Below, piece after piece: positions 1-64,000 of a stretch of 64,000 nucleotides of DNA. Every line of letters starts with the position of its first letter. Position 1 is the first letter of the stretch. The stretch spans positions 36,431 through 100,430 of the forward strand of contig JAIQEY010000018.1 in the NCBI GenBank assembly GCA_020073565.1, in the 5' to 3' direction. A program made the position numbers and the translations under genes. The notes below the pieces were generated by a model. That model did no database searches, had not been told where the DNA came from, and saw only the letters and a program-made list of their open reading frames with translations. Source of the DNA: Terriglobia bacterium. GTDB lineage: Bacteria; Acidobacteriota; Terriglobia; Terriglobales; Acidobacteriaceae.

Positions 1-314
1 TCTCCGAAGATGGATCGTCGGAGCCGCTGAGTTGTAGTGGAACGGTGGTGGGGCTTCTGGACCACGTCGACTACCCTGAATCCACCGTGCAACTCCACCA
101 CGGGGACCTGTTCGTTGCTTACAGTGATGGCGTGACCGAACCGGAGAACGACTACGGCGAGTTCGGCGAGGAGCGGCTGATCCAGATTGTGAGGGAGAAT
201 CGGCACTTGCCCCTAGCCCGCATCACCGAAATTGTTACGGCCGCGGTAGAAGACTGGATCGGCGACAACGAGCAGCCCGATGATGTGACCCTGGTGCTGG
301 CGCGAGCGCGGTAG
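1..314 (+). CDS. C-terminal fragment of a PP2C/SpoIIE-type serine phosphatase (gene starts upstream of the window)
   Basis: Frame is open to the window edge. GDLFVAYSDGVTE...DDVTLVLARAR matches the conserved C-terminal Asp motifs of SpoIIE/RsbU-like PP2C domains. Confidence 0.7.
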   Translation, partial: SEDGSSEPLSCSGTVVGLLDHVDYPESTVQLHHGDLFVAYSDGVTEPENDYGEFGEERLIQIVRENRHLPLARITEIVTAAVEDWIGDNEQPDDVTLVLARAR

Positions 315-377
315 GAACGGGAGGGCACGGCTTAAGTACTTGCGGAAAAACTCGGCCTGGCGCTTGATCTTGGGTGG

Positions 378-527
378 CGCAGTGCTTTAGCACTGCGATA
401 ACTGGCTTATTTTCAATCGGGCTTTAGCCCCTGCGGTCAGTCTGACGATCCGGAAACACTTCTTCCGCAAGTTGCTAAGCCGTGCCGCCGAGAGCCGCCA
501 AAGACGCGCGGCTTCAGCCCCTGAAGC
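378..527. repeat. Cluster of three short perfect hairpins in an intergenic region (REP-like)
   Basis: cgcagtgc-ttta-gcactgcg (378-397), gggc-ttta-gccc (418-429), gcttcag-ccc-ctgaagc (511-527). No convincing ORF covers them. Confidence 0.4.
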
Positions 528-668
528 TCGCCTTCGACAACACACCCGCCTGTGAGGCAACTCACTCCCGAGCGTGGCCCTAGTCACTGTGCGCCTTATT
601 TTTCGGGGATCTAATCAGACTTGGGTTAGATTGTCGTTGTGCGGCCGAAAGCCCAGGGGAATTTCATC

Positions 669-911
669 ATGGCAGAACAGATTGACAAGCTTAGGTGTCC
701 ACTCTGCGAAGGGCGGGGGGAAGTGCTGCGGTCGGAACTGGTGGAGCGAATTACAAATCCGGAAGTGCGGAAGCGGCTGGATGCGCGGATCGCGGAAATT
801 CTGGAAACGAGCGAACTGGCGGGCGTCGGGCCGAAAGTTCGGGATTTTGAGAAGGAAGTGCACACCTGGAATCCGGCCTTGCCGATGTGGCAGCGGAGTC
901 CGAAGGAGTAG
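669..911 (+). CDS. Small hypothetical protein with CxxC motif
   Basis: ATG at 669 inside ORF 639..911. CPLCEGRG motif. No recognisable family. Confidence 0.4.
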   Translation: MAEQIDKLRCPLCEGRGEVLRSELVERITNPEVRKRLDARIAEILETSELAGVGPKVRDFEKEVHTWNPALPMWQRSPKE

Positions 912-1014
912 GGTCGCAACAAGAGAGTATTCTGGCGAGGTTGTTCGTCTGAATGATTGCGCCAGCCAGGCGGAGGGATCAAACCAGGTCCTTCCGCTTT
1001 TTGTTCATGAGAAT

Positions 1015-1761
1015 TTATTCCAGAGGGGCGGAAACGGAGCTTATCGAAGAGGCGCAGGAGGAGGCGGATGAATGAGGGGGTTTGCTCCTAGCTACCGCGG
1101 CGAGAGACGTCTCCCATTGCTTTTCTGACACTATCGCTATCGGGCATCGGTTTCTGTATTCGACGGCCTTTTCGATCTTGGTACCGTGAGTTGAATACTT
1201 CCAATCCCTGCTCATCAGAGACCCAATCACAACGTAGGAACTCTGCAAACGCACTGTATCCCAGCACGTACCACCGCGGGTCTCGATCTCGCGCTGGCAA
1301 AGGCGACGCGGCCCATAAAGGAACTTCCCGGTCAGAACAAATTCCTTGCCGTCAAACACAATGTCCGGCTCAGGTATGGTTAAGGGTAGATCGGTTGGTC
1401 CGAAGGAGAGGGTCTCGTCATCTTGGCGACCCACGATCTGAGTCACTAGCTCAGCAAGGTCTCCGCGCTCTTGCTCGTCAGCAACGCCGTCTCGATAGAT
1501 TCGGTCAATTCTTTCGACCAAGGCGCTCTCCGGCCAGATGTCGGCAATCTCTCGATTTGCGACGAGCCATTTCGCAAGTTGCTCACATTCACTCGCACTG
1601 ACGTATCGATCAGCGATGATGCCGCGAAGAAAGCCAATAAGTTCGCTAATCGCGCGATTTGCCCGCCGGTTCTCATTTAAGTTCTGGTTCAGCGGTTGAC
1701 CGTGATCGTCAGATGCCGTCTTCATGACACGAGCCTCGCTGCCAGCATGAGGCCAGGCCAT
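1015..1761 (-). CDS. BRCT domain-containing protein
   Basis: C-terminal DGKEFVLTGKF...RRLCQREIETRGGTC...SYVVIGS...KIEKAVEY...IVSEKQW resembles the BRCT fold found in LigA C-termini. The helical N-terminal region is unassigned. Confidence 0.6.
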   Translation of the reverse strand: MAWPHAGSEARVMKTASDDHGQPLNQNLNENRRANRAISELIGFLRGIIADRYVSASECEQLAKWLVANREIADIWPESALVERIDRIYRDGVADEQERGDLAELVTQIVGRQDDETLSFGPTDLPLTIPEPDIVFDGKEFVLTGKFLYGPRRLCQREIETRGGTCWDTVRLQSSYVVIGSLMSRDWKYSTHGTKIEKAVEYRNRCPIAIVSEKQWETSLAAVARSKPPHSSASSCASSISSVSAPLE

Positions 1762-1890
1762 GTAGATAGTCTGTGAGTAGCGTCACTAGGCAGAGTGAGT
1801 CCATGGGCGCAAGGGCGGAGACAACGCGAAAGTTGGGACTGCCCTAGTCAGATTTAGAAGCCACAAAAAGGCGGCTCGGCCACACCACCG

Positions 1891-2664
1891 TCACCTGCGG
1901 AGTTTCAACGGAATCGCACGACCTCCAAATAGGACGATCCACGCCTCTGAGAAAGGAATGGTCGCGCACCTCTCGCTCGCCAAGTAGCTCTGAACGTGCT
2001 CGGAGTCTATCGACCATGCCGCGCCGATCACCAACGCTGTTTGCGCGACCGTCCGGTCGGGGTATCTTTTGGCTTTCTTAGTAATTGCCTCGTCAATCCA
2101 TGCCCCGTCGCGCCCGGGCCAGCCTGTTAAGGTCACGTGCACGTGAAGTCCGAGCGAGGGAATACTGAGCCCGTGAACATAGGACACGAAATCGGACAAT
2201 CTGTCTGATGCATACAGTTGTTCGTCATCAATTTCCCAGTTGCCATTGCAGCGAGCGCCGTCCACAACATCGGCAAGTTTTGCTGCGGCAATCTGGGGCA
2301 CCCCGTTGAAAATACTCCGCTCAGTCAGACCAACGTGCAGCTCGCAGTCGTCCACGTTACGAGTGGCAAAAATCTCTTTCATGAGATTCTCGAATCTCGC
2401 AACGTTGCTATTGTCGCCTCTAAGCTCGAGATGCTGACCGGATGGAATCGTCACTACCTGGATCGGACGGGGTGGATATGTTCCTGATCTGCTTTCGAGG
2501 ACAACGTCAAAGGGCTCCTCGGGGTTTTCCAGATAATATGTGGCACTCTTAACTTCATAGTCGGAGTCTTCCCTCTCGTTAATTGCACGTGCAACGACGG
2601 CACAGAAATAAACCTCCCGTTCTTTCTTGCTTATCTCTACAGATCGCACGGGGACAGGATACAA
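1891..2664 (-). CDS. Hypothetical protein (no recognisable domain); start codon uncertain (TTG at 2664)
   Basis: 257-aa uninterrupted ORF directly upstream of and co-oriented with the BRCT gene. The region looks AT-richer than its flanks by eye. Confidence 0.45.
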   Translation of the reverse strand: MYPVPVRSVEISKKEREVYFCAVVARAINEREDSDYEVKSATYYLENPEEPFDVVLESRSGTYPPRPIQVVTIPSGQHLELRGDNSNVARFENLMKEIFATRNVDDCELHVGLTERSIFNGVPQIAAAKLADVVDGARCNGNWEIDDEQLYASDRLSDFVSYVHGLSIPSLGLHVHVTLTGWPGRDGAWIDEAITKKAKRYPDRTVAQTALVIGAAWSIDSEHVQSYLASERCATIPFSEAWIVLFGGRAIPLKLRR

Positions 2665-2710
2665 CGTTCAAAGACAAGCAGACGCCCGACAAGCGCCCCG
2701 ACGAGGCGCC

Positions 2711-2748
2711 AAAAAAGCGCGGGAAGGATTTGGATCCTTCCCCGCGCT
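2711..2748 (-). terminator. Rho-independent terminator downstream of gdhA
   Basis: On the minus strand, agcgcggggaaggat-ccaa-atccttcccgcgct is followed by tttttt, 23 nt after the gdhA stop. Confidence 0.65.
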
Positions 2749-2770
2749 GTTTATCGCTATAACGATCCGC

Positions 2771-4168
2771 TTACACCAGGCCCTGATCCAGCATCGAGTT
2801 GGCGATCTTCAGGAAGCCGGCGATGTTGGCTCCGTTCACGTAATTGCCGGGCGTGCCGTACTTCTCGGCCGTTTCGTAGCAGTTCTGGTGAATGGAGATC
2901 ATGATTTTGTGCAGCCGCTCGTCGACTTCTTCACGAGTCCACGAGAGACGCATGCTGTTCTGCGACATTTCCAGTCCGGACGTGGCCACTCCGCCGGCAT
3001 TGGCGGCCTTGGCTGGTCCGTACAAGATCTTGGCGTCGAGGAACATCTTGGTGGCTTCGAGCGTGCTGGGCATATTGGCGCCCTCGCTGACGACCTTCAC
3101 GCCATTCTTCAGGAGATTGGCCGCATCTTTTGCGTTGATCTCATTCTGGGTGGCGCTCGGAAACGCGCAATCGGCCTTGATGTTCCACAGCCAGTTGTGG
3201 TCGAGCTTCTTGTCAGTCGCCTGATACACGGCCTTCTTGTACTTGTCCGTGTACTCCTTGATGCGACCGCGGCGGTTGTTCTTCAGGTCCATAACGAACG
3301 CGAGTTTGTCGCGGTCGATGCCGTCAGCATCATAGATAGCGCCGTCGGAATCGGACATCGTCACAGGCTTCGCGCGCAGGTCGAGCAACTTCTCGACCGT
3401 GTATTGCGAGACGTTGCCGCTGCCGGAGACCAGACACACCTTGCCTTCAAGCGTGTCTTTGCGGGTCTTCAGCATCTCCTTGGCGAAGTACACGCAGCCG
3501 TAGCCGGTGGCTTCGGGACGAATCAGCGAACCGCCCCAGGCCAGGCCTTTGCCGGTCAGGACACCCGAGAATTCATTCCGCAACCGCTTGTATTGGCCGA
3601 ACAGGAAGCCGATTTCGCGTCCGCCCACGCCAATATCGCCCGCGGGCACGTCCGTATCGGGGCCGATGTGACGGCAGAGTTCAGTCATGAAGCTTTGGCA
3701 GAAGCGCATCACTTCGTTGTCACTCTTGCCCTTGGGATCGAAATCCGAACCGCCCTTGCCGCCGCCCATGGGCAGCGTAGTGAGCGAGTTCTTAAACACT
3801 TGTTCGAACGCCAGGAACTTCAGGATGCCGAGGTTCACCGAGGGGTGGAACCGCAGGCCGCCCTTGTAAGGGCCGATCGCGCTGTTCATCTCAATGCGGA
3901 ACCCACGATTGACTTGCACTTTGCCCTTGTCGTCGAACCAGGGCACGCGGAACATCAGGACTCTTTCGGGTTCCGTAATGCGCTCCAGGATCTTGTTTTC
4001 CTGGTACTCAGGGTGGCGCTCCAACACGAGCCGCAAAGACTCTAGGACTTCCATGACGGCCTGGTGAAATTCCGGTTCGGCCGGGTTTTTGGCTTTAACG
4101 AGGTTGAAAATCTGATTTATGTAGTCCGCCGCAGCGTTCTGCTTGGGCGGTTCCATGACAGCACTCAT
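2771..4168 (-). CDS. gdhA: NADP-specific glutamate dehydrogenase
   Basis: Full-length similarity to hexameric GdhA (GGGKGGSDFDPKGKS, GPDTDVPAGDIGVG, GSGNV Rossmann motif). ATG with a GGAGG RBS. Confidence 0.95.
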   Translation of the reverse strand: MSAVMEPPKQNAAADYINQIFNLVKAKNPAEPEFHQAVMEVLESLRLVLERHPEYQENKILERITEPERVLMFRVPWFDDKGKVQVNRGFRIEMNSAIGPYKGGLRFHPSVNLGILKFLAFEQVFKNSLTTLPMGGGKGGSDFDPKGKSDNEVMRFCQSFMTELCRHIGPDTDVPAGDIGVGGREIGFLFGQYKRLRNEFSGVLTGKGLAWGGSLIRPEATGYGCVYFAKEMLKTRKDTLEGKVCLVSGSGNVSQYTVEKLLDLRAKPVTMSDSDGAIYDADGIDRDKLAFVMDLKNNRRGRIKEYTDKYKKAVYQATDKKLDHNWLWNIKADCAFPSATQNEINAKDAANLLKNGVKVVSEGANMPSTLEATKMFLDAKILYGPAKAANAGGVATSGLEMSQNSMRLSWTREEVDERLHKIMISIHQNCYETAEKYGTPGNYVNGANIAGFLKIANSMLDQGLV

Positions 4169-4370
4169 AGGCTTGCCTCCGAATTTTTGAGGAATGAACG
4201 GATTGTCACAACTTTAAGGATGCCGCAGAATTGCGGCTGTAGCTATTGAATGCCTGGAGGTGACGCCCGGCTGTGATTCGCATCACCCGAAGCCGTGATG
4301 ATTGGCCGCACGCAAGGTACGTAGGGCACTGGAACCCCTGTCGCAAGAGTACTTTAGAGCCACGGTAAGG

Positions 4371-5432
4371 CTACTTCCCGGATGTCCCTTTTGCAATTGC
4401 CACTCTTGGTGTCACTTGCTGACCCTTTTCCATACCGCCTACCAGGATGAGGCCACGGCGGGTGACGAGTAAACCGCGGTGATCCATGGTTGGGTCGGGA
4501 GTACTTTCGCTAATTGTTTCCCACTTGCTTGTCCGGAGATTGAAAGCGAAGGTTACCGGAGAAGGTTCCGCGGGCTGGCCGTTGTAGCCGATCCCGTTGT
4601 AGTTGTACGGATTGTCGGTGCCGCCAGAAAAGTAGATTCGGCTTTCTTTTTCCGACGCGCCGGCGGCGATGCGATAGCGGGCGTTCCCCGGGTGGGCGGG
4701 AAGTTTGCTCCATTCAATCTTAGTTGGGTCCTTCTTGCTGATCTTGCCCATCCAGCATTCGTCGGATGCGACGTACTTTGGATTTGCCCCGCTCGGATTC
4801 TTGTACGCTCCATCGACATATACAATGGTGTCACCAAAGATGGCTCCCGCGTGACCAAACACAGGGGTGCCGGGAATCGGCGTGGCTTGCATCCATTTGT
4901 CTTTGTCGGTGTCGTAAACCTGAACGTTGCCGACCGCGTCGCCCTTTGGTCCTGACCATCCGCTGATGAGGTAGATATAGCGGTCGCGGTAGACACCCAG
5001 CACCGAGTCGTCGACCGGGGCGGGGATATCGGCGCCGCGGTAGTAACGATTCTCCGCCGGGACATAGACGTTCACGTCGGAGACGGTGGTCTCGCCTCCT
5101 TGTCCATCGACCACGTAACCGCCGAAGATGAAGACCTGTTCGTGAAATGCGGCGGCGGAGGCAGCTAGACGTCCGGCAACTCCGGGAACGGGGCGCAGTT
5201 CGGTCCATTTCCCGGTGTTGAGATCGAGCCGGTAGGCGCCATGGCTGATCGCATCCCATGTCTTTTTCGGGCCGATGCCCATGAAGGAAAAGATCTGGAG
5301 ATTCTTGTCGCGAGAGATGGCGACCGCGTTATTGGAGACCGGTGACGGCAGCGGACTGAGCTTGGGTTCTTCGGCTGCGTGGATTAAGGGGGCCAGAGAC
5401 AGGCATAGCAGTATTCGAAGCGGCGTCTTCAT
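4371..5432 (-). CDS. Secreted Kelch-repeat beta-propeller protein (NanM/galactose-oxidase-like)
   Basis: N-terminal signal peptide (LLCLSLAPLIHA). Repeated Kelch-like blades (FIFGGY, YLISGW, IVYVDGA, IYFSGG, ILVGG). Confidence 0.8.
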   Translation of the reverse strand: MKTPLRILLCLSLAPLIHAAEEPKLSPLPSPVSNNAVAISRDKNLQIFSFMGIGPKKTWDAISHGAYRLDLNTGKWTELRPVPGVAGRLAASAAAFHEQVFIFGGYVVDGQGGETTVSDVNVYVPAENRYYRGADIPAPVDDSVLGVYRDRYIYLISGWSGPKGDAVGNVQVYDTDKDKWMQATPIPGTPVFGHAGAIFGDTIVYVDGAYKNPSGANPKYVASDECWMGKISKKDPTKIEWSKLPAHPGNARYRIAAGASEKESRIYFSGGTDNPYNYNGIGYNGQPAEPSPVTFAFNLRTSKWETISESTPDPTMDHRGLLVTRRGLILVGGMEKGQQVTPRVAIAKGTSGK

Positions 5433-5488
5433 TGACGAGATGATAGCAGCGGAGAGAGCAGAATAGTCGGAGTATTGCGGCTATTCCG

Positions 5489-6427
5489 TCAGGGTTGCGG
5501 CGTCGCGGGTGGCGCGATCGTCACCAGAGGACCCGGTGGCGGCGCGACCGGGATCGGAGCAACGACGGGAGCAAGAAACCTGCGCTGGTACCAAATCATT
5601 TCGGAGGCCCGTTGCCAGAGCCGCACGCCGAATCCGCACAGCACTACAATTTCCAGGAACAGGACCGTCCACCCAAAACGCGCAGGCGGCATTTTTGCCC
5701 AGATGTAGAGGCCTGCTCCAAAAACCAGCCATCCCACAACTGAAATCCGCAGGAACATCCAGAATAAAGACGCGAGGTTCCCGGTTGTGATTTTGAAGGC
5801 GCGACCTGCGTTCCGCCACATGCCGGTCTCTTCTTCGACGACAGCGCGCACCTGGGCCATGTCGAACCAGAGCCGTACGAACATGGCGATCAAGCCAACC
5901 ACTCCCATGCCGATGAGGAAGAACCAGTAGCCTGTTTTTTCGTGCGCGGCATCGTCGAGAAGTGTGCCCGTCTCTTTCGAAACGAACGATCCCAGCATGA
6001 AGACCGGGATCAAAACAATCAGCACCATGATGAGCAGCCGGACCCAGCGCCAGAAATAGCTGCCACAGGCTTCAAAGAATTCGCGCGTAGTGAGCCTGCG
6101 GCCGGAACGATAGGCCTCGAGAATACCTCCGGTGAGGAACAAGACGATGAAGAAGAACACAATGCCGGACGAGATCGAAGACCCGGCTACCTGGAACAGA
6201 TTGACTTCCGGATCTGACGACAGCGCTGAAAAGCTGCCGAAATCGAACATATTGGAGAGGCGCTGGGCGTTCAGACTATGATCGGTAACCGCGTCCAATT
6301 TGTGTATGATCGGCCCGGCAGCAAAATGCGACAGTGCAAGATTGATAAGGAAAATGAACCACAGTACGCGCTGATAGCGCCACGCTCGGCTAAATCCTTC
6401 GCGCAATAGTCCAGGTTGATCAGCCAT
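5489..6427 (-). CDS. Hypothetical polytopic membrane protein
   Basis: Several long hydrophobic segments (VLWFIFLINLAL, IVFFFIVLFLTGGIL, LLIMVLIVLIPVFMLG, FFLIGMGVVGLIAMFV). Pro-rich tail. Confidence 0.6.
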   Translation of the reverse strand: MADQPGLLREGFSRAWRYQRVLWFIFLINLALSHFAAGPIIHKLDAVTDHSLNAQRLSNMFDFGSFSALSSDPEVNLFQVAGSSISSGIVFFFIVLFLTGGILEAYRSGRRLTTREFFEACGSYFWRWVRLLIMVLIVLIPVFMLGSFVSKETGTLLDDAAHEKTGYWFFLIGMGVVGLIAMFVRLWFDMAQVRAVVEEETGMWRNAGRAFKITTGNLASLFWMFLRISVVGWLVFGAGLYIWAKMPPARFGWTVLFLEIVVLCGFGVRLWQRASEMIWYQRRFLAPVVAPIPVAPPPGPLVTIAPPATPQP

Positions 6428-6428
6428 A

Positions 6429-6526
6429 GTTCTCAGTTCTCAGTTGAGCTACGAGCTTCGAGCCACGAGCTGCGAGCAACCGCAGATCAATGGTTCGCTC
6501 GTAGCTCGCGGCTCGTAGCTCGTAGC
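6429..6526. repeat. Short-period (about 6 nt) repeat patch forming a long imperfect hairpin
   Basis: gttctcagttctcag, then gctacgagcttcgagccacgagctgcgagc, an 18-nt loop, and gctcgtagctcgcggctcgtagctcgtagc. About 27/30 positions are complementary. It lies between the M1 peptidase stop and the next gene's start. Confidence 0.7.
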
Positions 6527-6531
6527 AGTTT

Positions 6532-8484
6532 TCACGCTAGCCACGCCAGGCACTGTGACAACATCTGAGTGATCCACGTCCAGTAGCTGACAATTTTCCA
6601 TCTCGCCCGCGTGTCTTCCTTCGGCACATAGCTGTTGTTGAAGAAATTTCGGTCGAGAAGCACCGCGGTTCCGGGATCGATCTCTGCTGAGACTAGCTTT
6701 GCTTTCTTGTCGTACGTGTAGCGCACCCAGCGGTCCTTGCCGTCCCAGTGCTCGGTAACCGACTCGCCGTTATCGAACTTGATCACGACGTCCACCGGGA
6801 AAATGAAGTCTCCCTTGCGATGGACTTGAACCTGGGTGCGGTAAACGGTCTCGCCCTTCTTTTCCTTGGGCGGATCTTTTACGTACCAGTCAACGCGGTC
6901 AGAGCTGGCGCGGCGAATTTCGTAATCCAAGACTTGCGTTCCGTACACGGCCTGATCGAAGTACCAGCGAAGATCCTGACCGCTGACTTCCTCGACCGTC
7001 TTCAGGAAATCTTCCTTGGTCGGATGAGTAAACCGGTACCGCATGAAATACGTGTGGATGGCGCGCTTGAGTGTTTCTTCTCCGACTATTCTTTCCAGCG
7101 TCAACAGCACCGTGGCCGTCTTGCCGTAGGTAATGTCGGCGTAAGAACCAAAGCTGATGTACTGGTAGGCGAAGCGCGACATGGGATCGAGGTCGGCGGC
7201 CGCAAGATAACTGTTGCGCTGGCTGGCGTTTTCGCCCTCGGTCAATCCCCAGAGATCCATCACCGATTTGTCTTTGCCAAAAATGTCGTCGAGAATCTTG
7301 CACTCGGTGTAGCTGTTAATTCCTTCGTCCAGCCAGGCATCTTCGAACTCGTTGGTAGCCACCATCCCGTACCAGTACTGGTGTCCAAATTCGTGCTCCA
7401 CCACCAGTTCCACCAGGCGCAGGCCCTCAGGCATCCACCAGGTTGTGTCGCCAGTAAACAGCGTCGGATATTCCATGCCACCAGCGCGGATGTCCGCGGG
7501 GTCAACAACGGTGATCTGTTTGTAAGGATAGGGACCATACCACTGGTCAAAGCGTTTCAGAGTTTCTTGCATGATGCGCAGGTGGCGACCGGCCTGATCG
7601 ACGTGACCCGGTTGCAGCAGCAGGCGGATCTTCACCGGACCCATGCTGCCCTTGAAAGTATCTTCGACGACGTGGTAACTAGGCTGGGCCGTCCAGGCAA
7701 AGTCGTGAATATCTTCGCCGCGAAAGCTCAAGGTCTTCGTGCCGTCGCCGTTCTTAACTTCGCCCACCTGCACGCCGCTGGCGCCGACAACTTCATTTTG
7801 CGGGACGGTCAGCTTCACATCGAAGGTGCCAAAGTCGGCAAAGAATTCTGTGTTGGAATGGAACTGGTGGCAATTCCAGGCGCCCTGCCACCAGACTCCG
7901 ACCTTCGGAAACCATTGCGCCCCCATGATGAAATCGCGCTTGTAGCCGGTGCGGGCGAAGACCTGGCCGAACTGGTCGTGGAAAGCGATCTTGAACTGCA
8001 CCGATTCATTGGGTGCGATCGGCCGCGGCAGTTTCACCTGGAACACGGTGCGGTCGTCGGGATTGCCGTCGTCGGGCGCGATGAACTTGATCTGCGAAGT
8101 CAGGTCGCCCATGCCAACAATTTCGAGCGACTTCACTTCCGCCGACGCCTTGTATTTGTCCTTCACTTCGAAGTCGGTGCGATCCCGGCGTTCCTCTTTC
8201 ATGAAGGTCGAAGTAGGCTGGAAGGCGTTCAAGTAAAGATGAAACGGAAAGGTATCTTGCGGCTGGCCGGTGAGGTTGCGATACGTCAGAACTTCGGTGG
8301 CGTCGAGCGTGCGCTTGTTGGCGTCAAAACGGGCGTCAATCTGGTAGGCAACGACTCGTTCCGAGAGAGGTTTATCGGCAAGCGTCGCAATCGGCGGCGG
8401 AGCCGTTTGAGCCGGAGCCGCGCTCGACGCAGCCACGCACACGGCGAAAAAACAAGCAAGCAACATTGCCAATCGAGAGCACAT
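6532..8484 (-). CDS. M1-family zinc aminopeptidase, secreted
   Basis: GGMEYPT exopeptidase motif plus HEFGHQYWYG...WLDEG zinc site. Signal peptide after the ATG at 8484 (the ORF is open to a TTG at 8505). Confidence 0.9.
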   Translation of the reverse strand: MCSRLAMLLACFFAVCVAASSAAPAQTAPPPIATLADKPLSERVVAYQIDARFDANKRTLDATEVLTYRNLTGQPQDTFPFHLYLNAFQPTSTFMKEERRDRTDFEVKDKYKASAEVKSLEIVGMGDLTSQIKFIAPDDGNPDDRTVFQVKLPRPIAPNESVQFKIAFHDQFGQVFARTGYKRDFIMGAQWFPKVGVWWQGAWNCHQFHSNTEFFADFGTFDVKLTVPQNEVVGASGVQVGEVKNGDGTKTLSFRGEDIHDFAWTAQPSYHVVEDTFKGSMGPVKIRLLLQPGHVDQAGRHLRIMQETLKRFDQWYGPYPYKQITVVDPADIRAGGMEYPTLFTGDTTWWMPEGLRLVELVVEHEFGHQYWYGMVATNEFEDAWLDEGINSYTECKILDDIFGKDKSVMDLWGLTEGENASQRNSYLAAADLDPMSRFAYQYISFGSYADITYGKTATVLLTLERIVGEETLKRAIHTYFMRYRFTHPTKEDFLKTVEEVSGQDLRWYFDQAVYGTQVLDYEIRRASSDRVDWYVKDPPKEKKGETVYRTQVQVHRKGDFIFPVDVVIKFDNGESVTEHWDGKDRWVRYTYDKKAKLVSAEIDPGTAVLLDRNFFNNSYVPKEDTRARWKIVSYWTWITQMLSQCLAWLA

Positions 8485-8607
8485 GTTGGGAGATCGTCCT
8501 TCCAAAGCAGCAAGCCGAATTGCGAAGCTTACACTGCCTGAGGCACGATTGAAAAGCTGCCTCTTCTAGAACCACGTGCGTTCGCGTATTGGCGGTACGC
8601 GCGCAGA

Positions 8608-9078
8608 TCACTCCACAAATCCTTGCCGTACTGCGTGGATAAAATCGGTGTAGGCGGGCTCCTTGCCGGCCGCGCGCATTTCCAGGGCGACCTGTCCGCG
8701 ATGATACGCCGAGTGCAGGAGCACGTGCGTAAGCACATCCTCCACACGGCTCGACCACGGCTCGCCTTTGCTGTTGCGGTATTCGACTTTCTCGTGAAAA
8801 GCGCTGGCTTGGAGTGGCGTCAAGTAGTTACGCCAGAGGTTGGCCATTTCATCCGTAAGCGCCATGCAGTCTTGAAGGCTCGCAGTAGGCCATACGGGCA
8901 AGCTTTGGCTCTCGCCGCGCAGCCGTTCGAACCACAATTTCTGCGCGGAGAGGATGTGCGCCATCCGGCCTACTGTACCTGAAGAAACCAGGCGCGCGGC
9001 CTGCATGGCAGAAAGGGTTTGGTGGTTCGCCCAGGAGTCGTAGGCAAACATGCGGAGGAAATGCTCGCTCGTATTCAT
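8608..9078 (-). CDS. DinB-family protein
   Basis: FAYDSWANHQTL...HVLLHSAYHRGQV is typical of the DinB four-helix-bundle His triad. ATG at 9078 chosen inside the longer ORF. Confidence 0.8.
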   Translation of the reverse strand: MNTSEHFLRMFAYDSWANHQTLSAMQAARLVSSGTVGRMAHILSAQKLWFERLRGESQSLPVWPTASLQDCMALTDEMANLWRNYLTPLQASAFHEKVEYRNSKGEPWSSRVEDVLTHVLLHSAYHRGQVALEMRAAGKEPAYTDFIHAVRQGFVE

Positions 9079-9154
9079 TGGCTTTTCTTGTGCGGCGCTG
9101 ATTGCGTTGCGATCCACCGCGCCCAGACGGTACGATACAGTCGCAGCACCACGT

Positions 9155-10120
9155 ATGACTGCACTCATCCGGCGCACTGCCTGGTCGCTCCGAACGCTGC
9201 CTCCGCCGCGTTGGGTTCCCATCATTCTACTGTGTCTGATGTGCCTTTCCGCACAGGCGCAAACGCCCGCCGAGTCTCGCCGGCAGTTGTTGCACTACTT
9301 GGAATCCGGACAACTGCGGGATGCCGTCTTGCTGGGCCAGCAAACCGTGTCGCGCTGGCCGCGCGATCCTCTGTTCCGGCACTATCTTGGAGTCGCCTAT
9401 TTCAAATCAGGAGATGCCAAGCAGGCGCGGGAACAGCTCCTTCGGGCTCGCGATCTGGACCCGCAAGATTCCGCCACGCATTTTGATCTGGCGCTCGTGC
9501 TATTCAGCGAGCAGGACTACCTGGCCTCCGCCACTGAACTTGAGACCGCCATCCAGATCACGCCTTCGAGCGCCCCTGCGCATTTGCTGCTGGGGCGGGC
9601 GCATCTGAGTTCGAAACGCGAACTGCAGGCGATCGACGAGTTCAAGACCGCGCTCAAACTCGATCCAATGATCCGGCTGGGCCATTACTATCTTGGATTT
9701 GCCTACGCCAGCCTTGGCCGCAACGACGAAGCAATCGCCGAGTACAAGATCGAGTTGCAACGCTCGGGCGAGCTTCCCGAACTCACCTACCAACTGGGGC
9801 GTTCCCTGCTCGAGTCGGGCAAGAATGATGAAGCGATCAAATACTTGCAGCGTGCGGCGCAGTTGGATCCGAAGAATTCGAATGTCTGGTACAACCTGGG
9901 CAAGGCGCAGCTATTGGCCGGTCATGCCGAGCAGGCCGAACCTGCACTGAAAAAATCCATTCAACTGAACCCGAAGGATCCAAGTCCTCATTATCAGTTG
10001 GCGCGCGCCTTGGACAAGCTGGGCAGGGCCGACGAGGCTCGCCTCGAGCAAGAACGTTTCGCTGAACTCCGGAAGGCGCAACCGGCCGGCACGGGGATGG
10101 CGACCGCCGGCGACCAGTGA
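9155..10120 (+). CDS. Secreted tetratricopeptide (TPR) repeat protein
   Basis: Signal peptide (ILLCLMCLSAQA), then about 7 TPR units (YLGVAYFKSGD, LLLGRAHL, YYLGFAYASLGR, WYNLGKAQ, HYQLARAL). Confidence 0.8.
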   Translation: MTALIRRTAWSLRTLPPPRWVPIILLCLMCLSAQAQTPAESRRQLLHYLESGQLRDAVLLGQQTVSRWPRDPLFRHYLGVAYFKSGDAKQAREQLLRARDLDPQDSATHFDLALVLFSEQDYLASATELETAIQITPSSAPAHLLLGRAHLSSKRELQAIDEFKTALKLDPMIRLGHYYLGFAYASLGRNDEAIAEYKIELQRSGELPELTYQLGRSLLESGKNDEAIKYLQRAAQLDPKNSNVWYNLGKAQLLAGHAEQAEPALKKSIQLNPKDPSPHYQLARALDKLGRADEARLEQERFAELRKAQPAGTGMATAGDQ

Positions 10121-10423
10121 TTCATGAATACACTGCTCTGCAGTCTCCTAATAATCGCCGCCTGATCGCAGGTGGGCCGACGCAGGCTGCCCACCGCTGC
10201 AGCTATGATTATCCGTAAATATAGACCGAGATTTCTGTGGTTTTCCGGATATCGTCGCCCAAAACATAGAACTACGGCCCGCTATCTCAATTATTTTCAA
10301 GGCTTTACGATCTCTTACCTTTGGGTCGCTGCTTGCTACGAAACAGTCACAGACTAAAGGGTCAGACAGCCGCCTGTCTCTCCGAATAGTCTTGCTACTT
10401 CTTTTAGTCTGATAAGGAGCTAC

Positions 10424-13400
10424 ATGAAGCGATCTACCAACACGAGTATTATGCTCTGCCTCCTGGTTCTCTTCGCACTTGCTCTTTGCGTGCCTGTGTT
10501 GGCGCAAGAGACCACCGCCGGCATTCAGGGCGTTGTGAAGGACCAGACTGGCGCGGTGGTGTCGAACGCGGCCGTCGAAATCTCCGGCCCCGCTCTCATC
10601 GGCACCAAGAAAGCGAACACCGATTCAAACGGTTCGTATCATTTTTCCAATCTCTCCCCCGGCACCTACATCCTCACCGTCACCGCCAGGGGCTTCAAGG
10701 TAGCGAAGCGAGCCGGCATCGACCTCGAAGCGGGCCGCCTTCCTAGCATGGATATCTCGCTGGAGTTGGGTCAGGCCTCTGAAATCATGGAGGTCACTGG
10801 ACAAGCGCCCCTCGTGGACGTTACCCAGAGCAAAGTGGCTGTGACCATCACGCAAGAGGTCTTGGAGAACATCCCCAAGGGACGCTCCTTCCAGTCCGTG
10901 ATTGGATTTGCTCCCGGCGCGCGACAGGAGCCGATGCAGAGCAAACGTGACGACACGGGCCGTCTGAATGGCTTCCAGATTGACGGCGCCTCGGACTCCG
11001 AGAACGTCTACATGACCGAAGGCCTGAACACCACTGCCATCTATGGCGGAGGTGTCGGCGCCAACGTCCCCATGGAATTCGTGCAGGAAGTTCAGGTAAA
11101 GACTTCCAGCTTCGAAGCTGAATTCGGCGGCGCCACCGGTGGCGTGGTCAACGTCATTCAGCGGCGCGGCGGGCCCAAGTGGCACGGCAGCGTTTTTACC
11201 TACTTCCAGGGCAATCAACTCAGCGGCAATGACAATTGCCTCGATCGAGCCGTCCTCTCGCTGTTTGCTGCTAGCTGTAACCTCCGCCTCCAGCCCGGTA
11301 CCAGCCTCAACGCCGGTTCTTTAGCGAACCTGTGGGCCGACCGCCAGGACGGCACGGCCGAGCAGTACGTCACCAAGCAGGACAAGTGGAGCACGGTGGA
11401 GCCCGGATACGAAATCGGAGGACCTCTGTTCAACAACCGCTTGTGGTTGTTCAGCAGTTACGTTCCGACGATCGCTAAAGTTACCCGCAACGTTGATTTC
11501 ACGGGCCTTAACCCTGGCCCGCGCGACTTCAACCAGTCCAGGACGACTCACAGCTTCATGAATCGGCTGGATTATCGCCTGACCGATTCGATCCGGCTGT
11601 TTGGTGCCTGGCAAAGCGGCTACGACCACGTGGTCGGCAACGTCAACATGCCGAGACCGGACTCCGCGCTTGGGCAAATAAATACCACCGCCGGAAACGA
11701 CCCTACCTCGTTGCGCCCGGACACCGGGTACGTGAGCCCGCTGACGATTCTCAACTTCGGCGGCGACGTTTCGCTGGGCTCGAAGGCGGTGATCACCGCC
11801 CGTTACGGCTCTTTCTACACCAACAGCGAGGATCGCGGGAAGCTCACCGGTACTCGCTATGTCTGGCAGTCTGACAGCACAGGAACCTGCGACCCAGCCA
11901 ACCCTGCGACCGCATGGGAGTGTGCAGTAACGGCTGCCGGGGCGAACCACACGGCTGGCTTTGCCAACATCGGCAACAACCAGCAGCAAGCCTTTGATGT
12001 CTTCTCCCGCAGGCAGTTCACCACCGACGTCTCGTACTTCGTCGGACGCTTCCTCGGAGGCACGCACAACCTCAAGGCCGGGTACTCCGTCATGCGCCAG
12101 GCAGAGAACGTGGCCAACACCTTCAACACGTCGAACATTTTGGTTTTCATGACCCAAACCGACGCCTACACCACGGCCAGCGGTCCGACCTCGACGGTCT
12201 GCGCTACGGTGATTGCGGCCAATGGCAAGTGCGCCGGTCCCTACGGCTACTACATCCTGCGCGACGGAGTGCTGACCAACGGCAAAGTCTCCGCGCTCAA
12301 CCACTCCATCTACTTCCAGGACGGCTGGACGATTAAAGGCCTCACCATCAATGCCGGAGTTCGCCTGGACAAGGAATTCCTGCCCCCGTACCGTCCAGGA
12401 GCATCGCAGATCTCGTTCGGCTTTGGTCAGAAGATAGCCCCACGAATCGGCGGCGCTTATGACCTGCTCCATAACGGTAAAGTCAAGCTATACGCTTCCT
12501 ACGGCAAGTTCTACGACATCATGAAGTATTCCTTGCCGCGTGGCTCCTTCGGTGGTGATCGCTGGCACGACTGCGCCTACAGTCTCGACAGTCCCGATTA
12601 CACCCAGATTGTTCCCGACAACGTCGGCGGCAAGTTCTGTCCCGATTCCGGGCCGGCTAGCGGCAGCGTCCCCGGCACCTTCATCGAAAACCAAGACTGG
12701 CGCGCCAGTGCGCCTGGCGACCCGTCCGATCCGATCATTCAACCGAACATGCATCCCATGTCAACCCACGAATACGTGTTTGGCGCGAATGTGGAAATCG
12801 CCCACAACTGGGCCCTGGAATCGCGCTATGCCCGCAAGCGGGTGGATTGGACGATCGAGGATATGTCCCTCGATGACGGACAGTACTACATCGGCAATCC
12901 GGGAACTGAATACAGCCAGTTACTGCATCGCGCCCTTCCGAATGCAGGCATCGACGCGGCCGTTTGTCCCACCTGCCCGAACCTTCCCAAGGCCATTCGC
13001 AACTACGACGGGCTGGAATTCCGTCTGGTCCGGCGGGGCTCGGATAAATGGTTCGCACAGATTCAATACGCCTACAGCCGGCTCTACGGCAACTATGCAG
13101 GATTGGCCGATACCGCCTTCCTGGATGGCAACGGAGGACGGCATGAGCCCAACAACGGTCGCGCCTTCGATTTGCCCCAAATGCTGTTTGACGGCCAGGG
13201 ACACACCATCGGCGGACCACTTCCAACCGACCGCCCGAATGTGTTTTCTGGAGTCGGGTACTATCGCCTGAAATGGTTTGGTATGGAGACGCTGATGGGG
13301 TTAACCCAGAGTTTCAACGAAGGCGTACCCATGAGCACGTGCCTGCCAACCGTGGATAGCACATCGAGTTGTATGTTCGTCGCGGGCCAAGGGAACTGGA

Positions 13401-13861
13401 TCAATTTCCACCAGGATCCTTCCACCGGCGACATCATTCAGGACAGCATCTCGAAGGGCAAGCGTATGCCTTGGATGATTCAGACCGACCTGAACCTCTC
13501 GCATCAACTCAGGGTCAGCAAGTCCAACGAGAACCTGCGCCTCTCCTTCGGGCTGAATGTCTTTAACTTGTTCAATCAGCATCAACCGATCACGGTGTAC
13601 AACGCCCCCCTGGCAGGTAGTCAATATGACACCCCCACCGGCGGGGCGCTCGGCTGGGATTACCAGGCGTTGATGACCAACTTCAACTACATGGCGATCA
13701 TGAACGATAAGACAATCGTAATAGACCCCGACACTGGCAATCCTGTGTATGGCGGTCCAAACACCAACGGACAACCGAATACCTTGGCTTCCCGGTACGG
13801 TCACCCAGTCTTCTACCAGAGCGCGCGCAACATGCGTCTCCAAATCAAGTTCACCTTCTAG
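10424..13861 (+). CDS. TonB-dependent outer-membrane receptor with N-terminal carboxypeptidase-regulatory-like domain
   Basis: AAGGAG RBS and a signal peptide. GIQGVVKDQTGAVVSNAAVEISG...DSNGSYHFSNLSPGTYILTVTARGFK (CarboxypepD_reg). A plug-like segment, a long beta-rich body, and a C-terminal ...LQIKFTF aromatic OMP signature. Confidence 0.85.
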   Translation: MKRSTNTSIMLCLLVLFALALCVPVLAQETTAGIQGVVKDQTGAVVSNAAVEISGPALIGTKKANTDSNGSYHFSNLSPGTYILTVTARGFKVAKRAGIDLEAGRLPSMDISLELGQASEIMEVTGQAPLVDVTQSKVAVTITQEVLENIPKGRSFQSVIGFAPGARQEPMQSKRDDTGRLNGFQIDGASDSENVYMTEGLNTTAIYGGGVGANVPMEFVQEVQVKTSSFEAEFGGATGGVVNVIQRRGGPKWHGSVFTYFQGNQLSGNDNCLDRAVLSLFAASCNLRLQPGTSLNAGSLANLWADRQDGTAEQYVTKQDKWSTVEPGYEIGGPLFNNRLWLFSSYVPTIAKVTRNVDFTGLNPGPRDFNQSRTTHSFMNRLDYRLTDSIRLFGAWQSGYDHVVGNVNMPRPDSALGQINTTAGNDPTSLRPDTGYVSPLTILNFGGDVSLGSKAVITARYGSFYTNSEDRGKLTGTRYVWQSDSTGTCDPANPATAWECAVTAAGANHTAGFANIGNNQQQAFDVFSRRQFTTDVSYFVGRFLGGTHNLKAGYSVMRQAENVANTFNTSNILVFMTQTDAYTTASGPTSTVCATVIAANGKCAGPYGYYILRDGVLTNGKVSALNHSIYFQDGWTIKGLTINAGVRLDKEFLPPYRPGASQISFGFGQKIAPRIGGAYDLLHNGKVKLYASYGKFYDIMKYSLPRGSFGGDRWHDCAYSLDSPDYTQIVPDNVGGKFCPDSGPASGSVPGTFIENQDWRASAPGDPSDPIIQPNMHPMSTHEYVFGANVEIAHNWALESRYARKRVDWTIEDMSLDDGQYYIGNPGTEYSQLLHRALPNAGIDAAVCPTCPNLPKAIRNYDGLEFRLVRRGSDKWFAQIQYAYSRLYGNYAGLADTAFLDGNGGRHEPNNGRAFDLPQMLFDGQGHTIGGPLPTDRPNVFSGVGYYRLKWFGMETLMGLTQSFNEGVPMSTCLPTVDSTSSCMFVAGQGNWINFHQDPSTGDIIQDSISKGKRMPWMIQTDLNLSHQLRVSKSNENLRLSFGLNVFNLFNQHQPITVYNAPLAGSQYDTPTGGALGWDYQALMTNFNYMAIMNDKTIVIDPDTGNPVYGGPNTNGQPNTLASRYGHPVFYQSARNMRLQIKFTF

Positions 13862-13882
13862 CAACTGGCGAACTTCACTTTC

Positions 13883-13920
13883 CGGGGCCGGAGAAATCCG
13901 GCCCCGTTCTTTTTTGTTTT
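13883..13920 (+). terminator. Rho-independent terminator after the TonB-dependent receptor
   Basis: cggggccgga-gaaa-tccggccccg (10-bp stem) followed by ttcttttttgtttt. Confidence 0.8.
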
Positions 13921-14163
13921 CATTTTCCGGGGATTCGGCTCGACTTAACTCCCTGATTCCAAATGACTCCGGTTGAGATAACGGGATAAGTAAATTACTT
14001 CTGGGCGAACAGGCCACGATTCGTCGTAAATTGAACACTGGAACCCTGAAAGACCTGCGAAGCAGACTAGCGGCCACCGACACTGGATTCACAGTCCTTT
14101 CATAGTTCTGCTTTATGCTTGGTGTCTCCGTTCTCAGGTCCCTGGGGATTGAGCGAGTTTGCC

Positions 14164-14907
14164 ATGGCCCGAAAACAGCCAGTCCTGGTTGCGCGAGCAA
14201 AGCGGCGTTCCGTCCCTTCTCGTTCGCAAACCGGCACTCCCGTGGATATCGCCGCGAGCGTAGAAATTCCCGGCGACGAACTGTCCGCTCTGGTTGTGCG
14301 GGGATGCCTGATTGCGCGGGACGCGGTCTTCAACGTAAGAGACTTCCTCAGTACTGGATCGCGCATGGCCTTCCTGACCATCAAGGACTGCGAAAAAGAG
14401 CTCGACCAGATCGAACGGAAGATTGACGAGCAACTGCCCGGGGCCATCACTCGCGTGGGCGAAACGAAAGCGCGTCAGCTTCTGGCGTGTCTGAAATTTA
14501 TTACCGACCTGGAGCGGATCGGGGACCTTGCCTACAGTGCGGTGATGCAACTGCACTCGCGGCGCGAAAAGTTGCCGCCGGTCGACTCGCGCCAGTTGGT
14601 GGAGATGGCTTCCCTGCTCTGCGACATGCTGGAACAGGTGCACCAGGGTTTCGTCAAACGCGAAGTAAGTTACGGCAAACGTATTTTGCAAGCCGATCCC
14701 GAAGTCGATCACCTTTGCCACGCCTTGTTCCAGCGGCATCTGGCCGAGACCAACACGCCCGATGGCCGCCAGAATTTCGACATCCTCCTCGCCGCGCAAG
14801 CCCTGGAGCGCATCGGAGATCACGCCAAGAACCTGGCCGAGGAACTCTGCAGTCTGGCCGAAGGACGCTCGCTGCGGCACAATGCCAGGAAGTTCTCCAC
14901 GTCGTAA
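14164..14907 (+). CDS. PhoU-domain protein (phosphate-signalling regulator family)
   Basis: Two PhoU repeats, each with the E(R)IGD motif (LERIGDLAYS, LERIGDHAKN). The start (ATG 14164) is uncertain. Confidence 0.7.
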   Translation: MARKQPVLVARAKRRSVPSRSQTGTPVDIAASVEIPGDELSALVVRGCLIARDAVFNVRDFLSTGSRMAFLTIKDCEKELDQIERKIDEQLPGAITRVGETKARQLLACLKFITDLERIGDLAYSAVMQLHSRREKLPPVDSRQLVEMASLLCDMLEQVHQGFVKREVSYGKRILQADPEVDHLCHALFQRHLAETNTPDGRQNFDILLAAQALERIGDHAKNLAEELCSLAEGRSLRHNARKFSTS

Positions 14908-14927
14908 CCACCGTCAATCAATGCTGT

Positions 14928-14948
14928 CCTCTGTGCCCTCTGTGGTTA
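14928..14948. repeat. Solo arm of the ctcYgtg-type palindromic element family
   Basis: tcctctgtgccctctgtggtt lies between the convergent phoU-like and dnaE2 stops. It resembles the arms at 15635-15660 and 18182-18195. Confidence 0.4.
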
Positions 14949-14992
14949 ATAATTTTTGGCCGTTGTGAGGAAAGCGGATATGGCAGAGAAGG

Positions 14993-17900
14993 CTAGCGAA
15001 AATCATGTGAGGTTGTTTCCGCCTGCGTGATGCGCAGCGGAAAAACCTTCTCTGCCCGAATATGGATCACGTTGTCCTGGTTTTGCAGGATGCCCTCAAT
15101 CATCAGAAAGCGCGCAGAGATCAGCAGCACGCGATTCTTCTGCAAAAGATCAGGCGCCACGATGGCATTCGCGATTCCAGTTTCATCCTCCAGGCTCATG
15201 AACATCATTCCCTTGGCTGTGCCAGGACGTTGCCGCGCAATCACACATCCTCCAATGCGCAAGCGGCGTCCGTCGGGAATGTGTGCGAGATCCGAAGCGC
15301 GATAGATTCCCATCTTCTGCATTTCTGCGCGGCGATATTGCATGGGATGAGGACCGACTGTCAGTCCAGTCCCGCGAAAATCGGCGACCAGGCGTTCTTC
15401 GTGCGTCATGGCTCGGAGTGGAGATTTAGCGTCCGCTTCCGGAACTTCGTCCAGCAAAGGTCCCGACCAGCGAACCGCTTTCTCGACCTGCCAGAGCGCA
15501 TCCCGTCGATGAAACGCCATTTCACCACGGAGGCACGGAGACACGGAGGAATTCTTTTCATCACAAGGAGGACGCATTGCCATGTCTCCCTTAATACGGT
15601 TTCCCATCGAATCAGGATTTATGAATATGCCTTTCTCCGTGTCTCCGTGCCTCCGTGGTGGATTTCCAATTTCATTCAGCGCACCGATTTCTGCCAGCGT
15701 GGTCAGTTCGTCTTTGCGCAACTCAGGCACGCGGCGCGCCAGATCCTGTATGGAAACGAACGGCGCCAGACTACGCTCCCGCACCAACGCCTGCCCCGCC
15801 GGCTTGCGCAACCCGCGCGCATAGTTCAATCCCAACCGGACAGCAAACTCCGCGCTCGTACTGGCTACTGGCAACTGGCTACTCGCTACTGCTTCTAACG
15901 TGCACTTCCAGTCCGACTTCGTCACATCCAAGGGCAGCATCTTCAATCCGTGCCGCTGCGCATCTTTTACGATCGTCGACGGATGGTAAAAACCCATCGG
16001 CTGATTGTTTAACAGTGCCGCCGTGAATGCCGCCAGGTAATGACACTTCAGATAGGCGCTCGCATACGCAATCAGGGCAAAACTGGCGGCGTGCGATTCC
16101 GGAAATCCGTACAACGCAAACGATGTAATCGACTGGATGATCTGCTCCTGCGTCTCGCCGCAGATTCCATTGCGCGTCATACCCGCGCGCAGCTTTTCTT
16201 CGATGACTTTCATCCGCGCCTGGGAGCGCTTAAATCCCATGGCGCGGCGCAACTCTTCCGCCTCGCCGCCGGTGAAATTGGCAGTGATCATCGCCATACG
16301 CAGGAGTTGCTCCTGAAAAAGCGGCACACCCAGCGTCCGCCCGAGCACAGCCTCAAGCGACGGATGTGGATACGTGATTTCTTCCCTACCCTGCCGGCGC
16401 TTGAGAAACGGGTTCACCATGTTCCCCACGATCGGCCCAGGCCGGATGATCGCGACCTGCACCACGATGTCGTAGAATTTCTGCGGCTTCAGGCGTGGCA
16501 GGCACGACATCTGCGCGCGGCTCTCCACCTGGAACATGCCGACCGTATCGGCTTTCTGCAACGCGGAATACACGGCGGAGTCGTCGGCCGGAAGATGCGC
16601 CAGATCGACCTCTTCCTTGTGGTGATCGCGAATGAGTTCAATGGAATCTTTCAGCGCGGCCATCATGCCCAGTCCAAGCAGGTCAACTTTGATAATTTTC
16701 ATGTCCGCGCAGTCTTCTTTATCCCACTGCACGACGACGCGGCCCGGCATGGAAGCAGGCTCCAGCGGCACAACCGAATCCAACCGTCCCTGACAAATCA
16801 CCATGCCGCCCGAGTGCTGCCCCAAGTGCCGCGGCAGATCCTGTACCGCGAGACACAACTCGAAATATTTGCGAATGCGCGGATGCGTCAGATCGAGCCC
16901 GGCGTCGCGCAGGCGGCGGTCGAGCGCATCGTTTTCGTCCCTAAATTCCCAGGTGGCGACTGCGCCGGAAATTCGCTTCAGCGTATCTTCATCGAATCCG
17001 AGCGCCTTGCCCATTTCTCGCGCGGCCATGCGATTGCGATACGTGATCACGTTGGCCGTCATCGCCGCGCCACGTTGCCCGTAACGCTGGTACACGTACT
17101 GGATCACTCGCTCACGTTCGTCGCCGCTGGGTAGATCGAGATCGATGTCGGGCCACTCGCCACGCTCTTCAGAAAGAAATCGTTCGAACAGCAAGTCCAT
17201 CGCAATCGGATCCACCGCCGTGATCCCAAGTGAGTAGCAAACCACGCTGTTCGCAGCCGACCCGCGGCCTTGCACCAGAATGTTCTCGTTGCGACAGAAG
17301 CGCACCAGGTCCCAGACGATCAGGAAATATCCAGGCAAATCAAGTTTTCCAATCAGTTGCAGTTCGCGCTCGATCTGACGGCGCGCCCGGCTCTTCAGCT
17401 CGGCAGAAGCGCGGCCGTAGTGGCTCTGAAATCCTTCGCGCGTACGTTCACGGAGAAACGACATCATGGTTTCGCCTTCGGGCACGGGATAGCGCGGGAA
17501 CTCGTATCCAAGATCGTCGAGCGTGAATTCGAGACGAGCGGAAATACGAGAGGTGTTCGCAATTGCCTCGGGAAGATCCGCAAAAAGTGCCCGCATGTCA
17601 GCCGCGGATTTGAGATGCCGCTCGGAATTTCGCGCCAGCAACCGCCCGGCGGTAGCCAGCGTGCGATGATGCCGGAGCGCCGTAAATGCATCGGCCAATT
17701 CCCGTTCGTGCAACGTGGCGTAATTCACGCCGTTGGTGGCCAGCAAAGGGAGGCTGAGATTTTGCGCGATCTCAATGGCCACGCGGTTCCGATATTCTTC
17801 GTCGCGATAGAAATGCCGTTGCAGTTCGACAAAGACATTTTCCCGGCCGAAGATTTCTGTCAAGCGCTGGACCGATTCGAACGCCACCTGCGGACCGCCG

Positions 17901-18409
17901 TGTGCGAGCGCCTGCGCCAGCGGCCCCTCCTCGCCACCAGTCAGGCAAATCAACCCTTCCGCATGTTCCAGGAAATCCTGATCCTCCGCGCAGGCTCCTT
18001 CTTTTTGCCCAGCGCGCAGCTTCATTTTTGTGACCAGGCGGCAAAGGTTTTGATATCCCGTGCGGGATGCAACAAGCAGCGGAAGGTGGGGTTCACCACA
18101 GAGACACAGAGACACAGAGGAACCAGAAACTTGTTTTCGGGTTTTCTCTGTGACGGAGCCTGCCCTGAGCGCAGCCGAAGGGTGTCTCTGTGGTGAGAAG
18201 GCTTTGCACGTCACTTCAGCCCCAATATGCGCCTTGATTCCCGGTTTCGCAGCCGCTAGATGGAATCGCGGCGCCCCGTAAACGCCGTCACGATCGAGCA
18301 GCGCCATGCCGGGCATCCCCAGGTTTGCACACACGTCCACGAGTTTCTCGGGAATGGATGCGCCTTCGAGAAAACTGAATGCGGAGCGGGAGTGAAGTTC
18401 GATGTACAT
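14993..18409 (-). CDS. dnaE2: Error-prone DNA polymerase III alpha subunit DnaE2 (ImuC)
   Basis: MYIELHSRSAFSFLEGAS PHP N-terminus and conserved Pol IIIalpha core motifs. Last gene of the imuA-imuB-dnaE2 arrangement. Carries three in-frame repeat insertions (see findings). Confidence 0.9.
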   Translation of the reverse strand: MYIELHSRSAFSFLEGASIPEKLVDVCANLGMPGMALLDRDGVYGAPRFHLAAAKPGIKAHIGAEVTCKAFSPQRHPSAALRAGSVTEKTRKQVSGSSVSLCLCGEPHLPLLVASRTGYQNLCRLVTKMKLRAGQKEGACAEDQDFLEHAEGLICLTGGEEGPLAQALAHGGPQVAFESVQRLTEIFGRENVFVELQRHFYRDEEYRNRVAIEIAQNLSLPLLATNGVNYATLHERELADAFTALRHHRTLATAGRLLARNSERHLKSAADMRALFADLPEAIANTSRISARLEFTLDDLGYEFPRYPVPEGETMMSFLRERTREGFQSHYGRASAELKSRARRQIERELQLIGKLDLPGYFLIVWDLVRFCRNENILVQGRGSAANSVVCYSLGITAVDPIAMDLLFERFLSEERGEWPDIDLDLPSGDERERVIQYVYQRYGQRGAAMTANVITYRNRMAAREMGKALGFDEDTLKRISGAVATWEFRDENDALDRRLRDAGLDLTHPRIRKYFELCLAVQDLPRHLGQHSGGMVICQGRLDSVVPLEPASMPGRVVVQWDKEDCADMKIIKVDLLGLGMMAALKDSIELIRDHHKEEVDLAHLPADDSAVYSALQKADTVGMFQVESRAQMSCLPRLKPQKFYDIVVQVAIIRPGPIVGNMVNPFLKRRQGREEITYPHPSLEAVLGRTLGVPLFQEQLLRMAMITANFTGGEAEELRRAMGFKRSQARMKVIEEKLRAGMTRNGICGETQEQIIQSITSFALYGFPESHAASFALIAYASAYLKCHYLAAFTAALLNNQPMGFYHPSTIVKDAQRHGLKMLPLDVTKSDWKCTLEAVASSQLPVASTSAEFAVRLGLNYARGLRKPAGQALVRERSLAPFVSIQDLARRVPELRKDELTTLAEIGALNEIGNPPRRHGDTEKGIFINPDSMGNRIKGDMAMRPPCDEKNSSVSPCLRGEMAFHRRDALWQVEKAVRWSGPLLDEVPEADAKSPLRAMTHEERLVADFRGTGLTVGPHPMQYRRAEMQKMGIYRASDLAHIPDGRRLRIGGCVIARQRPGTAKGMMFMSLEDETGIANAIVAPDLLQKNRVLLISARFLMIEGILQNQDNVIHIRAEKVFPLRITQAETTSHDFR
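15523..15660. repeat. 138-bp MITE/REP-like element with perfect 26-bp terminal inverted repeats, inserted in frame in dnaE2
   Basis: caccacggaggcacggagacacggag (15523-15548) is the exact reverse complement of 15635-15660. Length is 46 codons. Translated as PPRRHGDTEK...SVSPCLRGE. Confidence 0.85.
15858..15892. repeat. Short-period repeat patch inside dnaE2
   Basis: gtactggctactggcaactggctactcgctactgc, translated as VASSQLPVAS. Confidence 0.5.
18094..18195. repeat. 102-bp palindromic element with 14-bp terminal inverted repeats, inserted in frame in dnaE2
   Basis: caccacagagacac (18094-18107) pairs with gtgtctctgtggtg (18182-18195). Length is 34 codons. Translated as SPQRH...SVSLCLCGE. Confidence 0.75.
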
Positions 18410-18414
18410 CGGCA

Positions 18415-18508
18415 GGTTTCTAGTTGCTAGTTGCTAGTTTCTGGTTTGGTAGCAAAAGCATGGCATTGCTCAGCATCTAGAAACTAGCAACCAGAAACGA
18501 GCTACTAG
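18415..18508. repeat. Short-period repeat hairpin between imuB stop and dnaE2 start
   Basis: ggtttctagttgctagttgctagtttctggttt ... ctagaaactagcaaccagaaacgagctactag. gtttctggtt/aaccagaaac and ctagtttct/agaaactag are complementary. It overlaps the imuB stop codon. Confidence 0.6.
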
Positions 18509-20127
18509 TCATACGTTCCTTCCACAAACCACTTTCCATTCAACTTGTCCTGCACTAACCGGTACAGCGCGAAGCCACCCGCGGCAGGCATGGCGACATC
18601 CCATTCTTCGCGCGACCAGCCTTCCTGTTCGGACCAGTCGCCAGAAGAACGCCAGGGGCCGGCCGTCCAGACAATTTCTCCCTTAAGGTCCACGCGCTGC
18701 AGGCATCGCAGCCACACTGGCTTGCCTTCACGCACAGTAATAACCGCGCGCAGCGGCGGGCGGAACAAACGCAGGGCAATCACAGCACTTATTCTTTCTG
18801 GTGCATTTTGTTCCATCTGGCTGGCACTGTCATTGTTAGGCACGCTCCCATTCCTCTTTCGCTTTGCAGATTTTGCTTCCGGCTCCACCGGCGCAAAATG
18901 TCGCACCTCAAAGGCGCCTTCGCGATGCGTGTCCAGCAACTCGACCGATCCCACTCTTCCCTCACCGACAATTCCGGCAATGCGTGCCAGCGTGAGTTCC
19001 AGTTTCTCGGGTTCCGGAAAGGGCGGAAGAAATAATCCGCTCTGCGTCGCTCGCGGACGCGCCGGCTCGGCCGATAGATGAACCTTCACGATAGGCGCTC
19101 CCGGCGGATGCGCCTGCAGATCCAGTTGCAACAATTTGAGAAACATTTTCACGTCAAGCATCGGGACGGGAAGCCGCAATGTGCGGGTGAATCGTACGTG
19201 CTCGTTCTGCTCAGCTTCAAAAACTTCTGGCTGTTGTCCTTGCGCACATGGCTCCAATTCCAATTGCAGCCGCAGTTCCTGCGCTGCCAGTGCCCGCGCT
19301 CCCAGCCGGGCGCACACCTGTTCCAACATGCGGTTCAGTAGAAACGCCAGTGGCTCAAGCAGCACAATCGGAAATTCCAGCTCCACGCATTCGGCAAACG
19401 CCAGCGGCGATTCGAACGCCTGCAATTTGCGCGTGGTTGCCCCTCGCGCCAGTTTCTGCAAACGAATTCCCTGCTGTCCCAGACGCTCACTGAGAGGAAC
19501 TTCCGGAAGAGACGCCAGCGCCCGCAGCTTGCGGATGCCCCAACGATCGAATGTTTCCAGCCAGCGCACCGCCTCCTCAACATCGGAAGCAAAACTTTCG
19601 AGCAACACATCGACTGGCAAATCACCGAGGCGTTCCGCTTCATGGCCTTCGGCAATCAGAGTCACGCCGGAAAAACCACGGGCGGCCAGCAGGGCAGCAT
19701 CCGGATTCGAGGCAACGGCGACATTCGCCTCCAGTTCCATCTTTGAGATCCGATGGGCCAAGTCGCGGGCAATTTTCGACACCGGGCCGAACAATGGCTC
19801 GAGTCCGGCGAGATTCAGCAGCACGGTATTCGGCGCCGAGTCTTCTATCTCCGGAGAAAATGACTGCGCACAGTCGAGCAGTGCTGCGTGGGCAGAGTCC
19901 TCCTGCGCCTGCGAGCGCGTACGCAATACCAATTCTTCCCACGCCTCCAGTTGCGCGCGAGTGGATCCGATTTCCACGCCGGCTTGTCGTGCCTTTTCAT
20001 TCAGAGCAACTACTTTTTCCAGCGGAGGTCGTCCGCCGAGCACCGCCACACAGCGCGCACGCAACTCAGGCTCGAAGCGGATGATCGCTTCGACGGGAAA
20101 ATCGGGAATGTAGATGCATGCAAACAT
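18505..20127 (-). CDS. imuB: ImuB, Y-family-polymerase-like protein of the SOS mutagenesis cassette
   Basis: MFACIYIPDFPVEA N-terminus is typical of ImuB/UmuC-like proteins. It sits between imuA and dnaE2. Confidence 0.85.
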   Translation of the reverse strand: MFACIYIPDFPVEAIIRFEPELRARCVAVLGGRPPLEKVVALNEKARQAGVEIGSTRAQLEAWEELVLRTRSQAQEDSAHAALLDCAQSFSPEIEDSAPNTVLLNLAGLEPLFGPVSKIARDLAHRISKMELEANVAVASNPDAALLAARGFSGVTLIAEGHEAERLGDLPVDVLLESFASDVEEAVRWLETFDRWGIRKLRALASLPEVPLSERLGQQGIRLQKLARGATTRKLQAFESPLAFAECVELEFPIVLLEPLAFLLNRMLEQVCARLGARALAAQELRLQLELEPCAQGQQPEVFEAEQNEHVRFTRTLRLPVPMLDVKMFLKLLQLDLQAHPPGAPIVKVHLSAEPARPRATQSGLFLPPFPEPEKLELTLARIAGIVGEGRVGSVELLDTHREGAFEVRHFAPVEPEAKSAKRKRNGSVPNNDSASQMEQNAPERISAVIALRLFRPPLRAVITVREGKPVWLRCLQRVDLKGEIVWTAGPWRSSGDWSEQEGWSREEWDVAMPAAGGFALYRLVQDKLNGKWFVEGTYD

Positions 20128-20136
20128 GGAGAACCA

Positions 20137-20675
20137 GTTCTCAGCTGTCAGCTCTTAGCTCGTAGACTCATGACATCTAGCCTGCCCACTTGGCTTGGCT
20201 TGCGAAACTTGTTACCGATTGCACCGGCTTCCGCTCCAGACGCGAACGCAACAATTCCGCCGTGATCTCGACCTTATCCAAAAGTTCCGCATGGGTGAGC
20301 CGGGTTCCTGAGAGCTGAGAGCTGACAGCTGACAGCTTCTTTCCTGAGACCTTGACCAACACCGATGAACAACTGCCCGCAATCGGCTGCTGTTCCACCA
20401 CGAGCAGCACGGTCGGCGTGCGCTCAATGGCGCGGCGAAAGCGGAACCAGGAAGCGAGCGGAATCTGACGTGCGCTGCGTACCGGGATATCTCCCAGATC
20501 CAGCACAATCATCCCGAACCCATTGCTCTGCAGAAGCAAATCCGTCACTTTGAGCACTTGCTCCAATCGCAATTTCCACCTCTGGCGTTCTGCGGCAATG
20601 TCCAGTCCATCCATGTTGCGACGATCCATTTGCTTTCCACGTGAACTGAGAACTGGGAACTGGGAGCTGAGAACT
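20137..20675. repeat. Three patches of gagaac/gagctg short-period repeats at the 3' end of and inside imuA
   Basis: 20137-20165 gttctcagctgtcagctcttagctcgtag (intergenic). 20308-20336 ctgagagctgagagctgacagctgacagc (coding, LSAVSSQLSG). 20643-20675 gaactgagaactgggaactgggagctgagaact (coding, LSSQFPVLSS). The first and second are mutually complementary. Confidence 0.6.
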
Positions 20676-21067
20676 GCCTTTCCGCACCGCACCCACAAAA
20701 GTTTTCCCAGATCCACACCGGAGGCCGCCGCCGAGGCTGGGTCCAATGCATCGCCCGCATCCACCAGTGCGCATACTTCTCCGTTCCGCGTGGACCTGGC
20801 CAACGCGGCCAGGAACACGCCCGTTCGGCCGGAGGACGCCGGCCCACAGATCTCGCTCAGACATCCGCGAGGCCATCCGCCGGTCAGCCCATCCAGAGCT
20901 GCGATTCCACTCGAAACCATTTCCGGTGCAGGCCACACATCCAACCGCGAAGCCGGTGTGACGTTGGCAAGCTTGGAAACTGAGCCCAGCTTTTTAAGCA
21001 ATGGCTCCACTGCAAAAATGAAAGGGCGGCCCGGGGCCACCGTCGATAAAACCGGAAAGGCAGACAT
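20177..21067 (-). CDS. imuA: ImuA, RecA/SulA-like cell-division-inhibitor-family protein of the SOS mutagenesis cassette
   Basis: GIAALDGLTGGWPRGCLSEICGPASSGRTGVFLAALA, a RecA-like degenerate P-loop. ATG 21067 with a GAGGA RBS. First gene of the cassette. Confidence 0.75.
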   Translation of the reverse strand: MSAFPVLSTVAPGRPFIFAVEPLLKKLGSVSKLANVTPASRLDVWPAPEMVSSGIAALDGLTGGWPRGCLSEICGPASSGRTGVFLAALARSTRNGEVCALVDAGDALDPASAAASGVDLGKLLWVRCGKAVLSSQFPVLSSRGKQMDRRNMDGLDIAAERQRWKLRLEQVLKVTDLLLQSNGFGMIVLDLGDIPVRSARQIPLASWFRFRRAIERTPTVLLVVEQQPIAGSCSSVLVKVSGKKLSAVSSQLSGTRLTHAELLDKVEITAELLRSRLERKPVQSVTSFASQAKWAG

Positions 21068-21286
21068 ACTTCCTCGCAATTTTCAGGGAACGGAGAAGGC
21101 AGATGGCCCGAGCGAGGTATTCAGCTTTCGCTTTTTATTCGCCTTTGTAATTGTTGCTTCAGAGACTGCGTTTTGTCAAGATGGCAGCATGGGTAATTTC
21201 AACGAACCGGCAGCCCTTCAGATAGCTTGTCGTATGTCGAAGACCTGCAAAGCTTTGTTATAATCGGTGTCGTTGCAACCCACCGT

Positions 21287-21361
21287 GGCGCTATCGTCTA
21301 GGGGTTAGGACGGAAGATTCTCAATCTTCAAACCCGGGTTCGATTCCCGGTAGCGCTACCA
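21287..21361 (+). tRNA. tRNA-Glu (anticodon CUC)
   Basis: Cloverleaf folded by hand: acceptor GGCGCTA/TAGCGCT, D arm GTCT..GGAC, anticodon stem GAAGA/TCTTC with loop TTCTCAA, T arm CCGGG-TTCGATT-CCCGG, encoded CCA. Confidence 0.85.
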
Positions 21362-21631
21362 AACCTTCCACTTAGCTATAATTCCCAGACTTAAGCGGCG
21401 TCAGACGAGATTTGGCTGTTTTCTTCCCATCTTTTTGATTCCTATAAGTCTTCATTGACACATCACTGCCGTTGCTTTCTTAAAGGAATATAAATACCCA
21501 GTGCCGACGCTTCAGTTTTGTCGATAGACACTTTCGGGCCATACGTGTGACCGCGTGACGTTTTTTTGGCTGCGGTCTTGCAACTCTGTTCGCAACAACG
21601 TCCGCCACCATGCCAAAAAGGAGGCGAAAGA

Positions 21632-22123
21632 ATGAAAAGCAATGGTGACAAAGTCCTCACTAATGTCGTTGTGCGAGCTTTATCAGGAGAAGGCGCGCAT
21701 GCCTCGTCGCAGAACGTCTTTGATGCGCTGGACTGGAAGGTCGCCGCCATGCGGCCGCCCGGAGTTTCGCACTCCATTTTTCAACTGCTGGCGCACACCA
21801 GCTACTGGCAGGACTGGGTGTTGCAATGGCTCGACGGCAACGCTCCCGCAGTGCCCAGACATGCAGCGGGGAGTTGGCCGAGCAACCCAGGTCCGGCAAG
21901 CCCGGCAGAATGGAAACGTGCGGTTCGGAATTTTCGCAGGGGTCTCGACCAGCTGGTGGGTCGCTCTCGCGAGATAGATCTCCTCGGAAAGATTGGCAAG
22001 ACGAGCTGCCTGCGGATGCTTCATACCATCGCCTCCCACACCAGCTACCACATCGGGCAGGTCGTCATGTTGAGACAACTGTTCGGGAAATGGCCGCCTC
22101 CTTCGGGCGGGCTCACTTGGTAG
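21632..22123 (+). CDS. DinB-family (DinB_2-like) protein
   Basis: FQLLAHTSYWQDW...LHTIASHTSYHIGQVVMLR His-triad pattern. ATG 21632 with an AAGGAGG RBS. Confidence 0.7.
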   Translation: MKSNGDKVLTNVVVRALSGEGAHASSQNVFDALDWKVAAMRPPGVSHSIFQLLAHTSYWQDWVLQWLDGNAPAVPRHAAGSWPSNPGPASPAEWKRAVRNFRRGLDQLVGRSREIDLLGKIGKTSCLRMLHTIASHTSYHIGQVVMLRQLFGKWPPPSGGLTW

Positions 22124-22244
22124 GGAGGAGGAGGAATTGCCGGTGTCACAAGGTTGGTTGACGCGGGTCACTGCGAGGAAGGTGAGGAAGCCGGTAATGT
22201 AGGACAGGTGTGTCGTGCAGCTACGGCCGCACCAGGCGACAATC

Positions 22245-23945
22245 ATGAGCGCTCCGCCTTCCTACGAGCAACTCACCGCCAATTTCAGTTGGAGCGTTGC
22301 CGAGCGACAGTTAGGGTATCGGCCCGGCGCCCCAATCAACATTGGCTGGATGTGCAGCGACCGCATCTGCCAGTTGGGAATGTCGCTGAAGTTGGCCCTG
22401 CTTTGGGAAGACTATCAGGGCCATCAGAAGCGCTTCACATATGACGACCTGCGAACTCTCTCGAACACGGTAGCCCATTTTCTTACCCTGCAGGAGATTC
22501 TGCCCGGGGAACGCGTTTGCCTGTTCATGGACCGTGTGCCCGACCTCTACATTGGCTTCCTCGGCATCCTAAAGATGGGGGCGGTGGCGCAGCCGCTGTT
22601 TTCCGCGTTCGGCGACGAGTCTCTCTTCGTGCGGCTCGCCGATGCCAAAACCTCGGCCATCCTCACCCAAAAGAAGCATCTCTATAAGGTGCGCAAGATC
22701 CGCAGCCAGTTACCAAGTCTGCGGCACGTAATCGTCGTGGACGTGGACCAGGCCTCGTTGCAGCCAGACGAGATTGCCTTTCAAATGGAGCGGACTCCGC
22801 GCATCGAGTCCTTCGCCGTCCACCCCACGACCGCGGAGTCACCCTCCGTGCTGCACTACACCTCCGGTACGACCGGGCTACCCAAGGGCGCGCAGCACGT
22901 CCACTACTCCATCGTCTCGCAGTACCTTTCGGCCAAGTGGGTGCTTGATTTGCGTCCCGACGACGTTTACTGGTGCAACGCCGATCCCGGCTGGGTCACC
23001 GGTACGTCCTACGGCATCATCGGTCCGTGGGCGAACGGAGTTACCCAAGCAGTGTTGGACTCCGGATTCAACGCCGACAAATGGTACGAGTTCATCGAGA
23101 AGCACCGCGTTGCCGTTTGGTATTCGGCGCCGACTGCCATTCGCCTGCTCATGAAGGAGGGGCCGGAAATCGTCGGCAAGCATGACTTGTCCAGCTTGCG
23201 CCACTTGGCCAGCGTCGGCGAACCACTCAACCACGAGGCGGTTCTTTGGTCAGAAAAAGTCTTTGGAAAGCCGTTCCACGACACCTTCTGGCAGACCGAG
23301 ACCGGATGCATCGTGATCACAAACTTTCCCGGAATGCCGGTCAAACCCGGGTCGATGGGAAAACCCTTTCCGGGAATCATCGCGACCGTGCTCGATCCTA
23401 AGACCTATGAACCGGTGGATCGTCCGGGCGTCGCGGGCCTGATCGCGCTGCGGCCGGGCTGGCCATCGCAGATTCGCGGCTACTGGAACAATGAGGCAGG
23501 ATTCCAGGCACGATTCAAGAATGGCTGGTATCTGTGTGGCGACCGCGCCTCGATCGACCCCGACGGCTACTTCTGGTTTATGGGCCGAGATGACGACGTC
23601 ATCAACACCGGGGGGCACCTGGTCGGTCCTTTTGAAATCGAATCGGCGCTGCTGGGATGCCCCGCGGTCGCCGAGTCCGCTGCCGTCGCCAAGCCTGATT
23701 CCATCAACATGGAGGTCGTGAAAGCGTACGTAACCCTGAAACGAGGTTTCCAGCCATCCGATGACCTCGAACTGGAAATCATGAACAACATTCGCAAACG
23801 GCTTTCGCCGCTGGCGATGCCCCAGGAAATTGAGTTTGTTGACTCTCTCCCCAAGACCCGCAGCGGCAAGATCGTGCGCCGTGTGCTGCGCTGCAAGGAA
23901 TTCCATGAACCCGTGGGGGACCTCTCCACCATCATGGACGACTAA
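22245..23945 (+). CDS. AMP-forming acyl-CoA/acyl-ACP synthetase (acetyl-CoA-synthetase-like adenylating enzyme)
   Basis: YTSGTTGLPKG (A3), WCNADPGWVTGTSYG, GDRASIDPDGYFWFMGRDDDVINTGGHLVGPFEIE (A8), PKTRSGKIVRR (A10). Confidence 0.85.
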   Translation: MSAPPSYEQLTANFSWSVAERQLGYRPGAPINIGWMCSDRICQLGMSLKLALLWEDYQGHQKRFTYDDLRTLSNTVAHFLTLQEILPGERVCLFMDRVPDLYIGFLGILKMGAVAQPLFSAFGDESLFVRLADAKTSAILTQKKHLYKVRKIRSQLPSLRHVIVVDVDQASLQPDEIAFQMERTPRIESFAVHPTTAESPSVLHYTSGTTGLPKGAQHVHYSIVSQYLSAKWVLDLRPDDVYWCNADPGWVTGTSYGIIGPWANGVTQAVLDSGFNADKWYEFIEKHRVAVWYSAPTAIRLLMKEGPEIVGKHDLSSLRHLASVGEPLNHEAVLWSEKVFGKPFHDTFWQTETGCIVITNFPGMPVKPGSMGKPFPGIIATVLDPKTYEPVDRPGVAGLIALRPGWPSQIRGYWNNEAGFQARFKNGWYLCGDRASIDPDGYFWFMGRDDDVINTGGHLVGPFEIESALLGCPAVAESAAVAKPDSINMEVVKAYVTLKRGFQPSDDLELEIMNNIRKRLSPLAMPQEIEFVDSLPKTRSGKIVRRVLRCKEFHEPVGDLSTIMDD

Positions 23946-23958
23946 ACTGAGGCCAAGT

Positions 23959-24225
23959 ATGGACGAGATCACCACCGCAGTCCGCGATTACATCATCCGG
24001 GAGTATCTGCAAGAAGGAGATGATCGGCAGATCACCGAGCAGACCGCACTCATCTCAAGTGGCATTGTGGATTCCTTTTCCATGGTGTCTCTGCTGCGGT
24101 TCCTGGAAAAGAAGTACTCGATTGACATACCCGACGAAGCGGCCACGCCGGAGGCTTTCGACACAGTCGAGCGTATCGCCACACTAGTGCGACGGTTCCA
24201 GAAAACGGAAGTCGGCAGCGTCTAG
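23959..24225 (+). CDS. Acyl carrier protein-like
   Basis: 89 aa with the phosphopantetheine attachment motif GIVDSFSMVSLL in a helical context. ATG lies 14 nt after the ligase stop. Confidence 0.7.
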   Translation: MDEITTAVRDYIIREYLQEGDDRQITEQTALISSGIVDSFSMVSLLRFLEKKYSIDIPDEAATPEAFDTVERIATLVRRFQKTEVGSV

Positions 24226-24299
24226 AGCGTGCCCGGCGCTGCCCCTCTCTGTCCAAAGGGCACGATGTTGGTTCGAATCTCATCTACGCGAGGCACATC

Positions 24300-25547
24300 A
24301 TGGCCTTCTCCGATTCATTTCGCCACTCCTATCAGATGGACATTGAGGGAATCAAAGCCGCTGGCTTGTTCAAGCAGGAGCGGTACATCCATTCGCCCCA
24401 GTCCTCTGAAATTGAGGTGGAGTTTCCGTCCGGCTCCGCCGTCAGGAGATGCATTAACATCTGCTCGAACAACTACCTCGGGCTCTCCAGTCATCCGGAG
24501 GTGATCGCGGCCGCGCACGCCGGACTGGACTCGCGGGGCTACGGCATGTCTTCCGTGCGCTTCATTTGCGGAACACAAGATATGCATCGGGAACTCGAGA
24601 ACCGCTTAACCCAGTTTCTCGGCACCGAAGACACCCTGCTCTTCCCTTCCTGCATGGACGCGAACGCTGGATTTTTCGAGGCCTGCCTGAACGAGCGCGA
24701 CGTGATGATTGCCGACCGCCTGGTGCACGCCTCCATGGTCGACGGAATGCGTCTGTGCAAGGCCATGCAAGACACCTACAAGCACTCCGACATGGGGCAC
24801 CTCGAAGAGAAACTCCAGGAACATCAGGACAAGCGCTTCCGCATGGTGATCACCGACGGGGTCTTCTCGATGGACGGCGACACCGCAAAACTGGCCGACA
24901 TCGTAGCTCTAGCGGAGAAGTACAACGCGATGGTGTTCCTGGATGACTCGCACGCCACGGGCTTCATCGGCAAGACCGGACGTGGAACGCATGAACACTG
25001 CGGCGTGTTGGGCCAGATCGATGTCATCACCACGACGCTCGGAAAAGCGTTGGGCGGTGCTTCCGGAGGCTGCGTCAGCGGCCGGCGCGAACTGGTGGAG
25101 ATGTGCCGGCAGCGCGCGCGTCCTTATCTGTTTTCTAACGCTGTAGCGCCGGTGATCGTAGCGGGCGCGCTGAAGGTACTGGATCTGATCAGCGCCTCCA
25201 CCGATCGGCGCGACAAACTGGAGTGGAATGCCACGTACTGGCGTGGTTTGCTTAAGCAAGCGGGTTTCGACATCAAAGAAGGAGACACACCGATTGTGCC
25301 GGTCATGCTCTACGACGCCAAGCTGGCACAGGATATGGCCCGCGATCTCTTTGACGAGGGCGTGTACGCGGTTGGGTTCTTTTTCCCGGTCGTGCCCAAA
25401 GGGCAGGCCCGCATTCGTACGCAACTGTCGGCGGCTCACGAGAAACATCACCTCGACACCGCCCTGGAAGCGTTCAAGAAAGTAGGAAAGAAACACGGCA
25501 TCCTGGGTCTCGGAAGAAAAGAACTCATGGCGAGGTGCGCTGCATAA
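24300..25547 (+). CDS. kbl: PLP-dependent alpha-oxoamine synthase, closest by eye to 2-amino-3-ketobutyrate CoA ligase (glycine C-acetyltransferase)
   Basis: Collinear with E. coli Kbl as I recall it (NNYLGL, SVRFICGTQD, DGVFSMDGD, DDSHATGF, TLGKALGGASGG with the PLP lysine, RPYLFSN, PVVPKGQARIRTQ.SAAH). Confidence 0.8.
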   Translation: MAFSDSFRHSYQMDIEGIKAAGLFKQERYIHSPQSSEIEVEFPSGSAVRRCINICSNNYLGLSSHPEVIAAAHAGLDSRGYGMSSVRFICGTQDMHRELENRLTQFLGTEDTLLFPSCMDANAGFFEACLNERDVMIADRLVHASMVDGMRLCKAMQDTYKHSDMGHLEEKLQEHQDKRFRMVITDGVFSMDGDTAKLADIVALAEKYNAMVFLDDSHATGFIGKTGRGTHEHCGVLGQIDVITTTLGKALGGASGGCVSGRRELVEMCRQRARPYLFSNAVAPVIVAGALKVLDLISASTDRRDKLEWNATYWRGLLKQAGFDIKEGDTPIVPVMLYDAKLAQDMARDLFDEGVYAVGFFFPVVPKGQARIRTQLSAAHEKHHLDTALEAFKKVGKKHGILGLGRKELMARCAA

Positions 25548-25637
25548 TCGGCTCCTCGTGAAATGGGGATGACCGTCCGGCGCGGTTCAACCTCGCACCA
25601 ATATCCGCGATGGCAGCGGGAGAAAACGGAGGCTGCC

Positions 25638-25820
25638 ATGCTCTGCGCAGAACTTGAGGGGCTGGAAGCACAGTTCGATGACATTCTTACCGCGCTGGAG
25701 AATCCGAACCTGACAGAACAGGAGCGACGGTCCCTGCAGGACGCTTATGCCCGGCTTAGCCGTACCATCCTGGACCATCAGAGGTCAGGTCACGAAGGAC
25801 GCCCCTGTTTTGAAGAGTAG
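25638..25820 (+). CDS. Small hypothetical helical protein
   Basis: ATG preceded by GGAGG. 60 aa. No recognisable family. Confidence 0.35.
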   Translation: MLCAELEGLEAQFDDILTALENPNLTEQERRSLQDAYARLSRTILDHQRSGHEGRPCFEE

Positions 25821-25847
25821 GGAAAGCCGGACACGGAGGAGGTAACT

Positions 25848-26240
25848 ATGTTTCAGCGATTTGCCGCTGGTACTGCGATCGCTTCCATTGTGGTTGCGAT
25901 CGCTGCACTCGCCCTGGCCCTCACACCGGGTCTAACATTCGCGAGGATCTATCCCCTCGCCATTCTCTGGTGTTGTGTACCGTTCGCGTGGGGCGTCTGG
26001 GCCGTGCTAACACCCTCGGCATGGATGCCGAATCGATTGCCGCTCTGGGGAGCGTTTCTGGGATTTTTCGCCGGATCCATGGGGGCGTTTGTTTTGAACC
26101 TGCCTTCTCGCTTCTTCGGACAACCCGTGTCGATCCTGGTGCGTGCCATCGCGGTTCTGGTCATGACGTTGTTCTATTACTTGATGTGGATGCTGGTGCG
26201 CAGGGCGTGCCGATGGCTGGCAGGCCCAACCCCCGCATAA
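25848..26240 (+). CDS. Hypothetical membrane protein (about 4 TM segments)
   Basis: GGAGG RBS. Hydrophobic segments IASIVVAIAALALAL, LAILWCCVPFAWGVWAVL, LWGAFLGFFAGSMGAFVL, AIAVLVMTLFYYLMWML. Confidence 0.5.
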   Translation: MFQRFAAGTAIASIVVAIAALALALTPGLTFARIYPLAILWCCVPFAWGVWAVLTPSAWMPNRLPLWGAFLGFFAGSMGAFVLNLPSRFFGQPVSILVRAIAVLVMTLFYYLMWMLVRRACRWLAGPTPA

Positions 26241-26656
26241 TGCCAGCGGCGCTCCAAAAGAACAGCGTCCGTGGCGTCGCAATGAGAAAGGTCTGTGACG
26301 GCAATGCTTCCCAGTTTCGGAGTGGCGAAGAAACGGGGCACCGCGAGTGACGGATCTTCGTTTTCAATATGTTAGAGCGCTCTGATATCACAGCACCATG
26401 GTGACGTGCGTCACTGAAAACCGGCTTCCCGGGGCGTACAAGAAAATTGACCGGATGCGTCAAGCCCCTTAACCCCACTGGCAAGGGTAACAGCCAGTCA
26501 AGTGAGATTGAGAGGACGGATGCATCCGGTTTCTTATTGAAGCACTACCTTGGCCTTCAGCTCCCTGTGTGGAGACGCATCAGCAAGAAATGGCAGATTG
26601 CTGCGGACGCATCGTCAAGTGATCTCCCGCGGTCGCGGTAACAGGTAGGAGGAAGT

Positions 26657-26866
26657 ATGGAGCTAACGTTAGCCGTAGAGGAGAGGGAACTTGTGTTGGA
26701 GATTCTTGGTCAGAGGCATCGTGAACTGCTGCGAGAGATCTCCCACACGGACCATCACGAATTTAAGCGCGCACTGCGTAAGAAGGAGCAGCTTCTCGAG
26801 TCTATTGAGAGCCGTCTCAGAGTCATGCAACCAGAGCTGGAACCGATGTCCGAGCTTCGCGGTTAA
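26657..26866 (+). CDS. Small hypothetical helical protein
   Basis: Strong RBS (GGAGGAAGT-ATG). 69 aa, charged and helical. Its 3' end overlaps the convergent activase gene by 44 nt. Confidence 0.4.
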   Translation: MELTLAVEERELVLEILGQRHRELLREISHTDHHEFKRALRKKEQLLESIESRLRVMQPELEPMSELRG

Positions 26867-27851
26867 CGCTCTTTGAGGTCAGTTCTCGGTCAAGCTGGGC
26901 GAGTGGTCTGTCGGCTTCGGCAATGAGACGGCGCACCGTGTCGATCAACTCTGCTTCTCGATCCGGGTTGGTGAAGCTCGTCGGCAAGTCCGGTGTGGAT
27001 TTGCCGAGGCGTCGGTAAGCGGCTAAACCCAAGGGGTTATACGGCACCACTGACATGGTGCTCGGTCCCAAGTGGCAGAGACAGTTCACAATTCGACTCA
27101 AATTGATGCGTGTATCGGTTATGCCGGGGATAAGCGGAACGCGAGGCCGGACCTCGAGTCGGCTTGCTCTCCTGGGCTCGGCCAGTAACCGGCGGAGGTT
27201 CTCCAGGATTCTTTCATTGGACTGTCCCAGGTAGCGTCGGCTTTCGTCGGCATCCATCAGTTTCAAATCAAAGAAGATGAGATCCACAGACGGCAGGATC
27301 TTTTCCGCGAAGACCTCGTAGTCAAACCACCCCGACGTTTCAATCGCGATGTGGATGCCGAGCGCCTTGAGCCTCTGTAACAGAGTCGCAACGTACTCGG
27401 GAAAGAGCGTGCACTCGCCCCCCGACAGGGTCACGCCGCCACCGGAGTGGCGGTAGAAGGATTCGTCACGCAGCAGTAACTCCACCAGGGTATCCACGGG
27501 CCAGTACTTGCCGACAATGCGCAGCGCGCTGGTTGGACAAGCATCCTCGCACGCGCCGCAAAGATCACACCTGTCGCGGTCGATGCGTGTAGGCGAAGAA
27601 AGGTCAAGGGCAGCCTGCGGACAGGCCTTCGCACAACTCCCGCAGTGCATACACCTCTCTTCGGTAAAAGCAATTTCAGGGCAGATTTCTTGCGTCTCGG
27701 GGTTATGGCAGAACACGCAACGCAGTGGGCAGCCCTTGAAGAAAACGACCGACCGAATGCCGGGACCGTCCTCAAGGCTGCCACGCCGAATGTCGACGAT
27801 CAGCGGCCGGCGAGATTCGCCGGGCGTGGTGCGACTAGCTGCAATGGGCAT
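26823..27851 (-). CDS. Glycyl-radical enzyme activating protein (radical SAM)
   Basis: CPLRCVFCHNPE radical-SAM cluster plus two ferredoxin-type motifs, CMHCGSCAKACP and CDLCGACEDACP. GGVTLSGGE SAM motif. ATG 27851 with a GGAGG RBS. Confidence 0.9.
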   Translation of the reverse strand: MPIAASRTTPGESRRPLIVDIRRGSLEDGPGIRSVVFFKGCPLRCVFCHNPETQEICPEIAFTEERCMHCGSCAKACPQAALDLSSPTRIDRDRCDLCGACEDACPTSALRIVGKYWPVDTLVELLLRDESFYRHSGGGVTLSGGECTLFPEYVATLLQRLKALGIHIAIETSGWFDYEVFAEKILPSVDLIFFDLKLMDADESRRYLGQSNERILENLRRLLAEPRRASRLEVRPRVPLIPGITDTRINLSRIVNCLCHLGPSTMSVVPYNPLGLAAYRRLGKSTPDLPTSFTNPDREAELIDTVRRLIAEADRPLAQLDRELTSKSVNREARTSVPALVA

Positions 27852-27871
27852 CGCCACCTCCCTACTTCGGT

Positions 27872-28354
27872 CTATGCGACGCCCAGGCGGCGCGTCAGGT
27901 CCTTGGCCAGAAAGCCGAACCGGTACAAATAGTTCAAATTGCCATCAACATCCACCGTGTTCTTAAGGATCGAATCCAGAATGTCCTGGTTTTCCGACAG
28001 CAGGAACGACCACAGCGCGTGCGCGTCCTGATAAGAGACTCGGACGTTGTAGGTGGAGCGCGCCTGGTCTTCTATGCTCATATGGCTATCCTCGAAGACG
28101 GCGGTGGTGGCCACTTTGTTGTCGAGCGTACGAAACACGCAGACGCCGCGGAAACCCTCGATGTTGCGCCGATAGCTGCCCGACAACAGGAAAGCCCAAT
28201 CCATTCCCCGCAGCAGGGCTTCCAGGAAATCGTCTGTCATCTTCTCATACAGTTCGGCTTTGAGTTGCCGGGCGAACCGGTCCACGAGAAAGTTCTGGAT
28301 TGGCCCCGGAAAGCCCCGGGACGCGAGCTGCAACGCTGATCGTCTAGTGGTCAT
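27872..28354 (-). CDS. Hypothetical 160-aa protein, possibly an SCP2-like lipid-carrier fold
   Basis: Start overlaps the GRE stop (ATGACCACTAG). The C-terminal ...YQDAHALWSFLLSENQDILDSILKNTVDVDGNLNYLYRFGFL resembles the SCP2 C-terminal pattern (weak, by eye). Confidence 0.5.
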   Translation of the reverse strand: MTTRRSALQLASRGFPGPIQNFLVDRFARQLKAELYEKMTDDFLEALLRGMDWAFLLSGSYRRNIEGFRGVCVFRTLDNKVATTAVFEDSHMSIEDQARSTYNVRVSYQDAHALWSFLLSENQDILDSILKNTVDVDGNLNYLYRFGFLAKDLTRRLGVA

Positions 28355-30890
28355 GGTCGGCTCCTTTCGTCAGCGCGAACGGTTCGTAGGGAACAGCGTC
28401 GCCGCTGGAAAGCCGGTATTCGGTGCGATCAATGATCTCTTTCTGCATCTGCGGATTGAGGTCTTTGAAATACGCGGTGTAGCCGGAGACTCGCACCAAC
28501 AATTGATCGTAGCGACTCGGATCGTTCACCGCCTCGATGAAGTCGCGGTGCGAAGTGACATTGAACTGGATCTCCATGCCACCTGTCCCGTGGTCCGCGG
28601 ACGCGTCAAAGTATCCGGCAACCGCAGCCGTAAAATTGTCCAACATGCGCGTGCGATCACCATCGTCGGGAGTGAACTTCAGGTTCACCGCCATTCCGTT
28701 CGATATGCATTCCGCCGGCAAGTTGGCCACCGCATGCAGGGTGGCGGTCATGTGGGGTGTCACGCCCGAGCAGGGTGTCAGCCCACTGGAGAAGTTCTCG
28801 CCGTCCTTGCGGCCGTTCGGGGTGGCGCCGATGAAGCGGCCAAAGCCGGCGTGATTGGTCATCGACCAGTAGCCCACGCGGTAGTAGCCACCGCGATAGT
28901 TGCGGCGGGTGTACATGGCTTCGTGCAAAATCTCGGTCAGCCAGATTGCGTTCTTTTCCGCGTTGACTTCGTCGGCCCCGAAGCGCGGCACTTTCTCCGG
29001 ATTTCGCACACGCGCCAGAAGCGCTTCGTAGCCCTCGTAGTTCCTGATAATTGCCTGGAACAGAGTGCTGTCGGATGGCTGTTGCCCGTAAACCAACTTC
29101 TCGATGACGTTCAGCGAATCAACCACGTCAGCAAACCCGATGATTGCAATCCCTGACGCATTAAGGGTGGCGCCACCTTCAATCAAGTCTTTGCCGCTTT
29201 CCATTGGACCTTCAAACAAAGCAGACAAAATGGGCGTTGGGTAGAACTGTTGGTGGACACGTCCAAACAACTCGTTCAGCGCGATGGCTTGGTCGAGCAC
29301 CCAGTGCAGTTGCAGGTTGAAGGCTCCCTGAAACTCCGCAAAGGACTGAAACGTGGAGGGGTCTCCGGTTTCCATGCTGATGATGTTGTCCAGCCCGAAA
29401 TGCCGGTGCCGTCCGTTGAAGAGTGCCAGTTCAAGCGCGGATGGCAGGTTCAACAGGATTGCTCCGGAGTGGCCATAGAAACGGCCGTTGCTGCCGGGCT
29501 CGACGCATCCAATCACTCCATAGTCGCGGGCTTGAGCCAGCGTGTGTCCGCTGGCGGTCAGGGAGCGGATGACCGCACGGTCGTTATGCAAAGCGGGTGT
29601 CGCACCGGTATTCACATTGGCTTCGCACAGCCGGCGCAGGTAGTCTTTCTCATTCACGCCCGGGTAGTAGCGCGCATTGAGGTTGGGATCGCGAAGCTTC
29701 ATCAGTTCGATCGCCCGCAACATGACATAGGTGAGTTCGTTGACCGCATCGTGGCCCTCGCTGTCCACTCCGCCAATGGTGATGGCTTGGTTCGAGCCGG
29801 TTCCGCCGAAAAGCTGCTCGCCGGCGGCGGGCACCATGGGAACGTGGTCACCGATCTTGAGCCAGACATAACCGAGCAGTTGTACGGCTTCCTCCACGGT
29901 CATGCGCTGGGTTTCGATGTCGCGGCGATAGAGATCGTAGAGAATCTGGTCGAGGCGGCCCAGGCTCAAGCCGACATTCGGATTCTCCAGGTGAATCGCG
30001 GTCCAGCAGAGCCAGATCGTAGTCAGTCCTTCACGGAACGTCCGCGCCGGTTGCTCGGGGACGCGGCTATAGATCTGCGCGATCTGTGTCAGGTCAGTTT
30101 TTTGCTTCGCATCCGTCGCGCGCGTGGCCATTCCCGCTGCTGCATCGGCCAGGTTATGAGCGTAGGCGATGATGCCCTCCAGCACCTCGGCCATCGCTTG
30201 ATAAAAGTCCTTTTGGCGCTGGTTAGTAGAGCGCTCCTGTCGTTCCAGTGCATCATTGATAATCGCACGCAAGCCTTCTCGCACCGCGCGGGAGAAGTCC
30301 GGAATAGTGTGCGAAATGCAATTGGGCTTGCTGGCCAGGAAGAACACGAACTTCTGAAGAAGCTGCATCCGCTGCCGGTCTTCTTCGGTGCCGCGCGCTC
30401 GCGCCAACTCGGTGATGTTGTGATCCATCCAGTGCGGGAAGACCTCGAGATTCAGGATGCGAATCTCCTCTTCACTGATGTAGTACGGATTGCTCTGCCG
30501 GCGCGACATTGTCCACAGTTCCGGCCACAGCGCCAGTGCCATGAACTCCGGATACAGCGGCACTCCCTTGAACTTGGACGTGGTCGACCCGGCAAAGGGT
30601 GAACTGTCGTCGAAGGAGAACTCTTCCAGGCCAGCGGCGGTTCGCATGTGCCCATGCCGGTGCCATACAACGGGAGTCCGGTGTTCCAGTACTCTTCTGT
30701 AGAGGCGTGCCTTCTCCAATGAAGTAATCCGTTCGCGCTCGAACAAGCCCGCTTCGGCGCTGAACTGAGTAATCAAGCGCGGACGCTCGACGCAGACCTC
30801 CGGGACAGCCCGAAAATAGGCCTCGCGCAGGCTTTGGAGAGCAGGGGCAAGCGCTATCTCTTGTAGCGAGAGATCTTGAACTGTAACCAT
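28344..30890 (-). CDS. Glycyl radical enzyme, PFL-fold, 1,2-eliminase/dehydratase-like active site; substrate unknown
   Basis: C-terminal glycyl radical motif LLVRVSGYTAYF. Thiyl loop VIGCVEPGS (Cys-x-Glu). 848 aa. GGAGG RBS. Confidence 0.9.
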   Translation of the reverse strand: MVTVQDLSLQEIALAPALQSLREAYFRAVPEVCVERPRLITQFSAEAGLFERERITSLEKARLYRRVLEHRTPVVWHRHGHMRTAAGLEEFSFDDSSPFAGSTTSKFKGVPLYPEFMALALWPELWTMSRRQSNPYYISEEEIRILNLEVFPHWMDHNITELARARGTEEDRQRMQLLQKFVFFLASKPNCISHTIPDFSRAVREGLRAIINDALERQERSTNQRQKDFYQAMAEVLEGIIAYAHNLADAAAGMATRATDAKQKTDLTQIAQIYSRVPEQPARTFREGLTTIWLCWTAIHLENPNVGLSLGRLDQILYDLYRRDIETQRMTVEEAVQLLGYVWLKIGDHVPMVPAAGEQLFGGTGSNQAITIGGVDSEGHDAVNELTYVMLRAIELMKLRDPNLNARYYPGVNEKDYLRRLCEANVNTGATPALHNDRAVIRSLTASGHTLAQARDYGVIGCVEPGSNGRFYGHSGAILLNLPSALELALFNGRHRHFGLDNIISMETGDPSTFQSFAEFQGAFNLQLHWVLDQAIALNELFGRVHQQFYPTPILSALFEGPMESGKDLIEGGATLNASGIAIIGFADVVDSLNVIEKLVYGQQPSDSTLFQAIIRNYEGYEALLARVRNPEKVPRFGADEVNAEKNAIWLTEILHEAMYTRRNYRGGYYRVGYWSMTNHAGFGRFIGATPNGRKDGENFSSGLTPCSGVTPHMTATLHAVANLPAECISNGMAVNLKFTPDDGDRTRMLDNFTAAVAGYFDASADHGTGGMEIQFNVTSHRDFIEAVNDPSRYDQLLVRVSGYTAYFKDLNPQMQKEIIDRTEYRLSSGDAVPYEPFALTKGADHDH

Positions 30891-31357
30891 CTCAACCTCC
30901 TTCTACTATTGCGGCTGGCGAGATGCCCAGTTGAGGCGCCGGACTTGGGCATTTCGATCAGCTGTCTCGGATTCTGGCGACCTGCCGAGGATGGCAGGTT
31001 CTTCTTGTTGCAGCCGTCTTCGACCGCACCAGGCAAAAAGCTGTGCGAAGGCAAGCGCAGCCGGGATATCCATCTGGACCATAGCCAGTCCTCCCAACCG
31101 CGAGTCGGATGATTCGATTCTAGTGCGAAGTTGAAGGGGCAGCGCTGGTTTCTAGTTCTGGGTGAAGAAATCGCCACCACAACTTTCCCGAAATGGAACT
31201 CCCCCGGAAGCTCAAAACCAGATAGTTCCGTCTCAGGGAGAACGCTTCCTGACCAGCCGAACGCTGGCCAACGGGCCGTAGTATTGCAGCCGCGAGCAGT
31301 TGCGCCTCTTCGAGTCGAATCCGGCGTGACCAACGCATGACTGCGCCAGAGAACTCG

Positions 31358-31431
31358 CGACCCCGGAGGGAGTCGAACCCCCAACCCTCAGATCCGAAGT
31401 CTGATGCTCTATCCAATTGAGCTACGGGGCC
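31358..31431 (-). tRNA. tRNA-Arg (anticodon UCG)
   Basis: Reverse complement GGCCCCGTAGCTCAATTGGATAGAGC-ATCAGA-CTTCGGA-TCTGA...GGGGGTTCGACTCCCTC-CGGGGTC-G folds as a cloverleaf. No encoded CCA. Confidence 0.85.
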
Positions 31432-31690
31432 GATTGTTTAACTTTACCACTGATTCCCGCGACATCCCACGCGGGTCGCGACCGAGGGTTCTGGTGCAAA
31501 ACAAAACGTCCCAAACTCTTTCGAGTCGTGGGACGCCAGTTGAGCAACCCTCCCCCGAAGTCTGCTCAGAATCAGACTAATGACTTGGGCCGCGCATGGG
31601 AATGGCTCCGATGGGCCACTACACAAATGCGGGACGGCCGAACTTCCATCGGCGAGCTTCCATCCTGAAGACCTCTGTTTCCCCAGGTCA

Positions 31691-32008
31691 CTAAGTCTTC
31701 TTTTGTGCCTTCCGCCATTTAGCCCAACGCGCCTTCTGAGCTGCGACAATCCTTTTGCGCGCGGCTGGCGACATCGTGCGCCCTTTGCGTGTGCTGATCG
31801 AAATGACCTTTTCCCTCTTGATCCTTGCCCACCGAGCCCGTTGAGCGGCGGCAATGCGGGCACGACCGGCGGCGGAAATAGTCTTGGTTGCTCGATTGCC
31901 GCTCGTGCCAGTCAGCAACGAGAGTGCGCGACTGATGCTTTCGAGTTGAAGGCTGAGACGGTTGCGTTCATGTTCCAAATCTTTGAGTACCGAGGTGAGT
32001 TGAGCCAT
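31691..32008 (-). CDS. Small basic protein with N-terminal coiled coil and two tandem A-A-x-R-x-R-I-x-A-A-Q-x-A-R-W-A repeats
   Basis: ISAAGRARIAAAQRARWARIKRE and MSPAARKRIVAAQKARWAKWRKA. 105 aa. Confidence 0.5.
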   Translation of the reverse strand: MAQLTSVLKDLEHERNRLSLQLESISRALSLLTGTSGNRATKTISAAGRARIAAAQRARWARIKREKVISISTRKGRTMSPAARKRIVAAQKARWAKWRKAQKKT

Positions 32009-32114
32009 GAGTGGATTCTAGCAGGAGAACCGCAGGCGAAACGATCGCACCTCCCCCGTCGCGGGCCTGAGGCTCATTCGCAGCAATCACATCTGGAACT
32101 ATGAGTCCAAGACC

Positions 32115-34373
32115 CTAACTTGAACGTTGAAACGCCGCAAGTGCCGCCTGGCCGAGGCTGATGCCGCCGTCGTTGGGGGGAACTGCCTGGTTCGTCCAGA
32201 GGTGCAGTCCTGTGTGCTCCAGCTTAGCCTTGAGGTCTTCGAGGAGCATCTCGTTCTGAAAAACGCCCCCGGAGAACACCACCGTGTCCAGTTTTGCCGC
32301 GGCTGCCAGAGTCTTCGCCGCCTCAGCGACGCCGTGTGCGACCCCGAACTGAAACGCGCGCGCGATTTCCTCCGGATTGCGCCGACGAACTCGATCGGCG
32401 GCCACAGCCTGGAGCAGCGGACGAAAATCCAACTCTCCGTCGCGATAAGGAAACGGATATGCCTCGGTCACTGATGCGCCGCGCGCCAGATTCTCGAGCC
32501 ACATCGCCGCTTGACCTTCGAACGTGATTTCCCGTGTGAAGCCCAACAGTGCAGCCGCCGCATCAAAAAGCCTCCCCGCGGAGGTCGTCGCAAACGTCCG
32601 CACGTTCTTGTGGACCAGTTGAAGCGCCGTCTGGTAGCGGGCAGGAAAAGAAAACGGCGGGCGGGCCAGAGTAGGAAGCCCCTCCACCTGCGCGAGAAAT
32701 CCGGCAGCCGCCTGCACCGGATATTGTGCCGCCGCATCCCCGCCCGGCAGTGCAGCTGGCCTCAAGTACGCTACCCGTTCAAAGCCGGCGCGCAGGCTGC
32801 CCGTGAAAAACTCGCCGCCCCAGATGTCGCCATCGTCTCCATAGCCGGTACCGTCGAAACTGACTCCTAGAACTTGTTTGTCCCACTCGCCGCGCTCGGC
32901 CAGCGCCGACGCCACGTGAGCCCGGTGATGTTGGACAGCTTGTTTTTCCGAAGACGGCAATGTCAACGCATGGACTGTCGAGCGGTATTCAGGGTGGGCA
33001 TCATGAACCACCAGCACATCCTGCCAGGTGACCTCATACATCGCCATGAGATCGCGAATCGTTTCCTCAAAAGCGCGGAATGCCTCATAGTGCTCGAGGT
33101 CACCGACGAACTGACTCACAAACGCCTGCCCCTGAACCACGAGCGTGACCGTGTTCTTCAGATCCGCTCCGACGGCGAGAATCGGCCGTGTCACCGGAAG
33201 CGCAGTCACAGCGCCGGGCGCGTAGCCGCGCGAGCGCCGCAGAATGACCGGTCCAAACGTTCCAGCCCGCGCTACGGAATCCTCCACGCGGCGGGCGATG
33301 GGACGCTCTCCGATCAGGAACGCATCGGCGATCCCAGAAAGTCGCTCGATCGCATCCTGATCGTCATAAGCAATCGGTTCGCTGGAGCGATTCGCGCTGG
33401 TCATCACGAGAATATCGGGCGCGCCCGCGTCAAACAGCATGTGCTGCAACGGCGTATAGGGCAGCATGATCCCGAGTTCGCGATTGTCGGGAGCGACGCG
33501 GGCCAACTCCACCTTAGCGGGTGCCAGAACGATAGGTCGTGCAACCGAAATAAGCAGCGCCTCCGAAGTTTCCGAAAGGTCCACCAGGGCGCGGGCGGCG
33601 GCAACATCGTTCACCATTACGGCGAATGGTTTTTCCTTGCGAAACTTACGCTCGCGCATGGCGCTCACGGCGTTCGTATTGCGCGCGTCACAGGCCAGGT
33701 GATATCCGCCGAGCCCTTTCACGGCAACGATCTGTCCTGACTTCAGGAGTTCGACCGCGCTGCGGATCACCTGCGGGTCGCCAGAAATGGTTTCAGCACC
33801 AACCCGCAGGGAGTAATGCGGCCCGCACTTGGGACAAGCCACCGGTTGTGCATGAAACCGCCGGTTGGCCGGATCGTGATATTCGCGATCGCAGTATTCA
33901 TCGAAGGGCCACGCCTTCATCGTCGTATTCGGGCGATCGTAGGGCAGGGCGAGAATGACGGTGTAGCGCGGTCCGCAATTGGTGCAGTTGATATAGGGAT
34001 ACTCGAAACGGCGATTCACGGGATCCTTGAGTTCCCGCAGACAGTCGTCGCACACCGGCAGGTCGGGCGAGATGCGCACGGTAGGACGTTCGTTGCGTTC
34101 GCTTGCTTTGATGACGAATTCCTGAAACCCAAGAACCTCAACCCCCTGAACCTCCACGGCGGTAATGCGGGAAGCGGGCGGGGCGCCGCTCTTCAGCAAG
34201 CGCTGGAATTCTTCCAGGGCGGGCTCCGGTCCCTCCAAGTGGATCTCGACACCGTCTTCTCCATTCAGGACCCATCCGCATAAGTGGAGTTCGCGTGCGA
34301 TCCGATAGACAAACGGGCGAAACCCCACGCCCTGCACGACTCCGCGAACCTTGATCAAGCAAGCACTCGACAT
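32115..34373 (-). CDS. hypF: [NiFe]-hydrogenase maturation carbamoyltransferase HypF
   Basis: Acylphosphatase N-terminus (VRGVVQGVGFRPFVYRIA). Two zinc fingers (CDDCLREL...CTNCGPRYT; CPKCGPHYS). YrdC-like and Kae1-like C-terminal domains. Confidence 0.9.
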   Translation of the reverse strand: MSSACLIKVRGVVQGVGFRPFVYRIARELHLCGWVLNGEDGVEIHLEGPEPALEEFQRLLKSGAPPASRITAVEVQGVEVLGFQEFVIKASERNERPTVRISPDLPVCDDCLRELKDPVNRRFEYPYINCTNCGPRYTVILALPYDRPNTTMKAWPFDEYCDREYHDPANRRFHAQPVACPKCGPHYSLRVGAETISGDPQVIRSAVELLKSGQIVAVKGLGGYHLACDARNTNAVSAMRERKFRKEKPFAVMVNDVAAARALVDLSETSEALLISVARPIVLAPAKVELARVAPDNRELGIMLPYTPLQHMLFDAGAPDILVMTSANRSSEPIAYDDQDAIERLSGIADAFLIGERPIARRVEDSVARAGTFGPVILRRSRGYAPGAVTALPVTRPILAVGADLKNTVTLVVQGQAFVSQFVGDLEHYEAFRAFEETIRDLMAMYEVTWQDVLVVHDAHPEYRSTVHALTLPSSEKQAVQHHRAHVASALAERGEWDKQVLGVSFDGTGYGDDGDIWGGEFFTGSLRAGFERVAYLRPAALPGGDAAAQYPVQAAAGFLAQVEGLPTLARPPFSFPARYQTALQLVHKNVRTFATTSAGRLFDAAAALLGFTREITFEGQAAMWLENLARGASVTEAYPFPYRDGELDFRPLLQAVAADRVRRRNPEEIARAFQFGVAHGVAEAAKTLAAAAKLDTVVFSGGVFQNEMLLEDLKAKLEHTGLHLWTNQAVPPNDGGISLGQAALAAFQRSS

Positions 34374-34478
34374 CGGTGAAATCTGGTACCTACTCAGATT
34401 ACCGATAAGTTAAACACAATGGATTCGGAGGCGTCATTTTGGTCGCGATTGTACTTCGCCTGCTAAGCTCGTTTCTGC

Positions 34479-35642
34479 GTGGATCGCCCATACGACGCTA
34501 TTATTCTCGGAGCCGGGGCTGCCGGCCTGATGTGTGCCATCGAAGGTGGCAAGCGGGGCCGGAGAGTGCTCGTGCTGGAACGCGCGGATCGAATTGGCAA
34601 GAAGATCCTGATCTCGGGCGGAGGTCGCTGCAATTTCACCAACCGGCATGCGGAACCGGAAAATTTCCTCTCCTCCAATGTCCACTTTGCGAAGTCCGCG
34701 TTGGCCCGCTACACGCCGGCGGACTTTGTGCGCCTGGTCGAGAAACACGGCATCGCCTATCACGAAAAGAAGCTGGGCCAGTTGTTCTGCGATCGATCGG
34801 CGCAGCAGATCACAAACATGCTGGAGCAGGAATGCCGTGACGCCGGCGTCGAAATCCAGCTCAACATAAAGGTCAGCGAGGTCCGAAAAACTGGCTCCTT
34901 TACTGTGTTATCTGATTCAGCTACCTTCCATGCGTCACACTTGGTCGTGGCGACCGGCGGACTCTCGATTCCGAAAATCGGCGCGACCTCCTTCGGTTAT
35001 GACCTGGCCCGGCAATTCGGGCTGAAAGTGCACACGCCGCGCCCGGCGCTGGTCCCTCTTGTTTTTGGCGAATTCGACCGGAAACGGTGGTGTGATCTGG
35101 CCGGAGTTTCGTGCGAGGTCATTGCTTCAACCGAAAAGCAGTCGTTCCAGGAAAAGATGCTCTTCACCCACCGGGGGATCAGTGGCCCCGCCATCCTGCA
35201 AATCTCCACTTATTGGAACGGCAGAGCACCGATCAATCTTGACTTGGCGCCGAACCGCGATCTCAGCGTAGAGTTGCGAGGCCGGACCCAGCGCGATCCG
35301 TCGAGTTGGAAGTCGCTGCTGCGAGAGATTCTGCCTCGCCGGCTTGCCGATCGCTGGCTCGAAATCCATCCGGTCTCCGGAAACTCCGACCGCGCCTTCG
35401 CCAATGCGGAACAGCAGCTGCATTCGTGGAGTGTTGTCCCCGAGGGGACCGAAGGCTACGGAAAGGCCGAGGTCACTGCCGGGGGCGTAGATCCTGATGA
35501 GCTTTCTGCCAAGACCATGGAAAGCCGAAAAGTGCCCGGCCTGTTCTTCATCGGAGAGGTGGTGGACGTCACCGGCCAATTGGGCGGATTCAATTTTCAG
35601 TGGGCATGGGCTTCCGGGTTCTCCGCCGGGATGGCAATCTAA
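34479..35642 (+). CDS. HI0933/BaiN-family FAD-dependent flavoprotein
   Basis: YDAIILGAGAAGLMCA dinucleotide fold, ISGGGRCNFTN, GEVVDVTGQLGGFNFQWAWASG are typical of the family. Confidence 0.85.
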   Translation: MDRPYDAIILGAGAAGLMCAIEGGKRGRRVLVLERADRIGKKILISGGGRCNFTNRHAEPENFLSSNVHFAKSALARYTPADFVRLVEKHGIAYHEKKLGQLFCDRSAQQITNMLEQECRDAGVEIQLNIKVSEVRKTGSFTVLSDSATFHASHLVVATGGLSIPKIGATSFGYDLARQFGLKVHTPRPALVPLVFGEFDRKRWCDLAGVSCEVIASTEKQSFQEKMLFTHRGISGPAILQISTYWNGRAPINLDLAPNRDLSVELRGRTQRDPSSWKSLLREILPRRLADRWLEIHPVSGNSDRAFANAEQQLHSWSVVPEGTEGYGKAEVTAGGVDPDELSAKTMESRKVPGLFFIGEVVDVTGQLGGFNFQWAWASGFSAGMAI

Positions 35643-35794
35643 CGATCGGGATCAAAACAAATCGGGCACCGAGGGAACAGGTTCGAACCCAGGTGCCCGC
35701 GCCAACTGCTCAATCTCACACTCGATTGGGAGGTGAAGATTCTTGGACCTACGTTGAAACTTCAAAATCGAGACGCAGCACCGTGACCGCCGCG

Positions 35795-36352
35795 CTAGAT
35801 TTCCGCGCCTTCCTGCATGAAGCTCATTCGCGCCAGAATCTGAGCGGCTTGTTCCAGTTGTTTCAGATCATCTCCCGTAAAGTCCGCGCCCGCCAGTGAA
35901 ATATCCACACCTTTCCGTGACACTTGCACCACTCCCAAAATCTTCCCCTCTGAACTTGCCAGTGGAACCGACATGATTTTCTGGATGGGCATCTGCCGAG
36001 AAGTGTCGTCTTCAGCGCTGCCCAGCTTGACCGATTCGAACAGGCTCACATGTTTTACACGAGAGAAGGCATTCGAAAGTAACGAAGTACCCGTGGCCGC
36101 CGTCCGGGCAGCGACTGCGGAACCTGATAGCGGGAGCACGCCGGCGGCCCGCAGTTCGCCTGGAAACACAAATCGCAGGCTATTCTTTTCCAGCCGTAAC
36201 AGTGCGACCTCGTTGCGATGCACGCGCAGGATCTGGGCCAACTTCTGGCATACTCTGTCGACACTGGGAGATTCAGGAAGCATCCGCTCCAGATCGTTCA
36301 GCGTTGCCTTGGCGGGCTGCGCACCAGCACCTTGTTGGCCGTGAGATGACAT
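35795..36352 (-). CDS. GAF-domain protein
   Basis: GAF-like pattern through ...LPLSGSAVAARTAATG...MSVPLASSEGKILGVVQVSRK. ATG 36352 chosen inside the longer ORF. Confidence 0.6.
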   Translation of the reverse strand: MSSHGQQGAGAQPAKATLNDLERMLPESPSVDRVCQKLAQILRVHRNEVALLRLEKNSLRFVFPGELRAAGVLPLSGSAVAARTAATGTSLLSNAFSRVKHVSLFESVKLGSAEDDTSRQMPIQKIMSVPLASSEGKILGVVQVSRKGVDISLAGADFTGDDLKQLEQAAQILARMSFMQEGAEI

Positions 36353-36649
36353 AGATTGGGCCGGATGGCCAGCACTTATCCTGAGGGCGGAGGAACTCTT
36401 CCACAAGTTACCAGAGTACTTTCGTCCACCCCTCAAAAGAGGACGGCTCAGTCATGGCGCTGGCGTTCAACTCGTGACAAACTTTATGCGTCAGAAGTAT
36501 TTTCTTCGCCATCTTCTGCAATTCCACCGCGGAACGAGTTATATTGGACACATCGCCACAGAGTCGGGGACCTGCTATTCGGCAACGTACTTGTCGTTCC
36601 TCCAACTGTAAGACCCTGGTTGGAATTCGGTATCTGTAAGGAGCACTGC

Positions 36650-36907
36650 ATGATTCGCAAAACCAATGGAAATGGCACCCCAAGCCGCCGAAAGAAGGCG
36701 GAAGCATCCATAGTAGAACCACCCTCGAGCCAGGTTCTTCCCGAAGTTCGCAAGAATGCGAAGACCCGCGATCTGGATGAAGAGATCCGGCGCCGCGCCT
36801 ACGAGATCTACCTGGAGCGCCAGGGCGCTGCGGGCAACGAGCACCAGGACTGGCTGCTTGCGGAGCGCGAAATCCGGGCGCGTGGCCAACGAGGATACTC
36901 TGCCTAA
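36650..36907 (+). CDS. DUF2934-family small protein
   Basis: AAGGAG RBS. EIRRRAYEIYLERQGAAGNEHQDWLLAEREI is the DUF2934 signature. Confidence 0.65.
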   Translation: MIRKTNGNGTPSRRKKAEASIVEPPSSQVLPEVRKNAKTRDLDEEIRRRAYEIYLERQGAAGNEHQDWLLAEREIRARGQRGYSA

Positions 36908-37112
36908 GGGGAGCGTGCCCCAGGGCACGGCAACAACGGAATCACTTGCAGGCATGTACCGTGCTTGCAGCAACAGGTGTGCTACGACCAACCGCGCCAG
37001 CAGGTCGTGCGTTTGTCATGCGCTGCCGCTCGGCCGTCTCGAACGGTAGGTACCGTTTCGCGGAGAACCAGGCAGCCAGATTTTCGGTCGCGATCTGCTC
37101 TGTTCGACTCAG

Positions 37113-37149
37113 ACAAAAATACCCTGGCAGCTTTTGGCTTTGCCAGGGT
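37113..37149 (-). terminator. Probable rho-independent terminator downstream of the CRTAC1-like gene
   Basis: Minus strand: ccctggca-aagccaaaagc-tgccaggg followed by tattttt. About 120 nt after the stop. Confidence 0.5.
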
Positions 37150-37271
37150 GCAACTTCGTTCCGGCACTACGTCAGTGCCGGTTGAAGCAGGTTTCAAGCG
37201 GAGTTTGATGAGAACCAAACGATGGCCAGAATCTAACGGCATGGCGGAATCGTGGCAATACCAGAAAACTA

Positions 37272-38978
37272 CTAGAATCCAGATTGAGGCGTCATTCCCT
37301 TCGATTCCACGCATTCGTAGGCTGTGCCAGCCTTCAAATTCTTGAACTCTTCGGTTCGCCCACTCGGCCACTGCACTACAATCCGATCCGCCAGGTCTCT
37401 TCTGCCCAATCCGAAGGTGAGCGGCAGTTCCGACTGCGAAAGATAGCTTGATCCGCTCTTCACCATGCGTGTTTGCGTGACGCCCCCAGACTCCAGCCGG
37501 ACGGCCGCGCCGATCCCGTCGCGATTGGATTGTGTCCCCACCAGCCGGAAGCGAATGCTTTGGTTCCGCGCCGGCTGGTCGTTCCGAAAAAGATAAGCCG
37601 GGCCATTGTTCGTTGTCAGCAGCAGATCCACGTCGCCATCACGATCGAAATCGCCGCAGGCCAGACCGCGCCCGACACGGGGTTGGCTGAAATCGGGACC
37701 GGCCTCGAGGGTCACATCGCGGAAGCTTCCCTTCCCGAGGTTGAGGAACAATTGCGGGGGCTGTGCATAGCCAACGTTCCCGCGAATATTCCGCACCGTC
37801 TCGTCGATGTGGCCATTCGCAATCACCAGGTCAAGCGCTCCATCCAGATCGAGATCGGCAAATACGCATCCGAACCCGAGCATCGTTTTTGTGGGCATAC
37901 CGACGCCGGCCTGTAATGCGACATCTTCATACGCTGCTTTTCCGGACGGACGGTACAGCCCCACCATTTCGTTGTCGAAATTTGTGATGGCAATGCCCGC
38001 AGAACCCGAGTTGTTGAAGTCCGCTACGTCGACGCCCATGCCCGCCCGCGCCTTGCCATCCGTACTGAATGCGATTCCGGACTCAACGCCCACTTCTTTG
38101 AACGTACCATTCCGGTTGTTGCGATAAAGCTTGTTGGGCTGAGTGTCGTTGGCGACGATCAGATCCGGCCAGCCGTCCTGATCGTAGTCCAGCATCGCAA
38201 CGCCCAGCGATTTCGAACTGCTGTCGAAGATGCCGCTGGTGGCGGTCACGTCTTCAAAGGTTCCGTCGCCGCGATTGCGGAAGAGCCAGCAGGTTTCACC
38301 CCGATACGCTTCCGGCGTGCAATAAGATTTGTGCTTCCCGTCCAGGCTGCAGAAGACGTCATGTTCCTGTGACCACTTCACGTAGTTGCAGACAAACAAG
38401 TCGAGGCGCCCGTCGCGATCATAGTCAAACCAAAGCGCGGACGTGCTCATCGCTGTCCGCCCGTTGAGCCCGCTGCTGCGGGTGACATCAACGAAGGTGC
38501 CCTTGCCCGTGTTTCGGAAGAGCCGGTTCTGGCCCACACCGGTGACTAGGATGTCCGGAAACCCATCATTGTTATAGTCGCCCACCGCAACCCCCATTCC
38601 GTAAATCTCCGTCCGGTCGAGCCCGGCGACGTGCGTCACGTCGCTGAACGTGCCGTTGCGGTTGTTGCGGTAGAGTTGCAAAGTGCTGCGCTGGGTGTGA
38701 TGTCCTGGCCAGTCCATGCCGTTAATCAGCAGGATGTCCTGCCAGCCGTCCGCGTCATAATCGAGGAACGCGCACCCCGAGCCGAGCGTCTCCGGCAGCA
38801 ACTTCCCCCCGAACGCGCCGCTGTTATGGCGTGAATGAATGCCGGCAGAATTGGATACATCGACCAGTCGAAACGGCAGCGCGAATGGCTTTTCCGCATC
38901 GGCGGCCCACATCGAGTCTGCGAACAGCGCCGATCCCGCCACCCCCGCCGCGCCCACGAGAAAAGACCGGCGGTTCAC
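37272..38978 (-). CDS. CRTAC1-family protein (FG-GAP/VCBS repeats + ASPIC/UnbV domain) with Tat signal
   Basis: MNRRSFLVGAAGVAGSALFA twin-arginine signal. Repeated D.D.DG..D(I/L) FG-GAP units. C-terminal RDGIGAAVRLESGG...SGSSYLSQSELPLTFGLG (UnbV_ASPIC). Confidence 0.85.
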   Translation of the reverse strand: MNRRSFLVGAAGVAGSALFADSMWAADAEKPFALPFRLVDVSNSAGIHSRHNSGAFGGKLLPETLGSGCAFLDYDADGWQDILLINGMDWPGHHTQRSTLQLYRNNRNGTFSDVTHVAGLDRTEIYGMGVAVGDYNNDGFPDILVTGVGQNRLFRNTGKGTFVDVTRSSGLNGRTAMSTSALWFDYDRDGRLDLFVCNYVKWSQEHDVFCSLDGKHKSYCTPEAYRGETCWLFRNRGDGTFEDVTATSGIFDSSSKSLGVAMLDYDQDGWPDLIVANDTQPNKLYRNNRNGTFKEVGVESGIAFSTDGKARAGMGVDVADFNNSGSAGIAITNFDNEMVGLYRPSGKAAYEDVALQAGVGMPTKTMLGFGCVFADLDLDGALDLVIANGHIDETVRNIRGNVGYAQPPQLFLNLGKGSFRDVTLEAGPDFSQPRVGRGLACGDFDRDGDVDLLLTTNNGPAYLFRNDQPARNQSIRFRLVGTQSNRDGIGAAVRLESGGVTQTRMVKSGSSYLSQSELPLTFGLGRRDLADRIVVQWPSGRTEEFKNLKAGTAYECVESKGMTPQSGF

Positions 38979-39613
38979 GGGACGTTTACCAGCCCATTGC
39001 GAATCGCATACACGACCAGTTCGGCGGTTTTGTGAATGCCCAGTGCATCCATGATATTGGCGCGATGCACCGCGATCGTGTTCGCGCTTAATTGCAGTGC
39101 CTCCGCGATTTCCTTGTTCGACTTCCCTTCCACCAGCAACTGCAAGACTTCCAGTTCGCGCTTAGTCAGAGCTGCACTGCGCTCTCCCTTCAGCGCCGCC
39201 GGTTTTGCGATCGCAGGATCGAGCACCGTCTCGCCCGCCGCCACCTTCCGCACCGCCACGGGCAGTTCCAGCTCCATCGCGCTTTTCAGAAGATACCCGC
39301 GCGCACCGGCATCCAGCGCTTGCCGCACCCATGTCTCCTCAGAATGCATGCTGAGCATCAGCACAGCGGTCTTGGGCAAACTCTCGAGAATCTGCCGCGC
39401 GGCCACCAATCCAGTCGTTTTTGGAAGTGCGCAATCCATCACGACGACCCGCGGCTTGAGTTTCTGGGCAAGTTTGACGGCGGCTTCTCCATCGCCCGCT
39501 TCTCCGACCACCAGCATGTCGGGCTCATCCTCGAGAATGCGGCGGAAACCTTGCCGGACTAGGTTGTGATCGTCCACGAGCAGCACTGAAATTTTCTCAG
39601 GCATTCGATTCAA
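38975..39613 (-). CDS. NarL/LuxR-family response regulator
   Basis: REC domain (VLLVDDH...VVVMDCALP...) plus a C-terminal LuxR HTH (LTKRELEVLQLLVEGKSNKEIAEALQLSANTIAVHR). Confidence 0.9.
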   Translation of the reverse strand: MNRMPEKISVLLVDDHNLVRQGFRRILEDEPDMLVVGEAGDGEAAVKLAQKLKPRVVVMDCALPKTTGLVAARQILESLPKTAVLMLSMHSEETWVRQALDAGARGYLLKSAMELELPVAVRKVAAGETVLDPAIAKPAALKGERSAALTKRELEVLQLLVEGKSNKEIAEALQLSANTIAVHRANIMDALGIHKTAELVVYAIRNGLVNVP

Positions 39614-40979
39614 TCGCCTCTTTCGGTACCCTCAGCCGGACCAGCGTACCACCCCCGGCCGGCTGCAAAAATTGGATGCTGCCATTCAGCAACTCGGCAC
39701 GCTCCCGCATCGCGACCAGCCCGATTCCCGGCCGTCCGTTGGTGGCCGTAAAGCCGGTGCCGTGGTCCTCCACTTCAACCTCTAGGCTATCAGGGAGGAA
39801 CTGCAAGCGAACCCACGCCTGCCGCGCCGCCGAGTGACGCGTCACATTATTGATCGCCTCCTGCACGATCCTATAAATATGGATCGCCGGCGTGCCTCGC
39901 ACCGCGAACGCCGTCCCCGATTTCTCGTACGCAATGTCCACACCCGTCTGCCGCTCCACCGTCGGCAGATACCAGTCGAGCGTGCTCTCCAAACCCGCTT
40001 CGTCGAGCATCACCGGATGCAATGCCTGCGACAAAGTCCGCACCGTGTTGAGCGTGTTTTGGGCGATCTCTCGCACTTCGTGCAGATCGGCGCGCAACGG
40101 CGAATTCTCCGGTGTCTGCTTCTCCGCCCGACCCAGCATGGAACCGACTGCGGTCAGCACTTGTCCAAACTCATCGTGCAGTTCGCGCGAAATGTATCGC
40201 AACGTGGACTCCTGTGTCGAAATCAGCTTTTGCGCCAGGTCGCTCCGCTGTGCCGAAAGGCTGGCAAGCTGCGCGAATAACCGCCGGTTCGCGCGAATCA
40301 GGTAGAGACTAGTCAGCAAAATAGCCGTGAGCGTTCCCGCCAGAAACACATAGACCTGCCGCTGCACGCGGTCATAGATCTGTGCTCTCCGGGCCGCAAT
40401 GATCTCCTCGTTCTCGTTGTTCTGGATCAGCAGCCGGGCCACCGCTGTACTCAACGCCGCTTGCCTCGCCTGCAGCGAGATTCGAATATCCGCGCGCGCA
40501 TCCGCCTGTTTGCCGGTCTGCGCCATCGCGAAGGTCCGGTCGGCTGCATCCCAGAACTGTGCCAACTCGCGCCGCAGGTATTCCCGCTGCTCTGGAGAAC
40601 GCTCCACCAGCGCCACCTGTTCTTCACGACGCAGGGCGTCATCCAGATCCGTCCGGATCCTCTGGAATTGCGCCGACCACGCTGTCAGCGGATACGGCTC
40701 ATCCGAGTCCAGCATGTCGCGCATGGCCAGCGCGAGCGAGTTCAGGTCGTTCTGCACGCGCAGCAACTGCAGAGAGTCCTTGCGGCTGCGGTCGGCCAGT
40801 TCGCTCTGCAACTGCCGCAGTCCCTTGATCTGCATAATAATGTAGGAAGAATAGGCCACGACCGCGGCGAGGGTCAGAATCAACCCAAAAAGCAGCCCGG
40901 GGGTGGGAGTCCGCTGCGACTGAGGCGAAACCTGCACGCAACGAGAATACGACGATCCCAGCCTGCGGGCCAACCGCAA
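39597..40979 (-). CDS. Sensor histidine kinase (HisKA_3/NarX-DesK type)
   Basis: H-box ISRELHDEFGQ, N/G boxes QEAINNVTRHS...DHGTGF...GIGLVAMRERA, and an N-terminal TM segment. The start may be the GTG at 40937 rather than the TTG at 40979. Confidence 0.85.
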   Translation of the reverse strand: MRLARRLGSSYSRCVQVSPQSQRTPTPGLLFGLILTLAAVVAYSSYIIMQIKGLRQLQSELADRSRKDSLQLLRVQNDLNSLALAMRDMLDSDEPYPLTAWSAQFQRIRTDLDDALRREEQVALVERSPEQREYLRRELAQFWDAADRTFAMAQTGKQADARADIRISLQARQAALSTAVARLLIQNNENEEIIAARRAQIYDRVQRQVYVFLAGTLTAILLTSLYLIRANRRLFAQLASLSAQRSDLAQKLISTQESTLRYISRELHDEFGQVLTAVGSMLGRAEKQTPENSPLRADLHEVREIAQNTLNTVRTLSQALHPVMLDEAGLESTLDWYLPTVERQTGVDIAYEKSGTAFAVRGTPAIHIYRIVQEAINNVTRHSAARQAWVRLQFLPDSLEVEVEDHGTGFTATNGRPGIGLVAMRERAELLNGSIQFLQPAGGGTLVRLRVPKEAIESNA

Positions 40980-41084
40980 CGGTGAATCGGAAACCTTTGC
41001 GGGTCAAGACTGCGAGGGCCGCCATCCATGGGCGGCCCGTCGCGGTCCAAGACCTTCAGGTCAGATGCCTCAACTTTTCTTCAG

Positions 41085-41531
41085 TCACTTGCCCGGTGGG
41101 ATGATAATTGGCCGAGTTTTTACAGCGGTTCTGTTCTGTGCATCCTCCGGCCCGGCGCCGGTGTTCCTTGCCGGTGGGATGATAATTGGACGGGTATATG
41201 GAGATACAGCGTCGCCTTTCTTCGTAGCACACGATTTCTTGTGTGAAGCCTCTGCCGACGCGACAATGCCCCTCAGCTCAGCCTCATCGAACCAATTGCA
41301 TTCCGTCTGCTTGCCCTCGGCCACGGTGAAGAGGTTGTTACCGTTGGCGATGACAGCAAACTCCTTCCCGAAAACATCCGCCTCCCGGAAGTGAAGGACA
41401 TAGCGTTTATCGCCTTTCACGTGAAAATCGGCCATGTTCAGATCTGGCATATATACGAACGTCACGTCGTCATTGATAAACATCTCGATCACGTGCAGTT
41501 CCCGTTTCTCGATCATGGGTGGTTTAGCCAT
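41085..41531 (-). CDS. Hypothetical protein
   Basis: AAGGAG RBS before the ATG at 41531. The C-terminal tail contains a duplicated RPIIIPP peptide encoded by the direct repeats at 41088-41195. Confidence 0.5.
   Translation of the reverse strand: MAKPPMIEKRELHVIEMFINDDVTFVYMPDLNMADFHVKGDKRYVLHFREADVFGKEFAVIANGNNLFTVAEGKQTECNWFDEAELRGIVASAEASHKKSCATKKGDAVSPYTRPIIIPPARNTGAGPEDAQNRTAVKTRPIIIPPGK
41088..41195. repeat. Two about 28-nt direct repeats 78 nt apart
   Basis: cttgcccggtgggatgataattggccgagt (41088-) and cttgccggtgggatgataattggacgggt (41167-). The core ccggtgggatgataattgg is identical. Confidence 0.8.
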
Positions 41532-41584
41532 TTGTACTCTCCTTCTAATTTATGGTTTCGTCGGCAAACTGGGGTGCGAGCCGG

Positions 41585-43795
41585 CTACTGGTTCACAGAC
41601 GGTTGTGGATTGGCTTTCGCCGGCAACGCTCCCTGCAACACGCGGCGAGCGCTGGGGTCAGACAAGAGTGAACGCAAATCCGGATTCAGTTCCAGATCCT
41701 TAAGCGTGAGTCCTTTATTCAAAGTTTTTTGGAAATATTCCAATGCTCTCGATCGTTCGCCGAGTTTCTCGTATGCCTCCCCAACCTTGCACAGAATCTC
41801 CGGGTCATCCGGGGAAAATGCCAGTGCCGCCTCCAGATGCGCAAGCGCCCGGCTGCGCTGGTGCAACTGTGCATACATCACTCCGAGACTGGCTCGCACG
41901 TCGGCATCCTCCGATTTCAGAGTGACGATTTGTTCCAGCCGCGCCAGTTCCCGGCTGAAGGCATTCTGAGCCTTGTCCGGTTGCCCCAGCCATTCATAGG
42001 CGATCGCCAGGTTGTTCCACAACCGATAATCCTTGTCATTCAAACTCAGAGCTTTCTCGGTCATGGCCGCGGATTCGGCAAACCGTTTCTGCTGGTAGTA
42101 CATAACGCCCAGGTTCGCCAAGGCGGGATAATCCGGAGCCAACGCCAGCGACTTCTTGAACTCCGCCTCGGCATCCGCTTCCTGCCCGAGGCTCAACCAT
42201 GCCGTGCCGAGACTGGTGTGTGCCGGAGCGTGATCCGGCAGCAGTTCAACGACGCGACGAAACTGGCTGGCGGCATCTGCGAAACGGCCCTGCTGATAGT
42301 AGAAAGCACCCAGCCGGTAGTACCCGTCCCAGTACTCAGGACGCATCGCGGCCGCTCTCTTGTACGTGTCTTCGGCTTCCTGGGCACGGCCCGTGCTGGA
42401 GTACGCGTCCCCCAGACCGAGCAGCGCGTCCGCATCCCGGTGATCGAGTTCCAGGGCGCGCTCAAATTCCTGCAACGCCAGATTGTGCTGGCCGGTGCCA
42501 TCATGAATCCTGCCCAGCGTGACGAATACAGCCGGGAGTCGATCGTTCAACTCCGCCGCTCGTTTGCATGATGTCGATGCCAACTCGACCCACCGTGGAT
42601 CGCCGTCCCGTCTGTACTTGTCCCAATACGCCTCGCCCAACGCAGCAAATGCCAGGGCAAACTTCGGATCCGCCTTGGTAGTGGTCTCAAACAACCCGAT
42701 AGCCGCATCCAGGTTTCCAGGCTTGTCGTAGCGCCGCAGAGAGTCGCGGCCCTGAAGGTAAGTTTCGTACGCCGCCGATACCGGGGGGGCGCGTTTCAAG
42801 AGCAATAATAAGAGGAGCAATACGCATACGATCAACACCGGCAGGGCCACCACCAGGGCTGTCAGCCATCGCCTTTTGCGCGGGAGCACCCGAGTTTTGT
42901 CTGTCGGTGGGATAGTCAAGGGAACACGAACCTTGAACGTTTCCCTGCCAGTGCTGCGAGTGGCTTCACCCTCCAGCGCGTCGATCGTCTTCAAGTCGCA
43001 CAGAAGTTCAGCGCACGACTGATAACGGTCCGTCGCATTCTTCGCAAGCGCCCGGAACACAATCGACTGAAGCTCCAGGGAAACGCCTTCCATCTCCGCA
43101 GGGGGCAATTGCAGAATTGCGGTGATGGTCGAGGCCGGGTTGTCGCTCTGGAACGGCAAGCGATTGGTGAGCAACTCGTACGCGATCACGCCCAGGGACC
43201 AGACATCCGTGCGCGCATCGACGGCTTTGCCCGACAGTTGCTCCGGCGACATGTAGGACAAGGTCCCGGCTATGCTCAAGGTCTGTGTAGAGGCACCTGC
43301 GCTCACGAACCGCGCAAGACCGAAATCAACAATCTTGGCCTCGCCTGCGAGCGTAAGAATCACGTTCGACGGCTTGACGTCGCGATGCACGATATTGTGC
43401 AAGTGTGCATGCGCGAGGCCTTCCGCAATCTGCCGCACGATATCGACGGTCTCTGCCTTGGACAAAGGCGTGGCACACATGCGGGTCGCAAGGCTCACCC
43501 CATCGCAGTACGCCATCACGATAAACAACTGCCCATCCTCGGTCTCTTCCACGGCGTGAATGGAGGCGATGTTTTTGTGGTCCAGGGTTGAGGCAGCGCG
43601 TGCCTCGTGAAGCAAGCGATTGCGATCGGCAGAATTGCAGATCGGATCCGGCGGAAGAAACTTCAGGGCAACGGTGCGTTCCAGTTGGTGATCAAAGGCT
43701 TTGTACACAACGCCCATGCCGCCCGCACCCACTTCGGACAGAATCTCATAGTGGCCGACATGGTTGCCCGGGGTTGCGCGCGCTGGATGCGCCAT
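41585..43795 (-). CDS. Ser/Thr protein kinase with TM segment and C-terminal TPR repeats
   Basis: GAGGMGVVYKA, HRDVKPSNV, DFGLA, SPEQ Hanks motifs. Hydrophobic LTALVVALPVLIVCVLLLLLLLL. Multiple TPR units. Confidence 0.9.
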   Translation of the reverse strand: MAHPARATPGNHVGHYEILSEVGAGGMGVVYKAFDHQLERTVALKFLPPDPICNSADRNRLLHEARAASTLDHKNIASIHAVEETEDGQLFIVMAYCDGVSLATRMCATPLSKAETVDIVRQIAEGLAHAHLHNIVHRDVKPSNVILTLAGEAKIVDFGLARFVSAGASTQTLSIAGTLSYMSPEQLSGKAVDARTDVWSLGVIAYELLTNRLPFQSDNPASTITAILQLPPAEMEGVSLELQSIVFRALAKNATDRYQSCAELLCDLKTIDALEGEATRSTGRETFKVRVPLTIPPTDKTRVLPRKRRWLTALVVALPVLIVCVLLLLLLLLKRAPPVSAAYETYLQGRDSLRRYDKPGNLDAAIGLFETTTKADPKFALAFAALGEAYWDKYRRDGDPRWVELASTSCKRAAELNDRLPAVFVTLGRIHDGTGQHNLALQEFERALELDHRDADALLGLGDAYSSTGRAQEAEDTYKRAAAMRPEYWDGYYRLGAFYYQQGRFADAASQFRRVVELLPDHAPAHTSLGTAWLSLGQEADAEAEFKKSLALAPDYPALANLGVMYYQQKRFAESAAMTEKALSLNDKDYRLWNNLAIAYEWLGQPDKAQNAFSRELARLEQIVTLKSEDADVRASLGVMYAQLHQRSRALAHLEAALAFSPDDPEILCKVGEAYEKLGERSRALEYFQKTLNKGLTLKDLELNPDLRSLLSDPSARRVLQGALPAKANPQPSVNQ

Positions 43796-44204
43796 ACGGC
43801 CGCCGTTCTGCGGTGTGCGAACCAGCTCACTTCAGACGGAGAGATGAGCAAAGAAAAATCCAGCGGTTGTGGTCTGGACTCACACGCGCTGCCCAACACA
43901 TTCGAAGCAGGGCAAGCACCAAGAACTCGCGGGTATTCTCACAATACCCACAAAAAAGCTTTAGCATGATGGCAAACAGCAGGTCTGTGACCCAAGTCAC
44001 ACGGGCACAGCAAGATGGCGGAATTGTGTGCGAAGCGAATCCTCTTATTAACGTGTTTCGCACCGCAGAGGGGCGAACGAGCGGGTTGTGTCTAAGCGTG
44101 CAACAGAAATTCAGGATCGTCCGGCAGGCCGCTCGGCGCCGTCCGTTGGGGTCGGCATGCTACCATGTCATTTTCGCAGTAAATCCCATGGAGAGCCAAT
44201 TCTG

Positions 44205-45296
44205 ATGATTCGCAAGTGGTTTGTGTTTATCTTGCTCGGGACGCTGGCCTATGGACAGGCGGCGTCCGTCCCCGTTCCACCGGCCTCCACCCAGCCTGCG
44301 GCAACCGCGACCGAGAAGCCAGCGGAACCGCAGGTGGCGCCCACCGATCCCGTGATCACCGTTCAAGGAGTTTGCGCCGATGCCTCAAAAACGGGCGATT
44401 CCTGCAAGACCGTGATCACCAAAGAGCAGTTCGAGAAGCTGGCCAACTCACTGCAGCCGAATATGACGTTGCCTGTGCGCCGCCAGCTGGCGACGGCGTA
44501 TGCGCGCATGCTCGTCATGACGGCGGAGGCGGAAAAACGCGGCCTCGACAAGCGGTCGCAATTCGATGAAACTCTGCGCTTCGCGCGCATGCAGATTCTC
44601 TCTCAGCAACTCACGCGCGACCTGCAGGAGGATTCGCAAAAGGTGCCCGACGCCGACATCGAGAAGTACTACAAGGAAAACGCCGGAGCCTACGACGAGG
44701 CGACCTTGCTGCGCATCTTTATTCCCAAGAGCAAGCAGATCCCGCCGCCCGAGCCCGCGGTGCGTGCAGGCAAGGGTGGCGCAGCAAAGCCTGCTGTGAA
44801 GGAAAAGCCCATCGATCCGGCCGCCCGGGAAAAAGCGGCGCAGGAAGCAATGACCAAAGTCGCCGCGGACCTGCGTGCCCGCGCGGTCAACGGAGAAGAC
44901 GTCGAGAAACTGCAGAAGGAAGCTTTCGTCAGTGCCGGCTTAAAGAGCAGTGCCCCGCCCACTAAAATGGACAAGGTGCGGCAAACAACGCTTCCCCGAT
45001 CCCACAAGTCGGTGATCGATCTGAAGCCCGGTGAGGTATCCGCGGTGATCGACGATCCCAGCGGACACTACATTTACAAATTGGTCAGCAAGCAAACGCT
45101 GTCGCTCGACGCAGTGAAACCGGAAATCCGCAACACCATGTCTTCGCAGCGCTACCGCGACGCCATGCAGCCCTTCCAGGCGAGTCCCGATCTCAACCAG
45201 GCCTACTTCGGCGAAATCAAGAATCCAGCCCTGCCGCTCCGGCCCGGTCAGCCACCATCCAAGCCAACCCAGGGCGACGACGATGACCCCGATTGA
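44205..45296 (+). CDS. Secreted parvulin-type peptidyl-prolyl isomerase (SurA/PrsA-like)
   Basis: Signal peptide from the ATG at 44205. SurA-like N-terminal chaperone region. PGEVSAVIDDPSGHYIYKL rotamase-like segment. Confidence 0.75.
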   Translation: MIRKWFVFILLGTLAYGQAASVPVPPASTQPAATATEKPAEPQVAPTDPVITVQGVCADASKTGDSCKTVITKEQFEKLANSLQPNMTLPVRRQLATAYARMLVMTAEAEKRGLDKRSQFDETLRFARMQILSQQLTRDLQEDSQKVPDADIEKYYKENAGAYDEATLLRIFIPKSKQIPPPEPAVRAGKGGAAKPAVKEKPIDPAAREKAAQEAMTKVAADLRARAVNGEDVEKLQKEAFVSAGLKSSAPPTKMDKVRQTTLPRSHKSVIDLKPGEVSAVIDDPSGHYIYKLVSKQTLSLDAVKPEIRNTMSSQRYRDAMQPFQASPDLNQAYFGEIKNPALPLRPGQPPSKPTQGDDDDPD

Positions 45297-45379
45297 TCCA
45301 GGAACGCGATGATCCCAGCCGTCATGGTCAACGGAGTCTGGCAGCCCATGCTGCAAGTGCAGAGGAAGATAGCGGGCGG

Positions 45380-46081
45380 TCAGCGGTACGTCAGACTTGG
45401 ATAAAAGTCTGCGCCCCGGCCTTCCGGCGTGAAATCCAGCAGGTTCCACAGCGGCCAAATCATGTCGACGTGGCGCTGGTTCTGCCCCGGCTCGGGCGGA
45501 GCCAACAGAAGTTCGGTATGGAAAAAGTGGTGAATCTTCTGGCCCCGCCGCACAAAGACATTCAGTGATGGCTGTTGGCCTCCTTCCGCATTTTCGCCGT
45601 AGTAGTCGCGATTGTAGTCGTTGCCGGCGGAGGAGAGCAGACGCAATCGACTCCATCCCCGCTCGCGCGCGAAGCTTCGGATTCTCTCCAGCGGAGACTT
45701 TGCCACGACCGCAAGATTGATGCGCTGAGCGGCATGGACGGCGGTGCCGTCCAGGCTGTCGAGCATGGAAGTGCACATCGGACACGCCGCTTTCATCTTG
45801 GGTCCAAACATGAAGCTGTAGATGGCCAGAGTGTCTTTGCCGGTTTGAAACAGTTGGGAAAGGGACACCTGCCGCACGCTGTCCGGGGCGCTAAGATCGG
45901 CTGAGCCCTCTTCAAAGACATAGTCTTCCGGTATCTCGCCACCCAGGGGAAGTTGGCGACGGAGAGCTGCCACTTCTTCGACCCGCCGCCTCAGGTCGAT
46001 TTCTGCCTGCAGCAATTGGTTGCGAGCCAGGCGGTAGGAATCACTTTCACCGGGGAATCGAAAGGAGTGAGAGTCGGCCAT
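45380..46081 (-). CDS. DUF899-family thioredoxin-like protein
   Basis: Family-typical ...RRQLP...DYVFEEG...LSQLF...YSFMFGP....CPMCTS..D.L.G...H...R.INLAVVAKSPLERI..F...RGW. ATG 46081 with a GGAGGA RBS. Confidence 0.8.
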   Translation of the reverse strand: MADSHSFRFPGESDSYRLARNQLLQAEIDLRRRVEEVAALRRQLPLGGEIPEDYVFEEGSADLSAPDSVRQVSLSQLFQTGKDTLAIYSFMFGPKMKAACPMCTSMLDSLDGTAVHAAQRINLAVVAKSPLERIRSFARERGWSRLRLLSSAGNDYNRDYYGENAEGGQQPSLNVFVRRGQKIHHFFHTELLLAPPEPGQNQRHVDMIWPLWNLLDFTPEGRGADFYPSLTYR

Positions 46082-46285
46082 ATCTTCCTCCAAGGGCACA
46101 ACTGACCGCTGGGCCCGAACGGTATTGGATTTGGACATTCTGCCAGCTTTCGCCGGAGATTGGAACGGCAGGATCGGAGACTCTCGGTCTGACCGGAAAC
46201 TCAGAAGCGAACGTCACAAGATGGAGGTTGTTCATGACCCCGCATGCGCAACGCGGCTACGATTCAACAGGCTCAGTTGGTGAAA

Positions 46286-46309
46286 TGGCGGAGGCGTGTG
46301 CGAGTCGAA
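46286..46309 (-). repeat. Direct repeat of the 3' terminal 24 nt of tRNA-Sec (putative distal att site)
   Basis: tggcggaGgcgtgtgcgagtcgaa versus tggcggaAgcgtgtgcgagtcgaa at 59813-59836 (23/24, same orientation). It covers the T-loop through CCA of the tRNA. Confidence 0.8.
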
Positions 46310-47056
46310 TCCGCCTTGAACCTAACATTCAACAAGATACAGAGCAGCGGTAGGCAGTTTTAACCGTATTAGTACATGGTAAGCAGTGGCAATGGCATGT
46401 GAACAGCATGTGGAACCCCAGACCTCTACCGTATCAAGTTAATTGATCTTAGTACAGCAGGAGCGGGCAGTCTGGCACGGACTCACTGCTTCTTCTTTTC
46501 TTTCAGGAGGTTTACACACCCCTCCAAAGTGGACATAGCACGTTTTCTCATTGCATCCTGCGCTAGAAGAAACTCGCTGTACATTTTAAATGCAGTCTCC
46601 GACACCGTATAGAGGAGCATAGAGGCATCCAAGCATGCCTGCACGAGGTGCAGGTATCTCTGGTTTTCGGAGGTGTTCCCCACCATCCCTTGGAAGCCCC
46701 GACTCCATTCCGGCCTGCCCCATGCATACCGACATGTTGCGACTGGCGTCATCGAGATAGCCAACCAAGAGAAATCCCGCTGGCCCGTTGAAGCCGTCGG
46801 GCGACTTCTTCAAACGTGCGAGAAGATCGCGGGCCGCCGTCAACACTTCCCGATCCTAACGAAGCGAACGTGGCGCGGACAAGACGGAGCAAAACCATTA
46901 CTTCTCGGCACCCGGCTCGACGTACTGGCACATGCCCTGAAGGAGAATGCCAATAATCGTTGCCCTTACGTGTGCGCTGCTGTTGCGCTGCCGCGCGAGC
47001 TATCGACGCTTACATCGAAAAGGAAGAAGGAGAAGCGGCTTCAACAGAAATAGAAC

Positions 47057-47215
47057 GTGGCGCAGGCAAACTCCCAGAAAATTTTCAATTCAACACCAAC
47101 TCTCCCCTTCTTCATCGCCTTGCTGGTGTTCGGTCCCAAGAAACTGCCCGAGTTGGGCAAAGGCACCGGTAAAGGGATTCGTGTTTTCAAGAACGAAATT
47201 TCTTGGCATCGCTAG
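47057..47215 (+). CDS. TatA/TatE-like small protein, probably a truncated remnant
   Basis: Hand translation, not in the ORF track (52 aa, GTG start): ...TLPFFIALLVFGPKKLPELGKGTGKGIRVFKNEISWHR*. It matches the TatA TM helix-hinge-amphipathic helix core, but both termini are atypical or short. Confidence 0.4.
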   Translation: MAQANSQKIFNSTPTLPFFIALLVFGPKKLPELGKGTGKGIRVFKNEISWHR

Positions 47216-47916
47216 AATTTCCTGTGCTTTCGTTTCGCTTCCGACATGCGCGTCATCGCAGTCAATCACATTCTGTCTCCGCCGACGAAGTAATCACTGT
47301 GCAAGTCAACAGCTTGTCAATAGCGAGCTTAATAGTGATACGACAACGGCTCGACGGACTAGGTAATCGCCGGAAGATGAATAGTGGCACTGAATAAATT
47401 CAGTCACGACCTGAAATTGTGGTTGACAGTGGCCTCTGGGGGGGTATAGTAGGCTGGTCAAAAACGGGAAAACGAAATTCGGGTTCGAAGGCGTGAAAGC
47501 TCTCCGGGGTCCGAAAGGGTACGCCCAAGGAGGAAAGTATAATTGCTCTCGAAACGCCTACCATCATCACAAAGTGACCGATTTTAGAGCGTGTCACAAT
47601 CTGTCACAATTCGCGTTGGGATTTTGCCGTTTCAAACGCCCCGCCGCACGGAAACTCACGAGTCCTTGCCGCTCACTCGGCCCGGCTCACCGCCGTTGGG
47701 GACTAGATGCGCTCACGGGATCGGCGTCGTGGCCGTTGGGTTTTGATTCCGCGTCCGGTTCGGTCTTGCCGTTGGGATCGCCATCAGAATCGGCCCCATC
47801 CGCATAACAGATTGCGCCGGCAGTCGTTGCGCGTCCCGGTCTTCGCCTGGCGCAAGGTTGTCGCAACGACGTTGAGGGGAAACTGCGAGATGGCTTTCTC
47901 GATCATGTTCTTGAAT

Positions 47917-49134
47917 CTATGGGCGCTGTGGTTGTGGGTTGGAGGCTGGGGGCAGATCCAGTCTCTTCCAGAGTGCTTTCCGTTTCTCGACATCTTCGTG
48001 CTGCAACTGTGTCGCTTTCTGAAATTCGTGCTCCGACTCAGCCTTTTGTCCCAATCGGCCGTAAGTGAGGCCGAGATAATAATGCGCTTCCAGGAGCGAA
48101 TCGTCGTTGGCTGTAGCCCGCCGCAGAAGTTCGACAGTCTGGGTGTAATGTTTCTGCTGAAATTCGAGTCTCCCCAACGCCGATAAAGCGCCCGCATGTT
48201 TCGGATCGCGATCGAGCACGTGCTGCAAATTAGCTCTGGCCGGGCCCCAGTTGTCGGCAAGGAGTTCCAATACTCCAAGCCGAAAGTAAGCCTCGGTTTG
48301 TTCTGGCGCAAGCGCAATCGATCGCTCGAACTGAGTTCGGGCTTCGTCCGGCCGCTCGAGAGCCGCAAGAGTCATGCCCAGCGAGCAGTAACCCGAGGGA
48401 TCGTCCGGACTTAAAGTGATGTAATACGCGAACTGCTGGCGAGCCTCGTCGAGTTCTCCCAAGCCGCCGTATGCGCGGCCCAGGCCATACACAGCGAACG
48501 GGTCATCCTTGCGCTGCGACAAGGTTTCCTTAAAACCGTCGACCGCATCCTGCAACAACGACATCTGAAAAGCCGCCGTTGCGAACTCGAATTGTACGTC
48601 GGGATTTTTGGGCGCAAGCTTTCTCGCCTCAATCAGCAATCCCAGCGCTTGTTTCGGGTCGTCGCTGCTCGCTGCCGTCTGAGCATGCTCTCGGAGAATG
48701 TGCACCAGTGCGTCAGATGCGTCGGTGCGAGCGGGATCGAGCTTGATAGCTGTTTGCAGTTCGGGAACAGCTTCATCTTCGCGGCGGGTCTGCAGGTAAA
48801 GAAGGCCAAGGTGCGCGTGCGCGCTGGCGAAATCTGGCTTGCTCTGAATGGCTCGCTGGAAGAGGGTTTCGGCATCTATCTGGCGACGCTGCAAAATGCG
48901 GACTACGCCCAGCAAATCCAAGGCGCGATATTCCTTGGGAGCGGCGCGCAGCACCCGTTGCAACTCACCTTCGGCGCGATCCAGATTTCCAGCAGAGAGA
49001 AACTGGACAGCATGGCTCAGCCGAGTCGCAGTTGCATCTTGGGCGAAGCTCGGCGCAGTAAATATCGCCAGCCAGATCAGTGCAAACATCGAGGCGAATC
49101 GCGCTCGGCAGGAGTCTTGAGAGTGCAAGTCCAT
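47917..49134 (-). CDS. Secreted TPR-repeat protein
   Basis: Signal-like MDLHSQDSCRARFASMFALIWLAIFTAPSFA. About 10 TPR units (AHAHLGLLYL, YGLGRAYGG, YCSLGMTL, YFRLGVLE, HYYLGLTYG). Confidence 0.7.
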   Translation of the reverse strand: MDLHSQDSCRARFASMFALIWLAIFTAPSFAQDATATRLSHAVQFLSAGNLDRAEGELQRVLRAAPKEYRALDLLGVVRILQRRQIDAETLFQRAIQSKPDFASAHAHLGLLYLQTRREDEAVPELQTAIKLDPARTDASDALVHILREHAQTAASSDDPKQALGLLIEARKLAPKNPDVQFEFATAAFQMSLLQDAVDGFKETLSQRKDDPFAVYGLGRAYGGLGELDEARQQFAYYITLSPDDPSGYCSLGMTLAALERPDEARTQFERSIALAPEQTEAYFRLGVLELLADNWGPARANLQHVLDRDPKHAGALSALGRLEFQQKHYTQTVELLRRATANDDSLLEAHYYLGLTYGRLGQKAESEHEFQKATQLQHEDVEKRKALWKRLDLPPASNPQPQRP

Positions 49135-49266
49135 TAACCTACAACGGGTCTCAAACTGTTCTCGAATGTGCAGCGGGGATTTCCTGGTTGTCAGCCGCAG
49201 CCTTCTTATTGTACCTACACAATCGACTGGCACGCTGGCTGGGTCGGCTGCAATGAAGCACGCGAG

Positions 49267-50003
49267 TTAGCACGCCGCTCGATGTCCCATCGGTTTCACG
49301 GGCGGTTTGCCTGCTGCCAACGCCGTCATTCCGCCGCCCGCCAGCTAAACTCCGCCTGGCGGTAAACGAAGCATCATCGCTGCGCAACAACGCGATTAGT
49401 TTTGCAACTTCTTCGGGACGCGCGATTCGGCCAAGCGCATGCAGGTGTGCGATTTCCTGAAGCAGAGAGGCTAAATCCTCCATATTTTGTACGCTCGACC
49501 GGAACATCGGGGTATCGACGGCGCCCGGGGAAACGCAATGCACGCGAATGTTATCCTGCGCGTGATCAACTGCAAGAGCTCGAGTCAGTCCTGCGATGGC
49601 ATGCTTGCTGGTCACGTAAGCGACCGAGTCCGGCAAAGTCCTTACCGCTTGTACGGATGAAACATTCACGACCGAAGCACCAGCACTCTTCATCAAGAGA
49701 AAGAATGCGCGGAAGGTGAGAAATATTCCTTTGACATTGATGGCCATGACTTCGTCCCAGGTTCTCTCCGACGTGGTCGCGTCGGTGCCGTATCGCTGAA
49801 TGCCCGCGCTGTTCACGAGAAACGCAACGTTTCCGAATTCTTTCGAGATCTGAGCAGCAGCGCGTCACTTGGTGAGACGAAGAAACGTCGCAAGAGATGA
49901 AGCGCGCGTTGGAGCTAATCGCGGATGGCGGAGCGCGGTCGAGAAGTACAACCTTGGCTGCCAGAAGACTTGCCATCAATCCGCCATCAAAACTAAGCTG
50001 TTT
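49267..50003 (-). pseudogene. Short-chain dehydrogenase/reductase (SDR) pseudogene
   Basis: SDR core is readable (KVVLLDR..CDVSS..|frameshift near 49865|..EFGNVAFLVNSAGIQ...NVSSV...YVTSKHAIAGLTRALA...VHCVSPGAVDTPM...). A second frameshift before GGGMTA lies near 49340. The TGxxxGIG glycine motif is deleted. Confidence 0.7.
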
Positions 50004-50480
50004 TGAGCTGTTTTCAGATGTGGGAAAATGCGGAAAAGCCAGATGAGGAAAGGGTTTTAGGGTTGTGACCTCAAAATTGACACGATAGAGGTTTGGGGTT
50101 CGAGTCTCTAATGGAACGCGTCCAGTAGCTCGGCAACGCGTTCTAGGGGGGGTAGTCAGGCCTACCCTCCCACCCTCAATTTCCGAATTTTGACCCTCAA
50201 AAGGGTGTGGGGCGCAAGTGTCTGTTCCTACATCGTTCGCATACTTCGCGTTTTTCGCCTTCTGCGCTTGGTGCAGGATATGGAGTCTAGTTTGCTGACT
50301 ACCGCTGTAGTCTTTTCCTGGCAACGCGGCATAGGAATGTGCCGCGCAAGCGGCGCACCCGGCCAAGCCAGGGCAGATTGCAAGAACGAGAATGAAGGCT
50401 GGACGGAAACCACAATCCGTAAAGTGGACTCCCAGATCGAAGACGCGCTGCCCGGCAAGCTCTTCGTAGTGCGTCGTATT

Positions 50481-53400
50481 CTACTTGCAGTCCGCGCAAC
50501 AGACTCCTGGAACCGACGTCAGAGGCGAAGTGCGTAAGATACGGAAGTTTCCGAGAGCATCCGTGAGGGGTTGTGCGAAATCTTCCGACTGAAAACCTGC
50601 GGCCGTACCCCTGCCAGAGCCTGATCTTTCTCCCAAAACGTTAGTTGATAAGTCGCTATTAACGGTGGCAACGCCGGCGGCTGCGGGTACGACTAATGCT
50701 CCCAGCGTAGGCATCATTTCAACACAAAGAACACTCAGAGAAGCATCCAGGGGAAGGCCAAGTTCGCGCAAGGCATTCAGAATCTCGCGGTGGGACCAGC
50801 GTGTCTCGGCTTGGGCTGGAGCGTCGAAGTTCTGAAACCCGACCAGCGTGGGTCCGAACGGCCGGTCGAGCTTGCCCCGGAATCTGGGGACGACGTTCAG
50901 TTTGCGGTCCCCCAGCAGGATATTGCGGAAGTCTTTACCATCGGCTTGGTGGACCTGCGCATACAAAAGGGCCCAAATCTCGGTGCGCGGTGGATCGTGA
51001 GTGATGTTTTTTCCGTTCAGGACCGCCATGGCGTATGGCGCTTCAATGATCAAGTCATCCTGTGCGCGCTTGCAGGTACAGAAGAGAGTAGGAGCGGGAT
51101 GCTGAGCTCCCGTAGTGCGCAACGAACGCCCCCAACGGCCGTGCGCAGTTGACCAGATGTGGGCGTGTCCCACACGCAGTTCGTAGGTAAAGAAGCCAAA
51201 CAACTCGGGGCTGTCGGGATTGAGGCCGTGAGGCAGGCGAACAAGGAAGTGTACCTTGCTGTTGCCAGCCGGTTCCAGCCGGACCATGGCTGACAGACCG
51301 GCCTCGTCATCGGTCGCATTTTGGGGTATGACACGGATCAATTCAGGATCGATCGGAAGTGGCGGCTCCTCTTGTGGAGTAAACGTCTCAATGCGATCGT
51401 CGGACAAAAGTGGATCAGGTGCGTAGCCGAGGAAGCGAATGAAATACTCGTCGTTTGGATCGCGTATCGGCTCCTCCATCTCAAGCCACAGAAAGCGGCG
51501 ACGCGCCTCAGTGGATGCGTAATCTTTGCTGCGCTCGTATTTCGAGAGAGCCAGACCAGCCGATACGATCCGCGGCACCTGCGCTGGAGGCGTCGTAACC
51601 GGCAAATCCAAATGCAACTTGAAGGAAGCCGGATCATCACTATGGACCGGTGGACTAGCGAAATGCGGTTGCACGTCGTAGTCAAGCTCTATGATGTCGG
51701 GACAACGTGTTTCGGTCGCAGAGCCAGCCAGCATCAACTCGGATTTCGGTTCGACCGCGTCGAGGAAGATGAGCGTAGTATGTCCGCGCTGCGGATCTTG
51801 AAGCGCCTGGATGGTTGCGGTGGGTGTGAGTTCCCAGTCACCCACCGGTTTGCCGCCGTTGTCGTCGGTTTCGGCATCCGATCGGAAATGCTTCTTGCGG
51901 AAGAATTCAAAACTCACTGGTTGAAGGTTGCTCCATGTCCAGTCACGTCCCAGATCGAACGTAATTGCGACGATCCAATGATTGATCAGGTCTTCTTTGG
52001 CGGCAAAGGTCAGCGACGAATGGTCCGGCGCGAGCGAGTGCCGGATGCGGCGCGAACAGCCGAACACAACGCGTTCGCCTGTCTTCGCCACCAGTGTCAT
52101 ACCTCTGTGATCGACTGCGATTTCATGCGCCAGGCGTTCGATCATGGCCGGACTGCTGCCCGTGGTGCGCTGGAAGATGAGCGAATTCAGCGTACCGTCC
52201 CACGCTGGAGGCGGATCGGGCTGCAAGTAAACACCGCGGATTCTCTTGGATGCGACGAGATTGGTTTCGTCGGAAGATTCGTGCCGCACCTTTATCTGAA
52301 CAGGCTTGCCGACGTTCGTGTTCGGAGCGAAGTATGCCGCACCATCGTCAGCGACGGCACGGATAGTCAGGCGAACGTCACGTGCTGTGGGCAGAACGAT
52401 CTGAGGCAGAGCGTCCAACTCGGCCTGAGTCAAGCCCAAGTCGCCCAGGTCAGCCGGGTCCTCGAACTTCAGAACTTGAGCGTCCCGGAACTCGAGTGGA
52501 ATCACAGATGGCTGATCGAACGCAACGGGAAACTTTCGATCTGTAGTGTAAAACGCGATGTATGGATCACGTCCGGACAACGATAGCAGATTGTCCATGC
52601 GCAACGTTTTCACCTCAACCTCGATTTGCACACGAGTTACATCGGGGTCAGGGATTCCGAAACTGCTCTTACCGACGGCTGCGTCTGAAGCCGCTTTGAG
52701 CAGCGGAATAGGATCAATATACTTTCCGGTAAACACAACTGCTGGATAGCCAAGTAGTGGACGATTCACTTTCAGGGAGTTTCCTGCAAACAATTCATTG
52801 TCCACTGGCAAGCCCTCAATACGGACCGGCTCGGGCACCACGTGGCGACGGAAGGAAATCGTGGTGATGGCAGGAGCAGAGGCTGGGATGGGGGGGATAA
52901 GAGGACTAACGTCCGGCCCCTTCGGCCCTCCACCGGTGGGATCCATGAGCCTGATCCGGAAGTCATAAGTCTCGCCATAGCGAAGAGGAATCTGGGCCAG
53001 ACCCAGCGGATCATAGAGACGTCCCAGATTGGCCTTTTTGTTCTTATCCTGTTCCGTCTTGTACAGGACTGCCGCATCTTCGTCTGGGAGCACCAGGGAC
53101 TTGCCATTCCATTGCGAGAAATACGACGGCAGCCAGAACTGGCTTGTGTCTTGATAGCCGTCGAGCTGTTGCGGATGCACTTCTACCGGCAGTTCTTCTG
53201 TCACCTTGCCAAGTGAAACGGTGTCAATCTTTATGTCGGTCTTGCTGCGTACTCGTACTAAGCTGTGCCATTCCGTTTCCGGATGTTTTCGCGCATCGAT
53301 GCGATATCCGAAAACGCCCATGGGCGCGTCGAGTCGCTGCGGCTGTCCGGCGATTTTAGGAGCAGTTGGATCAGCCTGCAGCTGGCGACTCTGCCAGATG

Positions 53401-54398
53401 AGGATCTGCTCGTCATCCCATCCCAGCCGGATGCCAATATCGGTCAGCGGTGAGAAGCCGTCGGGATCTTCGGCCAGTAGGTTTTGGCTGACGGGCTGGA
53501 CAGCGTGAACGATCTTTGCGTAGCCATCGTCGTAATCGGCGGCCTCAATAAATACCTCATCATAGTTACCCGGCACTACGGGCGGGCCAGGAATCGAATT
53601 CAGAACTGGGAACAACACCGCGGCGAATACCTGCCGCCGCTTGTTCTTCTCAAGCGCAGGAATGCGCGCAGCGTAGCGCTTCAGAAAATCGAAGTCAGCA
53701 ACAACTTGCGAGGCGTACTCGCTATCGGCAGCCAAATCTACATATACGAAGCCTCCTTTCGCAAACAGGCCGCCATCAACCTTGAAGCTAGCCGACCGGA
53801 TGAGACCCAGGTGCCGCGCCAATTGTGGATGACGCAGACAGAAGGCGTAAATCTCGCCCCAACTAACGTCATCGGACGAAGGAACAAATGCCGGGTTGAG
53901 TTCTTTCTTAGCCTTAATCGCGCACTGATAGCTATCGTCAGTTACTGCACCCAGAGTGCGGGAACCGGTGAAAAGGAACGACTCGCGATAACTGCGCGGC
54001 AGGTACTTCATGATCGGAGTTCCCTGCTGGCAAGGTCCCGCGAGTCTCGGAGCCAAGATTGACAGTTTGAAACGGCCAGGAGCTGGCGCGATCAGCGATT
54101 GGAACAATTTCCGTGCCTCAACAAGTGCGCCATTTGCCTCCGGAAGTGGGGCGTTAAAATCCACCGGAGTGTTGACGGGAAACCGGCTCAGTCCATCTAG
54201 CGCGCGAACCTGAAATCTCAGGTCTGCATCGGCGAACGCGGCCGTGGTGTCGCCGAGATTGGGGAAGTTCTGAATCACCGGCAGAAGGGGGTCCCCATTC
54301 CACAAGTTGCTCAGCCGTGGCACTACCAGGATGTTCAGATGCAGCCGGTTTCCATCGAACTCCTGCGGGAATGTCAAAATACTGATTCGCGGATCCAT
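50481..54398 (-). CDS. Giant hypothetical protein B (about 1,305 aa), no recognisable domain
   Basis: Uninterrupted ORF. The ATG at 54398 lies 14 nt downstream of the stop of the preceding giant gene (the ORF is also open to a TTG at 54440). No known motif recognised. Confidence 0.75.
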   Translation of the reverse strand: MDPRISILTFPQEFDGNRLHLNILVVPRLSNLWNGDPLLPVIQNFPNLGDTTAAFADADLRFQVRALDGLSRFPVNTPVDFNAPLPEANGALVEARKLFQSLIAPAPGRFKLSILAPRLAGPCQQGTPIMKYLPRSYRESFLFTGSRTLGAVTDDSYQCAIKAKKELNPAFVPSSDDVSWGEIYAFCLRHPQLARHLGLIRSASFKVDGGLFAKGGFVYVDLAADSEYASQVVADFDFLKRYAARIPALEKNKRRQVFAAVLFPVLNSIPGPPVVPGNYDEVFIEAADYDDGYAKIVHAVQPVSQNLLAEDPDGFSPLTDIGIRLGWDDEQILIWQSRQLQADPTAPKIAGQPQRLDAPMGVFGYRIDARKHPETEWHSLVRVRSKTDIKIDTVSLGKVTEELPVEVHPQQLDGYQDTSQFWLPSYFSQWNGKSLVLPDEDAAVLYKTEQDKNKKANLGRLYDPLGLAQIPLRYGETYDFRIRLMDPTGGGPKGPDVSPLIPPIPASAPAITTISFRRHVVPEPVRIEGLPVDNELFAGNSLKVNRPLLGYPAVVFTGKYIDPIPLLKAASDAAVGKSSFGIPDPDVTRVQIEVEVKTLRMDNLLSLSGRDPYIAFYTTDRKFPVAFDQPSVIPLEFRDAQVLKFEDPADLGDLGLTQAELDALPQIVLPTARDVRLTIRAVADDGAAYFAPNTNVGKPVQIKVRHESSDETNLVASKRIRGVYLQPDPPPAWDGTLNSLIFQRTTGSSPAMIERLAHEIAVDHRGMTLVAKTGERVVFGCSRRIRHSLAPDHSSLTFAAKEDLINHWIVAITFDLGRDWTWSNLQPVSFEFFRKKHFRSDAETDDNGGKPVGDWELTPTATIQALQDPQRGHTTLIFLDAVEPKSELMLAGSATETRCPDIIELDYDVQPHFASPPVHSDDPASFKLHLDLPVTTPPAQVPRIVSAGLALSKYERSKDYASTEARRRFLWLEMEEPIRDPNDEYFIRFLGYAPDPLLSDDRIETFTPQEEPPLPIDPELIRVIPQNATDDEAGLSAMVRLEPAGNSKVHFLVRLPHGLNPDSPELFGFFTYELRVGHAHIWSTAHGRWGRSLRTTGAQHPAPTLFCTCKRAQDDLIIEAPYAMAVLNGKNITHDPPRTEIWALLYAQVHQADGKDFRNILLGDRKLNVVPRFRGKLDRPFGPTLVGFQNFDAPAQAETRWSHREILNALRELGLPLDASLSVLCVEMMPTLGALVVPAAAGVATVNSDLSTNVLGERSGSGRGTAAGFQSEDFAQPLTDALGNFRILRTSPLTSVPGVCCADCK

Positions 54399-54412
54399 AG
54401 CTGTGCCTCTGG

Positions 54413-57400
54413 TCAGGCGATCTGCCTGGTTTCTTGCCAACTCTTGGAAAAGTGGAGATTGATCACTAGGAAGATGCTGATATCAAGGCCGAACGTGACT
54501 TGTGCGGCCAAATCGGTTTCGCTTCCAATGCGGTGGTAAATTCCCTGCGCTTCAATCTGGATCTGTACGGTGACGATGCCATCGAGAATCTCCGCGCGCC
54601 CCCGGAACAGAAGGAAGGCCGCGACCGTGATCTGGCTTGTATCCAGATCAACCTGGACACCCACCATGTAGAGCAGCGAGACGGTGCCAATGACGGGTAG
54701 TCCCACCGCGATCTCTGCACCAAAGCCAAACTTCATGTGGAGCGAGGGACCCGTCTTGATGTCGGCGGCCGTGCGGAGGTCGACTGAACCAACGGCGTAA
54801 ACGGTGGCCACAGCCAGACTTACGCACATCACGGACAGGCTTCCGCCAAATTCGAGAAAGGCCCCGGCTGACGGGATCAACTGGCTGGGCGCATTGGGGA
54901 TGGACATCGCCTCATTGAAGTACACACCGACTGCGAGGTGCGCCTCGAGCTTCAACGGATTGCTTGGGTTGTCGTATGCGATACCCGGTGGAAACCTCAC
55001 CGCTGGAATTTCTTTGCGCGCATGGAAGGCGTAATTCCAACTATCGGCCGAGTTGCTCATCGCAATCTCGAGACCCTTTTCGAAAGCAGCCTTGTAATCA
55101 CCCCCCTGCAACTGATCGAGGATCTGCAAGATGTCAACAACGGGTTGGAGCTCTTTGCTGAATATCAGTTGCGGCTCCTTGAATGACGGGTCAGAACCCT
55201 TCTCCGTATCGAACTTGCCCTTGATCATCATCAGGCGCGTTATCGACCCCAGGTCGACCACCATAGCGATGTCATTCACCTTCGACAGCCATTGATTCCC
55301 CAAGCTGTTGGCCGCCGAATCGAACCCGTAGCGCAAAACACCAGGTCCAATCAGCTTGCCATCCCGGTCCTTGTTTGAATATTCAACGTATAGCTTGAAA
55401 AACTGCTCGTTGATCAGATAGAGCGGGCCGTCAGGGAGCGTCTCCTCGAAGACCTTCGCCGGATTGGCCGGGTCTAGCAGTTTGTAACCTTCCGCCAAAA
55501 TCTTGGTCTGGAACGCTCCGAGATTGAGTGAGAGCGCATCCCGGATATTTGGGAAAATAGCCTTCGTGTTGACCAGTCGGTAAGCGTCTGCGAAATCGGG
55601 CGTCGCGGACTTAAGCTCCTGGACGCCCTCCTGGAAACTGGGCAGACGAAAAAGTGCTTTCTGGGTATTGGTAGATTGCAACAGACCGAAGTTGCGCGTG
55701 TTCGGTCCGGGCGCTTGCACCAAGTCCAGCGGGTTGGCGATGCGGACCAGATCTGCCGGCGTGGTGTCGGTACTCGTCGCGTCAGGAGAAAGTTTTCCGC
55801 GACGGATAACGGGAACTGTCGCTTGCGGATCGAGAGGCGAGACCTCCCCGGTGCCTTGATTGTGCTGCACCACGCTCCAGGAGCCATCCTTGGGCAGCAC
55901 AACCGCACCACGGGCCGCACTGACAAAAATCGGGCCCGAGGCGTCGGTCGAAGCGTTCACGTCCACGCGGCTTATACGTATCTGCTGTCCGCTCTTGCCC
56001 ACATCTAGGACGGCAGCAATCTGGCCGCCAAGGCCGACGAACTGGCTGGCAAGCAACTGTACAAACAGGAAGTCCGGGATCGGTTCTCCGCGTGGCGCAA
56101 GCTGGACGTAGCCGAGCATTCCTTTGGAAGGAACGCGGCCCCTCACCGCGCCACTAATCACATAATCAATTTGAACGTCGGCATCGAAGTATACCGGCTG
56201 AAGGATAACGGCAGGATTGCGCACATCAGGCGGCGTGAAGCTATCCACACTATGCTCGATGCCCTCGCTGTCCAGATATGTATCGCCGATCTTTTTGTTC
56301 CAGATCTGCTGGAAACGAGGAACGACGCTGGTCTCCTGGATGTTCTTTACCTTGAAAACGCCCTTGACCAGACCGGGATGAAACACATACGGATTGGGGC
56401 GGGGCAAAGGGTTGAAGCCACTATCGAACACGTTGTAGCGAAAATCGTAGATGCCGTCCGACTCCGCTTGCCAGCCGGTGTCAAACCGGAAGACATAGCC
56501 ATCGCTGGCGCGCGTCATGGTGATGGTGCGCACCACGTGAATGCCCCAGGGATAAATCAAGCTACGCACCTGAATGACTTCCTGCGCGGTGCGTCCGCTA
56601 AAAACATCAAAATAAGATTTGCTGGTAGCGGCAATGGCTGCCGACGGGTCCTCCCAATGACTGAAGATATTTGCGCCGTAGCCGCAGAAGTCGATCCGGC
56701 TCAGCGGTACGCCGGAAGGCTTGAATGCCACCGGCGGATCATAGAAGAACTCTTTGTTGAAGATGGTACCGACGCTGTCCCCCAGCGTTCCCGCGAAGGT
56801 TGGCACTCCGAAAGGATCGAGTACGTTGTTTAGTTGCAGCGTGCCTCCGGCAAAGAGCGGGCTTTTCACCGGATGGACTGGGGCATCGGCTCGCACTTGC
56901 AAAGCACCCTTTACTCCGCCGCCCTCATACTCCGGCTTGAACAACCCAAGCTGCGCTGGAGCTAAAGCGGGATTGAACTGATTCGTTCGACTGAATTCTG
57001 CAAAAGCACGCAGCCCAAAGGGCAGCGTAAACAGCGCACCTGTGAATCCATTTTTCCGTTCATCGAAATCCTGTACGAGAAACTCAGTCACCGGTATCGG
57101 CGCGATTGGAACTAGCTTGACACTATCGTTGAACAGGCGCGTTGGACCGCCGTCATTGGAATAGAGGTTCCAGCCAAACGGTGGATCTCCGGCCAAGGTC
57201 TTTTGCGATAAGTTGAACAGTGGTTCCCAGCTAACTTGTGGCAACGTAAACGCGCGTACGTACCTACTTTGCGCCGACAAATCGAGTTGCTGCACTTCCA
57301 ATGGAAATGCCGGTTGCTGATCGTTTCCCACGGGTTTGTAAATCCGGTAGAAAGTCAGGTCTCTTTCCGTCAGCGCGGCGTCATTGAACCAGGCGAAGCT

Positions 57401-59479
57401 CACGCCCATCTGGTCAGCGTTGGTGGAGACATCCAGCAACGCGAACTGCTCGTAGTCGAAGACCTTGAAGAAGCGATCCCAGTCGCCCTGGTTTGATCCA
57501 CGTCTGCTGAAGCTGGCTTGGAAGGCCGTCTCCTGCGGAAACGTTTGTCCGGCGGTCTCGAGTGTTGCAGAGCTCAACTCTTGTTGCTGCTTGGCGGCGT
57601 TGGTCCAAACAGCGATGGTATCCTGCTGCGTGCCCAGCGGAGCGAAGTAGAAGCTAATCGTGACATCATCCGGATCCTCATCTTTGGGCGCTTTCGTCCA
57701 CGCAACCAGGGCAACCAGAAGCATGCTGGGTCGCGCCATCCGCTGGCCGTCACGATTGGACCGTCGCAGCCAGCTGACGTTAGCGGCATACGGATCAGGC
57801 AGCGTGGGCAGTAATCCAAACAGTCCCATGCCCAGCCACAGGGACGCTTGTTGGACAGTTTCCTCATCCAGCAATTCGGCAAATAGCAGCAGGCTGTTCA
57901 CCGGCGTGATTGTGAACAGGGCATTGTGAATCGCCAGCGAGATAAGATGCCCGGGCTCCACCGGCCATTTCACCTGGGGATCTAGGCTGTCCACTAGAAT
58001 GTTGTCATCATAAACAAACGCAAACTGCTGCCCATCGGTATAGGTCAGAAGCACAAGCGACTTCAGGGTGTGGATGGGAAAGGGAGTCCCCTTCACGTCC
58101 ACGGGCCGGTCAAAGCGCCCTTCAATGTCGGCCTGGGCAAGAACCAACTCGTTACCGCTGGCCGCACAGGCGTATGTCACCGAGAAGGAATCGGTATACT
58201 GCAGATCCATCTCCGAACGAAATTTGGAATCGGCGTCCTTCCAAAGCAAGAATCGCTGGTGCGCATAACGATTCGAGGCCTGAGGATCGGTGATCACGAT
58301 CACGCCCGGCCCGAGCGCAACCCAGGGCGCGCGCAGACGGATAGGCCCATCTCGTAGCCCACGCCAGCTGAGGGTTAAATTCTCGGCGGTCCGGACGGCG
58401 AGTCCACCGTCTCCGGCAGCCTCTGTTGGATTGGCGACGTCGATCAGCGCAACCGGCAACGTCCATCCCGATCGCTGAATCGCTGCTTCCCCGGCAAGCA
58501 CTACAAACGGAGATTTCGATGTCCCTACCTCAAATGCGTTCTTCGAAACACGGAGGGGAATCACCATCGATAGCAATGAAGGTTCGTAGGTGGGCGCAGA
58601 AGCTGCGATCCAACTAAACCCCAGCGTCTTGTCATAGAGCTTCCATTGGGCGTCCGTTAGCTTTCTGACCGTAATCTGGCTCGCCTGAAGTTCGAAGACG
58701 AACTCGTCAGGAGTGGTCAAGGTGGCATTGGAGGCATCGGTGCCCGCGTTACCGGGAGCAGCACCGGGCTGCTGACTGGGTGAAAGCTGCAAGTCAACTT
58801 CGCATTTGCAGCCGAGAGGCATCGTGAGCTTTCCACCAACGTCGGTTGGCGGGGCGCTGAAAGAAAGGGTGCCGGCTTTTATGCGAAGGCCCACGTAACC
58901 GCCGGCTGGAGCGGCGGTCGCCAATAGATCAGCGCGAATCCAGAAGCTTGATTTGCCAAGTTTGTGTTGCTTTCCGACAGGGGGCGGAGCAGCTATGAAT
59001 GTTTTCTCGTAAAACAATAGTGCCGGTTGGGAGTCGCCTGGCAGATAGACCGGAACCATTCGGACAATCTGGAAGAAATCAAACCAGTACAACCGCCCAT
59101 CCACACTGTGGAACGGGCCTAGTGAGTGTTGGGCCAGCGCGCCACGTCCCCAGACTGGCGATGCTAGCTCGAGCATGGGGGCAGCGACTGGAGCCTCGCG
59201 GCGGAAGACCAGGAACTCTGGTGCTTGGTCCGGTTTCAGTTGTTTGAGCAACCGTCCAATTCGTTGCCGCCGGTCCTGACCCAGATTCTCGGGCGCGTTA
59301 AACGTTGCCCGGTCGATAGCCAGCGAACGGGGAGTAACCGCGGTATTCGGATCGTCGATGCGCGACCGAACGAGCAACTTCTCCAACTCGATGAGCTCTT
59401 CGTTTTCCTGCGGGGCCTGAGGCCTCAAGGTCACCGAAAGACTGGCCAAGCGGGACTGCAAGTCGTTCCGAGGGACCAT
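54413..59479 (-). CDS. Giant hypothetical protein A (about 1,688 aa), no recognisable domain; beta-rich hydrophobic C-terminal module
   Basis: Uninterrupted ORF. The ATG at 59479 is preceded by AGGAG (59486-59490); the ORF track extends to a TTG at 59566. No known motif recognised. Confidence 0.75.
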   Translation of the reverse strand: MVPRNDLQSRLASLSVTLRPQAPQENEELIELEKLLVRSRIDDPNTAVTPRSLAIDRATFNAPENLGQDRRQRIGRLLKQLKPDQAPEFLVFRREAPVAAPMLELASPVWGRGALAQHSLGPFHSVDGRLYWFDFFQIVRMVPVYLPGDSQPALLFYEKTFIAAPPPVGKQHKLGKSSFWIRADLLATAAPAGGYVGLRIKAGTLSFSAPPTDVGGKLTMPLGCKCEVDLQLSPSQQPGAAPGNAGTDASNATLTTPDEFVFELQASQITVRKLTDAQWKLYDKTLGFSWIAASAPTYEPSLLSMVIPLRVSKNAFEVGTSKSPFVVLAGEAAIQRSGWTLPVALIDVANPTEAAGDGGLAVRTAENLTLSWRGLRDGPIRLRAPWVALGPGVIVITDPQASNRYAHQRFLLWKDADSKFRSEMDLQYTDSFSVTYACAASGNELVLAQADIEGRFDRPVDVKGTPFPIHTLKSLVLLTYTDGQQFAFVYDDNILVDSLDPQVKWPVEPGHLISLAIHNALFTITPVNSLLLFAELLDEETVQQASLWLGMGLFGLLPTLPDPYAANVSWLRRSNRDGQRMARPSMLLVALVAWTKAPKDEDPDDVTISFYFAPLGTQQDTIAVWTNAAKQQQELSSATLETAGQTFPQETAFQASFSRRGSNQGDWDRFFKVFDYEQFALLDVSTNADQMGVSFAWFNDAALTERDLTFYRIYKPVGNDQQPAFPLEVQQLDLSAQSRYVRAFTLPQVSWEPLFNLSQKTLAGDPPFGWNLYSNDGGPTRLFNDSVKLVPIAPIPVTEFLVQDFDERKNGFTGALFTLPFGLRAFAEFSRTNQFNPALAPAQLGLFKPEYEGGGVKGALQVRADAPVHPVKSPLFAGGTLQLNNVLDPFGVPTFAGTLGDSVGTIFNKEFFYDPPVAFKPSGVPLSRIDFCGYGANIFSHWEDPSAAIAATSKSYFDVFSGRTAQEVIQVRSLIYPWGIHVVRTITMTRASDGYVFRFDTGWQAESDGIYDFRYNVFDSGFNPLPRPNPYVFHPGLVKGVFKVKNIQETSVVPRFQQIWNKKIGDTYLDSEGIEHSVDSFTPPDVRNPAVILQPVYFDADVQIDYVISGAVRGRVPSKGMLGYVQLAPRGEPIPDFLFVQLLASQFVGLGGQIAAVLDVGKSGQQIRISRVDVNASTDASGPIFVSAARGAVVLPKDGSWSVVQHNQGTGEVSPLDPQATVPVIRRGKLSPDATSTDTTPADLVRIANPLDLVQAPGPNTRNFGLLQSTNTQKALFRLPSFQEGVQELKSATPDFADAYRLVNTKAIFPNIRDALSLNLGAFQTKILAEGYKLLDPANPAKVFEETLPDGPLYLINEQFFKLYVEYSNKDRDGKLIGPGVLRYGFDSAANSLGNQWLSKVNDIAMVVDLGSITRLMMIKGKFDTEKGSDPSFKEPQLIFSKELQPVVDILQILDQLQGGDYKAAFEKGLEIAMSNSADSWNYAFHARKEIPAVRFPPGIAYDNPSNPLKLEAHLAVGVYFNEAMSIPNAPSQLIPSAGAFLEFGGSLSVMCVSLAVATVYAVGSVDLRTAADIKTGPSLHMKFGFGAEIAVGLPVIGTVSLLYMVGVQVDLDTSQITVAAFLLFRGRAEILDGIVTVQIQIEAQGIYHRIGSETDLAAQVTFGLDISIFLVINLHFSKSWQETRQIA

Positions 59480-59812
59480 ACTGATCTCCTGATTTAGCTC
59501 GGGCAGCATACGCGTCTGCCCAACGCTTTTATCTTGTGCGCTGCCAGTGGCGGGAGTGAAAGACAAGGATTGTGCAATCTTCGGGCGAATCGCTGAGAGT
59601 GTGCCTCAATGTTCGAGTTGAGATGACGGATCAAAATCTGGGACTCTTTCACCGGCCGAGAATTGGCGCACATGACCCACGAGAAGAGCATTAACGACCT
59701 AGCGTTCAGCCCGGACGGTAAGTATCGCGTTTTTATCACACCACCCGGGGTTGACACGCTTGGTCGCAGATTAAGACAACTCTTGGAATCTCCTAGGCCA
59801 TTGAACCCAAAC

Positions 59813-59909
59813 TGGCGGAAGCGTGTGCGAGTCGAACGCACCGGCGACAGGATTCCTGCCGCCCGCCGGTTTTGAAGACCGGGAGGATCACCGGACCCCA
59901 TGCGCTTCC
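59813..59909 (-). tRNA. selC: tRNA-Sec (selenocysteine, anticodon UCA)
   Basis: 97 nt: GGAAGCG...acceptor...CGCTTCC-G-CCA. Anticodon arm CCGGT-CTTCAAA-ACCGG. Long extra arm GGCGGCAGG-AAT-CCTGTCGCC. T arm GTGCG-TTCGACT-CGCAC. Closely parallels E. coli selC as I recall it. Confidence 0.88.
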
Positions 59910-59978
59910 CCGAGGGTGCGCCCGCACGCACCGACCTCCTTGCGCCTGGAACGCGTCCCGAAAATACTAATTCAAATC

Positions 59979-60638
59979 CTACTTCGGTTGTGCCGCCACC
60001 CGGAGATAGGGCTTCAGGGTCTTCCAACCGGCCGGGAATTTCAGCTTGGCCTGTTCGTCAGAAACGGATGTCGGAATGATGACATCGTCGCCCGGCTTCC
60101 AGTTTACCGGCGTAGCGACATTGTGTCTCGCTGTCAGTTGAATGGAATCCAGCGCGCGCAACACCTCGTCGAAATTCCGGCCGGTGCTCATGGGATAAAT
60201 CAACATCAGCTTGATCTTCTTGTCCGGACCAATCACAAACACGGTGCGCACCGTGGCATTGTCCGTCGCCGTCCGGCCCTCACTCGTCGCGCCCGCGCTC
60301 TCCGGCAGCATGTCATACAGCTTCGCTACTTTCAATTCGGGATCGCCGATCATCGGATAGGTCACCTTGTGCCCCTGGGTCTCTTCAATGTCCGCGGCCC
60401 ACTTCCCGTGATTGACTACCGGGTCGACACTCAGCCCCACAATCTTCGTGTTTCGCTTCGCAAATTCCACCTGCAGGCCCGCCATGTAACCGAGCTCCGT
60501 CGTACACACGGGGGTAAAGTCCTTGGGGTGCGAAAACAGGATCGCCCAGCCATTGCCGATCCATTCGTGAAAATTGATCGGGCCCTGCGTGGTTTCCGCC
60601 GTAAAGTTCGGGGCTTCGGAATTGATGCGTAATGACAT
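59979..60638 (-). CDS. 1-Cys peroxiredoxin (Prx6-type)
   Basis: WAILFSHPKDFTPVCTTELG peroxidatic Cys motif. ATG 60638 with an AAGGAG RBS. Confidence 0.9.
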   Translation of the reverse strand: MSLRINSEAPNFTAETTQGPINFHEWIGNGWAILFSHPKDFTPVCTTELGYMAGLQVEFAKRNTKIVGLSVDPVVNHGKWAADIEETQGHKVTYPMIGDPELKVAKLYDMLPESAGATSEGRTATDNATVRTVFVIGPDKKIKLMLIYPMSTGRNFDEVLRALDSIQLTARHNVATPVNWKPGDDVIIPTSVSDEQAKLKFPAGWKTLKPYLRVAAQPK

Positions 60639-60844
60639 GTTGCTCTCCTTTGACGGGATCAACCAGATAGATTCGATTGCGGAAAATAAACTCTAGTAAT
60701 TCAGTAGGGAATACAATATCTCGCAACCGATAAGCGCGTCAAGAAGACCCCAAATCGTCTGACAATTATGTTAGCGCACGACGCGCGTTTGTGCAGGCGT
60801 GCAGATAGAATTTGCGAATGACGCCTTCTCTAAGAAAACTTCCC

Positions 60845-61717
60845 ATGGTGCAGGTCGACGTCTTCACCGACCGCGCCCTCACCGGCAACGCGCTCGCCGT
60901 TTTTCTGGACGGCCGAGGTCTGAGCACCGATCGGATGCAGGCCATCGCCCGCGAAATGAATCTCTCCGAAACCACGTTCATCCTTCCCGGCGACGCCGCC
61001 GCGCAAAAAGAAGACGCAGTCCGCGTTCGAATCTTTACCGTTCAGGAAGAACTGCCCTTTGCCGGACACCCGACGCTGGGCACCGCCTTCGTCCTGCGCG
61101 GTCAGAGCGGTGCGGCGGGAGTCCGTCTCGCCCTGAACGTCGGCACCGTCCCCGTGCGCTTTGAAGATCGTCCCGGCCAACCTGTCTTCGGTGAAATGAC
61201 CCAGAGGAATCCTGAGTTCGGATCCACCCATGACCCGCAGGCAATTGCCGACGTCACTGGCCTGAACCCCGCCGACTTCGATCCTTCGGTGCCGATTCAG
61301 ACCGTCTCCACCGGACTTCCCTATACCATCACAGCCTTGCGTTCTCTTCGAACGTTGCAGAACTTTCGCCTCGATATAAAACGCGCCAGCGAATACCTCG
61401 CGCGCAGCGGCGGAAGGTTCTTCTACTTCGTGTCCCGCGAAACTGTCGATCTCAAGGCGCGACTCCACGCCCGCATGCTTTTCTACAACGGCGAGGACCC
61501 GGCCACCGGTTCCGCTGCCGGATGTTGCTCCGCCTGGATGGTTGCCCACGGCGTCGCCGCCAGCAACGAGCAGGTCATGATCGAGCAAGGCCTCGAAATG
61601 CACCGTCCCAGTTGCATTTTCGTGCGTGCGACGAAGACTGATAACCAGGTGATCAATGTGCGTGTCGGTGGAAATTGTGTGGAAGTTCTTCGCGGTGAAG
61701 TTACCCTCGCCGACTAA
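60845..61717 (+). CDS. PhzF-family isomerase
   Basis: VDVFTDRALTGNALAVF...EMNLSETTF...FAGHPTLG...EDPATGSAAG matches PhzF/DAP-epimerase-like fold motifs. Confidence 0.85.
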   Translation: MVQVDVFTDRALTGNALAVFLDGRGLSTDRMQAIAREMNLSETTFILPGDAAAQKEDAVRVRIFTVQEELPFAGHPTLGTAFVLRGQSGAAGVRLALNVGTVPVRFEDRPGQPVFGEMTQRNPEFGSTHDPQAIADVTGLNPADFDPSVPIQTVSTGLPYTITALRSLRTLQNFRLDIKRASEYLARSGGRFFYFVSRETVDLKARLHARMLFYNGEDPATGSAAGCCSAWMVAHGVAASNEQVMIEQGLEMHRPSCIFVRATKTDNQVINVRVGGNCVEVLRGEVTLAD

Positions 61718-61900
61718 CATCTCGAAACGGTGCGGCTGTCGCGGCTCTCGACCCATGCCACGGTCGCTCACTCCACTTCGGTGCCATTGGCGTGCGCGCC
61801 ACTTTACGCGCACGGCAATTCTGTTTAGCATGCAGTTCGCTCTGCATTTCCGAAAGCACACATCAAGACTTCTAGTGAATGGCGGTCTCCCGGTTAGGTC

Positions 61901-62326
61901 ATGAAGCCCAAGAAAACGATTCTCTGCGTCGACGACAACGAACAATATCTTTCGATTCGCAAAGTCCTGCTGGAAACGCGCGGCTACCGCGTCGTCGCCT
62001 GCAACAATGGCGCCCAGGCCCTGGAAGCCTTCCGCGGCGGCGGTGTTGACCTGGTCCTCACGGACCTGGTCATGACCGGCGGCGTGGACGGCTCGCAACT
62101 GATCGAGCAAGTCAAAAGCATTTCGCCGCACACGCCCGCGATCCTGATCTCCGGACGAGTCAAAATCTACGAGCGCGACTCGCTGGCCGACGTCTTTCTA
62201 CCGAAGGGCATGTACGAACCGGCGGATCTGCTCGAACGCATCCGCCTGTTGCTCGTACGCAAGCGCGGTCCCAAGCGACTGATGGACCATAACAGCCGCC
62301 TCGCCGCGCACGCTTCCGTCGCTTAG
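61901..62326 (+). CDS. Stand-alone response-regulator receiver (CheY-like)
   Basis: ILCVDDNE...DLVLTDLVM...PAILISG...KG receiver pattern. No output domain. Confidence 0.8.
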   Translation: MKPKKTILCVDDNEQYLSIRKVLLETRGYRVVACNNGAQALEAFRGGGVDLVLTDLVMTGGVDGSQLIEQVKSISPHTPAILISGRVKIYERDSLADVFLPKGMYEPADLLERIRLLLVRKRGPKRLMDHNSRLAAHASVA

Positions 62327-62369
62327 GGCTGCATGTCCGGCGGTCGCGGTGTGTTATCGTTGCAACGGG

Positions 62370-63095
62370 ATGCCACCGTTCATCGAAGCCCGCGAACTGC
62401 GCAAAACTTACCGCGTGGGAAAAGTGGATGTGCCCGCTCTGCAGGGTATCTCGTTTGCGGTCGAGCGCGGCGAGTTCGTCACCGTCGTCGGTCCCTCGGG
62501 CAGCGGTAAGTCTACGCTCTTCTATCTTCTCGGCGGACTCACGCGGGCTGACTCGGGCAGCGTCACCATCGACGGCGTCGACTTCGCATCTCTTTCCGAC
62601 AGCGAGCGCACCAAGTTGCGGAAGAGCAAGATTGGATTCGTCTTCCAGAAATTCAATCTTCTGCCTACACTGAGCGCGCGCTTCAATATCGAGATCGCTG
62701 CCGACATCGCGGGCCGTTCCAAACCCGATCCGGCCTTTGCCAAGACCATTACTGAGATGCTGGGGATCGACCGCCGGCTCGATCATCGCCCCTCGGAGCT
62801 TTCCGGCGGCGAGCAGCAGCGCGTCGCCCTGGCCCGCGCTCTCATCAATCGTCCGGCCATCGTGCTGGCCGACGAGCCTACCGGCAACCTTGATTCGAAA
62901 AATTCCGCGATCGTTCTCCAGATGCTTCGCCAGTCCAACAAGGAACTGGGGCAGACCGTGCTGATGATCACGCACAATCCGGAAGCCGCCGAGTACGGAG
63001 ATCGCATCATCCACATGCGCGACGGACAAATCGTGGCCCCGGACGACGATCCGCAGTGGTCCCCGCATCACCCCGCCGAACATTTGCAGTCCTGA
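62370..63095 (+). CDS. ABC transporter ATP-binding protein (MacB/LolD/FtsE-like)
   Basis: Walker A GPSGSGKST, Q-loop, signature LSGGEQQR, Walker B IVLADEP, H-loop ITHN. Confidence 0.9.
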   Translation: MPPFIEARELRKTYRVGKVDVPALQGISFAVERGEFVTVVGPSGSGKSTLFYLLGGLTRADSGSVTIDGVDFASLSDSERTKLRKSKIGFVFQKFNLLPTLSARFNIEIAADIAGRSKPDPAFAKTITEMLGIDRRLDHRPSELSGGEQQRVALARALINRPAIVLADEPTGNLDSKNSAIVLQMLRQSNKELGQTVLMITHNPEAAEYGDRIIHMRDGQIVAPDDDPQWSPHHPAEHLQS

Positions 63096-63210
63096 TGTGG
63101 GGACGCGCCGTTGCCATCCTGAGCGGAGCAGGAACTTCACGAAGTGAAGTACCTGCGGAGTCGAAGGACCCCTACCTTCTCATCAAACCTGCCCATTTAC
63201 TCCGAATGTA

Positions 63211-64000
63211 TTAACCAGTTAGTACGGTGGGTACCCCCCTCCCCCCGGTCTTTTGGAATCATGGAGTTAGGTTGTGGAAACACTCCAAAATCTAGATTCG
63301 CAAAGACTTACCTGTAAAATATTCCGAAATAAGGACTTACAGTTGTCAAAGAGCGCTGAAAAGCTTTGGGGCAGCGCCGGGTGAGACCGTCCTGTGGACG
63401 GGCACACCAAAGCGCTGCCCCATTCAGTTCGCAGTGTCGCACGGGTGGAAGTCGGTGTCGGTGATGGGGAGCACGGATGTGAGTGACTGGGGTGGCCCGC
63501 GTCTCGCGGTTTTCGAGACGCGGGGCCTTTCGTCGCGATCACCTAACTTTTTTCATCACGATTGAACTGTATGCCGGTCACCGCGTTAAGAACGAGCCAC
63601 CGCCTACTCTGGCTGACATGCCGTGGAATCTGAAGCGATACTATGGCGCAGGCGATCTTCATTTCATCACGTGCAGTTGTTACCGTCGGCGGCAGATGCT
63701 TGGAACGGAGCAGCGCCGCGATCTGTTCCTGACTGTTCTTGAGCAGGTTCGCCGCCGGTACCAGTTCGTGGTGCTGGGCTACGTCGTCATGCCCGAGCAC
63801 ATCCATCTGCTGATCAGCGAACCGCAGGAAATGACTCCTTCGACGGTCATGCAAGCTCTGAAACTCGGCTTTGCCCGCCGTGTAATCGCAGAAGCAAAGC
63901 GAGGGAAACTGGCCGGAACGGACTCTGCTCCGCAGCGCGTTTGGGAGAAATGATTCCAAAAGACAGGGGGAGGGGGGTACCAATCTAACTCACTAGTTAA
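63211..64000. mobile_element. REPtron-like unit: truncated RAYT gene flanked by about 35-nt imperfect inverted repeats (right repeat ends at the window edge)
   Basis: Left: ttaaccagttagtacggtgggtacccccctccccc (63211-63245). Right: gggggaggggggtaccaatctaactcactagttaa (63966-64000). The core ggtacccccctccccc is exactly inverted. Internal hairpins at 63369-63421 and 63494-63527. Confidence 0.7.
63618..63953 (+). pseudogene. REP-associated tyrosine transposase (RAYT, IS200/Y1 family), C-terminally truncated
   Basis: YHFITCSCYRRR, VVLGYVVMPEHIHLLI (HUH motif). It stops at ...RVWEK, before the helix carrying the catalytic Tyr. Confidence 0.65.

Follow-up and report, generated by a model that had tools for sequence, protein, structure and literature searches.

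A near-perfect copy of the 3' end of selC, the tRNA-Sec gene, lies about 13.5 kb from the intact gene in the 64-kb stretch of DNA analysed here (the window), which raises the question of what the DNA beyond selC is and how it came to be there. An earlier note on this DNA had proposed an old, immobilised island. The DNA comes from an uncultured soil acidobacterium (Terriglobia), and its interval 44016-59836 probably represents a tandem array in which what is left of at least two integrative elements, both decayed and without an integrase, extends outward from the 3' end of selC. The att scars, the lack of an integrase and the decay agree with the earlier proposal, whereas its single island set within backbone does not stand, since a third repeat adds an older remnant. 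The target gene and the copies of its 3' end are located as follows:

59813-59909, minus strand: selC (tRNA-Sec, anticodon UCA), intact, the integration target
59813-59836, minus strand: DR1, the att core within selC, T-loop to CCA end, reference copy of the 24-mer, TGGCGGAAGCGTGTGCGAGTCGAA
46286-46309, minus strand: DR2, displaced copy of the 3' terminus of selC, 23 of 24 positions identical, distal end of the proximal 13.5-kb remnant
44016-44039, minus strand: DR3, the most decayed of the three copies of the 3' terminus of selC, 20 of 24 positions identical, probable outer boundary of the array

At 59813-59909 ARAGORN calls a minus-strand tRNA-SeC gene (anticodon tca), and this gene scores 71 bits against Rfam model RF01852 (gathering score 47); its 3' half is identical in at least 80 metagenome contigs. 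As had been noticed earlier, the 24-nt repeat recurs at 46286-46309 in the same orientation with one mismatch, a match that none of 100 dinucleotide shuffles equalled at up to three mismatches (chance expectation close to zero), and similarity decays outside it, the identity stretching to 25 of 27 positions (46283-46309 versus 59810-59836) and stopping beyond. The extent of the repeats, from T-loop to CCA, is exactly that of the segment used by tRNA-targeting integrases, and their interpretation as att-type scars of tyrosine-integrase integration into selC is supported. An origin without an integrase, for instance by chance or by duplication of part of the tRNA gene, would agree with a window that has no recombinase, but it is extremely improbable in view of this exact extent, of the negligible chance expectation and of the same repeat accompanying integrases or their remnants at selC in other genomes.

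DR3 is a copy that the earlier note did not include. It came from a post hoc relaxed scan and carries four mismatches, and a match of this quality on the same strand arose in 9 of 20000 shuffles (about 5e-4; analytic expectation 3e-4). It is intergenic, between a kinase-TPR gene and a PPIase-like gene, and lies 2.27 kb beyond DR2; all three copies are co-oriented and their decay grows with distance from selC. The three repeats therefore give the layout selC, 13.5 kb, repeat, 2.25 kb, repeat, in which the distal segment (segment B) holds two genes:

45380-46138, minus strand: DUF899 gene (Pfam DUF899, E 4.7e-49), cargo of the probable older distal remnant
44088-45296, plus strand: PPIase-like (Rotamase_2) gene (Pfam Rotamase_2, E 1.5e-7), cargo of the same probable remnant

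It could be argued instead that there is a single 13.5-kb island, DR3 being a chance match and the DUF899 and PPIase-like genes chromosomal backbone, and both the four mismatches found by a relaxed scan and the backbone-like GC3 of segment B (0.67-0.72) would fit such a reading. We consider it unlikely, however, given the rarity of comparable matches in shuffled sequence and the intergenic position, orientation and proximity to DR2 of the third copy. Furthermore, the sequence on the outer side of DR2 is similar to the flank that follows selC in three other loci (L126, L105 and L154), in two of which (L126 and L154) an integrase or remnant comes after it, and the DUF899 gene lacks a conserved neighbourhood even among homologues with 82-86% amino-acid identity, which lie in unrelated contexts, selC not being nearby. 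The PPIase-like gene has no syntenic counterpart in any fetched locus. Since DR3 places both genes inside the older remnant, the empty site predicted earlier, in which DUF899 would be joined to selC, was the wrong expectation, and none was found in the relatives. An exact empty site was not found either, no examined locus joining selC to the left flank of this genome; none of the fetched relatives shows conserved synteny with that flank, so that the outer boundary is placed by the repeats alone.

Among the relatives, too, selC is a hot spot of integration, and the core is the same. A set of 11 Terriglobia genomes shares the ABC-RR-PhzF-Prx-selC synteny, which breaks off at the selC 3' end; foreign or variable DNA begins directly after the CCA, and the first gene examined downstream varies among 9 of these 11 genomes. 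The 80 metagenome contigs that share this tRNA end have 77 distinct flanks, and in 15 of the 80 a tyrosine integrase from one of two families, complete or as a truncated remnant, lies no more than 400 nt from selC. The layout of the intact elements is selC, int, an HTH_17 excisionase-like gene and cargo; after selC and int comes the HTH_17 gene in L111 and a DUF3987 gene in L045. Small islands are also present: one of 1.5 kb (L162) has an exact 24-mer repeat and a decayed int remnant, and one of 2.5 kb (L130) is bordered by the same 24-mer, with repeat identity reaching 7 nt further into the T-stem, and carries SIS and MFS cargo and no int. The 13.5-kb segment of the window is missing from the other 91 selC loci examined.

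No integrase was detected by Pfam on the ORFs of the window, on the six frames of 46310-47930 or on the three plus frames of 59470-59835. A tblastn search of the kind proposed earlier, run with selC integrases as queries, gave a best E of 0.48, and the integrase family HMM, searched against the whole 64 kb translated in six frames, reached a best E of 1.4. Pfam, including six-frame scans, detected no excisionase in the window, in line with the lack of both genes claimed before; Pfam and PHROGs revealed no relaxase and no conjugation or mobilisation gene or remnant, nor any phage structural, replication or conjugation module in the island. Because no integrase trace survives, it is by analogy that we infer that the elements of the window once carried int and xis.

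The near-intact DR1/DR2 pair (23 of 24 positions) would speak for integrase-less segments that might still be mobilised in cis or in trans, in a CIME-like manner, the selC integrase being supplied from another place in the genome or by an incoming element. Integrase-less mini-islands with the same core exist in other contigs, and tandem accretion with cis-mobilisation is documented in other phyla (PMC5704250). Nevertheless, the lack of an integrase throughout the 64 kb, the mismatch in DR2 and the four in DR3, which suggest neutral decay, the failure to find an attP-like sequence in IMG/VR and that to find an island-free strain variant or circular form in the public assemblies holding this genome make such residual mobility quite unlikely.

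The proximal 13.5-kb remnant (segment A) contains, from selC outward:

59627-59740, plus strand: WD40-like gene fragment (Pfam WD40 on the translated frame, E 0.0027, a weak match)
54413-59479, minus strand: G1, 1688 aa, no known domain, beta-rich, C-terminal ~250 aa predicted to be barrel-like
50481-54398, minus strand: G2, 1305 aa, no known domain, predicted array of beta-sandwich domains
49151-50000, minus strand: short-chain dehydrogenase (SDR) pseudogene, frameshift near 49865, degenerate N-terminus
47917-49233, minus strand: TPR-repeat gene, apparently intact (Pfam TPR families, E down to 2e-31)
46310-47916, no strand: AT-richer arm with no credible gene (GC 0.52-0.53; TatA_B_E only in six-frame Pfam scans)
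47108-47203, plus strand: truncated TatA fragment within the arm (Pfam TatA_B_E, E 1.4e-12, profile positions 10-41 of 53)

Only the G1-G2 operon and the TPR gene (390 aa as called in the public assembly) are intact in this remnant. The WD40 fragment sits in the 333 nt that separate selC from the called start of G1, the position of the integrase in intact relatives; the Pfam adh_short match of the SDR pseudogene begins only at profile position 77-83, its N-terminal beta2-beta3 region being found in another reading frame; and the AT-richer arm gave no PHROG hits. These results agree with the tatA-like fragment, TPR gene, frameshifted SDR and gene-poor arm described in the earlier note, the arm having a measured GC of 0.52-0.53 at 46.5-48 kb versus ~0.60 in the left flank, and with its view that the genes outside the operon had decayed. 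The compositional contrast is modest, with a GC of 0.52-0.58 within the island versus ~0.60 in the left flank and a GC3 of 0.61-0.66 inside versus mostly 0.65-0.78, and the slope of the cumulative GC skew flips between ~46 and 59.5 kb.

The giant operon reported previously does consist of two large ORFs, with G2 starting 14 nt past the stop of G1. Neither protein had hits in Pfam, NCBIfam, PADLOC, PHROGs or PDB sequences; there are 106 homologues of G1 and 1193 of G2, the latter occurring in Acidobacteriota, Myxococcota, Actinomycetota, Chloroflexota and Alphaproteobacteria. The AF2 model of G1 (pLDDT 76) matches outer-membrane barrels in Foldseek with a TM of up to 0.38, and its significant matches to viral folds have a TM of at most 0.16, a value of 0.4 being reached only by short porin-like barrels with E above 0.1; the model of G2 (pLDDT 75) matches generic Ig/FN3-like folds. 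The operon is intact and under purifying selection, with a dN/dS of 0.076 for G1 and 0.053 for G2 (range 0.05-0.08), as the earlier note had suspected.

In five other loci G1-G2 is found in unrelated contexts, flanked by IS21 copies in Sorangium and followed by toxin-antitoxin genes 0.9-2 kb downstream in two others, and in no other locus, including the 91 other selC loci, was it seen beside selC or in an integrase element. The operon need therefore not be original cargo: of its earlier description as cargo of the island, the intact state and the selection stand, whereas its arrival with the element is putative. G1-G2 is a widespread and strongly conserved accessory module, probably spread by horizontal transfer. 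It is quite conceivable, though short of probable, that the att scars are real and that G1-G2 was a later arrival by separate recombination, which displaced the int-xis end, and was never cargo of a selC element. Such a course would be consistent not only with the unrelated contexts and the 0 of 91 loci, but also with the start of G1 only 333 nt from selC, where intact relatives carry int and xis, with the broken genes on both sides of the operon (WD40 fragment and SDR pseudogene) and with the nucleotide similarity to the L001 copy, which stops at the ORF boundaries. On the other hand, a junction or repeat of a secondary insertion was not found, and in GC3 G1-G2 (0.61-0.66) agrees with the TPR gene next to it (0.61), as it could if they had arrived together.

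Under the tandem-array reading that we favour, a selC-specific tyrosine integrase would recombine the attP of the element with the T-loop-to-CCA segment of the tRNA gene, the new tRNA 3' end coming from the element and the old copy being displaced to the far side of the insert; since the element brings a new 3' end, selC would stay intact. For the order of events, we infer that a first element would have inserted and decayed to the 2.25-kb segment with the DUF899 and PPIase-like genes between DR2 and DR3, and that a second would have entered the restored selC, pushing the first outward (accretion). The second element, too, would then have been stripped of int and xis, and the decay of most of its other genes would have left the frameshifted SDR, the fragments of TatA and WD40 and the AT-rich arm. 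G1-G2 is retained through purifying selection.

The feature is an ordinary kind of tRNA-linked genomic island scar and involves no new mechanism. It belongs to a phylum with few cultured representatives, Acidobacteriota, and shows selC to be a busy Terriglobia integration hot spot, whose core is a defined 24 nt (T-loop to CCA) and at which at least two families of integrase act. It would also provide, beyond the Firmicutes and Proteobacteria from which such cases are usually described, a clean case of tandem accretion and decay to integrase-less remnants, and it flags G1-G2 as a conserved accessory pair without known function, which may aid later study of those proteins. One may speculate, with little expectation of being right, that integrase-less selC segments are working CIME-type cassettes, movable in cis or in trans by Terriglobia selC integrases; if so, these integrases would offer one route by which G1-G2 spreads among lineages.

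Known selC-associated islands of Enterobacteriaceae include LEE, PAI I-536 and SHI-2. Direct repeats at tRNA genes form part of a published framework, and AGI-3 is a further selC-associated island (PMC2704930). With the enterobacterial islands the array has in common tRNA-Sec as the target, insertion at its 3' end, cargo that varies and, at the far border, a direct repeat of the tRNA end (PMC2704930), but it belongs to Acidobacteriota (Terriglobia), its integrase is gone and its cargo is unrelated to virulence. Judged as a tRNA island, it has an intact tRNA gene with insertion at the 3' end and direct repeats, and lacks an integrase.

The intact Terriglobia selC elements (L045, L091, L103, L111, L115 and L151) have a tRNA-Sec 3' end and att core identical to those of the window and insert directly after the CCA, with matching PhzF-Prx-selC synteny where visible. 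In contrast to the window, all six keep a tyrosine integrase of 367-388 aa located 12-40 nt after selC, and L111 also has the HTH_17 excisionase-like gene; none carries G1-G2. In Nucleic Acids Research in 2002, Williams reportedly assigned the T-loop sublocation of tRNA integration sites to one class of tyrosine integrases, and the identity block of the window, running from the T-loop to the tRNA 3' end, resembles that class.

CIMEs with tandem accretion are known, for example, for ICESt1/ICESt3 of Streptococcus thermophilus (PMC5704250). Derivation of the array from an ICE or IME is presumed, since genes for conjugation or mobilisation were not seen, even as remnants, and its core repeats, unlike those of CIMEs, are already diverging. 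As in a CIME, no integrase, excisionase, relaxase or conjugation gene was detected in the array, and an attL and an attR are present for each segment, DR1 and DR2 bounding segment A and DR2 and DR3 bounding segment B. The succession DR1, segment A, DR2, segment B and DR3, with decay rising outward, resembles CIME accretion.

The window comes from a metagenome-assembled genome of Terriglobia/Acidobacteriia. Its tRNA-SeC gene (selC) is supported by the Rfam model RF01852 (71 bits, gathering score 47), and its 3'-terminal 24-mer, which spans the T-loop to CCA, recurs twice in the same orientation. These features are listed below, together with the two genes of the giant operon.

Features of the selC region (window coordinates).
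59813-59909, (-): tRNA-SeC gene, anticodon tca, called by ARAGORN
59813-59836, (-): DR1, the 24-mer within selC
46286-46309, (-): DR2, repeat of the 24-mer with one mismatch
44016-44039, (-): DR3, further copy of the 24-mer, 20/24 identical
54413-59479, (-): G1, 1688 aa
50481-54398, (-): G2, 1305 aa

The repeat formed by DR1 and DR2, described in the earlier note, was reproduced in full: none of 100 dinucleotide-preserving shuffles gave a match at three or fewer mismatches, and the similarity lengthens to 25/27 identity and stops there. DR3 emerged from a relaxed scan of the window and is located in a 290-nt gap with a Ser/Thr kinase-TPR gene on one side and a PPIase-like gene on the other; an equally good same-strand match was obtained in 9 of 20000 permutations, the analytic expectation being 3e-4. 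With this third, co-oriented copy included, the region reads as selC with DR1, a 13.5-kb segment (segment A), DR2, a 2.25-kb segment with the DUF899 and PPIase-like genes (segment B), and finally DR3 with its four mismatches. Instead of the single 13.5-kb island proposed earlier, this structure is likely to be a tandem of two decayed, integrase-less island remnants at selC, with the outer border of the array probably at 44016; on the origin the proposal is essentially right, in that it has integrase-type att scars, an immobilised element and selection on the operon. Consistent with the tandem model, repeat decay grows with distance from selC, and the outer flank of DR2, TTTCACCAACTG, is similar to the post-selC flank of three comparison loci from relatives (L126, L105 and L154), two of which (L126 and L154) carry an integrase or a remnant after the DR2-like flank. 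No such resemblance to the post-selC flanks of these three loci was found for the flank of DR3.

All the contents previously attributed to segment A are present, namely an AT-richer, gene-poor arm (GC 0.52-0.53) with no credible gene, a truncated tatA-like fragment (Pfam E 1.4e-12, covering profile positions 10-41 of 53), a TPR gene, a short-chain dehydrogenase whose N-terminal part sits in a different reading frame, and the giant operon, in which 14 nt separate the two ORFs. The gene-poor arm also contains a near-consensus sigma-70-like promoter at 47423-47450 (+) (TTGACA, 16 nt, TATAGT; 11/12), with no convincing ORF downstream. Island GC is 0.52-0.58 versus about 0.60 in the left flank, island genes have a GC3 of 0.61-0.66 versus mostly 0.65-0.78 elsewhere, and the cumulative GC skew, falling on both flanks, is flat and then rising from about 46 to 59.5 kb. 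The compositional signal is modest, and segment B is backbone-like. Elsewhere in the window there are genes for tRNA-Glu (21287-21361) and tRNA-Arg (31357-31431), and an IS200/IS605-type Y1 transposase gene (Pfam Y1_Tnp, public gene call) at 63483-63953 (+), 3.6 kb from selC on the opposite side.

The absence of an integrase or excisionase gene, noticed earlier by inspection, withstood every search made. Pfam detected no recombinase or excisionase domain in individual ORFs, in the six frames of 46310-47930 or in the three plus frames of 59470-59835. In tblastn searches of the window with integrase queries from related selC loci the best match reached only E 0.48, and a family HMM, built from seven selC-adjacent integrases and searched against all six translated frames of the entire window (64 kb), gave a best E-value of 1.4. 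The tblastn match, obtained with the L001 integrase at 59578-59718, was considered as an integrase remnant and dropped because Pfam gives a WD40-like fragment there; this weak fragment occupies the stretch adjoining selC, which is the integrase position in relatives.

To survey the right flank, peroxiredoxin (Prx), the conserved upstream neighbour of selC, was used as query against GTDB genomes, one genome per species, and the order ABC-RR-PhzF-Prx-selC was found in 11 Acidobacteriaceae/Terriglobia genomes. The likeness to the window ends at the selC 3' end in 11/11 of them, and the first downstream gene examined is different among 9 of the 11. At one of these 11 loci, L045, the tRNA 3' end is the same as in the window, and a 388-aa Phage_integrase gene lies 12 nt past selC, followed by a DUF3987 gene. 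A metagenome survey with the last 30 nt of tRNA-Sec as query returned 80 contigs with 77 distinct downstream flanks, and an integrase or truncated integrase stands within 400 nt of selC in 15 of the 80. These enzymes fall into family A, of the L045 type (five full-length, two cut by the contig end and two remnants), and family B (C-terminal fragments only, plus one further copy cut by the contig end). In L111 selC is followed by an integrase, an HTH_17 excisionase-like gene and cargo; a second, weak integrase-like gene at 9609-10685 of this locus, 8.5 kb past the selC-adjacent integrase, suggests tandem elements there too.

Two loci show the 24-mer as an island boundary: L162 (68-1637), a 1.5-kb island with an exact repeat and a decayed integrase tail as sole content, and L130 (728-3259), a 2.5-kb island with two mismatches in the repeat, a SIS gene, an MFS gene and no integrase. 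Integrase-less, repeat-bounded segments thus seem to be recurrent at selC. As the varied flanks, the selC-adjacent integrases and the 24-mer-bounded islands in relatives show, selC is an active hot spot for integration in the clade, with the 24-mer as its att core and with frequent loss of the integrase. The alternative raised in the earlier note, a dispersed repeat, does not apply to the 24-mer. Searched as a candidate attP in the viral contigs of IMG/VR, the 24-mer gave 0 matches. Across unrelated flanks, many of the loci L088-L167 also share a T-rich motif, TTT(N)TTTCAA(Y)(R)(R)CTTAC, about 20-25 nt past the selC CCA, with or without an integrase behind it; it occurs in the window at 59790-59812 and 46270-46285, and may be an att site extension, an integrase gene end or a tRNA 3'-trailer signal.

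An exact empty site, expected earlier to join the DUF899 gene to selC, was not found among syntenic genomes, metagenome contigs or DUF899-homologue loci. Approached from the right flank, DUF899 is absent from all 11 syntenic selC loci, and the downstream DNA differs in all; approached from the left, the homologues of DUF899 that share 82-86% identity have unrelated surroundings without selC, a pattern that the tandem model explains, and the nucleotide similarity does not go beyond the gene. Window ORFs left of 47 kb showed no synteny with the DNA downstream of selC in relatives, and contigs with identical proteins all proved to be one and the same sequence or genome. The genome is broken at the same two points in independent Logan assemblies, 59838/59842 (tRNA-Sec) and 47122-47136 (TatA motif). 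Presence/absence variation was rejected as an explanation because the breaks coincide with conserved k-mers, and in our reading they reflect graph branching at k-mers that other members of the community share, rather than structural variants.

Searches of Pfam, NCBIfam, PADLOC, PHROGs and PDB sequences returned nothing for G1 or G2. The homologues listed, 106 for G1 and 1193 for G2, come from Acidobacteriota, Sorangium, Actinomycetota, Chloroflexota, Nordella and Rubrimonas (at least five phyla for G2), with cross-phylum identities of 50-65%. The two genes are always found as a pair and always in differing neighbourhoods (L001, L213, L214 and L215 among them): the neighbours are unrelated in five other loci, none at selC, the Sorangium pair is flanked by IS21 copies, and two other loci (MAGs) have toxin-antitoxin genes 0.9-2 kb downstream. 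The window and L001 are similar in nucleotide sequence only from 10 nt ahead of the G1 start up to the G2 stop. G1-G2 is a self-contained two-gene module without a recognisable domain. The operon is under purifying selection, as suggested in the earlier note, with dN/dS values against L001 of 0.076 (G1) and 0.053 (G2), at saturated dS. It may not be the original cargo, and the pair is absent from all other 91 selC loci. Arrival as cargo and later replacement of the integrase-excisionase end of the element are both plausible: G1-G2 occupies the exact position expected for those two genes, with broken genes on both sides, which favours replacement, but no secondary junction is visible around it. 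No repeats or inverted repeats marking the pair as a transposable unit of its own were found.

AlphaFold (AF2) models of both proteins have a pLDDT of 75-76. That of G1 is beta-rich, and the ~250 residues at its C-terminus match outer-membrane barrels in Foldseek at low TM-scores (BrkA beta-domain, probability 0.99, TM 0.38; OmpG, probability 0.93); for G2 the model shows beta-sandwich domains arranged in an array, with generic Ig/FN3-like matches only, again at low TM-scores. No obvious signal peptide was seen in either translation inspected by eye. We offer an envelope-associated two-protein complex as a guess of low confidence. The island is a new example of a well-known kind. Direct repeats at tRNA genes are a hallmark of genomic islands in general (PMC2704930). 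Of the island and the giant operon, the operon is the more intriguing, but it is a separate question.

Follow-up and report, generated by a model that had tools for sequence, protein, structure and literature searches.

A putatively mobile pair of giant, predicted all-beta proteins outside described families, encoded in a tRNA-Sec-linked island

Introduction

In Enterobacteriaceae, the tRNA-Sec gene selC is known as a classic site of integration (PMC6174562, PMC7545054). The window studied here, a stretch of 64,000 nucleotides from a Terriglobia bacterium, holds an island that resembles tRNA-linked islands in adjoining the 3' end of tRNA-Sec and in having a direct repeat at its far border. It departs from them in that no integrase or excisionase was found, the GC shift is small, and relatives of the gene pair that it carries lie at other sites. 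This pair, here called A and B, encodes two giant proteins. Like the two-gene large-protein anti-phage systems of PADLOC-DB whose mechanism is not known, it is autonomous, patchily distributed, and found on mobile elements; unlike the systems of PADLOC-DB (v2), A and B match no model at E≤1, and their defense-island context is weak. The literature on giant beta-barrel gene pairs and on selC islands yielded nothing on the A and B families.

Results

Organization of the gene pair and its island

Two minus-strand open reading frames (ORFs) had been described in a first-pass annotation of the window and were confirmed exactly, including their ATG starts, the upstream extension of both frames to a TTG (at 59566 for A and 54440 for B), and the AGGAG ahead of the ATG of A (Table 1). 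The N termini of homologs line up with the ATG starts of both genes. The tight coupling claimed for the pair was likewise borne out: the short spacer with its GAGG-like ribosome-binding site is consistent with operon coupling, and gene order and strand are kept at 85 of the 87 loci examined first, with a median A-B gap of ~40 nt among 70 full-length pairs elsewhere. A promoter and terminator scan gave nothing above shuffled expectation.

Table 1. Coordinates of the A-B pair, its notable segments, and the island borders in the window
Feature	Position	Strand	Basis or description
Gene A	54413..59479	(-)	1688 aa from ATG; giant and predominantly beta by prediction; family without annotation
AGGAG ribosome-binding site	59486..59490	(-)	6 nt 5' of the ATG of A; read in the sequence
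Gene B	50481..54398	(-)	1305 aa; giant and predominantly beta by prediction; another family without annotation, not related to that of A
A-B intergenic spacer	54399..54412	(-)	14 nt from the TGA of A to the ATG of B; GAGG-like ribosome-binding site
Core of A under the strongest constraint, residues 904-1053	56321..56770	(-)	dN/dS 0.024; pLDDT >90; invariant columns cluster there
C-terminal long-strand beta-meander of A, residues 1397-1686	54422..55291	(-)	DSSP on the AlphaFold2 (AF2) model
Variable low-complexity linker of B, ~residues 1232-1275	50574..50705	(-)	Length and sequence differ among homologs
Tethered C-terminal peptide of B, PL.D.LG..RILRTSPL..VP..CC..C	50484..50570	(-)	Alignments; kept in every lineage examined
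tRNA-Sec, anticodon TCA	59813..59909	(-)	ARAGORN; Rfam RF01852, 71 bits
Proximal att-like repeat (tRNA-Sec 3' end)	59813-59836		Repeat family D2
Distal direct repeat TGGCGGAGGCGTGTGCGAGTCGAA	46286..46309	(.)	23/24 identical to the tRNA-Sec 3' end; far island border

Rfam searches returned tRNA-Sec only. Since copies of the repeat lie at the 3' end of this gene and at the distal position, the island measures ~13.5 kb, and A and B make up two thirds of it, as had been proposed; by our own estimate, the expectation of encountering that 24-mer with one mismatch by chance within 16 kb is ~1e-8 or less. The island, bordered by the tRNA on one side and by the repeat of its 3' end on the other, also carries a TatA-like fragment, a TPR protein, and a truncated SDR. 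Its GC content is 0.559, compared with 0.58-0.59. Neither the ORFs of ≥40 aa in 46150-47950 nor the larger ORFs of the island include an integrase or excisionase.

Both proteins lie outside described families

The first-pass annotation had recognized no domains in A or B, and every library and profile tried, with whole proteins and with tiles, led to the same result. Full-length A and B had no match at E≤1 in Pfam, NCBIfam, PADLOC, or PHROGs, and Pfam matched none of 24 family members. Profile searches of tiles, which had been recommended, gave no match to any characterized family; Pfam searches of 10 tiles at E≤10 returned nothing except a chance VP40 match (E = 0.054). PDB sequences searched by phmmer and with family profiles contained no match for either protein, and when the most divergent A clade served as the query, a word-indexed profile search retrieved only "hypothetical" proteins without Pfam matches. 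The statement that nothing ties the pair to a described family thus holds for libraries, profiles, and PDB sequences, and A and B are, by these searches, families new to Pfam, NCBIfam, PADLOC, PHROGs, and the PDB. An hhalign comparison revealed no relation between A and B, which are not paralogs.

Walker A, HExxH, and YD motifs, already reported missing, were absent from both proteins by regular expression, as was a thioester motif. Because catalytic motifs are lacking and the invariant residues of both proteins are mostly G, P, W, Y, R, and D, A and B are in all likelihood not enzymes. The earlier failure to see a signal peptide or N-terminal transmembrane helix extended to every lineage examined (24 A and 25 B homologs), the N termini of which are polar and have no h-region. 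Sec signals, Tat signals, and lipoboxes were absent from A and B in all of these lineages, and a KD scan of the two proteins detected no hydrophobic N-terminal segment.

Distribution and selection

Searched exhaustively with phmmer, 1.84 billion representatives yielded an A family of 702 clusters at 50% identity, with full-length members of uniformly ~1500-1870 aa and uniform architecture. For B, a word-indexed search retrieved 1193 homologs; the protein is present in 319 of 185,579 species-representative genomes (0.17%) from at least 13 phyla, including monoderm Bacillus. Actinomycetota and Chloroflexota are also among the carriers of the pair.

Mean column identity is 45-61% along the whole length of both proteins, and no hypervariable region was seen in either apart from the linkers. 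Compared with a 79%-identical relative, dN/dS was 0.075 for A and 0.053 for B, with dS saturated; minima fell in the core of A and in its C-terminal sheet (0.021 for residues 1504-1653). The core is marked by the motif GYGA..FSHW ... GRTA.EV.QV.S..YPWG..VVRTIT..R...G...R.D.GW. and is recognizable in the Bacillus toyonensis homolog despite an overall identity of 27%. A and B are evidently real genes, and their conservation appears atypical, being unusually high for arms-race proteins, toxins, or phage sensors.

Pairing, neighbors, and mobility

Conserved pairing in other genomes, suggested as a check in the first-pass annotation, was readily observed: A preceded B on the same strand at 85 of the first 87 loci, and the two exceptions were contig ends. 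Identities of A and of B to their homologs were tightly correlated (r = 0.98, 70 pairs). No recurrent third gene emerged from an all-versus-all BLAST of the flanking ORFs of 87 loci or from Pfam and PADLOC searches of the 150 nearest neighbors, and in the same survey no immunity, secretion, or lysis gene recurred beside the pair. The flanks differ at every locus. Neighbors are mostly housekeeping genes or ordinary metabolic or envelope genes, with regulators and SDRs the commonest families; those encountered repeatedly (SDR, GerE, ABC, histidine kinases) belong to large, common families and turn up at scattered positions, so that their recurrence was judged to be due to chance. Catalase and peroxiredoxin genes lie near the pair at several loci.

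Enrichment of defense genes near the pair is judged to be at most weak: by raw count, defense models matched ~10 of the 150 nearest-neighbor ORFs. In Tistrella, the pair is flanked by the toxin-antitoxin genes RelE/B and HipA, and VapB and PemK modules lie near it in two metagenome-assembled genomes. Bacillus carries an ABC-three-component gene nearby, and Chlorohelix a type I-D CRISPR-Cas locus; ThsB-TIR, DrmD, and pVip neighbors were also seen.

In Sorangium and Microvirga, the pair has IS elements on its flanks, and megaplasmid copies occur in Bacillus toyonensis (plasmid pDC11_1), Tistrella, Chlorohelix, and Microvirga. The closest relative pair, 79% identical, lies in a different genomic context. 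Identity to the window copy is ~43% in Pyrinomonadaceae (Acidobacteriota) and 58-64% in Sorangium, Actinomycetota, and Alphaproteobacteria. Horizontal acquisition, as postulated earlier, is therefore supported by the att-like repeat at tRNA-Sec, the different context of the closest relative, and similarity that cuts across phylogeny. At the level of sequence, these comparisons show A and B to behave as a self-contained two-gene operon that is transferred horizontally as one unit and whose products co-evolve.

Neither 50,697 phage records nor 2.9 million IMG/VR contigs yielded a copy. A contractile injection system, eCIS, or phage-tail module was rejected as a candidate, with no PHROGs match, no sheath, tube, or baseplate neighbors, and absence from the phage collections. 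Contact-dependent inhibition, which the first-pass annotation had listed among the typical roles of such pairs, is disfavored as well: there is no signal peptide, TpsB/CdiB-like partner, variable toxin tip, or immunity gene. Two-partner secretion was rejected along with it, since A, B, and recurrent neighbors contain no TPS-type Pfam domain and the C termini are the most conserved parts rather than variable.

Predicted structures

AlphaFold2 predicts A and B to be almost all-beta (pLDDT 82-84). The model of A, covering residues 489-1688 (pLDDT 83.6, pTM 0.71), ends in a long-strand meander of 14 predicted strands, mostly 13-19 residues long and two shorter; the last eight are linked by turns of 2-4 residues. 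The model has no long surface loops: on either side of the sheet, the turns measure just 2-4 residues. From residue 1509 onward, the strands are strictly amphipathic with one strongly hydrophobic face, and per-face hydropathy among 24 homologs was +2.2 to +2.9 versus -0.4 to -2.4. KD19 exceeded 1.6 at residues 1539-1568, 1585-1610, and 1657-1675. In the Bacillus homolog, the C-terminal strands are less hydrophobic. The protein terminates in ...SKSWQETRQIA (...FSKSWQETRQIA), without an aromatic C-terminal beta-signal. The last ~170 aa had initially been described as short alternating hydrophobic strands; their beta-rich and hydrophobic character was confirmed, but the module extends over ~290 aa and its strands, at 14-19 residues, are not short. 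The proposed suitability of this region for membrane insertion or oligomerization fared better, as predicted strands, Foldseek matches, and per-face hydropathy are all compatible with such an amphipathic beta module.

In Foldseek searches of the PDB, the best matches of A were LptD, SlpA, the ushers FimD/PapC, BamA, OmpG (probability 0.99), the BrkA beta-domain (0.98), and ApoB100, the last with three entries. TM-scores were ≤0.43 per target and ≤0.12 per query, and rmsd was 10-40 Å. Because of these low scores and large deviations, the barrel likeness of A reflects local strand geometry rather than homology. Among BFVD models, A matched a chorein-N (VPS13-type) protein with a probability of 0.30 and, weakly, phage tail, tail-fiber, and host-specificity J proteins (TM ≤0.11). 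Structure searches with A and B against the PDB and with A against BFVD thus gave generic local similarity and no global match.

The B model (residues 1-1200, pLDDT 81.9) matched generic beta-sandwich arrays only, at TM ≤0.14. The absence of tandem repeats from B, noted previously, holds for its sequence; its predicted fold, however, matches only multi-beta-sandwich arrays of the Ig/FnIII/MG-like type. The modeled part of B looks like a string of beta-sandwich domains, after which come the linker and the Cys-ended peptide. Members of the plasmid-borne divergent clade have a short linker, and the peptide was recovered in the homologs of Bacillus, Tistrella, Chlorohelix, and Microvirga as well as in L093 and L094.

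Discussion

As the best explanation, which we advance tentatively and with well under even confidence, the pair may be a mobile, self-contained two-protein complex that engages membranes or lipids and serves in conflict as a toxin or in abortive infection. A and B would assemble into one complex, in which the ~290-aa sheet of A could offer a large hydrophobic surface to the lipid bilayer, either as the wall of a pore or barrel or as a membrane-binding sheet. B might act as a scaffold or recognition arm, its Cys-terminated tail possibly docking on or latching A. The accessory conflict function could then be exerted through membrane permeabilization, perhaps of the producer's own membrane, as in abortive-infection-type defense, or of another cell's after release by lysis. 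A conflict role appears the most likely one because of the rarity and patchiness of the pair, its carriage on islands and megaplasmids, and its independence of any neighboring gene. In this respect, the toxin, pore, or anti-phage assignment inferred in the first-pass annotation is retained as a conjecture.

Several observations weigh against this explanation. Foldseek TM-scores are low, and both closure of the sheet into a barrel and a given direction of its hydrophobic face are hypothetical. Defense enrichment is weak, most neighbors are housekeeping genes, and no immunity, lysis, or secretion gene recurs. Conservation along the whole length is atypical of an arms race, and the C-terminal strands of the Bacillus homolog are less hydrophobic.

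A more specific and more doubtful proposal is that the pair constitutes a new two-component giant beta-sheet machine, made in the cytoplasm of both monoderms and diderms, that inserts a very large amphipathic beta-structure into membranes. It would be a pore-forming toxin or abortive-infection effector unrelated to known pore-formers and gated by the Cys-terminated tail of the partner.

Alternatively, A could form an open groove ("taco") with a hydrophobic interior and B its scaffold in an intracellular complex for lipids or other hydrophobic cargo with a physiological accessory role, lipids, hopanoids, or polymers being candidate ligands to be bound or shuttled. Structures of this kind are known from bridge-like lipid-transfer proteins, TamB/AsmA, the jellyrolls of LptD/LptA, and the sheets of ApoB/vitellogenin. 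The long amphipathic strands of A, its PDB matches to LptD and the three ApoB100 entries, and the BFVD chorein-N match would fit such a groove, and so would the very strong, uniform purifying selection on both proteins with no hypervariable region but the linkers, the mostly ordinary metabolic and envelope neighbors, and retention of the fold in monoderms and diderms. We nevertheless consider this reading fairly unlikely: even weak Pfam matches to AsmA, DUF490, Chorein_N, LptD, or vitellogenin are missing, neither protein has the N-terminal membrane anchor of bacterial AsmA-like proteins, all fold matches have low TM-scores, and sporadic occurrence (0.17% of species) with island and plasmid carriage would be odd for lipid homeostasis.

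A narrower form of the best explanation regards the pair as an anti-phage system of a new type, in which B would do the sensing and A would be the membrane effector or a scaffold. It draws on the autonomy of the two-gene unit, its patchy spread driven by horizontal transfer, islands and megaplasmids included, its absence from the phage genomes searched, and the toxin-antitoxin, TIR/ThsB, DrmD, viperin-like, CRISPR, or ABC-three-component genes that adjoin some loci. Defense systems usually contain NTPase, nuclease, TIR, or protease modules; A and B have none of these, their size and conservation are atypical, PADLOC gave no match, and defense genes are few among immediate neighbors, of which regulators and SDRs are the commonest. 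This reading is accordingly rated unlikely.

That the pair is instead a cell-envelope machine, with A as an outer-membrane barrel (usher, LptD, SprA, or intimin-like) and B as a periplasmic or surface Ig-like array, seems very improbable. The top Foldseek matches of A to outer-membrane barrels, its amphipathic strands, and the Ig/FnIII/MG arrays matched by B would favor it, but no lineage has a Sec or Tat signal or lipobox, A has no aromatic C-terminal beta-signal, and turns of 2-4 residues on both sides of the sheet leave no long surface loops. Moreover, carriers include monoderm Bacillus toyonensis as well as Actinomycetota and Chloroflexota, and Bacteroidota copies have no Por_Secre_tail. 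Identification of A as an outer-membrane protein is thus largely refuted by the missing signal peptide and beta-signal, the short turns, and the monoderm carriers.

We give equally little credence to a domesticated structural remnant of a mobile element or phage, resembling a tail tip or host-specificity protein and forming a particle or fiber. Both proteins look all-beta and non-enzymatic, and BFVD gave weak tail, tail-fiber, and host-specificity J matches, yet these reach TM ≤0.11 at most, PHROGs gave no match, the searched phage and viral collections hold no copy, and no tail, capsid, or baseplate genes lie near the pair. Finally, spurious or decaying ORFs, an outcome that the first-pass annotation had itself raised, can be practically dismissed: signs of decay are seen in two relatives (a fragmented L095 and an interrupted A in Tistrella) and not in the window copy, whereas dN/dS of 0.05-0.08 with saturated dS, full-length conservation across phyla, and confident AF2 models speak against decay.

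The pair amounts to ~3,000 strongly constrained residues, fixed as a pair in hundreds of species of at least 13 phyla and outside Pfam, NCBIfam, PADLOC, PHROGs, and the PDB. Confident AlphaFold models without a global structural neighbor point to a considerable gap in our view of protein-family space. If the A sheet is membrane-active, the pair would represent a novel design for forming pores or handling lipids that operates without Sec export in monoderms and diderms. Cultured carriers make the system tractable: Bacillus toyonensis DC11, Tistrella mobilis KA081020-065, Microvirga terrae R24, Sorangium sp. So ce302, Flavisolibacter nicotianae X7X, Segetibacter sp. 3557_3, Negadavirga shengliensis, Flavilitoribacter nigricans, and Chryseobacterium sp. 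PBS4-4.

Comparison with known systems

Large outer-membrane barrels (LptD, FimD/PapC, Deinococcus SlpA, BamA, autotransporter beta-domains, OmpG) share with A long antiparallel amphipathic strands in a simple meander. Unlike them, A has neither signal peptide nor beta-signal, its turns are short, its carriers include monoderms, and it shows no sequence or profile similarity and low TM-scores. BAM substrates are restricted to diderms, whereas the pair is not (Bacillus toyonensis pDC11_1, Actinomycetota, Chloroflexota). ApoB100 and large lipid-transfer proteins, VPS13/chorein-N, and AsmA/TamB, a group with some weak Foldseek matches to A, have extended amphipathic sheets with one hydrophobic face, like A. 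A differs in having no Pfam or profile match and no N-terminal anchor; no repeating beta-groove periodicity is evident, and the matches are of low probability.

Tc (ABC) toxins are, like the pair, encoded in giant-protein operons without signal peptides that are horizontally transferred and carried on islands or plasmids. They are membrane-active, which for A and B is a proposal from the models. The pair comprises two genes rather than three, and in Pfam searches neither protein has the TcA domains (VRP1, neuraminidase-like, alpha-helical pore, TcA/TcB-binding); the TcB/TcC RHS cocoon and YD repeats are missing as well. The lists of the 50 best PDB matches to the two models contain no Tc entry, and the sole YD-shell protein among the 50 best Foldseek matches of A was teneurin-3 (probability 0.04). 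Tc toxin and RHS readings were rejected, as neither Pfam nor regular expressions gave a TcA, RHS, or YD signal.

For B, an alpha-2-macroglobulin or complement identity was rejected, with no Pfam match, no CxEQ, and a TM-score of 0.09 to 4rtd. Bacterial alpha-2-macroglobulin, complement C3, integrin alpha legs, and MyBP-C/titin arrays are nevertheless its only fold matches. B differs from alpha-2-macroglobulin and Ig arrays in having no CxEQ thioester, no A2M, MG, Ig, or FnIII Pfam domain, no signal peptide, and no sequence repeats, and its conservation far exceeds that of typical Ig arrays.

Two coupled giant genes form a fixed pair

Both minus-strand reading frames that the first-pass annotation had placed on the tRNA-Sec island, here called A and B, were borne out by the sequence and its translation. 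An AGGAG lies 6 nt ahead of the ATG of A, the distance from the TGA of A to the ATG of B is 14 nt, and the ATG starts of both agree with the N-termini in homologue alignments. The window proteins are identical to LAO56_10755 and LAO56_10750, two hypothetical proteins from an Acidobacteriia MAG. In comparison with a 79%-identical relative (L092), dN/dS was 0.075 (A) and 0.053 (B) at saturated dS, and the strongest constraint fell on residues 904 to 1053 (0.024) and 1504 to 1653 (0.021) of A. By their sequence, the two reading frames are not decaying. Invariant positions are mostly G, P, W, Y, R and D, and neither protein is obviously an enzyme.

Coordinates of genes A and B and of other annotated features in the window
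Feature	Position	Strand	Remarks
Gene A	54413..59479	-	1688 aa from ATG; frame open to TTG at 59566
Gene B	50481..54398	-	1305 aa; frame open to TTG at 54440
tRNA-Sec gene	59813..59909	-	Directly upstream of A
SDR (adh_short) ORF	49151-49816	-	Directly downstream of B; covers profile positions ~77-224 of 236 only
TPR protein	47917-49233		Apparent N-terminal hydrophobic (signal-like) segment
TatA-like 52-aa ORF	47057-47215	+	Pfam TatA_B_E, E = 4.4e-14, profile positions 10-41 of 53

The order proposed for the two families recurred in other genomes: of the first 87 loci examined, 85 had both genes on one strand with A directly ahead of B, and the other two are truncated at contig ends. Over 70 full-length pairs, the median gap was ~40 nt, and identity to the window proteins was correlated between A and B (r = 0.98). 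No third gene recurred, either in all-vs-all BLAST of the flanking ORFs or in Pfam scans covering the 150 nearest-neighbour ORFs, in which GerE (4/150) and SDR (3/150) were the commonest families. A and B are thus a fixed, self-contained pair.

Several individual loci carry further genes close to the pair. A co-directional gene for 319 to 534 aa without a Pfam domain is found just upstream of A in Sorangium (L001, 8613-9572), Flavilitoribacter (L002, 8453-9547) and Chryseobacterium sp. PBS4-4 (L003, 8179-9783); all-vs-all BLAST did not group these genes together, and they were rejected as a conserved third component. In a single case, the divergent locus L094, two extra translationally coupled genes are present (11298-13993), encoding a PG_binding_1 (peptidoglycan-binding) protein, whose gene overlaps the end of B, and next to it a co-directional unknown 559-aa protein without a Pfam match; an integrase fragment and a Y2 transposase lie beyond. 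A small MazG-type nucleotide pyrophosphohydrolase gene occurs a few kilobases from the pair in Chryseobacterium sp. PBS4-4 (4723-5049) and on Bacillus toyonensis pDC11_1 (L088, 19740-20069), the latter locus also containing an "ABC-three component system" gene. Peroxide-defence genes are near the pair at several unrelated loci, namely, a 1-Cys peroxiredoxin adjoining tRNA-Sec in the window (59979-60662, minus strand), a catalase in Tistrella (L089, 17422-19542), katG in Chlorohelix (L090, 4173-6347) and AhpC/Redoxin in an Actinomycetota MAG (L006, 12774-13352). This proximity may be coincidence, as the pattern is absent from the Pfam census of the 150 neighbours.

The pair is mobile and widely distributed

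A direct repeat of the 24 nt at the 3' end of tRNA-Sec (59813-59836) lies at 46286-46309 (23/24 identical), and the two copies bound an island of ~13.5 kb, two thirds of which is A-B. selC/tRNA-Sec is a known integration site of islands in enterobacteria (PMC6174562, PMC7545054). The GC content of the island is slightly lower than that of its flanks (0.559 versus 0.58 to 0.59), and no integrase or excisionase remains inside it. The other contents are a TPR protein, a short or fragmentary TatA-like ORF with no TatC nearby, and an SDR that is probably a truncated pseudogene, its N-terminal Rossmann part being missing from the sequence; ~1.6 kb (46310-47900) holds no convincing gene. The closest homologous pair sits in unrelated surroundings, with a Rieske gene on one side and PTS/Dak genes on the other. 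Other copies have IS21 (Sorangium), IS630/IS5/IS6 (Microvirga) or the toxin-antitoxin genes RelE/B and HipA (Tistrella) at their flanks, VapB and PemK modules are nearby in two MAGs, and plasmid-borne copies also occur. The A-B pair is horizontally mobile, autonomous and strongly constrained.

In a census of one genome per GTDB species, relatives of B were present in 319 species genomes. According to the census and cluster annotations, Bacteroidota are the majority of carriers; the others include Acidobacteriota, Actinomycetota (including Mycobacteriaceae), Chloroflexota, Gemmatimonadota, Alpha- and Betaproteobacteria, Desulfobacterota, Myxococcota (Sorangium), Ignavibacteriota, Planctomycetota, Verrucomicrobiota, Nitrospirota and Cyanobacteria. 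A tblastn search of plasmids added megaplasmid copies in Tistrella mobilis, Microvirga terrae, "Ca. Chlorohelix" and Bacillus toyonensis, a monoderm member of the Bacillota. Judged by identity to the window B, which is ~43% for copies from Pyrinomonadaceae (Acidobacteriota) and 58 to 64% for those from Sorangium, Actinomycetota and Alphaproteobacteria, similarity of the pair cuts across phylogeny. Two copies look degraded: A and B are each broken into several ORFs in L095 (10001-18608), and on Tistrella mobilis pTM1 (L089, 7279-11992) an unannotated gap of 1 kb separates B from an A-like gene annotated at just 1230 aa.

A and B belong to unannotated, beta-rich families

Profile searches of whole proteins and tiles upheld the initial statement that no domains are recognizable. 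Using hmmscan (E ≤ 1), neither protein matched Pfam-A, NCBIfam, PADLOC-DB or PHROGs; ten overlapping tiles (E ≤ 10) gave a single chance match (E = 0.054), and no domain was found in 24 A-family members scanned one by one. Searches of all PDB sequences by phmmer and family profiles returned nothing meaningful, regular expressions for Walker A, HExxH, thioester CxEQ and the YD-repeat pattern had no match, and hhalign detected no relationship between A and B. In a word-indexed search, A had 81 relatives and B had 1193; every one is "hypothetical" and lacks a Pfam domain. Exhaustive phmmer with A residues 880 to 1688 against 1.84 billion 50%-identity representatives yielded 702 clusters (308 at E ≤ 1e-30). 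Since all full-length matches were about 1500 to 1870 aa and aligned at the same relative position, the A family has a uniform architecture. A profile from its most divergent clade again retrieved unannotated proteins only. Both families lack annotation in every library tried, and databases carry them solely as "hypothetical."

The AlphaFold2 model of A (residues 489 to 1688, 81 sequences; pLDDT 83.6, pTM 0.71) is mostly beta. Residues 1397 to 1686 comprise fourteen predicted strands, mostly of 13 to 19 residues (two are shorter), the last eight linked by turns of 2 to 4 residues. From residue 1509 the strands alternate strictly in 24 homologues, with mean Kyte-Doolittle values of +2.2 to +2.9 on one face and -0.4 to -2.4 on the other, which accounts for the three hydrophobic peaks of the Kyte-Doolittle scan. 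As modeled, A carries a large conserved amphipathic beta-sheet. Its best Foldseek matches in the PDB were large outer membrane barrels and lipid-binding beta structures, namely, LptD (E = 4.6e-5), SlpA, FimD/PapC, BamA (probability 0.90), ApoB100, OmpG (probability 0.99, TMt 0.43) and the BrkA beta-domain (probability 0.98); in the model, this likeness is a local resemblance (rmsd 10 to 40 Å). BFVD matches were weak (TM ≤ 0.11), likewise local, and included phage tail/host-specificity proteins, an autotransporter beta-domain and a chorein-N protein.

The model of B (residues 1 to 1200, 99 sequences; pLDDT 81.9, pTM 0.64) is nearly all beta. Because Foldseek against the PDB gave only generic multi-sandwich arrays (TM ≤ 0.14: MyBP-C/titin, E. 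coli alpha-2-macroglobulin, integrin alpha, C3b, arrestin and cytokine-receptor FnIII chains), B is best read as a predicted string of Ig/FnIII/MG-like sandwiches that lacks a global homologue. Past residue ~1230, a variable linker leads to a PL.D.LG..RILRTSPL..VP..CC..C peptide conserved in every lineage examined, including the Bacillus, Tistrella, Chlorohelix and Microvirga copies. As modeled, B is an array of beta-sandwiches to which a conserved peptide ending in Cys is tethered. Both giant proteins of the pair are beta-rich and are made without an export signal.

Possible functions of the pair

Because A and B are co-inherited (r = 0.98) and translationally coupled, we infer that they form one complex. 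The sheet of A would engage a membrane or a lipid, a scaffolding or recognition role would fall to B, and the tail of B may dock on A. An accessory conflict function by membrane permeabilization, as abortive infection or as a lysis-released toxin, would be a guess, and we favor a membrane-active conflict module as a tentative, possible reading. Toxin-antitoxin, TIR/ThsB, DrmD, viperin-like, CRISPR and ABC-three-component genes lie beside some copies; only ~10/150 nearest neighbors match defense models, and most are ordinary genes. Neighborhood support for a conflict role is modest. The very high, uniform conservation of A and B speaks somewhat against an arms-race protein and keeps alive a complex binding lipid or hydrophobic cargo, which we consider rather unlikely. 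A role specifically in defense appears more doubtful still.

A is not a usual outer membrane protein: no lineage has a signal peptide, an aromatic C-terminal beta-signal is missing, the sheet has short turns on either side, and the pair is present in monoderm Bacillus. An envelope machine is highly improbable despite the local likeness to barrels. No copy was found in 50,697 phage records or IMG/VR, and in these collections the pair is not phage-borne; a phage-derived module, to which the weak tail-protein matches might point, can hardly be expected.

It is truly unusual for a pair to be so broadly distributed and strictly coupled yet wholly unannotated, and with cultured carriers at hand it is open to experiment. 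By the hallmark features checked, A-B falls outside Tc/RHS, eCIS, CDI, alpha-2-macroglobulin and known defense systems. The pair matches no described system and, at the global level, no solved or predicted structure.
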